Shown here piece after piece: positions 1-34,147 of a stretch of 34,147 nucleotides of DNA; positions within the stretch are counted from its first letter, which is position 1, and each line of letters opens with the position of its first letter. This DNA is from Nemertoderma westbladi (taxonomy: Eukaryota > Animalia > Xenacoelomorpha), in contig JAUCBJ010007619.1 of the NCBI GenBank assembly GCA_032718475.1, positions 1 to 34,147 of the forward strand. The letters run 5' to 3'. Under the pieces are notes generated by a model. The model saw only the letters and a list, made by a program, of their open reading frames with translations. It was not told the DNA's origin and ran no database searches. Both the position numbers and the translations under genes were made by a program.

Positions 1-2290
1 CACGGTTAGTAACTCGGTTCTAATTGGGTTTACCACGGTTAGTAACTCGGTTCTAATTGGGTTTACCACGGTTAGTAACTCGGTTCTAATTGGGTTTACC
101 ACGGTTAGTAACTCGGTTCTAATTGGGTTTACCACGGTTAGTAACTCGGTTCTAATTGGGTTTACCACGGTTAGTAACTCGGTTCTAATTGGGTTTACCT
201 GGGTTAGTAACTCGGTTCTAATTGGGTTTACCACGGTTAGTAACTCGGTTCTAATTGGGTTTACCACGGTTAGTAACTCGGCTCTAATTGGGTTTACCAC
301 GGTTAGTAACTCGGTTCTAGTGGGGTTTACCACGGTTAGTAACTCGGTTCTAATTGGGTTTACCACGGTTAGTAACTCGGTTCTAATTGGGTTTACCTGG
401 GTTAGTAACTCGGTTCTAATTGGGTTTACCACGGTTAGTAACTCGGTTCTAATTGGGTTTACCACGGTTAGTAACTCGGCTCTAATTGGGTTTACCACGG
501 TTAGTAACTCGGTTCTAATTGGGTTTACCATACGGTTAGTAACTCGGTTCTAATTGGGTTTACCACAGTTAGTAACTCGGTTCTAATTGGGTTTACCACG
601 GTTAGTAACTCGGTTCTAATTGGGTTTACCTTGGTTAGTAACTCGGTTCTAATTGGGTTTACCACGGTTAGTAACTCGGTTCTAATTGGGTTTACCACGG
701 TTAGTAACTCGGCTCTAATTGGGTTTACCACGGTTAGTAACTCGGTTCTAGTTGGGTTTACCACGGTTAGTAACTCGGTTCTAATTGTGTTTACCACGGT
801 TAGTAACTCGGTTCTAATTGGGTTTACCACGGTTAGTAACTCGGTTCTAGTTGGGTTTACCACGGTTAGTAACTCGGTTCTAATTGGGTTTACCACGGTT
901 AGTAACTCGGTTCTAATTGGGTTTACCACGGTTAGTAACTCGGTTCTAATTGGGTTTACCACGGTTAGTAACTCGGTTCTAATTGGGTTTACCATACGGT
1001 TAGTAACTCGGTTCTAGTTGGGTTTACCACAGTTAGTAACTCGGTTCTAATTGGGTTTACCACGGTTAGTAACTCGGTTCTATTTGGGTTTACCTGGGTT
1101 AGTAACTCGGTTCTAATTGGGTTTACCACGGTTTGTAACTCGGTTCTAATTGGGTTTACCACGGTTAGTAACTCGGTTCTAATTTGGTTTACCGCGGTTA
1201 GTAACTCGGTTCTAATTGGGTTTACCACGGTTAGTAACTCGGCTCTAATTGGGTTTACCTCGGTTAGTAACTCGGTTCTAGTTGGGTTTACCACGGTTAG
1301 TAACTCGGTTCTAATTGGGTTTACCACGGTTAGTAACTCGGTTCTAATTGGGTTTACCACGGTTAGTAACTCGGTTCTAATTGGGTTTACCACGGTTAGT
1401 AACTCGGTTCTAATTGGGTTTACCACGGTTAGTAACTCGGTTCTATTTGGGTTTACCTGGGTTAGTAACTCGGTTCTAATTGGGTTTACCACGGTTTGTA
1501 ACTCGGTTCTAATTGGGTTTACCACGGTTAGTAACTCGGTTCTAATTTGGTTTACCGCGGTTAGTAACTCGGTTCTAATTGGGTTTACCACGGTTAGTAA
1601 CTCGGCTCTAATTGGGTTTACCACGGTTAGTAACTCGGTTCTAGTTGGGTTTACCACGGTTAGTTACTCGGTTCTAATTGGGTTTACCACGGTTAGTAAC
1701 TCGGTTCTAATTGGGTTTACCACGGTTAGTAACTCGGTTCTAATTGGGTTTACCACGGTTAGTAACTCGGTTCTAATTGGGTTTACCACGGTTAGTAATT
1801 CGGTTCTAATTGGGTTTACCACGGTTAGTAACTCGGTTCTAATTGGGTTTACCACGGTTAGTAACTCGGTTCTAATTGGGTTTACCACGGTTAGTAACTC
1901 GGTTCTAATTTGGTTTACCGCGGTTAGTAACTCGGTTCTAATTGGGTTTACCACGGTTAGTAACTCGGCTCTAATTGGGTTTACCACGGTTAGTAACTCG
2001 GTTCTAGTTGGGTTTACCACGGTTAGTAACTCGGTTCTAATTGGGTTTACCACGGTTAGTAACTCGGTTCTAATTGGGTTTACCACGGTTAGTAACTCGG
2101 TTCTAATTGGGTTTACCACGGTTAGTAACTCGGTTCTAATTGGGTTTACCACGGTTAGTAATTCGGTTCTAATTGGGTTTACCACGGTTAGTAACTCGGT
2201 TCTAATTGGGTTTACCACGGTTAGTAACTCGGTTCTAATTGGGTTTACCACGGTTAGTAACTCGGTTCTAATTGGGTTTACCACGGTTAG
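1..2290. repeat. Intronic tandem array, 33-bp unit CACGGTTAGTAACTCGGTTCTAATTGGGTTTAC, about 69 copies, runs off the window start
   Basis: Directly visible; near-identical units. Confidence 0.98.
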
Positions 2291-2404
2291 ACACAAGTTT
2301 CTTTTTGTTATATTTGTGACTATATTTAAATATGTTTTATATAGTCAGTATATGTTTATATACAGTCTTAATGTATTTTTATTTGTTGACTAAAATTTCT
2401 ACAG

Positions 2405-2602
2405 ATTGAGAATATGGCCAAGATTCGTGGCAGTGTGTCTAAGCGTTCTGTGGATGGAATGAGACGGCCGTACGCAGCCAGTTGGTTTACGGCTAGTAGC
2501 GGGATCCCCAGGTACTTCCGACTGGGTTCCTCTAACAATGTCTATAACAAACCGTTAGACGAAGGCTATTACTGCGTCTATACTATATCCTATTTGTCTC
2601 AG
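2405..2602 (+). CDS. Lar: Lar exon: membrane-proximal ectodomain with basic processing site ([16 protein letters not shown]...ISYLSQ)
   Basis: ctacag acceptor, CAG|gtaaat donor, 66 codons; KR then PY-AA, F-LG, YNKPL motifs in the same order as in the LAR juxtamembrane region. Confidence 0.85.
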
Positions 2603-5600
2603 GTAAATATTGAGTTTAAGGTTATAATATAACTGTATCAAATAACTATAATAATATACGAATAAACACAATATAGTCAGTCATACAGTAATTATACGAT
2701 TTAGGTCTACAGTGGTTGTTTAGCAACGAACTGTAAGTTCTAGACTAACATTAGTTCATTTACATTGTCGTCATGGATGCGGATTTACATTTAATTAGTC
2801 ACAAACACCCAGACTACACTATCTCTTTACTGAGTTATGATTCTCGTGTCTTTGATTGCATTCACTCTCTACGTTCGTTCGTATGGTTAACCTCTTGAGT
2901 GAGAAGTGCCTGTCGAACTGTAGTGTTACTTTTCTGATGCGCGTACTGTAAAGTGTTACTTTACAAGACCCTCGACCAGTAGTGTTACTTTTTCTGATGA
3001 GCTTACTGTAAAGTGTTACTTTTCTGATGGGCGTACTGTAAAGTGTTACTTTTCGGATGAGCGTACTGTAAAGTGTTACTTTACATACAAGTATGTAACT
3101 ATAGTTATTAATTCATTGGATCGTGTTACTTAGGTAACGAAGTCGGTGTACGTGATCTCTCAGTTCTCGGAACCGTTCCGTGTGGTCCCGTCTGACCCTC
3201 TCGCCGACACCAACCAGGTCGCCGCCACAGACGCCCCCGACTCCAACCAACCCCATCTCTTCTGGATCGCCGGGGTAGCAGCCGGTGTCGTCTTCGTTAT
3301 CGTCGCCGTCCTCGTTGTTATCTTCTGCTTCCGTAAGCGCTCGCTACCCACCATGCCGGACCACAAGGCCTACACGCCGTTACCGCTGCAGCAGCACTCC
3401 AACGACCCGGTGGAACTACGGCGAATCAACTATCAGACGGCCGCGATGCTCGCCAACCCGCCGGTTTCCCTCCTCGAGTTCGGTAGCCATGTAAACCGAT
3501 TGAAACACAACGAAAACGCTAAGTTTTCTCAGGAATACGAGGTGAGGATTTCGGTTTTTAATATCTATAACAATATATGTTCATTCTCTTTATATCAACC
3601 GACCATAAACCGGATGTGTTAGTTGTATAAAACCATTAATTTACCAGTTCGGAGGAGGAATTTATTCGCTATGATATTTAATACACCGTCGCTCCCCCCA
3701 CCAAAAATGTATTTTCTTTGTATTTAATATGTTTAACCGAGTAACCGCGTATATTTGGTTTAATGTCGGAGGTTATGTATCACTTTATATTTAATCGTCT
3801 GATGTAGGTAGCTTACTCCCCGATGCAGTGCACTTAATATCATCAAGCAACCTGTTTAACCTTAGTAGTTCCCTTTTCTGCTATTCTACCCTCCGAGCAG
3901 TTTCATTCTCTCAGTAAACTAAATCACAATCTCAGTGACTAATACAGTGGCCTTTATACGGTATTGGGACTACTGGATCGAGATGGGACACTAAGTTGGC
4001 TGCTGAATCCATGTGGCTATGTGGGGTGTCATTCTGATAATATCTTTAGCAAATATTTCCCTTGGTTAAATTGGAAATACAATAAATAAATGAATTTTTA
4101 TAAATTTCTATAATTTACAGTCGATTGACCCCGGCCAACAGTTTACTTGGGAACACAGCAACAAAGAAATAAACCGAGCGAGGAATCGTTACGGCAATGT
4201 TATAGCATACGATCATTCCCGAGTCGTTCTACATGATAACGAAACAGGTGGGTTATAACCAAAACACTAAACTACTAGTAGCGTAAGTCCTATAAGTATA
4301 TTTTAAAATTATTTTAAATTATTTTAAAGACAGTTATAGAGAAATTGTGAAATAAAACTGGTTGTAGAATTCGAGATAATTTAGAGAAACTCTGTTTACA
4401 TCGTAACTTTTCTGTATGAAAAGTCCTGTCGTTGCCGTTCTTTGACTGGGACCGTATAACGATGAGTTTCTTCCCAGGAGATTACATCAACGCGAATTAT
4501 TTGGACGGCTATAAGAAACCCAATGCTTATATCGCAACCCAAGGTCCGTTGCCTGAGACATTCGGAGACTTCTGGGCGATGGTTTGGGAGCAGAAATCTC
4601 GAGTTATTGTAATGATGACTCGATTGGAGGAGAGGGGACGGGTTAGTCGTTTATTTATCTTCTTTGATAAAGTTTTACATAAAAGTAGCTCTTAAACTCT
4701 GTAGTTCTGAGCGAAGTTCTTTAACAATATACTTTGCAGTAATAATTTATTCCGCTCTTCTGATATTAGAATATTTTATGTGAATGTAATTCAACGCCGC
4801 AATTTTCGACTTTTTGACATTTTAGATATTTTTTATATTTTATTATTTGACTATTTAGATTTTCTGTCTGTTGATTGTTTATATAACAATAATATAGTGT
4901 TTGTGAACAAAATAAAATAATACCGGTACTTACTCTACTCATGCAATTAATCCTTAAATTTGTTTTGGTTATTTACATTCGGTTTGTATTTTTAATGTTT
5001 CAGGTGAAATGCGACCATTATTGGCCGATGCGATTGGGTACCTGCCAAGTCTATGGCGGAGTTTCTGTAACCCTTATGGAAATTCTAGAATTATCGTCTT
5101 ACACAATACGTGTATTATCTATTAGTAAGGACAATAGTAAGCGAGAGGTGAGCACACCTTCCCACCTAACTGAACTATAATTATAAATAGAATGATTTAA
5201 AGGTTACAAATCTCACAGTAACCGCAATAACTTGGAAGCAATTAACTTGTTGAAGAGTTTTATTGTATTAATTACCCTAGACCATCTCAATAATAACCAA
5301 CACCGTTTACATAGGTGAAACAGTTCCAGTTCACATCGTGGCCGGACCACGGGGTACCTGACTACCCGACCACAGTGTTGGCCTTCGCGAGACGCGTGCG
5401 GGGTTGTATACCGGTGGAAGATGGACCAATGGTAGTCCATTGTAGGTTAGTGTTTATCTCGTTACCTAGCAACCTGTTGTATACCGGTGGAAGGACCAAT
5501 GGTAGTCCATTGTAGGTTAGTGTTTATCTCGTTACCTAGCAACCTATTGTATACCGGTGGAAGATGGACCAATGGTAGTCCATTGTAGGTTAGTGTTTAT

Positions 5601-8600
5601 CTCGTTACCTAGCAACCTATTGTATACCGGTGGAAGATGGACCAATGGTAGTCCATTGTAGGTTAGTGTTTATCTCGTTACCTAGCAACCTATTGTATAC
5701 CGGTGGAAGATGGACCAATGGTAGTCCATTGTAGGTTAGTGTTTATCTCGTTAGAAATTTTCTTAGTGGACTTTACTAATACGCCTTTTTATTTCATTAA
5801 ATTTATGTAACTAAAGTTATACTTTATTTACTTTTAGCGCTGGCGTCGGCCGTACTGGTTGTTTTGTTGTCATCGACGCGATGTTGGAACGAATTAAACA
5901 CGAGAAGACGGTCGACATTTACGGTCACGTGACCTGCCTTCGCGCGCGTAGGAACTACATGGTTCAGGTTAGTTGGGTTCAAACAGCTGACAATCCCCGC
6001 CGAGGGTCAATAAAGTAACGCTGTTTACGTTTACGGTTTTTTGCTTTAAAAATTTGTGAAAATTTCGAAAAATTCAAAATATTATTGTTATAAACCCGCT
6101 GATCGATATATTATATTGCCCCTCTTCGTATAAAAATACTACATACTTTCGTGTTATACTTAATTCTGATTGGCTGATTTGTTCGGTAGACCGAGGAGCA
6201 GTACGTGTTCATCCACGACGCGGTGCTGGAGGCGGTTTACTGCGGCGTCACCGAAGTCCCAGCGCGGTCGCTCTACAACCATCTACAGCAGCTCAACATC
6301 GTCCCACCCGGGGATACAACCTCCCAACTCGAGTCAGAGTTTCGGAGACTAGCTAACTCGAAGGCTCTGCCCAGTCGGTTCGTGGGCGCTAATCTACCCG
6401 CAAACCGCTTCAAGAACAGACTCGTTAATATTCTTCCATGTGAGTAACTCAGTTAGTAATAACGCACCCAAGGGAGGCTTTATCAGGGGGCGAACTTAAA
6501 CATTCGACAGTTGTAGTAAATTAATATGCAATAGGTTCTCTTTTCAGGTGAAGTTCTTTAGGGCTTTAGTTACTTTTCATCTTATTCACTAATATGTAAA
6601 AATATTTTAAAAATGATAATTTTTAAATTAATATATTGGAATTTTGATGGAAAATTTGTTGAAAATTGTTATGAAAGTAATTAAGTTTCACTCCCGAGAT
6701 TTTAAAACAAAATATAAATTATCTTTAGCAATAAAAAATTTTAGAATTTTATATAAAAAGTAAAACTTAAATTAAGTTTCGTAGTTAATTAATTAACTCC
6801 AATTAATAATTGTTGTTTAGTTGAGTCGACTAGAGTTCTCCTCCAGCCGATTCGGGGTTCCGATGGTTCGGATTACATCAACGCGAGTTACATCGACGGC
6901 TATCGACTCAAGAAGAACTTTATAGCGACGCAGGGGCCTCTAGCGGAGACTACTGACGATTACTGGAGGATGGTGTGGGAACACAACTCCAGTATCCTAG
7001 TGATGCTAACCAAACTGAGGGAGATGGCTCGGGTAAGTTCTACAGTGATTGGCGAACCAGGCTATTTTTGTGGTGGTGAACGTGAATTCCTTGGCTTAAT
7101 GAGCTTAAACGACTTTCTCATTCATTAGAATTTTAATGTTATTTTCTATTGTAGGAGAAATGTCACCAATATTGGCCAATGGAGAAAGCGACGCAGTGCC
7201 AATATATTGTGGTGGACCCGTTACATGAATACCAGATGCCGCAATACATAGTGAGGGAATTCAAGTTAACAGATACAAGAGTAAGTTAAAGTAAAGTTCA
7301 CATACTGGCAAGAGTTGGCTGGTAGATTCTTTCATGTATTCTATTTGGTAAATTATAACCATACGCAGTGACAATGAGTGACAACGTCGCAGTGACAATG
7401 AGTGACAACGTCGTAGTGACAATGAGTGACAACGCCGTAGTGACAATGAGTGACAACGTCGCAGTGATAATGTGTGACAACGTCGTAGTGACAATGAGTG
7501 ACAACGTCGCAGTAATAATGAGTGACAACGTCGCAGTGATAATGAGTGACAACGTCGTAGTGACAATGACTGACAACGTCGCAGTGACAATGAGTGACAA
7601 CTTCGTAGTGACAATGAGTGACAACGTCGCAGTAATAATGAGTGACAACGTCGCAGTGATAATGAGTGACAACGTCGTAGTGACAATGAGTGACAACGTC
7701 GCAGTAATAATGAGTGACAACGTCGTAGTGACAATGAGTGACAACGTCGTAGTGACAATGAGTGACAACGTCGCAGTGATAATGAGTGACAACGTCGCAG
7801 TGATAATGAGTGACAACGTCGCAGTGACAATGAGTGAAAACGTCGTAGCGACAATGAGTGACAACGTCGCAGTGATAATGAGTGACAACGTCGCAGTGAT
7901 AATGAGTGACAACGTCGCAGTGACAATGAGTGAAAACGTCGTAGCGACAATGAGTGACAACGTCGCAGTGATAATGAGTGACAACGTCGCAGTGACAATG
8001 AGTGACAACGTCGTAGTGACAATGAGTGACAACGTCGTAGTGACAATGAGTGACAACGTCGTAGTGACAATGAGTGACAACGTCGTAGTGACAATGAGTG
8101 ACAACGTCGTAGTGACAATGAGTGACAACGTCGCAGTGATAATGAGTGACAACGTCGCAGTGACAATGAGTGGCAACGTCGTAGTGACAATCAGTGACAA
8201 CGTCGTAGTGACAATGAGTGACAACGTCGTAGTGACAATGAGTGACAACGTCGCAGTGATAATGAGTGACAACGTCGCAGTGACAATGAGTGAAAACGTC
8301 GCAGTGGTAATGAGTGATAACGTCGCAGTGGTAATGAGTGACAACGTCGTAGTGACAATGAGTGACAACGTCGTAGTGACAATGAGTGACAACGTCGCAG
8401 TGATAATGAGTGACAACGTCGCAGTGACAATGAGTGACAACGTCGTAGTGACAATCAGTGACAACGTCGTAGTGACAATGAGTGACAACGTCGTAGTGAC
8501 AATGAGTGACAACGTCGCAGTAATAATGAGTGACAACGTCGTAGTGACAATGAGTGACAACGTCGCAGCGACAATGAGTGACAACGTCGCAGTGATAATG

Positions 8601-11600
8601 AGTGACAACGTCGCAGTGATAATGAGTGACAACGTCGCAGTGATAATGAGTGACAACGTCGCAGTGACAATGAGTGAAAACGCCGTAGCGACAATGAGTG
8701 ACAACGTCGCAGTGACAATGAGTGACAACGTCGTAGTGACAATGAGTGACAACGTCGCAGTGATAATGAGTGACAACGTCGCAGTGATAATGAGTGACAA
8801 CGTCGTAGTGACAATGAGTGACAACGTCGCAGTGACAATGAGTGAAAACGTCGTAGCGACAATGAGTGACAACGTCGTAGTGACAATGAGTGACAACGTC
8901 GCAGTAATAATGAGTGACAACGTCGTAGTGACAATGAGTGACAACGTCGTAGTGGTAATGAGTGACAACGTCGCAGTGACAATGAGTGACAACGTCGCAG
9001 TGACAATGAGTGACAACATCGTAGTGACAATGAGTGACAACGTCGTAGTGACAATGAGTGACAACGTCGCAGTAATAATGAGTGACAACGTCGTAGTGAC
9101 AATGAGTGACAACGTCGTAGTGGTAATGAGTGACAACGTCGCAGTGACAATGAGTGACAACGTCGCAGTGACAATGAGTGACAACATCGTAGTGACAATG
9201 AGTGACAACGTCGCAGTGACAATGAGTGACAACGTCGCAGTAATAATGAGTGACAACGTCGTAGTGACAATGAGTGACAACTTCGCAGTGATAATGAGTG
9301 ACAACGTCGCAGTGACAATGAGTGACAACGTCGCAGTGACAATGAGTGACAACGTCGTAGTGACAATGAGTGACAACGTCGTAGTGACAATGAGTGACAA
9401 CGTCGCAGTGACAATGAGTGACAACGTCGTAGTGACAATGAGTGACAACGTCGCAGTAATAATGAGTGACAACGTCGTAGTGACAATGAGTGACAACGTC
9501 GCAGTAATAATGAGTGACAACGTCGTAGTGACAATGAGTGACAACGTCGCAGTGACAATGAGTGACAACGTCGCAGTGACAATGAGTGACAACGTCGCAG
9601 TGACAATGAGTGAAAACGTCGTAGCGACAATGAGTGACAACGTCGTAGTGACAATGAGTGACAACGTCGCAGTAATAATGAGTGACAACGTCGTAGTGAC
9701 AATGAGTGACAACGTCGCAGTGATAATGAGTGACAACGTCGCAGTGACAATGAGTGACAACGTCGCAGTGACAATGAGTGACAACGTCGTAGTGACAATG
9801 AGTGACAACGTCGTAGTGGTAATGAGTGACAACGTCGCAGTGACAATGAGTGACAACGTCGCAGTGACAATGAGTGACAACGTCGCAGTGACAATGAGTG
9901 ACAACGTCGCAGTGATAATGAGTGACAACGTCGCAGTGGTAATGAGCGACAACGTCGCAGTGATAATGAGTGACAACGTCGCAGTGACAATGAGTGACAA
10001 CGTCGCAGTGATAATGAGTGACAACGTCGCAGTGGTAATGAGCGACAACGTCGCAGTGATAATGAGTGACAACGTCGCAGTGGTAATGAGTGACAACGTC
10101 GTAGTGACAATGAGTGACAACGTCGCAGTGATAATGAGTGACAACGTCGCAGTGACAATGAGTGACAACGTCGCAGTGATAATGAGTTCCGAAAAGCTAG
10201 AAGGACAATAGACCTCATTCTGACAGGATAATTGATAAGTTATTTACAAGGGAATAGAGTCGCTTAACTCATCTTCTTTGTATTGTAGACTACTCCGAGC
10301 GCGTGTGTTAGAGGTGGTTGCGAGACGTTAGTGCCCGCGAGACGTTAGTGCCCGCGAGATGTTAGTGCCCGCGAGACATTAGTGCCCGCGAGACGTTATG
10401 CCCGCGAGACGTTAGTGCCAGCGAGACGTTAGTGCCCGCGAGACGTTAGTGCCCGCGAGACGTTATGCCCGCGAGACGTTAGTGCCCGCGAGACGTTAGT
10501 GCCCGCGAGAATTTAGTGCCCGCGAGACGTTAGTGCCCGCGAGACGTTAGTGCCCGCGAGACGTTAGTGCCTGCGAGACGTTACTACCCGCGAGACGTAT
10601 GGCCCGCGAGACGTTAGTGCCCGCGAGACTTTAGTGCCCGCGAGACTTTAGTGCCCGCGAGATGTTAGTGCCCGCGAGACGTTTGTGCCAGCGAGACGTT
10701 ATGCCCGCGAGACGTTAGTGCCCGCGAGACGTTAGTGCCCGCGAGACGTTACTACCCGCGAGACGTTACTACCCGCGAGACGTATGGCCCGCGAGACGTT
10801 AGTGCCCGCGAGACTTTAGTGCCCGCGAGACTTTAGTGCCCGCGAGACGTAGGGCCCGCGAGACGTTAGTGCCCGCGAGACTTTAGTGCCCGCGAGACTT
10901 TAGTGCCCGCGAGACGTTAGTGCCCGCGAGACGTTTGTGCCCGCGAGACGTTATGCCCGCGAGACGTTAGTGCCCGCGAGACGTTAGTGCCCGCGAGACG
11001 TTACTACCCGCGAGACGTTACTACCCGCGAGACGTATGGCCCGCGAGACGTTAGTGCCCGCGAGACTTTAGTGCCCGCGAGACTTTAGTGCCCGCGAGAC
11101 GTAGGGCCCGCGAGACGTTAGTGCCCGCGAGACTTTAGTGCCCGCGAGACGTTAGTGCCCGCGAGACGTTAGTGCCCGCGAGACGTTAGTGCCTGCGAGA
11201 CGTTACTACCCGCGAGACGTATGGCCCGCGAGACGTTAGTGCCCGCGAGACTTTAGTGCCCGCGAGACTTTAGTGCCCGCGAGACGTTAGTGCCCGCGAG
11301 ACGTTTGTGCCCGCGAGACGTTATGCCCGCGAGACGTTAGTGCCCGCGAGACGTTAGTGCCCGCGTGACGTTACTACCCGCGAGACGTTACTACCCGCGA
11401 GACGTATGGCCCGCGAGACGTTAGTGCCCGCGAGACTTTAGTGCCCGCGAGACTTTAGTGCCCGCGAGACGTAGGGCCCGCGAGACGTTAGTGCCCGCGA
11501 GACTTTAGTGCCCGCGAGACTTTAGTGCCCGCGAGACGTTATGCCCGCCTCCCAAGACCCACAAACACACGTTATTATTTTTACGTGTTTCAGGATGGCC

Positions 11601-14600
11601 AAACTCGCACGGTAAGACAGTTCCATTATATCGACTGGCCGGAACAAGGGGTTCCGAAAGTGGTCGATCAGTTTCTAGATTTTATTAACCAAGTTCATAA
11701 AACCAAAGAACAGTTCGGTTGTGACGGTCCCATTACAGTTCACTGCAGGTTAGTGAAGGTTTAATAGTATAGAAATATTTCAATATTTTATTAAGTAATG
11801 TGTGTAAGTAAATGAGGAGGAATGATTGTTTGTAATTTCATGATTTGAAGCATTTTAGAACCATAAAAATAGTTATTTTCAGAAGAATATTTTAATAATA
11901 ACAATATAATAAAACACAATACATTTCAATAATTATACATTTATTTTGGGAACTAATATATAAAAATTACGCGATTCCTAAATTTCTACACTAGTCGGTT
12001 ATAAAGTACGCATGTGATGGGATTAGTCCTACAATTACGCCAATAAAAGATAAGTTATTTTCGGTAAAATAAATGTATCATTCGAGGTAAAGACCCCTAG
12101 ATCCCTTCCTATATTAAATATATAATAACAAACACCAAGAGTAATGATATACCGGGCCTGCATATAAAAATAATACGAGAATGAGGTTGGATGTTGGGTG
12201 GGGAGGTCTCGGAGACCAGCATCTAGAGAATGAGATTGGATATCGGGTGGGGAGGTCTCGGAGACCAGCATCTAGAGAATGAGGTTGGGTATCGGGTGGG
12301 GAGGTCTCGGAGACCAGCATCTAGAGAATGAGATTGGATATCGGGTGGGGAGGTCTCGGAGACCAGCATCTAGAGAATGAGGTTGGGTATCGGGTGGGGA
12401 GGTCTCGGAGACCAGCATCTAGAGAATGAGGTTGGGTATCGGGTGGGGAGGTGTCGGAGACCAGCATCTAGAGAATGAGGTTGGGTATCGGGTGGGGAGG
12501 TCTCGGAGACCAGCATCTAGAGAATGGGGTTGGGTATCGGGTGGGGAGGTCTCGGAGACCAGCATCTAGAGAATGGGGTTGGATGTCGGGTGGGGAGGTC
12601 TCGGAGACCAGCATCTAGAGAATGAGGTTGGGTATCGGGTGGGGAGGTCTCGGAGACCAGCATCTAGAGAATGAGGTTGGGTATCGGGTGGGGAGGTCTC
12701 GGAGACCAGCATCTAGAGAATGGGGTTGGGTATCGGGTGGGGAGGTCTCGGAGACCAGCATCTAGAGAATGAGGTTGGATATCGGGTGGGGAGGTCTCGG
12801 AGACCAGCATCTAGAGAATGAGGTTGGATGTTGGGTGGGGAGGTCTCGGAGACCAGCATCTAGAGAATGAGATTGGATGTCGGGTGGGGAGGTCTCGGAG
12901 ACCAGCATCTAGAGAATGAGGTTGGGTATCGGGTGGGGAGGTCTCGGAGACCAGCATCTAGAGAATGAGGTTGGATGTTGGGTGGGGAGGTCTCGGAGAC
13001 CAGCATCTAGAGAATGAGATTGGATGTCGGGTGGGGAGGTCTCGGAGACCAGCATCTAGAGAATGAGGTTGGATGTCGGGTGGGGAGGTCTCGGAGACCA
13101 GCATCTAGAGAATGAGATTGGATGTCGGGTGGGGAGGTCTCGGAGACCAGCATCTAGAGAATGAGGAATGGGGATAAATGCGTCATTATAAAAATAACAT
13201 GTACTCCGGCAGGTATTGCATTATACCATGCATGGAAGTATATTATAGTAAATATATTCACTGAATTGAGTAAGTAATATTGTTGTCATGATTTTCCTAA
13301 AAGTGGCCAAATTCTACCGGTTCATATGCAAAATCGATACGATTTTTTAACTTTTCCCTCACTATTATTCTAATGGGAACAGCCCCGGTTTCAAGTCGAA
13401 AAATAAAAATAAAACGACATATTCTATTTAAATAAAGATCCTGTGTTTCACTTTCGGGCTCTCGTTTCTTATTTTCCCTTCGCTACACTCGTTCATGGAA
13501 ATATTCCCACTCGAGCCGGCGTTAAATACAGTGTTTCTTTATTTAAATCTAATATAGTTAGTATATATTCCACACAATTTGTGTGTTTTGATTTAATTTA
13601 ACTGGTTTTATTGGCACTACTGTTAGAGAAAGAGGAACTTTCTTCAGGCTGAAGATTTGGAACTAATTTCTTTAATATAATTCATAACATCGTGGTAGGC
13701 CGTATCGAACGACTCACCAATATTTACTTTCATTTTATATTGCAGCGCCGGGGTTGGTCGAACTGGAGTTTTTATTGCATTGAGTATAATTATAGAGCGA
13801 ATACAATTAGAAGGTCTAGTTGATATCTTCCAAGTTGTAAAACTTTTGAGAACACAGCGGCCAGCTATGGTACAAACTGAGGTAGGTTGGTACAAACCGA
13901 GGTAGGTTGGCCAAACTGGGGTAAGTTGGTACAAACTGGGGTAGGTTGGTACAAACTGGGGTAGGTTGGTACAAACTGAGGTAGGTTGGTACAAACCGTG
14001 TAGGTTGGTACAAACCGAGGTAGGTTGGTACAAACCGAGGTAGGTTGATACAAACTGGGGTAGGTTGGTACAAACCGAGGTAGATTGGTACAAACCGAGG
14101 TAGGTTGGTACAAACTGAGGTAGGTTGGTACAAACTGAGGTAGGTTGATACAAACTGGGGTAGGTTGGTACAAACCGAGATAGGTTGGTACAAACTGAGG
14201 TAGGTTGGTACAAACCGAGGTAGGTTGGTACAAACCGAGGTAGGTTGGTACAAACTGAGGTAGGTTGGTATAAACTGGGGTAGGTTGGTACAAACCGAGG
14301 TAGGTTGGTACAAACTGAGGTAGGTTGGTACAAACCGAGGTAGGTTGGTACAAACCGAGGTAGGTTGGTACAAACTGGGGTAGGTTGGTATAAACTGGGG
14401 TAGGTTGGTATAAACTGGGGTAGGTCGGTACAAACCGAGATAGGTTGGTACAAACTGAGGTAGGTTAGTACAAATCGAGGTAGGTTGGTATAAACCGAGT
14501 AGGTTGGTACAAACCGAGGTAGGTTGGTACAAACTGAGGTAAGTTGGTACAAACTGGGGTAGGTCGGTACAAACCGAGGTAGGTTGGTACAAACCGAGGT

Positions 14601-17456
14601 AGGTTGGTACAAACTGGGGTAGGTCGGTACAAACCGAGGTAGGTTGGTATAAACTGGGGTAGGTTGGTACAAACCGAGGTAGGTTGGTATAAACCGAGTA
14701 GGTTGGTACAAAACCGAGGTAGGTTGGTACAAATCGAGGTAGGTTTGTACAAACCGAGGTAGGTTGGTACAAACCGAGGTAGGTTGGTACAAACCGAGGT
14801 AGGTTGGTATAAACTGGGGTAGGTTGGTACAAACCGAGGTAGGTTGGTATAAACCGAGTAGGTTGGTACAAACCGAGGTAGGTTGGTACAAACCGAGGTA
14901 GGTTGGTATAAACTGGGGTAGGTTGGTACAAACCGAGGTAGGTTGGTACAAACCGAGGTAGGTTGGTATAAACTGGGGTAGGTTGGTACAAACCGAGGTA
15001 GGTTGGTACAAACCGAGGTAGGTTGGTACAAACCGAGGTATGTTGGTATAAACTGAGGTAGGTTGGTACAAACCGAGGTAGGTTGGTACAAACCGAGGTA
15101 GGTTGGTATAAACTGGGGTAGGTTGGTACAAACTGAGGTAGGTTGGTACAAACCGAGGTAGGTTGGTACAAACCGAGGTAGGTTGGTACAAACTGGGGTA
15201 GGTTGGTACAAACCGAGGTAGGTTGGTACAAACTGGGGTAGGTTGGTACAAACCGAGGTAGGTTGATACAAACTGGGGTAGGTTGGTACAAACCGAGGTA
15301 GGTTGGTACAAACCGAGGTAGGTTGGTACAAACCGAGGTAGGTTGGTACAAACTGGGGTAGGTTGGTACAAACCGAGGTAGGTTGGTACAAACTGGGGTA
15401 GGTTGGTACAAACCGAGGTAGGTTGGTACAAACTGGGGTAGGTTGGTACAAACCGAGGTAGGTTGATACAAACTGGGGTAGGTTGGTACAAACCGAGATA
15501 GGTTGGTACAAACTGAGGTAGGTTGGTACAGATCGAGGTAGGTTGGTACAAACTGAGGTAGGTTGATACAAACTGGGGTAGGTTGGTACAAACCGAGATA
15601 GGTTGGTACAAACTGAGGTAGGTTGGTACAAACCGAGGTAGGTTGGTACAAACCGAGGTAGGTTGGTACAAACCGAGGTAGGTTGGTACAAACTGAGGTA
15701 GGTTGGTACAAACCGTGTAGGTTGGTACAAACCGTGTAGGTTGGTACAAACCGAGGTAGGTTGGTACAAACCGAGGTAGGTTGGTACAAACTGAGGTAGG
15801 TTGGTACAAACTGAGGTAGGTTGGTACAAACCGAGGTAGGTTGGTACAAACTGAGGTAGGTTGGTACAAACCGAGGTAGGTTGGTACAAACCGAGGTAGG
15901 TTGGTACAAACTGAGGTAGGTTGGTACAAACTGAGGTAGGTTGGTACAAACTGAGGTAGGTTGGTACAAACTGAGGTAGGTGGGTACAAACCGAGGTAGG
16001 TTGGTACAAACTGAGGTAGGTGGGTACAAACCGAGGTAGGTTGGTACAAAATGAGGTAGGTTGGTACAAACTGAGGTAGGTTGGTACAAACTGAGGTAGG
16101 TTGGTACAAACCGAGGTAGGTTGATACAAACCGAGGTAGGTTGGTACAAACCGAGGTAGGTTGGTACAAACCGAGGTAGGTTGGTACAAACCGAGGTAGG
16201 TTGGTACAAACTGAGGTAGGTTGGTACAAACCGAGGTAGGTTGGTATAAACCGAGGTAGGTTGGTACAAACTGAGGTAGGTTGGTACAAACTGAGGTAGG
16301 TTGTTACAAACTGAGGTAGGTTGGTACAAACTGAGGTAGGTTGGTACAAACCGTGTAGGTTGGTACAAACTGAGGTAGGTTGGTACAAACCGAGGTAGTT
16401 GGTACAAACTGAGGTAGGTTGGTACAAACTGAGGTAGGTTGGTATAAACTGGGGTAGGTTGGTATAAACCGAGGTAGGTTGGTACAAACTGAGGTAGGTT
16501 GGTACAAACTGAGGTAGGTTGTTACAAACTGAGGTAGGTTGGTACAAACTGAGGTAGGTTGGTACAAACTGAGGTAGGTTGGTACAAACCGTGTAGGTTG
16601 GTACAAACCGAGGTAGGTTGGTACAAACTGAGGTAGGTTGGTACAAACTGAGGTAGGTTGGTACAAACCGTGTAGGTTGGTACAAACTGAGGTAGGTTGG
16701 TACAAACCGTGTAGGTTGGTACAAACCGAGGTAGGTTGGTACAAACCGAGGTAGGTTGGTACAAACCGAGGTAGGTTGGTACAAACCGAGGTAGGTTGGT
16801 ACAAACCGAGGTAGGTTGGTATAAACTGAGGTAGGTTGGTACAAACCGAGGTAGGTTGGTACAAACCGAGGTCAGGTTGGTACAAACCGAGGTAGGTTTG
16901 TACAAACCGAGGTAGGTTTGTACAAACTGAGGTAGGTTGGTACAAACCGAGGTAGGTTTGTACAAACCGAGGTAGGTTGGTACAAACCGAGGTAGGTTGG
17001 TATAAACTGAGGTAGGTTGGTACAAACTGAGGTAGGTTGGTACAAACCGAGGTAGGTTGGTATAAACCGTGTAGGTTGGTACAAACCGAGGTAGGTTGGT
17101 ACAAACCGAGGTAGGTTGGTATAAACTGGGGTAGGTTGGTACAAACCGAGGTAGGTTGGTACAAACCGAGGTAGGTTGGTACAAACCGAGGTAGGTTGGT
17201 ATAAACTGGGGTAGGTTGGTACAAACCGAGGTAGGTTGGTACAAACCGAGGTAGGTTGGTACAAACCGAGGTATGTTGGTATAAACTGGGGTAGGTTGGT
17301 ATACTAATTATAATACAAAATATACTTTGATAGTTTTTGTGTTTATAATCCTTTAATTATTAACCAGATATATTTGTAAATTTGCAGGACCAATACGCGT
17401 TGTGTTATAAAGCGGCATTGGAATACGTTGGCAGCTACGATCAGTATTTATCCTAG
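2405..17456 (+). CDS. Lar: LAR-family (type IIa) receptor protein tyrosine phosphatase, 5'-partial; join(2405-2602,3134-3541,4121-4247,4478-4641,5004-5147,5315-5445,5838-5967,6190-6439,6821-7032,7155-7280,11594-11748,13746-13881,17388-17456)
   Basis: Manual splicing gives 2250 nt of continuous frame ending in TAG; all 12 introns are GT-AG with matching phases. Contains a TM helix, D1 motifs [38 protein letters not shown] and D2 motifs [21 protein letters not shown]. Segments such as [20 protein letters not shown] and [10 protein letters not shown] are diagnostic of LAR/PTPRD/PTPRS. Confidence 0.96.
2917..3085. repeat. Short intronic tandem repeat, about 30-bp unit ACTGTAAAGTGTTACTTTTCTGATGRGCGT, about 5 partly interrupted copies
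   Basis: Units start at 2945, 3005, 3035, 3065. Confidence 0.85.
3134..3541 (+). CDS. Lar: Lar exon: transmembrane helix and wedge region (VTKSVY...FSQEYE)
   Basis: ttag acceptor, GAG|gtgagg donor; hydrophobic [25 protein letters not shown] followed by RKR; [12 protein letters not shown] motif. Confidence 0.93.
4121..4247 (+). CDS. Lar: Lar exon: start of D1 ([14 protein letters not shown]...[16 protein letters not shown])
   Basis: ttacag acceptor, G|gtgggt donor (phase 1); not in ORF track, translated by hand. Confidence 0.95.
4478..4641 (+). CDS. Lar: Lar exon: D1 (GDYINANY...IATQGP...RLEERGR)
   Basis: ttcccag acceptor, CGG|gttagt donor; canonical PTP motifs. Confidence 0.95.
5004..5147 (+). 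CDS. Lar: Lar exon: D1 (VKCDHYWP...SKRE)
   Basis: tttcag acceptor, GAG|gtgagc donor; KCxxYWP motif. Confidence 0.93.
5315..5445 (+). CDS. Lar: Lar exon: D1 WPD loop to catalytic Cys ([15 protein letters not shown]...PMVVHC)
   Basis: catag acceptor, AG|gttagt donor (phase 2). Confidence 0.95.
5404..5753 (+). repeat. 73-bp tandem repeat (about 4.8 copies) made of the last 42 nt of a Lar exon plus its donor and intron start
   Basis: Units start at 5404, 5477, 5547, 5620, 5693; the second has a 3-bp deletion. Confidence 0.96.
5838..5967 (+). CDS. Lar: Lar exon: D1 P-loop ([44 protein letters not shown])
   Basis: ttttag acceptor, CAG|gttagt donor; not in ORF track, translated by hand. Confidence 0.95.
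6190..6439 (+). CDS. Lar: Lar exon: D1 Q-loop, linker, start of D2 (TEEQYVFIH...KNRLVNILP)
   Basis: gtag acceptor, T|gtgagt donor (phase 1). Confidence 0.94.
6821..7032 (+). CDS. Lar: Lar exon: D2 ([23 protein letters not shown]...TKLREMAR)
   Basis: tttag acceptor, CGG|gtaagt donor; translated by hand. Confidence 0.95.
7155..7280 (+). CDS. Lar: Lar exon: D2 (EKCHQYWP...REFKLTDTR)
   Basis: tgtag acceptor, AGA|gtaagt donor; translated by hand. Confidence 0.95.
7364..10187. repeat. Intronic tandem array, 24-bp unit CGYAGTGAYAATGAGTGACAACGT, about 118 copies
   Basis: Directly visible; unit contains AGTGACAA twice. Confidence 0.98.
10320..11548. repeat. Intronic tandem array, 17-bp CpG-rich unit GCGAGACGTTAGTGCCC, about 73 copies
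   Basis: Directly visible; 16-bp variants and higher-order blocks. Confidence 0.98.
11594..11748 (+). CDS. Lar: Lar exon: D2 ([10 protein letters not shown]...WPEQGVP...PITVHC)
   Basis: tttcag acceptor, AG|gttagt donor (phase 2). Confidence 0.95.
12177..13166. repeat. Intronic tandem array, 49-bp G-rich unit GAGAATGAGGTTGGRTRTCGGGTGGGGAGGTCTCGGAGACCAGCATCTA, about 20 copies
   Basis: Period of 49 (e.g. 12422 to 12471). Confidence 0.97.
13746..13881 (+). CDS. Lar: Lar exon: D2 P-loop ([14 protein letters not shown]...[11 protein letters not shown])
   Basis: ttgcag acceptor, GAG|gtaggt donor; translated by hand. Confidence 0.95.
13868..17303 (+). repeat. Tandem array, 20-bp unit TGGTACAAACYGAG|GTAGGT, about 170 copies; first copy is the real exon end and donor
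   Basis: First unit overlaps the MVQTE codons (13868-13881) and donor (13882-13887). Confidence 0.98.
17388..17456 (+). CDS. Lar: Lar terminal coding exon ([22 protein letters not shown])
   Basis: tttgcag acceptor; matches the LAR-type C-terminus DQYxxCYxAALEYxGS; TAG at 17454-17456. Confidence 0.95.
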   Translation, partial: DQYALCYKAALEYVGSYDQYLS

Positions 17457-17538
17457 CCAGTGCGAGCCGTGGTTGTTGCTATAGAAACAGGTCATCTTCC
17501 AGCTGTTTAACTGGTTGAGGAATGTGTTTGGTTTATAG

Positions 17539-17544
17539 AATAAA
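17539..17544 (+). promoter_or_regulatory. Candidate polyadenylation signal AATAAA
   Basis: AATAAA about 80 nt after the stop codon, followed by T/GT-rich sequence; region is AT-rich so chance occurrence is possible. Confidence 0.45.
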
Positions 17545-19199
17545 ACCGTTTCCTCTTAGTAATTTAAATTGTTTCGAACATTATTTTGTTTTTCTTGCTT
17601 TTAAAGTTTCTTTTTGTATTGAATTCTGTTTTGTTTATAAAGTTATTAATTGATTTTAAGTGCTTATAAGTATAATAATTAATTATGTTAAATGTATATA
17701 AATTATTTAAATGTTTGTTAAAAAGTAATTATGTTAAGTAATTATTTGTTCGTTAAAAGTTGCACATTTCTAAAGTTATGTTGGGTGCAATGCCTAGTGC
17801 GTGCAATTAAAGTAGTGCAATGAGTTTATCAAGTCAGTCTTCGAATTGATTGAAAATTAATGTTTTTTTTTATACATTATTTACTATTATTGTTATTTTC
17901 TAAGCTAATTAATTCTAACTTGTGTTGGGGGTTAACCCCTTTTGTTTATTTTATGTTCTGTAATCGTAAACATAATTTATTACAATTCGATCTCAAACAC
18001 TCATTATTATAATTATACCGCATACATGATGGCTCTCTAAAGGGTCGTATGTGTATCAAGTAGAAAAACCGAAAACCGAAAAACTTCCTAAAACTTAGCT
18101 AATTGAGAATTTTCATTTCCACAAAAATCTGGCGCTATTTAATTATAAAAAAAATGTTAAACAAATCTTACCATGCGACTGCCATGTCAACTGACAGAGG
18201 CAGAATATCACGGTTTCAGATGAGTTGGCCCACTGTTTATTACCGTAACAGTCGCTTTGATCTAAATCTAAATGTAAGGCTATCGACCAACTGTATTCTA
18301 TGTAGAATTTTAATGCTACGGTACCGATATACCTAAAATCGATTAAAAAGTAACATATCATTAAAATCAATAGAATACATTCGTCGTATTGATGATAATG
18401 TTTCCCACCTGAACGAACAAAACTAACCATATTTCCGTGAATTGGACGAGCGAATAATTATTTCTAGCGCCGAAATAAACCTGATAAAAAGTCATTTGTT
18501 TATCAGCGTAGCGATTAATGTCTGTTATTTGGGACATAAATTTTTTCATAAATAAAAAATTGCTCAATTCCATTTTTATCTCATCTGATTTCATTAAATT
18601 AAATTAAATGTATTTTTTATTATTATTAAGGTTATATTACTGAATTAAATTTGAATTAAAAACTGTAAATAACTTTATGATCATAGTTTTATTATATAAC
18701 AATTAGGAAAAATTACGAAATTTTAATGGACTTTGTTTTTTCGAAATCAGCGATATCGAGCGAGTATCGTATTTTTCAAGCATTAATACCGTTATTTTTC
18801 AAAATTAATTTCAGCACTGTCTGTTACTAATATGTAAGAATGTACGTCAATATCCATCTAGCAACAAGAAATCACAACACCATTCATATTCAAGGATTTT
18901 TGCTGTGGGGGTTTCCAGGTCACTGGTTTCATTTCTGAGGTCAGTTTTCACCTTAATGAATTATAGATAGTCTGTTTGTCTCTCTGTCGGTCTCTCTGAC
19001 TGTCCGACAGTCTGTCTGTCAAAATCTCAGGAAATGGCACACCAGCTAGATAAAAGTTTTATATCGATTATCTGGTTGCAGAATTCATTTCGAGTGTCAG
19101 TTTTCACGTTTGATGGTTACCTCCAAACTGTTGTCTGAGTGTCAGGTAGTTGGTTACATTTTGACGGACATAGGCTGACAGATTTGATTTGGTCCTTTG

Positions 19200-20548
19200 A
19201 AGGAATGCCTGTTCACCACATGGGTGATCTTCCACAGTAAACCCTTCCGCTCTGTTTCCCAAAGGAATGCCTGTTCACCACCATGGTTGATCTTCCACAG
19301 TAAACCCTTCCACTCTGTTTCCTAAAGGAATGCCTGTTCACCACATGGGTGATCTTCCACAGTAAACCCTTCCACTCTGTTTTCCAAAGGAATGCCTGTT
19401 CACTACCATGGGTGATCTTCCACAGTAAACCCTTCCGCTCTGTTTCCCAAAGGAATGCCTGTTCAAAACCATGGGTGATCTTCCACAGTAAACCCTTCCT
19501 CACTGTTTTCTAAAGGAATGCCTGTTCACTACCGTGGGTGAACTTCCACAGTAAACCCTTCCACTCTGTTTCCTAAAGGAAAAGGAATGCATGTTCACCA
19601 CTATATGGGTGATCTTCCACAGTAAACACTTGCACTCTGTTTCCCAAAGGAATGCCTGTTCACCGCCATGGGTGATCTTCCACAGTAAACCCTTCCACTC
19701 TGTTTCCCAAAGGAATGCCTGTTCACCACATGGGTGATCTTCCACAGTAAACCCTTCCACTCTGTTTTCCAAAGGAATGCCTGTTCACTACCGTGGGTGA
19801 TCTTCCACAGTAAACCCTTCCACTCTGTTTCCTAAAGGAAAAGGAATGCATGTTCACCACTATATGGGTGATCTTCCACAGTAAACACTTGCACTCTGTT
19901 TCCCAAAGGAATGCCTGTTCACCGCCATGGGTGATCTTCCACAGTAAACCCTTCCACTCTGTTTCCCAAAGGAATGCCTGTTCACCACCATGGGTGATCT
20001 TCCACAGTAAACAATTCCACTCTGTTTCCTAAAGGAATGCCTGTTCACCACCACCACCATGGGTGATCTTCCACAGTAAACACTTCCACTCTGTTTCCCA
20101 AAGGAATGCCTGTTCACCTCCTTGGGTGATCTTCCTCAGTAAACCCTTCCACTCTGTTTCCCAAAGGAATGCCTGTTCACCACCATGGGTGATCTTCCAC
20201 AGTAAACAATTCCACTCTGTTTCCTAAAGGAATGCCTGTTCACCACCACCACCATGGGTGATCTTCCACAGTAAACCCTTGCACTCTGTTTCCTAAAGGA
20301 ATGCCTGTTCACCACCATGGGTGATCTTCCACAGTAAACCCTTCCACTCTGTTTCCCAAAGGAATGCCTGTCCACCACCATGGGTGATCTTCCACAGTAA
20401 ACTCTTCCACTCTGTTTCCTAAAGGAATGCCTCATCACCACCATGGGTGATATTCCACAGTAAACCCTTCCACTCTGTTTCTAATGGCTGTTCACCACCA
20501 TGGGTGATCTTCCACAGTAAATCCTGCCACTCTGTTTCCCAAAGGAAT
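19200..20548. repeat. Intergenic tandem array, about 63-bp unit AAGGAATGCCTGTTCACCACCATGGGTGATCTTCCACAGTAAACCCTTCCACTCTGTTTCCCA, about 21 copies
   Basis: Directly visible; variable CAC microsatellite within the unit. Confidence 0.97.
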
Positions 20549-22440
20549 TGTACGCGCTTTTATAGTAACCTAGGAAATTAGCTACATTTTTTCGCTGCAG
20601 CTTTAAGAGTGTACATTGATTTAATATTATTTCAATACCCATATTACTACATCGGCATAAGATGCGTTGGCGTTGTATCACACATCTCCACATATCACAC
20701 ATCTCCACATAGATGTATCAACAGTTACTCGCACAGTTTCGAAACTTCGCATAGTTATAACTGTATAAAGATCGTCAGTCTGCGTTTAGGAAAAATATTA
20801 TATGACAAAACAGGACAAGCGACGAGCGCAACGATGCATATAATGAAGACGAGTACTGCGTTGACTAAATTATTATATAAACCACCTGGCTTCACATATT
20901 GATCGCATCCCTAGTTATTATTATTATAAAGATCGTCCTAGCCTGCGTTTAAGAAATATATTTAAATACAAAACAGGACGAACGCAAAGAGGCTTATAAT
21001 GAAAACGAGTACTGCGTTTATTATATTCCTATAAACCACCTGGCTTTGCATATTTAACGTGCGATTGGAAATAAGTTCGTGCTACCCTTCCGTGGGTGGT
21101 AGATGTCGCGGTTATGTATTGGTGGTTGGGAAGGGTGGGGGGGGGGGGGGGGGGTGGAGATTAAAAGGGGTGAACACGTACTGTCCACCTTTCTTTGATT
21201 GATTGGTGGTGTGGGTAAATTTCTCAAAACCTGATTTTGTGATACAGTCGCTGCATTTTAATTTGTATATAATAACTAGGCCTCGTGCTGCGCGAAGTCC
21301 CCACGAACGTGTTGGATTTGTTAACATAAGACTTTGCCTTAACACTGGCTTTAAAATTTATTGCTAATGCAGCTTTTTGTTTTCGTGTTGGCATTTAATG
21401 TATGGAATTTGCGCAACCGAAACAAAAAACGGTGCCCAGCCCGTGAGAATGCAGAGGCGCAATATAACATTGTATAAGATAATGTGTTTTACTTTTTTGT
21501 TACTCTTTTTCTTTATACAGTTCAGGTACCTACTGTATACAGTATATATTTGATTTATTGATTGATGTGTTGGTGGAATAATTATATTGATCGATTAAAA
21601 GATTCGTTGACAGATAGTCTTCAAAAATATTTTTCCTAAATTAAATTCATTCTACATAATACACTGTAAGTAATTCTAAAATATAAAAATTACTCCGGAA
21701 GAAATGAATAGCTAAGTGTGGTGATAGTGGTCTCTCTGAGGGAGGGTGGAGGTGGCATTTTGCCATTATGAAAAATTGAATTATTTTGTTTATATCGGTG
21801 TATGTGAAAAGTTGCCTTTGGGAGTCAACCAACCGACAAACAAAATGGCAAACCGGCACTCTTAGACAACTCCACTGTTGGTTGTCTTCTTATTTCCTTG
21901 TGAAGATATTATAACACCAATTCTGCCGTGCAATGTAAAAATACCGTAAGTCAAAAAAGTAATTTCGAGTAAAACGCAAATTACCTTTTGTCTTCAGATT
22001 GTTGGTTTAAATTGTCCGTAAATTTCTAATTTCTTCTGGTGGTGGGAAATTTTTCTGCGTATTATTTTTCACTTTCCATTAATATTTTGACTTCAGGGTT
22101 GTCTTTTGTACTAACAGCGTTTTTGCGTTGTACAACGTGTATGTAAATACATTCGATACAATGCAAAAAATGTCACAATGACAAATAAGTAAGTCTGTCA
22201 GTTACACTGTCTTGCATTTTGTAAATATGAGACATTAATTACGGGGGGCTACCCCCTGCGGTTATTAATTAATTTGTAAATAACTCGAAATTATTATAAA
22301 ATCTTATGAAATGAATAAAAAATTTGCGTGAAAGAATGTCATTCCGAGAAAATTGCCTTCAAAGTAATACGCCACCGACACATTTGACATACCACCGACA
22401 ACAAAAGACACAAACCGACAGGTAAAATCTCAAACCGATT

Positions 22441-22614
22441 ATCCAATCCTATATCGGTGATTTTTTTGCTGATGTTCTTTCTAATGTGTAAACCACAGAG
22501 TAGAATAGTTGAATACGGAAATACATCTTTAATAGCTTTATGTAATCCACCTTCCTCATCTGAACCAATTATAAGTTTTGAAAGATTTTCCCCAAGCCTA
22601 CCTTCTATTGACAA
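22441..22614 (-). pseudogene. MULE transposase domain fragment
   Basis: IIGSDEEGGLHKAIKDVFPYSTILLCGLHIRKN fits the MULE signature D-x-E-x-GL-x-x-AI-x-x-VFP-x6-C-x-x-H-x3-N. Confidence 0.8.
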
Positions 22615-23130
22615 GACAAGACAACGTTTGGTTATACTGTACGAATGACTAATTACGCCACCGACAGTAGTAAACTGACAGTTCCGAGAATTAATAAAAT
22701 GTTGAAATATTTTGAGTGTGAATTCAGAATTAAACTTTTATAAACTCGCGCTAATATCAACCAACAGTGACGGAATGTCGGTTTGTCATTTTACTTGTCG
22801 GTTTGTGTCTTTTGCCGCCAATTGTAGCGGCTTTGGGGCTTTACTAAATGCACCACCGACCGACAATAGCCCGACGATGCCGACGCTGAATAATTCGTGA
22901 TTCCTTCTTGTCGGTTTATGTTTGTCGATGTGGCTTGTTGTCGGTTTGAGGGTAAAAAGCGGAAACAAAAAGCTACATTAGCAATAATTTTTAAAGCCAG
23001 TTACGGCAAAGTCTTTACAGTAGCACATAAATGGACACTTTAGACCTTAGTCATTAATTATGTCAAGTACACTGTATAGTACAATGAACACATCTCCAAT
23101 AATACACTATAAAAAATTGGAAGTGTCTAT

Positions 23131-23345
23131 AGACCCCCAAAGCTTGACACTTGAACGTAAGCGTCTCCGCTTTGCAGGACATTGCTTTAGCCGTGAGGAC
23201 CATAGCCAGTGCATAATCTTGTGCTTTGACGGCCTCATGGAGTGAATAAGCATGGTGGACAGCCCATGACTTTCTTGAGACGCATTTTAAAGGACACTGG
23301 CCTTGAAGATGCGGATGATCTAGCAAATGTCATGGTTCGTATGTT
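23131..23345 (+). mobile_element. RTE-clade non-LTR retrotransposon, C-terminal ORF fragment, frameshifted
   Basis: RKRLRFAGHCFSRED then, in another frame, PHGVNKHGGQPMTFLRRILKDTGLEDADDLANVM; resembles the RTE C-terminal RLRxxGH...GRP...L-x-D...M pattern. Confidence 0.6.
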
Positions 23346-23998
23346 TGTCGACAAGACGTCATATCATTCTTAATATAGATGTATATATGCAACATTCCAC
23401 TACCGGTACTGAACAAACTGTGGTATATTGTGTTCAATAATATCCGAAACCAGGTGGTTTATAGGAGTATAAAGTCAACTTAGTACTACTCTTCATTATA
23501 AGCCTCGTTGTGCTCGTCCTGTTTTGTCATAAAATATTTTAACGACCTTTATAACTATGAGAAGTCTCGAAACTGTGCAAGTAACTGCTGATTTATGGCA
23601 GATGGATACATGATGTATGGCAGATGAGACAATAAGTTTTGACAAAATACTCACCCCGCCTGTATGATACATGCAGGTTCGTTATTACAGTTATGTAGAA
23701 TTAATTTAATTTTGGAAAACTGGTATATCTGTAAACCAATATATCTGTAAACTAATATATAATTTAATGAATCAATCTTCCAATCGATCAATATTATTTT
23801 CCACCACCTCACCAATCAATACACCAATATGGGTAGGTATACAGTAAGTAAAAAAGTCACACATAACAGCATAATATCGTATATAATAGGCTATATTGCG
23901 CCTCTGCATTCTCACGGGCTGGGCACCGTTTTTTGTTTCGGTTGCGCAAATTCCATACAGTAAATGCCAACATGAAAACAAAAAGCTGCATTAGCAAT

Positions 23999-25445
23999 AA
24001 ATTTTAAAGCCAGTTAAGGCAAAGTCTTAGGTTAACAAATCCAAAAGTACAATATGTTGCCTGGCTTATAGGGATACAGAAAAGGTTGAATAGTTATGAA
24101 GGGGTCATCCTTGGGAGATTGTGTTGGGCAACCATTCTTTTCCGGTAACATCCAAGAGAGAAAGGAGCTTCCGTTACTTCTTGTTTCCTTCCTTCACTTT
24201 ACTATACGTCATTTAGGTAAATACCAATTACGTCACACAATGTGCAGGTGTATGTAAAGTAATAAATTTCGGAATTGTATTGCACTGTACTGTATGTCAG
24301 AGTATAGGAACTGATACCGCAGAAAAATACCACCGACAATAGTCTGACTACCACCGACAAAAACTAATAATAAAAAAAACACACCGACATATGAAAAACA
24401 CTAACGATTTTTACCATTACGTTATGCAATATAATAATTTAAACAGATAATTTATGAAGGCGGTATTATATTTTAAAGAAATTATCATGACTAATTACAC
24501 CACCGACAACAGGCCGACAGTGGACAATATACTTTGTTATAAATATTTGGACTGGAAATAAAAATTGTATAATCATGTACTGAAATAGTTTACTAACATT
24601 GCCGAAGCTGTCGGTATACTGTCGGTTTGCGATCTTACCTGTCGGTTTGTGTCTTTTGTTGTCGGTGGTATGCGAAAGGTGTCGGTGGTTGTCGGTGTAG
24701 TATTTAGTCAAATTTTAAAGCCAGTTAAGGCAAAGTCTTATGTTAACAAATCCAACAGTACAATATGCCGCCTCTGGCTTATGGGGATACAGAAAAGGTT
24801 GAATAGTTATGAAGTGGTCATCCTTGGGAGATTGTGTTGGGCAACCACTCTTTTCCGGTAACATCCAAGAGAGAAAGGAGTTTCCGTTGCTTCTTGTTTC
24901 CTTCCTTCACTTTACTTTACGTCATTTAGGTAAATACCAATTACGTCACACAATGTGCAGCTGTATGTAAAGTAATAAATTTCGGCATTGTAGGGGCCTA
25001 TCGCACTGTACTGTATGTCCAAGTTTAAGAACGGATACCGCAGAAATATACCACTGACAACAGTCTGACTACCACCGACAAAAACTAATAATAAAAGAAA
25101 CACACCGACATATGAAAAACACTAACGATTTTTACCATTACGCTATGCAATATAATAATTTAAAACAAGATAATATATGAAGGCGGTATTATATTTTAAA
25201 GAAATTATCATGACTAATTACACCACCGACAACAGGCCGACAGTGGACAATATACTTTGTTATAAATATTTGGACTGGGAATAAAAATTGTACAATCATG
25301 TACTGAAATAGTTTACTAACATTGCCGAAGTTGTCGGTATACTGTCGGTTTGCGATCTTACCTGTCGGTTTGTGTCGGTTTGTGTCTTTTGTTGTCGGTG
25401 GTATGCGAAAGGTGTCGGTGGTTGTCGGTGGCGTATTTAGTCAAA
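23999..25445. repeat. Direct tandem duplication of about 710-735 bp (23999-24709 and 24710-25445)
   Basis: ATTTTAAAGCCAGTTAAGGCAAAGTCTTA at 24001 and 24712; colinear with scattered substitutions and indels. Confidence 0.93.
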
Positions 25446-25905
25446 CCCGTAATGTCTGAATGTAATAAATAGGACAATCTGACAATATGATAATGCTATC
25501 CTGCTCTCCTCTGTCCTCTCCTTTGGTTTTCAACCGTTCGACAAGTTGCACATTGGACATTTTCGAATTACCGTAACCCAGTAACCTGGTAGGCGGTAGC
25601 CTAACTGCCTAAAGTATGTATATCGTATATGTAAGGTATGGCAGTATGGGTCCTGGGGGTCATGGGAGTATGGCCATGCCTAGAACAGTAGAAGACAGGC
25701 GGTGTGCGTGCAGCCGACTGCTACGCCCTAAAATGTAAAACTTAGGCTTGCTGCATACTGCAGTACTGCTACTTACGGCTGTACGGTATATCTGAATATG
25801 GCAATATGGGCCGACTATATTTTACAATGTTACAGTTGTCTGGTTGTAGTACTGCTACTGCTGTACTGTACAGTATTATTATTATTAATAGTTTATTGAC
25901 GTTAA

Positions 25906-26063
25906 ATGCCATGATACACCACAGGAACGGCGAGCGGCAGCGGCGAGCGGCAGCGGCAGCGGCGAGCGGCCACTTTTTAAAAATAAAACACATTATTTTC
26001 TATGGGTGATGGACTGATGATACACCACAAATGGCTGCTGCCGCTCGCCGCTCCTATAGTGTA
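25906..26063. mobile_element. Short foldback MITE-like element, right end truncated at the LINE tail
   Basis: Starts TTAA|ATGCCATGATACACCACAGGAACGGCGAGCGGCAGC, ends GCTGCCGCTCGCCGCTCCTATAGTGTA (imperfect inverted repeat); inverted second copy at 33930-34075. Confidence 0.7.
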
Positions 26064-26899
26064 GAAGTTGAAGTTGAAGTTTTTTTATTAACATCGTACA
26101 TAACAATAACATAAACAGCAAACAGCATATTAAAAACCGGTATATGGAGATTCATGGGATAGCCCCATGAGGTTATACCTCATTTCCATGGAGGTCCCTT
26201 TAAATTAAACGGAATTAAACAGGAATCACAACTAAATAAAATATAGTAGACCATAGTACAGTACCTACGTAATTAAAAAAATATAACAGCAATTCGAAAT
26301 ATGGAAAACACTAAAAAATTAAGTTATAGTTATAGCAATATTTATGATGTTCCGACTGACACAAAGAAGTAAAATATGGAAGACATAGTACATAATTAAA
26401 AAAAAAAATAAAAAATAAAGTTCTGGTGCAGATATAAATATAACAGAGCAAATAATTAAAATCTGGTAGACCGTAGTTCAGTTAGAAATTTAAAAATATA
26501 ACAGAAAGAATTTAAAAATAAAGCAGCAAATATATCATAAAATCGAGTTATGTAAAACATAGGCAATAAATATAGCAATAGTTATGAAGTACAGAGATAC
26601 ACACACAAGGAATAAAGTATGGTAGACCGTAATTTAAAAATAAAGCGGCTCGAATAGGTCGTAAAATCGAAATATGTAAAACTTAGGTAAAAAGAAAATA
26701 AGAAAAAAACAATAGTTATGACGTAATAAAACATTACGGATTAAAATATGGTAGACAGTAGTATGTAATTTAAAAAATAAATGAAAGAAAGCAGCAAATA
26801 GAGCAAATAATTACAACTGAAATTTAACGCAAAAAATAATTAAGAGTTATGTGTTAACCCCCCCCCCCCCCCCCCCCCATGCCATAACTTGCAAATTTA

Positions 26900-28250
26900 T
26901 TAATTCCAAATCGAGTTATCCTTCATTACCAGTTTGCCGAGTAAGTAATTCTTGACTTTGTGTTTGAACGTTTCCATGGAGATAGAGTTTCTTACATCCA
27001 ATGGTAGCGAATTCCATATTATCGGCCCTAGAAACGAGAAGCATTCACTTCCTGTTATAGTTCCTCACAAGGGAACAACAGCGCGAGTACATCCATGTCT
27101 GAGATTAACCGATACAGAGTTGAACTGGACCAATGATGAGAGATACGAGGGAGATAGCGACTGTGTTATACGATACATATGATTGGCTGTTAGCTGATCG
27201 ATGCGAGATTCTATCGGAAGCCATGAGATTTCATTGTAATGCTCTTGACCAATGTGCGTTCTACTTCCGAGACCTAGACAAAAACGAATATATTTTCTTT
27301 GCAGTGCTTGTAGTTGCAGCTGTAGCCGTTTAGAAGCACTTGGATACCAACAGGAGGAAACGAAATCCAAGTGGGGTTGTATGAGAGCGTTACATAGAAG
27401 ACGACGTGTGTAGCCGTCTAAAACTGCCCCATGTCTGTAAATAAATTTCAGTGTCTTGTTCCCCTTTGTAATCACATGCGATGCCATGGTATCTCCAGAA
27501 AGGTCAGCGTCTAAATAACAACCCAAGTATTTAATAGATTTTTGCTGTTCTATGTGGATCCCATTACAAAATACTTTCAATTCACAGTTGTCGACTAGAC
27601 GTTGATGTGTCCCAAATAAAATTGATTTAGTCTTGTCAAAGTTCAAACTCAGTCTGTTGTCGGTCGCCCAGTCGAATATGTTGCTTAGTGTCATTGACAG
27701 CGTATCAGATATTGTAGCCACATTATCACCAGAAGTCAATATATTCGAGTCGTCTGCCAGCTTCAGAGATATACAAGATGGTAAGACCTGTAGATTAGTA
27801 TTACTACTACTAGTTGCTTCAAATTCTTTTGCGGGACTCTCTATGGCCATATCAAGATCGTTAACATATATTAAGAATAGCAGGATAGACAGCAATCCTC
27901 CCTGCGGGACTCCTCTCTTTATCAAGGCTCTGATTGAAGAAAGTGTACCATTGACATATACCATTTGGCTGCGTTCACTTAGGTACGATTTAAACCATCC
28001 AACAGTGGCTGTAGAAAATCCAATTGCTCGGAGTTTGAATAAGAGCAAATCGTGATCGACAGTGTCAAATGCCTTGCGCAGATCTATAAATACAACGCCA
28101 GTCATTTTCCCCCCATCTACAGATTCTTTGACATAATTATTTAGATACATCAGACACGTTTCAACTGAGAATCCCTTTCTGAATCCGGATTGCAAAGGGT
28201 CCAATATGTTGTAGAGTACTAAATAATGAAATATCTGATCAATGGTCACG
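26900..28250 (-). pseudogene. LINE ORF2 reverse transcriptase part, N-terminally deleted, frameshift near 27065
   Basis: QSGFRKGFS, FIDLRKAFDTVDH, GVPQGG, LADD, KYLG motifs; after the frameshift continues GSECFSFLGPIIWNSLP...FKHKVKNYLL to TAA near 26900. Confidence 0.9.
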
Positions 28251-29712
28251 AATTCTAACTGAGCGTTTTGGGGCAGCTTCATCTAATATCTGGTAGAGTT
28301 CCTTTGTTAATTCGGTAGATATAAGATCCACTTTAGTTTCAAATAATAACGATTTGATTCGGGGATTAACATTAACTTTAGATGCTACCATTTCTTTGGA
28401 GTAGGACTTAAAAGAGCGACATGTGCGTAATGTATGGCAGGATTTCTTTCCCTTAGGTCGTTTTCTTGTCACGTACACCATGCCATGATCACTGAGACCC
28501 AAGTTTACCACACCATGGCTACATAAAAGTTGCCTACTATACACAAATATGTGATCCAGTGTAGTCGCTGTATTTACTGTAATTCTTGTTGGTTCTTTGA
28601 TGAGTTGTTCTAATCCAGTGGAACAGCAAAATGAGTATAGATAGTGCAAAGGGGTTATGATAGCAGGGACAGTGTTACATTTAGGAGGTTTGGATGAAAG
28701 CTGTTTGTAAGTCAGGGTAGTGTCAGAGTTTGTGTCTCCCAGAACATATACTTCCTTAAAGCCACTAATATCGCCGATGGCAGTCTGTACAGCTGTAAAG
28801 AATGTGTTGGCATGTGCAGCACGCGGATTGTAGACAGACCCAATCAGAATTGGTTTGGTGTGAGGAAGGTGTATTGTGCAGAATATTCCTTCTTCAATGC
28901 CCAGTTTTGTATTCATCTCTGCGCAAAGGGAGTAGTCCAATTTCGTAGAAATGTAGAGTGCAACACCACCACCATTTCGATTGCGATCCTTCCTTTCAAT
29001 GTTATACCCAGGTAGAGAAACTTCACCATCACTAATACTCTGGTCTAACCATGTCTCTGATAATGTAAGAACATCAATGAGTGTATTGTGCAGAATAATT
29101 TTAAGTTCAGATAGTTTTGGAATTAAGCTTTGAATGTTTTGGTGCGATATATGTAGCCCTGATTTCGCAAATATTTTATTTACAGTGACCACTGGATCAG
29201 CATTCAGGTTTATGGCACCACTGTACAGCTGTAAAGAATGTGTTGGCATGTGCAGCACGTGGATTGTAGACAGACCCAATCAGAATTGGTTTGGTGTGAG
29301 GAAGGTGTATTGTGCAGAATATTCCTTCTTCAATGCCCAGTTTTGTATTCATCTCTGCGCAAAGGGAGTAGTCCAATTTCGTAGAAATGTAGAGTGCAAC
29401 ACCACCACCATTTCGATTGTGATCCTTCCTTTCAATGTTATACCCAGGTAGAGAAACTTCACCATCACTAATACTCTGGTCTAACCATGTCTCTGATAAT
29501 GTAAGAACATCAATGAGTGTATTGTGCAGAATAATTTTAAGTTCAGATAGTTTTGGAATTAAGCTTTGAATGTTTTGGTGCGATATATGTAGCCCTGATT
29601 TCGCAAATATTTTATTTACAGTGACCACTGGATCAGCATTCAGGTTTATGGCACCACTGTTGCAGATATCCACAACAGGAGTCACAGTTTGGGTTGACTC
29701 AACCAGAAACAC
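28251..29712 (-). pseudogene. LINE ORF2 apurinic-like endonuclease part, with internal 436-bp duplication
   Basis: HQNIQSL, LSETWL, DRNRNGGGVALY, GDTN, PTRIT, LDHIF, SDH motifs. Confidence 0.92.
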
Positions 29713-29745
29713 TTTGGATGATGTAGATAGCGGATAAACAGATAG

Positions 29746-30766
29746 TCAATCAACCTGCTCCACAGATGGAGGCATGTTACTAGTCAAAGTAGTACTGGTA
29801 CTCCTTTTTTCTCTAATGCTGCGTCTTCTCTGACGAGCAATATACTCTGCCTCTCTTTCAGCTTTCGAACTATCCTTGTCGAAATAGAACTTTGTTCCAC
29901 CAACAGTAAAATACCTACGTGAGTGAACTTTACTGGCTACTTCAGGAGAGTTGAAAGAAATGAGCAATGGTCGGGCTGATTTGTCCTCACGTGGTTTCCC
30001 CAGCCTTTGGATACCACGATATGGTAATTGTTCTTCTAGAGAGTCCTGTAAAAACTTACTGTCATGGGCACGTTGATGGTTGCCATGGTTGGGAGCGATA
30101 CCCATACCCTCAGGGATTCCACGAATTACCACATTGCATTTATGCAGCTCATTCAGTCTTATAGCTCTCTCAATAGAATCAGTATCAATAGGGATCGGTC
30201 TGTTTGGACTAGAGGTTTGTTGCTGTTGCTGCACATCCAATGTTTTGTGGAGGTCATCAAGCTTTTTCGAATTTCGGCGAACTACTTCAACCCATGAGGA
30301 AGCTGCCTCACTCTCTAGTGTTTCCGAGTCTTCAATACCCGTTGCAGTCGTTAACGTTTCCATGACTGTCAGTTTTGTTTGTAGATCAGCCTGTGTTACC
30401 TCAACATTTTCCAAGCGTATTTCAATATCGCACTGTAATGCTGATAAATCACTCCCCATAATAAGTTTATCCTCACCATCTAGGCCTTTATTGACCATAT
30501 TTATCACTGCATCTAGCTCCTGCTGTAGCTGGAGATTTTCGTCCTCTAAACTCAACATGCGTAAGGCTGAACAGAAACCACAGGCAAATTGTTTTTTTCC
30601 CAAATGTTTTTTTCCTTGTCATTTCTTCTGGGACTTGTATTTCAGTCCAAATTGTTGTGCATAGTGTGCACTCCACACTTGTCTGTACAAATTTGCTTTG
30701 AGTCGTTAACTTCTTGTTTGTGCTACATCCCGAGATAGAAGAGCGCCTCTGACTTCCCCCATTCAT
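29746..30766 (-). pseudogene. LINE ORF1 (CxxC...CxxC, coiled coil, RRM-like domain), 1-nt frameshift near 30595-30615
   Basis: NVVIRGIPE...RLGKP...ARPLLISF is typical of LINE ORF1p; VECTLC (ORF 30488-30766) and FACGFC (ORF 29746-30603) join across A-runs. Confidence 0.8.
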
Positions 30767-31439
30767 TCTTGTAGTTGTCAGGTGTCAGGATGTTAACAAA
30801 GTAGTCTTTGCGATTAAAATAAAGCCAACCAGCCAACTACATATACTGCAGTATTTCAATCATATAATATAAAGTCAAATCAAATATAATTATTTAAAAT
30901 CCAATACTGCAATACTGGTAGACTGGTATAGGCCCTAGGCCCTATCTGCCGGTATTTAAAAAAAATAAACCACGATCAGCGGTGGACAGGAGCGGCGAGC
31001 GGCAGTGGCGGGTGGCCGCGGCCACTGTGACTATAGGGGCTGTTGCGCTGTCAGTCAGAGAGGTAACAGCCCATGGGGTAAGGATTTACCCATGGGGCGC
31101 TAACTATCAGATAGTCTGATACCAACTGTCAGACAGTCTTTTTCAACTATCAGATAGATGATCGCCCAGTTACAAGTTGCCCGATAGTTGTATTTTTTAA
31201 ACCCCGAGTGTTGTTGACGGAGTCTGTTACTTCCGAAATCGTTGATCGTGGTGCCGGTGCCGGAATTCTGGCTTTGATTAAAAACACTGAACTGCTGAAC
31301 GATGGCGGAATCTACGAAACCCGGCCGGATTCCTAATCCGAGGAGGCGACGGAGTCAATTAAACGTAACAATGAAACGATCGCGATGGACAATGGACTGA
31401 TGGAGTCTATTCAATGTATCCAGAACGATACGATGGCGG

Positions 31440-31746
31440 CGGAGTCTATTACAGTATTAAACACGCAACCAAAGCGATCAGATGATGGCGAAGTAATCTA
31501 CAAAACAGAGAACGACAGGAAGGCGATGGAGTTTCTGAGTTAATTAAACCCAGTAAGATGTGCATAGCGAAGCGATCGAGACGGATAACGGAGTCTATTA
31601 CAGTATTAAACACGCAACCAAAGCGATCAGACGATGGCGAAGTAATCTACAAAACAGAGAACGACAGGAAGGCGATGGAGTTTATTAAACCCAGTAAGAT
31701 GGTGCATAGCGAAGCGATCGAGACGGATAACGGAGTCTATTACAGA
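31440..31746. repeat. Tandem duplication of about 145 bp within a degenerate GGAGTCTA-repeat region
   Basis: CGGAGTCTATTACAG at 31440, 31589 and 31731. Confidence 0.88.
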
Positions 31747-32683
31747 ATTAAACCTGGAACGAAGACGGTGGAATCTATAGGCCTAAACCTGGAACAATGC
31801 GAACAAGGCTACTCTAAAGTTAGACTAGACTGGTTTGTGAGATTAACTTGCCAATACTAACTCAATACAATTTGCTTTCTTCGAATTCCTAATAATATAT
31901 TTTAATCTTAATAATAAATTATTCAACATCAATTATTTTATAAGTCTTGTCAATGTATAAGATTGCTAAAGACTAAAGAGCTAACTTTAGGAAGATCTGC
32001 CTTATATTTTTAGAATTATTATAATTAATTTTGTTATGTTTATAATGAATTGTATCTTTTGACAGACTACTTGATGTGCGACCGTGATAATAAAATTAAA
32101 TGGTGCCGAAATATTTTCACTTACTTAACTGCAGGGGGGGGGGGGGGGGGGGGGGCAATCAATATTCTTCCCTCTCCAGGTGAAAATCGACGCAAATAAC
32201 AGCTTGTTTACTACTAAAATAAAACTGCATCCTGTTCTATAGGAAAAAACATTATAGGGGAAACTTTAGCAAGTTGTGTTTATTTTAGCCGATAGACAAG
32301 ATTACATGTTTACCAAGTTTGGTATAATTTAGTCAAAGATTGAATAAGTTACGATTTAAATTATCAGTGGAGGGTGAAGGCGCCGGGCCAGGATTCAGTT
32401 ATACTTGAATAAAGAATAGTGATTAAACCAAGCAGCCAAGGGATACGCGATATATGACACTGCTGTATAAGTTCATTGAATGACTGTTGATTTCGAAACA
32501 TTTAATTCAAAACTATATAAATGTTAATATAATGTTGGATTTTTTTTTTGTAATAATTAACAGATGAATTATATTTCATTAATTTATTTTTTTTATCTAA
32601 TCACATTATTAAATAACGAAGCACAGAAATAATACTAAGATTGAATATTTAATTGAAGGTACAGTACCGAATTGAATATTTGA

Positions 32684-32885
32684 ATGGGAGAATCTTTTAG
32701 GCTCGTTAAGCCAAGGAATGCCTGTTCACCACCATGGGTGATCTTTCACAGTAAACCCTTCCACTCTGTTTCCCAAGTTGCCTTGGTTCCCAATCGACCA
32801 CTGAAGGATAAAAGCCGGGGTTGGGCTAGGCTGCAGCATTTAAAGCACTGTGCCCAAACAGTACTGCTCCATCTAGGGATCGAAC
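32684..32885 (-). mobile_element. 5'-truncated tRNA-derived SINE with 13-bp target-site duplication
   Basis: ATTGAATATTTGA at 32671-32683 and 32886-32898; begins with B-box-like GTTCGATCCC; central CAACCCCGGCTTTTATCCTTCAGTGGTCGAT resembles the Nin/Deu SINE domain. Confidence 0.7.
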
Positions 32886-32898
32886 ATTGAATATTTGA

Positions 32899-33330
32899 GA
32901 TTGCATAAGATAGAGTATTGAATATTGAATATCTTCGGCCGTCATCCCGTTGGTGACTGCATTGGCAACCATTTCGACAGTTTCGATTGGTTTCGGCTCT
33001 TCAGTCCCCGAATAGACCGATGGTCGGCGTGGTTGCTGTCCCCATGACTGAGGCTGCATTACCAACCAAAATTGCCATCTCCAGGCGTTGGAGCAGAAAC
33101 TGGTGTGACCGCGGTTCGTGGGTGGCACTGTGGAGACGAGCCCCGATCTCCCGGAGGAAGGTGGATGTCTCTGGACCAGGGCGGCCAAAGGTCTCAAAGG
33201 CCACGGGGTGAAATAAATGGCCCCGGTCCATTAGGTCGCGATACTTAGAGTTTTTAATGCGCTCCGCCCCCTTAGCTGAGTGCCCCTCGGCAATGATGGT
33301 TTGTTGAAGGTGGCTGGGGGCCAGTGGATC
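32899..33330 (-). mobile_element. 5'-truncated RLE-type (CRE-like) non-LTR retrotransposon 3' end; ORF remnant 33330-33001
   Basis: DPLAPSH...GAERIKNSKYRDL...FHPVAFETFG...FLLQRLEMAILVGNAASVMGT matches the C-terminal restriction-like endonuclease region (AE-x-x-K-x-x-KY, F-x-P-x-A-x-ET-x-G, QR...GNA). Confidence 0.72.
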
Positions 33331-33929
33331 TAGTAATAATTAACGCAAAGATATGATTAGGTAGGCCTACGTGATATTACTGTATTAATTTCTCAAACCA
33401 AACCTCCATTGACGTCAAATATATCCAATTTCTCAATCCATACTAATCCGTATGTAATAATGCAGTAATGTACACTGTAATGCAATACCGGTAATGTCAA
33501 TGTCCAACCAAACAATGCGTTGAGTGTTATCGGACCAGCCTCCGAGAAATGTTAGGCTAACGGCACCTCGCTCTGTCGCATCAGTTTTTGTAGTGGTCAG
33601 GTGGTCTAGTTCCAGGCTACCAGAATCCGTTAGGCCTAGTGCATGATATAGAATCAGCACATCCTGACATCTGTGCAACTCCTGAACTCACGCGAGCATT
33701 TTACAGATGGTGGTCTAATTTATATGGTCTTGTACCGCGAAACCGTGTATTATTTACAGATGTAGGCTAAATTTCGGGTCTTGTACCGTGCACAGTACTG
33801 GTGGGCCTACACAGCTACTGCTATTTTGCCTAATACAGGTCCCAGAGGTAAATCCTTACCCCACAGGCTGTTACCTCTCTGACTGACAGCGCAACAGCCC
33901 TCTCTCCACTGTGAGGGCGACTTTTGATT

Positions 33930-34075
33930 TGATACAGCAGAGGAGCGGCGAGCGGTGGTGTAATTTGTGGTGTATCATCACCCATAGAAAATAATGCATT
34001 CTATTTTTAAAAAGTGACCGCTCGCCGCGGCAGCTTGCCGTTGCCGCTCGCTGCTCCTGTGGTGTATCATGGCCT
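33930..34075. mobile_element. Second copy of the foldback MITE, inverted relative to 25906-26063
   Basis: Ends ...CCTGTGGTGTATCATGGCCT|TTAA; the reverse complement aligns with 25906-26055 including the ATTATTTTCTATGGGTGATG core. Confidence 0.72.
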
Positions 34076-34147
34076 TTAACGGTGATACAGTATTTCCCCA
34101 ATAATATACACGTAAATCAGTCTATGTCCATGCCTGTATGTCATTAC

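What the first reader, a model, noticed from the sequence alone, without database searches (positions are those of the whole stretch)
1..17456. Intron expansion by locally born, mutually unrelated minisatellites, biased to 5' splice sites
Seen: seven different arrays occupy about 11 kb of 17.4 kb while all 13 exons stay intact, and introns without arrays are only about 120-600 bp. Two arrays clearly and one possibly start at a donor; none copies an acceptor. Inference: a genome-level process (slippage or small-circle rolling amplification, perhaps transcription/R-loop linked) inflates introns from local sequence and is tolerated because the first donor after an exon wins. I do not know of this being described as a systematic phenomenon, but I could not search the literature.
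Basis: partly seen in the sequence, partly recalled or inferred. Interest (0 to 1): 0.72.

Follow-up and report, generated by a model that had tools for sequence, protein, structure and literature searches.

The report
Stuttering introns in a phosphatase gene
In an invertebrate receptor-phosphatase gene, seven unrelated short repeats fill two-thirds of 17 kb and three of them copy an exon end with its splice signal; this repeat type is already known from lancelets, chickens and humans, and the spare signals are likely ignored.

Summary
Observation confirmed. The region is the 3' part of a LAR-type receptor tyrosine phosphatase gene: 13 GT-AG exons, 749 codons, no internal stop. Seven mutually unrelated arrays (17-73 bp units) fill 11,290 of 17,456 bp. 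The 'possible' third donor array is real: a spliced contig shows the upstream exon ending in 15 of 16 bases of the A1 unit, joined to the next exon with no extra unit. So 3 of 7 arrays span a donor (0.66 expected, P=0.02 in a pre-selected window), 0 of 7 an acceptor (P=0.49); 3:0 is not significant (P=0.125). The 5' bias is unproven, and unchecked scan notes list acceptor arrays as well as donor arrays elsewhere in this genome. The phenomenon is in print: lancelet 'mirages', chicken 'sequence stuttering' (a genome-wide screen), human F7 (first donor wins). Variant maps favour stepwise block duplication over one rolling-circle burst. One array (A2) sits in a dispersed repeat, so 'locally born' is shown only for the three donor arrays. 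The scan found this before, on this genome and others. New member of a known kind, larger than published cases.

The parts
1..2290 (+). A1: 33-bp donor-spanning array (16 exonic + 17 intronic bases), at least 69 copies, cut by the window start; unit is 11 codons, mostly stop-free in the exon's frame
2405..2602 (+). exon 1 of window (extracellular region)
   Evidence: both junctions in spliced contig
2913..3085 (.). A2: degenerate 30-bp array, about 5 copies, purely intronic; lies between and overlaps multi-copy pieces (about 2843-2884 and 3065-3098); about two units shorter in another sample
3134..3541 (+). exon 2 (predicted transmembrane and juxtamembrane part)
4121..4247 (+). exon 3
4478..4641 (+). 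exon 4
   Evidence: its start continues a spliced contig
5004..5147 (+). exon 5
5315..5445 (+). exon 6 (ends inside the first PTP domain's HCSAG motif)
5404..5753 (+). A3: 73-bp donor-spanning array (42 exonic + 31 intronic), 4.8 copies
5838..5967 (+). exon 7
6190..6439 (+). exon 8
6821..7032 (+). exon 9
7155..7280 (+). exon 10
7364..10187 (.). A4: 24-bp intronic array, 118 copies, starts 83 bp after the donor
10320..11548 (.). A5: 17-bp intronic array, 73 copies, ends 45 bp before the acceptor
11594..11748 (+). exon 11 (Pfam Y_phosphatase)
12177..13166 (.). A6: 49-bp intronic G-rich array, 20 copies, mid-intron
13746..13881 (+). exon 12
13868..17301 (+). A7: 20-bp donor-spanning array (14 exonic + 6 intronic), 172 copies, bounded by a 5-bp direct repeat
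17388..17456 (+). exon 13, last coding exon with stop codon

Best explanation
Seven unrelated minisatellites fill the introns of an intact LAR-type phosphatase gene, likely because this genome seeds short tandem duplications at a high rate and grows them stepwise, and the three that copy a splice donor likely persist because splicing uses the copy next to the exon (seen for one, inferred for two). Shown: array anatomy, intact frame, three donor-spanning units, first-donor joint for A1, length difference between samples for A2, nested multi-unit block repeats. Inferred: each array began as one 17-73 bp duplication (slippage at a short direct repeat for A7; a duplication with 12 inserted junction bases, or later loss of the 3' end, for A1 and A3); growth by slippage or unequal exchange; selection removes seeds inside exons and keeps the last 45 bp or more before acceptors free; rare use of downstream copies in A3 and A7 would give frameshifted or truncated products. 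No special targeting of donors is needed. This is the lancelet 'mirage' / chicken 'stuttering' pattern.
For: Intact 749-codon model, four junctions seen in a spliced contig. A1 exonic part matches the upstream exon end at 15 of 16 bases, with no extra unit in the contig and no joint listed from an array copy to exon 1. 0 of 4 downstream donors of A3 and 0 of 151 of A7 keep the frame to the normal stop. Variant maps of the four longest arrays: 14-30 unit types interspersed, blocks of 6-12 units repeated at offsets of 7-15 units. A2 about two units shorter in sample S2. Boundary-spanning arrays of either kind: 3 of 7 against 1.32 expected, P=0.12. Precedent.
Against: Donor-spanning arrays alone are 3 of 7 against 0.66 expected, P=0.02, more than uniform seeding predicts. 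All 7 arrays are G>C on the sense strand against 0.02 in the other intron DNA, and A5 and A6 are richer in G+C than 98.6% and 99.9% of intron slices, so seeds are not random intron pieces. First-donor use was not observed for A3 or A7. The one spliced run is assembled contigs, which drop rare forms.
Confidence: 0.62

Rival explanations
1. Repeat birth is targeted to exon borders by a process tied to transcription or splicing (R-loops or stalled replication at spliceosome-bound sites), so donors are mutational hotspots and not just tolerated sites.
For: 3 of 7 donors against 0.66 expected, P=0.02; G>C on the sense strand in 7 of 7 arrays, chance about 0.5 each. Unchecked notes report many boundary arrays in this genome: a lead, not support.
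Against: Window was picked for its arrays; 3:0 donor to acceptor P=0.125; donor motifs are G-rich, which builds in the skew for 3 arrays, leaving 4 of 4 (about P=0.05) with A5 at only 0.05; strict G-quadruplex motifs only in A6. GC-rich exon ends in a 30% G+C intron background could give the excess with no link to splicing.
Confidence: 0.18
2. The intronic arrays are carried in or seeded by dispersed mobile elements, and only the donor arrays are local.
For: A2's edges are multi-copy, depth up to 1030 against 25 for single-copy DNA in X3, and other contigs join the two flanks without the array. The 63-bp array outside the gene has a single copy at 32713 whose flank also matches intron 9 (54 bp, 83%, E 4e-9). 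A4-A6 are GC-rich.
Against: A4, A5, A6 units occur nowhere else in the 34-kb window, and their flanks show no direct or inverted repeats above shuffles. It cannot explain A1, A3, A7.
Confidence: 0.12
3. Each array was made in one step by rolling-circle copying of a small excised circle and reinserted.
For: High identity of units, 94.5-99.5% to the modal unit for A1-A7; arrays start abruptly.
Against: Interspersed variants and nested block duplications at unequal offsets need many rounds; the donor arrays sit exactly at their template, which slippage explains without reinsertion. An initial burst is not excluded.
Confidence: 0.04
4. A1 is a functional source of alternative donors that adds 11-residue repeats to the receptor's extracellular stalk.
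For: Unit is 33 bp; 63 of 66 donor-to-donor segments are 33 bp and stop-free. The A1 loop contig is present in the spliced run at depth 351 against 47 for the exon contig.
Against: One in three unit lengths is a multiple of 3 by chance; two segments shift the frame; the spliced contig has no added unit and no joint from an array copy to exon 1 is listed; unspliced RNA times copy number explains the loop depth.
Confidence: 0.04

Closest known systems
Lancelet 'mirage' minisatellites (Adh3, globins BflGb6/BflGb9, troponin C, PGBD5). Seen: matching passages of PMC3087553 and PMC3902484; Canestro et al. 2002 not held, known only as cited there
   Same: Tandem units of 10-160 bp spanning an exon-intron border, spare splice signals, normal splicing kept, length differs between haplotypes; suggested to be general in lancelets.
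   Different: Globin arrays have 3-6 copies; here 5, at least 69, and 172. Lancelet cases include acceptors; this gene has none. The host is not a close match to any listed protein (best 71%) and is unplaced.
Chicken 'sequence stuttering' (intronic and exon stuttering), Hron et al. Seen: abstract and passages of Results and Discussion of bioRxiv 10.1101/2025.09.16.676548, one passage of PMC12954441; supplements not seen
   Same: Strictly local, independent repeat clusters in introns, some purely intronic, some copying an exon edge with its donor or acceptor; several clusters per gene; length variation in the population; found by a genome-wide screen (236 introns, 190 on dot chromosomes).
   Different: There tied to GC-rich dot chromosomes, 1-44 exon copies (median 4); here an invertebrate with 30% G+C introns and up to 172 copies. 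The passages seen give no donor-to-acceptor ratio.
Human donor-spanning VNTRs: F7 intron 7 (37 bp x5-9), with IFI6 (6-16), CBS, lamin B2, PDGF. Seen: abstract, Introduction and Discussion of PMC1557585
   Same: First monomer spans the exon-intron border; identical spare donors follow; the most upstream one is used.
   Different: Isolated loci, 5-26 copies; in 6-16 and CBS two further donors are also used. The scanning rule was tested in mammalian cells, not in this animal.

Membership tests
Mirage minisatellite | Repeat unit spans an exon-intron border | tested here: met
   A3, A7; A1. A2, A4, A5, A6 do not and are plain intronic minisatellites.
Mirage minisatellite | Copies carry spare splice signals | tested here: met
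   Donor-like 9-mers above the weakest true donor: 64 in A1, 5 in A3, over 120 exact copies of the true donor in A7. A5 and A6 also pass this lax score without spanning a donor.
Mirage minisatellite | Normal splicing is kept | tested here: inconclusive
   Met for A1 in one contig set; A3 and A7 not covered by any laid run.
Mirage minisatellite | Length instability between alleles or cells | tested here: inconclusive
   Shown only for the non-mirage array A2; contigs give no copy number for A1.
Sequence stuttering (Hron et al.) | Repeat-filled introns with independent local clusters | tested here: met
   A2 is local as an array but lies in a dispersed sequence.
Sequence stuttering (Hron et al.) | Occasional inclusion of exon edges | tested here: met
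   3 of 7 arrays
Sequence stuttering (Hron et al.) | Extensive intron length variation within the species | not testable with these tools
   Needs long reads of several animals; only the A2 difference was seen.
Mobile-element-borne minisatellite | Unit or flanks dispersed in the genome | tested here: inconclusive
   Met for A2's edges and the 63-bp array outside the gene; not met within the window for A4-A6; no genome held.

The most novel reading that the evidence does not exclude
This animal has a genome-wide process, coupled to transcription or splicing, that seeds tandem duplications preferentially at exon borders with the G-rich strand as the sense strand and grows them to hundreds of copies, making it the main engine of intron growth in a GC-poor genome and a natural test bed of how spliceosomes choose among hundreds of identical splice sites.
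Probability: 0.15. Interest if true: 0.65.

Novelty: new member of a known kind. Interest (0 to 1): 0.3.

Why it matters
It extends mirage/stuttering repeats to another invertebrate at larger scale, with 5 of 12 introns plus the upstream intron affected in one gene, and shows that GC-rich bird-type chromosomes are not required. Arrays with 70-170 spare donors are a ready test of the first-donor rule outside mammals. The papers read leave the birth mechanism open; a genome this rich in such arrays could settle whether exon borders are mutational hotspots or only tolerated. One window cannot.

Tried and rejected
No RNA holder was listed; run X4, guessed as DNA, proved to behave as spliced RNA. 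Reads were laid only on 2225-4290, so A3-A7 have no read evidence. Look-ups of the A4, A6 and A5 units in the scan's notes found 0 windows: a small index, no evidence of absence. Host identity: exon 8 best hits 63-69%, exon 2 best 30-58%; a 16-row tree leaves the protein unplaced on a 0.45 branch among bilaterian LAR proteins; no rows dropped, but no cnidarian, lancelet or xenacoelomorph row was known to be in it. Terminal repeats round the arrays: 0 of 14 comparisons under p=0.05. A common G-quadruplex cause: strict motifs in 1 of 8 arrays. My first exon model had three off-by-one borders, corrected. Paper searches with no useful hit: 0 papers; listings only, none read. No paper giving a genome-wide donor-to-acceptor ratio turned up; the library lacks most subscription journals.

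Full report
What the region is. Window 1-17456 holds the last 13 coding exons of an animal receptor tyrosine phosphatase. The exon model was built by hand and checked in a script: 2,250 coding bases, 749 codons, one terminal stop, 12 of 12 introns GT-AG. Exon 8 matches vertebrate PTPRF/D/S, sea cucumber and priapulid LAR at 63-69%, and exon 11 matches Pfam Y_phosphatase. A tree of 16 proteins leaves it unplaced among bilaterian LAR proteins, best identity 71%. The host is likely an invertebrate without close listed relatives. No genome is held.

The observation. TRF finds seven arrays in the region, 11,290 bp in all. The seven introns without arrays are 122-579 bp; the array-bearing introns collapse to 92-1056 bp. 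The units are unrelated: no pair of 28 survives correction, and the units of A1 and A3-A7 have no match elsewhere in the window.

The third donor array. A3 begins 42 bp and A7 14 bp inside the upstream exon. A1 is cut by the window start. Laying contigs of four runs on 2225-4290 showed that run X4, guessed as DNA, is spliced: it skips introns 1 and 2 at GT..AG and runs from exon 3 into exon 4. Its contig continues upstream of exon 1 into sequence reading KSPSEIGFTT, whose last 16 bases match the A1 unit at 15, the mismatch being synonymous; beyond that only 4 of 15 match. Homologues have a similar P-x-x-[FY]-[TL] stretch there. So A1 is 16 exonic plus 17 intronic bases. The contig carries no added unit, and no joint from an array copy to exon 1 is listed: the donor next to the exon is used, at the resolution of assembled contigs.

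Is there a 5' bias? With arrays collapsed and seeds placed uniformly outside exon interiors, 0.66 donor-spanning arrays are expected; 3 of 7 gives P=0.02. Zero acceptors has P=0.49, 3:0 has P=0.125, and boundary arrays of either kind are 3 against 1.32, P=0.12 (the upstream exon was assumed 150 bp; one search gives 0.018-0.024 without it). The window was chosen for its arrays, and the null ignores that exon ends are GC-rich (exons 50%, introns 30%). This is a hint of excess at donors, not a shown preference for donors over acceptors. Lancelet mirages include both ends. Notes of this scan on other pieces of this genome list donor arrays (8 shown of 67 fitting) and acceptor arrays (8 shown of 68 fitting); I checked none of them, so they are leads, but they speak against a 5'-only process.

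Are the units local? For A1, A3 and A7 yes, since they hold unique coding sequence. A2 is different: its edges are multi-copy (bin depth 1030 against 25 in X3, 246 against 17-22 in X1), with many loose ends, and other contigs join the two flanks without the array. A2 therefore grew inside a dispersed short repeat. In sample S2 it lacks about two units (skips of 42 and 31 bp), which shows length variation. Outside the gene, a 63-bp array at 19200-20548 has a single copy at 32713, and that copy's flank matches intron 9 inverted, so it too was likely seeded from a dispersed element. A4-A6 have no terminal repeats, but A5 and A6 are much richer in G+C than the introns; their origin is open.

How they arose and grew. 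A7 is bounded by a 5-bp direct repeat and its unit can be rebuilt from the exon end and intron start, as expected for birth by slippage between short repeats (a model recalled from Haber and Louis 1998, not seen in a call). A1 and A3 each contain 12 bases found in neither flank: either bases inserted at the duplication junction, as in end-joining repair (recalled), or loss of the array's 3' end. Growth: the four longest arrays have 14-30 interspersed unit variants, with blocks of 6-12 units repeated at offsets of 7-15 units. That fits repeated slippage or unequal exchange and not one rolling-circle burst. All seven arrays are G>C on the sense strand (0.05-0.51; other intron DNA 0.02), the only hint for an R-loop link; donor motifs build in the skew for three of them.

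Why it is tolerated. A duplication across a donor leaves the exon and its first donor untouched. Using a later copy would break the protein for A3 (0 of 4 keep the frame to the stop) and A7 (0 of 151); for A1 it would mostly add 11 residues in frame. In human F7 the most upstream of identical donors is used. That this holds for A3 and A7 here is inferred.

What is known. Lancelet 'mirages' are tandem repeats spanning exon-intron borders that do not disturb splicing and vary in length. Chicken 'sequence stuttering' is a systematic description of local intronic repeat expansions, some copying exon edges with donor or acceptor, in 236 introns; I reached that paper through scan note e1-9855471. 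Human F7, 6-16, CBS, lamin B2 and PDGF are donor cases. I found the F7 and mirage papers before opening the scan's notes. What differs here is scale (up to 172 copies against 3-44) and a GC-poor host. Supplements of the chicken paper were not seen and may hold a donor-to-acceptor count.

Verdict. Real, accurately described, and a new member of a known kind. The claims of novelty and of 5' bias are not supported as stated; a border-targeted, transcription-coupled birth process remains possible (about 0.15) and needs the whole genome. Interest 0.3.

Noticed in passing
window 19200-20548 and 32713-32776: A 63-bp array (21 copies) downstream of the gene; one further copy lies 12 kb away in the same register, and 32681-32734 matches intron 9 (7071-7124) inverted at 83% over 54 bp: a dispersed short element that likely seeded the array.
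   Followed up: partly
window 27065-30618, minus strand: Broken LINE: reverse transcriptase (RVT_1) and endonuclease (Exo_endo_phos) frames plus an upstream 290-codon frame without a Pfam match, with a 436-bp tandem duplication at 28785-29660.
   Followed up: partly
window 33001-33339, minus strand: 112-codon frame that resembles the C-terminal end of a restriction-endonuclease-type non-LTR element (recalled; no Pfam match).
   Followed up: no
window 3265-3360 (exon 2): One contig of spliced run X4 (depth 50) lacks the 96 bases coding the predicted transmembrane stretch, with 4 other letters between and non-GT/AG ends, only 29 letters on its short side; may be a reverse-transcription or laying artefact.
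   Followed up: no
window 2339-4000: Sample S2 differs from the window at many intronic and several exonic sites (about 40 listed): a highly polymorphic species.
   Followed up: no
window 10320-11548 and 12177-13166: A5 and A6 do not span a donor yet carry 31 and 35 donor-like 9-mers by a lax score; a donor-like motif in a unit is no proof of donor origin.
   Followed up: partly
window 23999-25445, 21310-24757, 25887-34094: A 710-730 bp tandem duplication and several inverted-repeat pairs typical of non-autonomous DNA elements.
   Followed up: no

What the first reader, a model, noticed from the sequence alone, without database searches (positions are those of the whole stretch)
13868..17303. 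A 3.4-kb satellite built from about 170 copies of the gene's own last splice donor
Seen: the 20-bp unit is exactly the last 14 nt of the D2 exon (TGGTACAAACTGAG, codons of MVQTE) plus the donor hexamer GTAGGT, and the array fills nearly the whole final intron. Most copies keep AG|GTAGGT. The array ends in TGGTATAC, so an ancestral TGGTA microhomology 20 bp apart (one exonic, one intronic) could have seeded it. Only the first donor gives the conserved LAR C-terminus. The second donor would give a frameshifted tail (VGWYKPRTNTRCV...LLL*), and any later donor includes an in-frame TAG (VGWYKPR*). Inference: the spliceosome must pick one of well over 100 near-identical U1 sites, or the array acts as a U1 decoy or source of D2-tail isoforms.
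Basis: partly seen in the sequence, partly recalled or inferred. Interest (0 to 1): 0.85.

Follow-up and report, generated by a model that had tools for sequence, protein, structure and literature searches.

The report
Splice-donor minisatellite fills LAR intron
In an animal's LAR receptor-phosphatase gene, the last 14 bases of an exon plus its splice signal are repeated 172 times and fill 97% of the last intron, yet the one assembled transcript found is cut at the first signal, so this is likely a large but tolerated case of a repeat type already known from human and lancelet genes.

Summary
The array is real: 172 copies of a 20-bp unit (13868-17301) made of 14 exon bases plus the donor GTAGGT, filling 97.5% of the last intron of an intact LAR-type phosphatase gene. 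123 copies keep GAG|GTAGGT; only 38 match the exon copy exactly. A second DNA sample also holds head-to-tail units, but array length is unverified. One run that behaves as spliced RNA gives a single contig joining the first donor (13881) to the acceptor (17388), with no contig in the array. The intron predates the array: the same position is seen in 64 of 80 related animal loci, and none of those 64 has a donor-spanning array. It belongs to a known class: exon-intron-boundary minisatellites of human F7, CBS and IFI6 and the lancelet 'mirages', where the most upstream donor wins. The decoy/isoform idea has no support here but is not excluded for rare transcripts. The gene also has a 73-bp and probably a 33-bp donor array. 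The scan has noted the same thing many times before on other DNA, in this genome (up to about 2,100 copies) and in others (unchecked AI notes). Any novelty lies in that genome-wide pattern, not in this locus.

The parts
13746..13881 (+). Penultimate coding exon of the LAR-type phosphatase (D2 domain, ...SAGVGRTG...MVQTE); its last 14 nt are the exon part of repeat unit 1
   Evidence: Open 749-aa model; Pfam Y_phosphatase E 6e-13; spliced contig in run X4
13879..13887 (+). Authentic 5' splice site GAG|GTAGGT (cut after 13881); the one used in the spliced contig
   Evidence: X4 record 31: loose end behind 13882 is exon 13 sequence; same intron position in 64 of 80 related loci
13868..17301 (+). 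20-bp exon-end + donor minisatellite, 172 full copies plus a 5-7 nt partial copy; 29 unit variants
   Evidence: head-to-tail unit contigs in runs X1 and X2
13903..13905 (+). In-frame TAG inside copy 2; it would end any transcript spliced from donor 3 or later
17302..17387 (+). Unique A+T-rich 3' part of the last intron with the acceptor (...TTGCAG)
17388..17456 (+). Last coding exon ([22 protein letters not shown]); the X4 contig runs on about 590 nt past the joint
   Evidence: matches the C-termini of PTPRF/PTPRD/Lar relatives
2405..17456 (+). Host gene, 13 coding exons in the window: end of ectodomain, transmembrane segment, D1 and D2 phosphatase domains of a LAR-family receptor phosphatase
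5404..5753 (+). Second donor-spanning array of the gene: 73-bp unit (42 exon nt + GTTAGT + intron), 4.8 copies; any later donor truncates the protein at 413 aa
1..2290 (+). 33-bp array (69 or more copies, start outside the window), probably a third donor array: unit holds G|GTTAGT and reads open in one frame
   Evidence: such a word in 4 of 3,321 random 33-nt intron units; inferred, upstream exon not seen

Best explanation
A 20-bp stretch straddling an old splice donor of a LAR-type phosphatase gene is repeated 172 times into the last intron, the assembled transcript is cut at the first donor, and the array is likely a tolerated by-product of minisatellite instability rather than a regulator. 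Shown: the unit's make-up, the intact reading frame with donor 1, use of donor 1 in one spliced contig, and the old age of the intron. Inferred: a first duplication in an intron of about 97 nt, by slippage or repair at the TGGTA pair; growth and partial homogenisation by unequal exchange, with T11C spread through 98 of 172 copies while the exon copy is held by protein constraint; choice of the most upstream donor by position (5'-to-3' scanning or exon definition, as tested for human F7), so that all later copies leave with the intron; and removal of stray products from donor 5 onward by nonsense-mediated decay (50-55 nt rule, recalled).
For:: X4 record 31 (2,349 nt, depth 50.2) covers 13739-13882, with exon 11 letters before it and exon 13 letters behind it. 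X4 depth is 27 on 13869-13894, which this one contig accounts for (50.2 x 14/26), and 0 on 13895-13925; only donor 1 gives the C-terminus shared with PTPRF/PTPRD/Lar; 64 of 80 related loci have GT at the same codon boundary and 0 of those 64 have a tandem array over it, so the array is lineage-specific and dispensable; changes are scattered over exon and donor positions alike, with no higher-order period; the first donor is not more accessible than the others (rank 146 of 163), so position, not structure, likely decides; six other arrays of 150 nt or more lie in this gene, three of them with no donor word. PMC1557585: in F7 only the most upstream of 5-9 identical donors is used, even against stronger downstream sites.
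Against: Only one RNA-like run, as assembled contigs, which drop rare forms. It is labelled 'DNA?' and is taken as RNA from its joined exons and its lack of cover on the single-copy intron stretch 13557-13738. In human IFI6 and CBS two downstream pseudo-donors are used as well (PMC1557585 Introduction), so leakage is likely possible here. Copies at 13921 and 14539 carry GTAAGT, closer to consensus than the real site. Products of donors 2-4 would likely escape decay. The scanning rule was tested in mammalian cells with at most 9 copies, not in this animal with 172. Array length was not checked with long reads.
Confidence: 0.78

Rival explanations
1. Leaky or regulated donor choice: downstream copies are used at a meaningful rate. 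Donors 2-4 would give LAR forms that lack the last 22 residues of D2, later donors would feed decay, and copy number would tune LAR dose or bind up U1.
For: 168 of 172 copies keep GT and 123 keep GAG|GTAGGT. Human IFI6 and CBS use two extra pseudo-donors (PMC1557585).
Against: No X4 contig covers 13895-13925, which every such transcript would contain. 0 of 64 related loci have such an array. Donor positions are not spared from change compared with the rest of the unit.
Confidence: 0.12
2. The array is real but much shorter in the animal: its 3.4-kb length is inflated or mis-tiled by library amplification or assembly.
For: No long read was laid across it. One X1 contig has one unit fewer before the distinctive third copy, and unit variants seen in X1 and X2 contigs are absent from the window.
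Against: 29 unit variants in irregular order with regional clustering look like an evolved array, not a copying loop. The separate sample X2 holds head-to-tail unit contigs and the rare third-copy variant. Summed contig depth on the unit is hundreds of times the flank in X1 and X2 (14,664 vs 23; 6,737 vs 25; not a copy number).
Confidence: 0.07
3. The array created the intron (intron gain by tandem duplication of an AG|GT site).
For: The unit holds AG|GT and the array makes up 97.5% of the intron.
Against: The acceptor lies 86 nt beyond the array in unique sequence, and 64 of 80 related animal loci have an intron at the same codon boundary.
Confidence: 0.02

Closest known systems
Human F7 intron 7 37-bp VNTR (Borensztajn et al. 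2006, PMC1557585; read: abstract, Introduction, Discussion and one Results section)
   Same: First unit spans the real exon-intron boundary, the donor is reiterated in the intron, and only the most upstream donor is used.
   Different: 5-9 copies with 4 exon + 33 intron nt; here 172 copies with 14 exon + 6 intron nt, filling 97.5% of the intron. The mechanism was tested by mutation in F7 and not here.
Human CBS intron 13 31-bp VNTR, and the IFI6 (6-16), LMNB2 and PDGF minisatellites (as cited in PMC1557585 Introduction; CBS notation c.1444_1467+7(16_21) seen in passages of PMC2630376; primary papers not read)
   Same: CBS has a mostly exonic unit (24 + 7 nt) ending just past the donor, like 14 + 6 here.
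   Different: 10-25 copies. CBS and IFI6 also use two downstream pseudo-donors, which was not seen here at contig level.
Lancelet 'mirage' minisatellites: Adh3, globins BflGb6/BflGb9, troponin C, PGBD5 (passages of PMC3087553 and PMC3902484; Adh3 and troponin C known to me only through these)
   Same: Tandem copies of exon-intron borders (units of 10-160 bp), several per gene or genome, normal splicing, concerted evolution inside the array.
   Different: The arrays given with counts there have 2-7 copies. The host here is probably not a sequenced lancelet: best protein hits were 63-69% identical on one exon.

Membership tests
Exon-intron-boundary minisatellite (F7/CBS type, 'mirage') | Head-to-tail array with a unit of minisatellite size | tested here: met
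   Period 20, 172 copies
Exon-intron-boundary minisatellite (F7/CBS type, 'mirage') | First unit spans the authentic exon-intron boundary | tested here: met
   14 exon nt + 6 intron nt; boundary confirmed by frame, homologues and a spliced contig
Exon-intron-boundary minisatellite (F7/CBS type, 'mirage') | Splice signal reiterated in the intron | tested here: met
   123 of 172 GAG|GTAGGT; GT intact in 168 of 172
Exon-intron-boundary minisatellite (F7/CBS type, 'mirage') | Normal mRNA made from the most upstream donor | tested here: met
   One spliced contig in one RNA-like run; rare forms not visible
Exon-intron-boundary minisatellite (F7/CBS type, 'mirage') | Length polymorphism or somatic instability | tested here: inconclusive
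   Unit variants in X1/X2 contigs absent from the window; lengths cannot be read from short contigs
Exon-intron-boundary minisatellite (F7/CBS type, 'mirage') | Downstream donors work if the first is lost | not testable with these tools
   Needs a minigene
Intron gain by tandem duplication | Intron position is new and its acceptor lies in the last copy | tested here: not met
   Position shared by 64 of 80 related loci; acceptor 86 nt beyond the array
Multi-locus satellite DNA | Same unit at other places in the genome | not testable with these tools
   No genome held; no copy of the unit core elsewhere on the + strand of the window
LAR-family (type IIa) receptor tyrosine phosphatase (host gene) | Transmembrane segment followed by tandem D1 and D2 domains; nearest relatives PTPRF/PTPRD/PTPRS/Lar | tested here: met
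   749-aa open model, 60-62% identical to PTPRD/S-type hits; Pfam PF00102 on 5 of 5 exons tested; hit names. Ig domains lie outside the window; no tree built

The most novel reading that the evidence does not exclude
This animal has a genome-wide mutational process, possibly coupled to transcription or splicing, that seeds minisatellites on splice junctions more often than chance and grows them to hundreds or thousands of copies. Its spliceosome then picks the first donor purely by position from 170 or more equals. This LAR gene, with up to 3 of its 7 arrays on donors, would be one case, and the genome a natural test bed for how far the most-upstream-donor rule scales.
Probability: 0.3. Interest if true: 0.62.

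Novelty: new member of a known kind. Interest (0 to 1): 0.3.

Why it matters
On its own the locus extends a known oddity to a copy number about seven times above the largest case in the papers I read (25 pseudo-sites in IFI6). It suggests that first-donor choice can hold against more than 120 identical competitors in an invertebrate. It offers a ready natural minigene for the question of 5' splice-site choice by position versus strength. It would matter more if a genome-wide count showed that arrays arise on splice junctions above chance, since that would point to a link between splicing and DNA instability and to a route of intron growth.

Tried and rejected
No whole genome is held, so no genome-wide count was possible. 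The run search listed no holder on record as RNA; that blank is no evidence on expression. Donor use at the 73-bp and 33-bp arrays, and a possible small exon before the 17-bp array, were not read out from RNA and stay open. An exact 30-nt exon-donor pattern found 0 matches in metagenome contigs. RNA structure as the reason for first-donor choice was rejected. The unit junction is a near-palindrome (12 of 14 positions in 78 junctions, perfect in 3), but tandem folding is no stronger than shuffled units (z -0.17 and -0.88) and the real donor ranks 146 of 163 in accessibility. Microhomology as a special trigger was not supported (9 of 10 other donors have such a pair). No higher-order repeat: no matching run of 8 or more units, against a shuffled mean of 5.5. 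Enrichment of arrays on donors in this gene is weak: 2 of 6 against 0.57 expected (P 0.10); 3 of 7 against 0.66 with the 33-bp array (P 0.02); leaving out the focal, pre-selected array, 1 of 5 (P 0.43) or 2 of 6 (P 0.11) (rough null). My first idea that selection purges acceptor-spanning arrays and keeps only donor ones was dropped: BflGb6 has acceptor mirages (PMC3087553) and earlier notes list many in this genome. Nine paper searches found no report of this array and no genome-wide survey of such arrays in an invertebrate. The library lacks most subscription papers, and I read no supplements. PMC10078293 passages were read and did not bear on the case.

Full report
Host gene. The window holds the 3' part of an animal receptor tyrosine phosphatase gene on the + strand. 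Thirteen exons from 2405 to 17456, all flanked by AG/GT, join into one open frame of 749 residues with a transmembrane segment and two phosphatase domains. Five of five exons tested match Pfam Y_phosphatase. The D1-D2 linker exon finds PTPRF/PTPRD/PTPRS/Lar proteins at 63-69% identity, and the whole model is 60-62% identical to the best of those 120 proteins. No close relative of the animal appeared, so it is probably neither a vertebrate nor a sequenced lancelet.

The observation. Tandem Repeats Finder reports period 20, 172.2 copies at 13868-17301. Tiling against the first unit gives 172 full units in 29 variants, mean identity 94%, then TGGTA(TA). The first unit is the last 14 bases of the exon 13746-13881 plus GTAGGT. 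The intron is 3,506 nt, 97.5% array, and would be 97 nt with one unit. 123 of 172 copies keep GAG|GTAGGT, 27 have GGG|GTAGGT, and 168 keep the GT. Only 38 copies equal the exon copy; T11C, silent in the Thr codon, is in 98. Of 152 donor-like sites, the first gives the conserved tail, the second a frameshifted tail, and the other 150 stop at the TAG in copy 2.

Is it real? Six runs were listed, none on record as RNA; four were laid on 13167-13925, which holds the exon and the first three units. X1 may be the source of the window and is not independent. X2, a different sample, has a contig from 13506 to 13890 (too short past the donor to count as bridging), contigs made of units with unit letters hanging before 13868, and cover of the third copy's rare variant. 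Summed depth on the unit is hundreds of times that of the flank in both runs, which is not a copy number. So a head-to-tail array exists in a second sample; its length is not verified. Two unit variants seen in these contigs do not occur in the window, which hints at other alleles.

Which donor is used? Run X4 behaves as spliced RNA. It has no cover on the single-copy intron stretch 13557-13738, and one 2,349-nt contig (depth 50.2) lies on 13739-13882 with exon 11 letters before and exon 13 letters behind. That is the join 13881 to 17388. This contig alone accounts for the X4 depth of 27 on 13869-13894, and X4 has no contig on 13895-13925, which any transcript from a later donor or with the intron retained would contain. 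Limits: one run, contigs drop rare forms, and products from donor 5 onward would likely be removed by nonsense-mediated decay (50-55 nt rule, recalled). Products of donors 2-4 would likely escape it and would lose the last 22 residues of D2.

Age of the intron. In 64 of 80 a GT follows the same codon; the other 16 run straight into the next exon (cDNA or intron loss). The next exon was found in 32, at 50-2,388 nt. None of the 64 has a tandem array over the donor, though 6 have under 300 nt downstream. These loci include paralogues and repeated samples. The intron is old and the array is a later, lineage-specific addition, which rules out intron gain by duplication.

How it likely works. Shown: unit make-up, intact frame, first-donor join, old intron. 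Inferred: a 20-bp duplication over the donor of a short intron, then growth and partial homogenisation by unequal exchange, with the exon copy held fixed by the protein (the A13G variant, in 28 copies, would turn the conserved Glu into Gly). The TGGTA pair fits a slippage origin but is common: 9 of 10 other donors have such a pair. Structure does not single out the first donor: folding is no stronger than shuffled units and the real donor ranks 146 of 163 in accessibility. Position is left as the likely rule. Changes fall on donor and exon positions alike, giving no sign of selection to keep or destroy the extra donors, though copies are not independent events.

Surroundings. The gene is full of unrelated arrays. 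The 73-bp array at 5404-5753 also spans a real donor; any later donor would truncate the protein at 413 residues. The 33-bp array at 1-2290 probably does too: its unit has G|GTTAGT, a word found in 4 of 3,321 random 33-nt intron units, and it reads open in one frame; its start is outside the window. The 30-, 24- and 49-bp arrays hold no donor word. The 17-bp array has GTTAGT in 31 copies behind a possible 38-nt cryptic exon. Against a rough null, donor-spanning arrays are 2 of 6 (expected 0.57, P 0.10) or 3 of 7 (0.66, P 0.02). Without the pre-selected focal array they are 1 of 5 (P 0.43) or 2 of 6 (P 0.11). This gene alone does not prove a bias.

What is known. PMC1557585 (abstract, Introduction, Discussion and one Results section read) describes the F7 37-bp VNTR whose first unit spans the exon 7 boundary. 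It shows by mutation that only the most upstream donor is used, even against stronger downstream sites short of a perfect consensus. It cites IFI6 (25 pseudo-sites, two used), CBS (15-20 copies, two used), LMNB2 and PDGF. Passages of PMC2630376 give the CBS unit as 24 exon + 7 intron bases. Passages of PMC3087553 and PMC3902484 describe lancelet 'mirages' on both kinds of border that do not disturb splicing. The array meets the four testable defining features of this class. My paper searches found no report of this locus or of a genome-wide survey in an invertebrate. A genome paper on Nemertoderma has no occurrence of 'splice' or 'simple repeat' in its main text (PMC10565955, passages only). 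Supplements were not read.

Earlier notes of this scan (unchecked AI notes, leads only). Many other pieces of this genome carry donor or acceptor arrays of 100 to about 2,100 copies, and 123 findings in at least 24 genomes use the same words. They gave me the 'mirage' term and two papers, which I then read, and made me drop the idea that only donor arrays are tolerated. Nothing was noted near this locus.

Verdict. A real, large, likely tolerated splice-donor minisatellite: a new member of a known kind, interest 0.3. The genome-wide pattern, if it beats a proper null, is the part worth pursuing.

Noticed in passing
window 5404-5753: The 73-bp donor array has 12 nt at each unit joint (CCTAGCAACCT plus one base) that match neither flank and contain an inverted copy of the donor's TAGGTT; possibly a templated repair insertion. 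Copy 2 lacks 3 nt.
   Followed up: partly
window 1-2290: 33-bp array, probably a third donor array. Its length is a multiple of three and it reads open in one frame, so use of a later donor would add 11-residue repeats to the ectodomain instead of truncating.
   Followed up: partly
window 10289-11548: The 17-bp array starts at C|GTTAGT, 38 nt after an acceptor-like site with a pyrimidine run (AG at 10287-10288): a possible frameshifting cryptic exon. A donor-like word arises by chance in 2.7% of 17-nt units.
   Followed up: partly
window 7364-10187 and 12177-13166: Purely intronic 24-bp (118 copies) and 49-bp (20 copies) arrays. All seven arrays inside the gene are G-rich on the sense strand (GC skew +0.05 to +0.51).
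   Followed up: partly
window 2405-11748: GTTAGT is the commonest donor hexamer of this gene (4 of 12 introns), with T at +3.
   Followed up: no
window 19200-20548 and about 32712-32778: 63-bp array (21 copies) downstream of the gene; a single near-identical unit lies 12 kb further on, so the unit may come from a dispersed element.
   Followed up: no
window about 27400-30700, - strand: Looks by eye like a LINE-type retroelement (reverse transcriptase and endonuclease-like stretches) with an internal 436-bp tandem duplication at 28785-29660; not translated or searched.
   Followed up: no
window about 13200-13560: Intron stretch covered by many unrelated contigs at high depth in all four runs: a dispersed repeat fragment just upstream of exon 12.
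   Followed up: no
window about 21280-21600, 23800-24050, 24000-24700 and 24700-25440: Inverted and direct repeats of several hundred bases, MITE-like, seen by eye; also a 149-bp tandem pair at 31440-31753.
   Followed up: no
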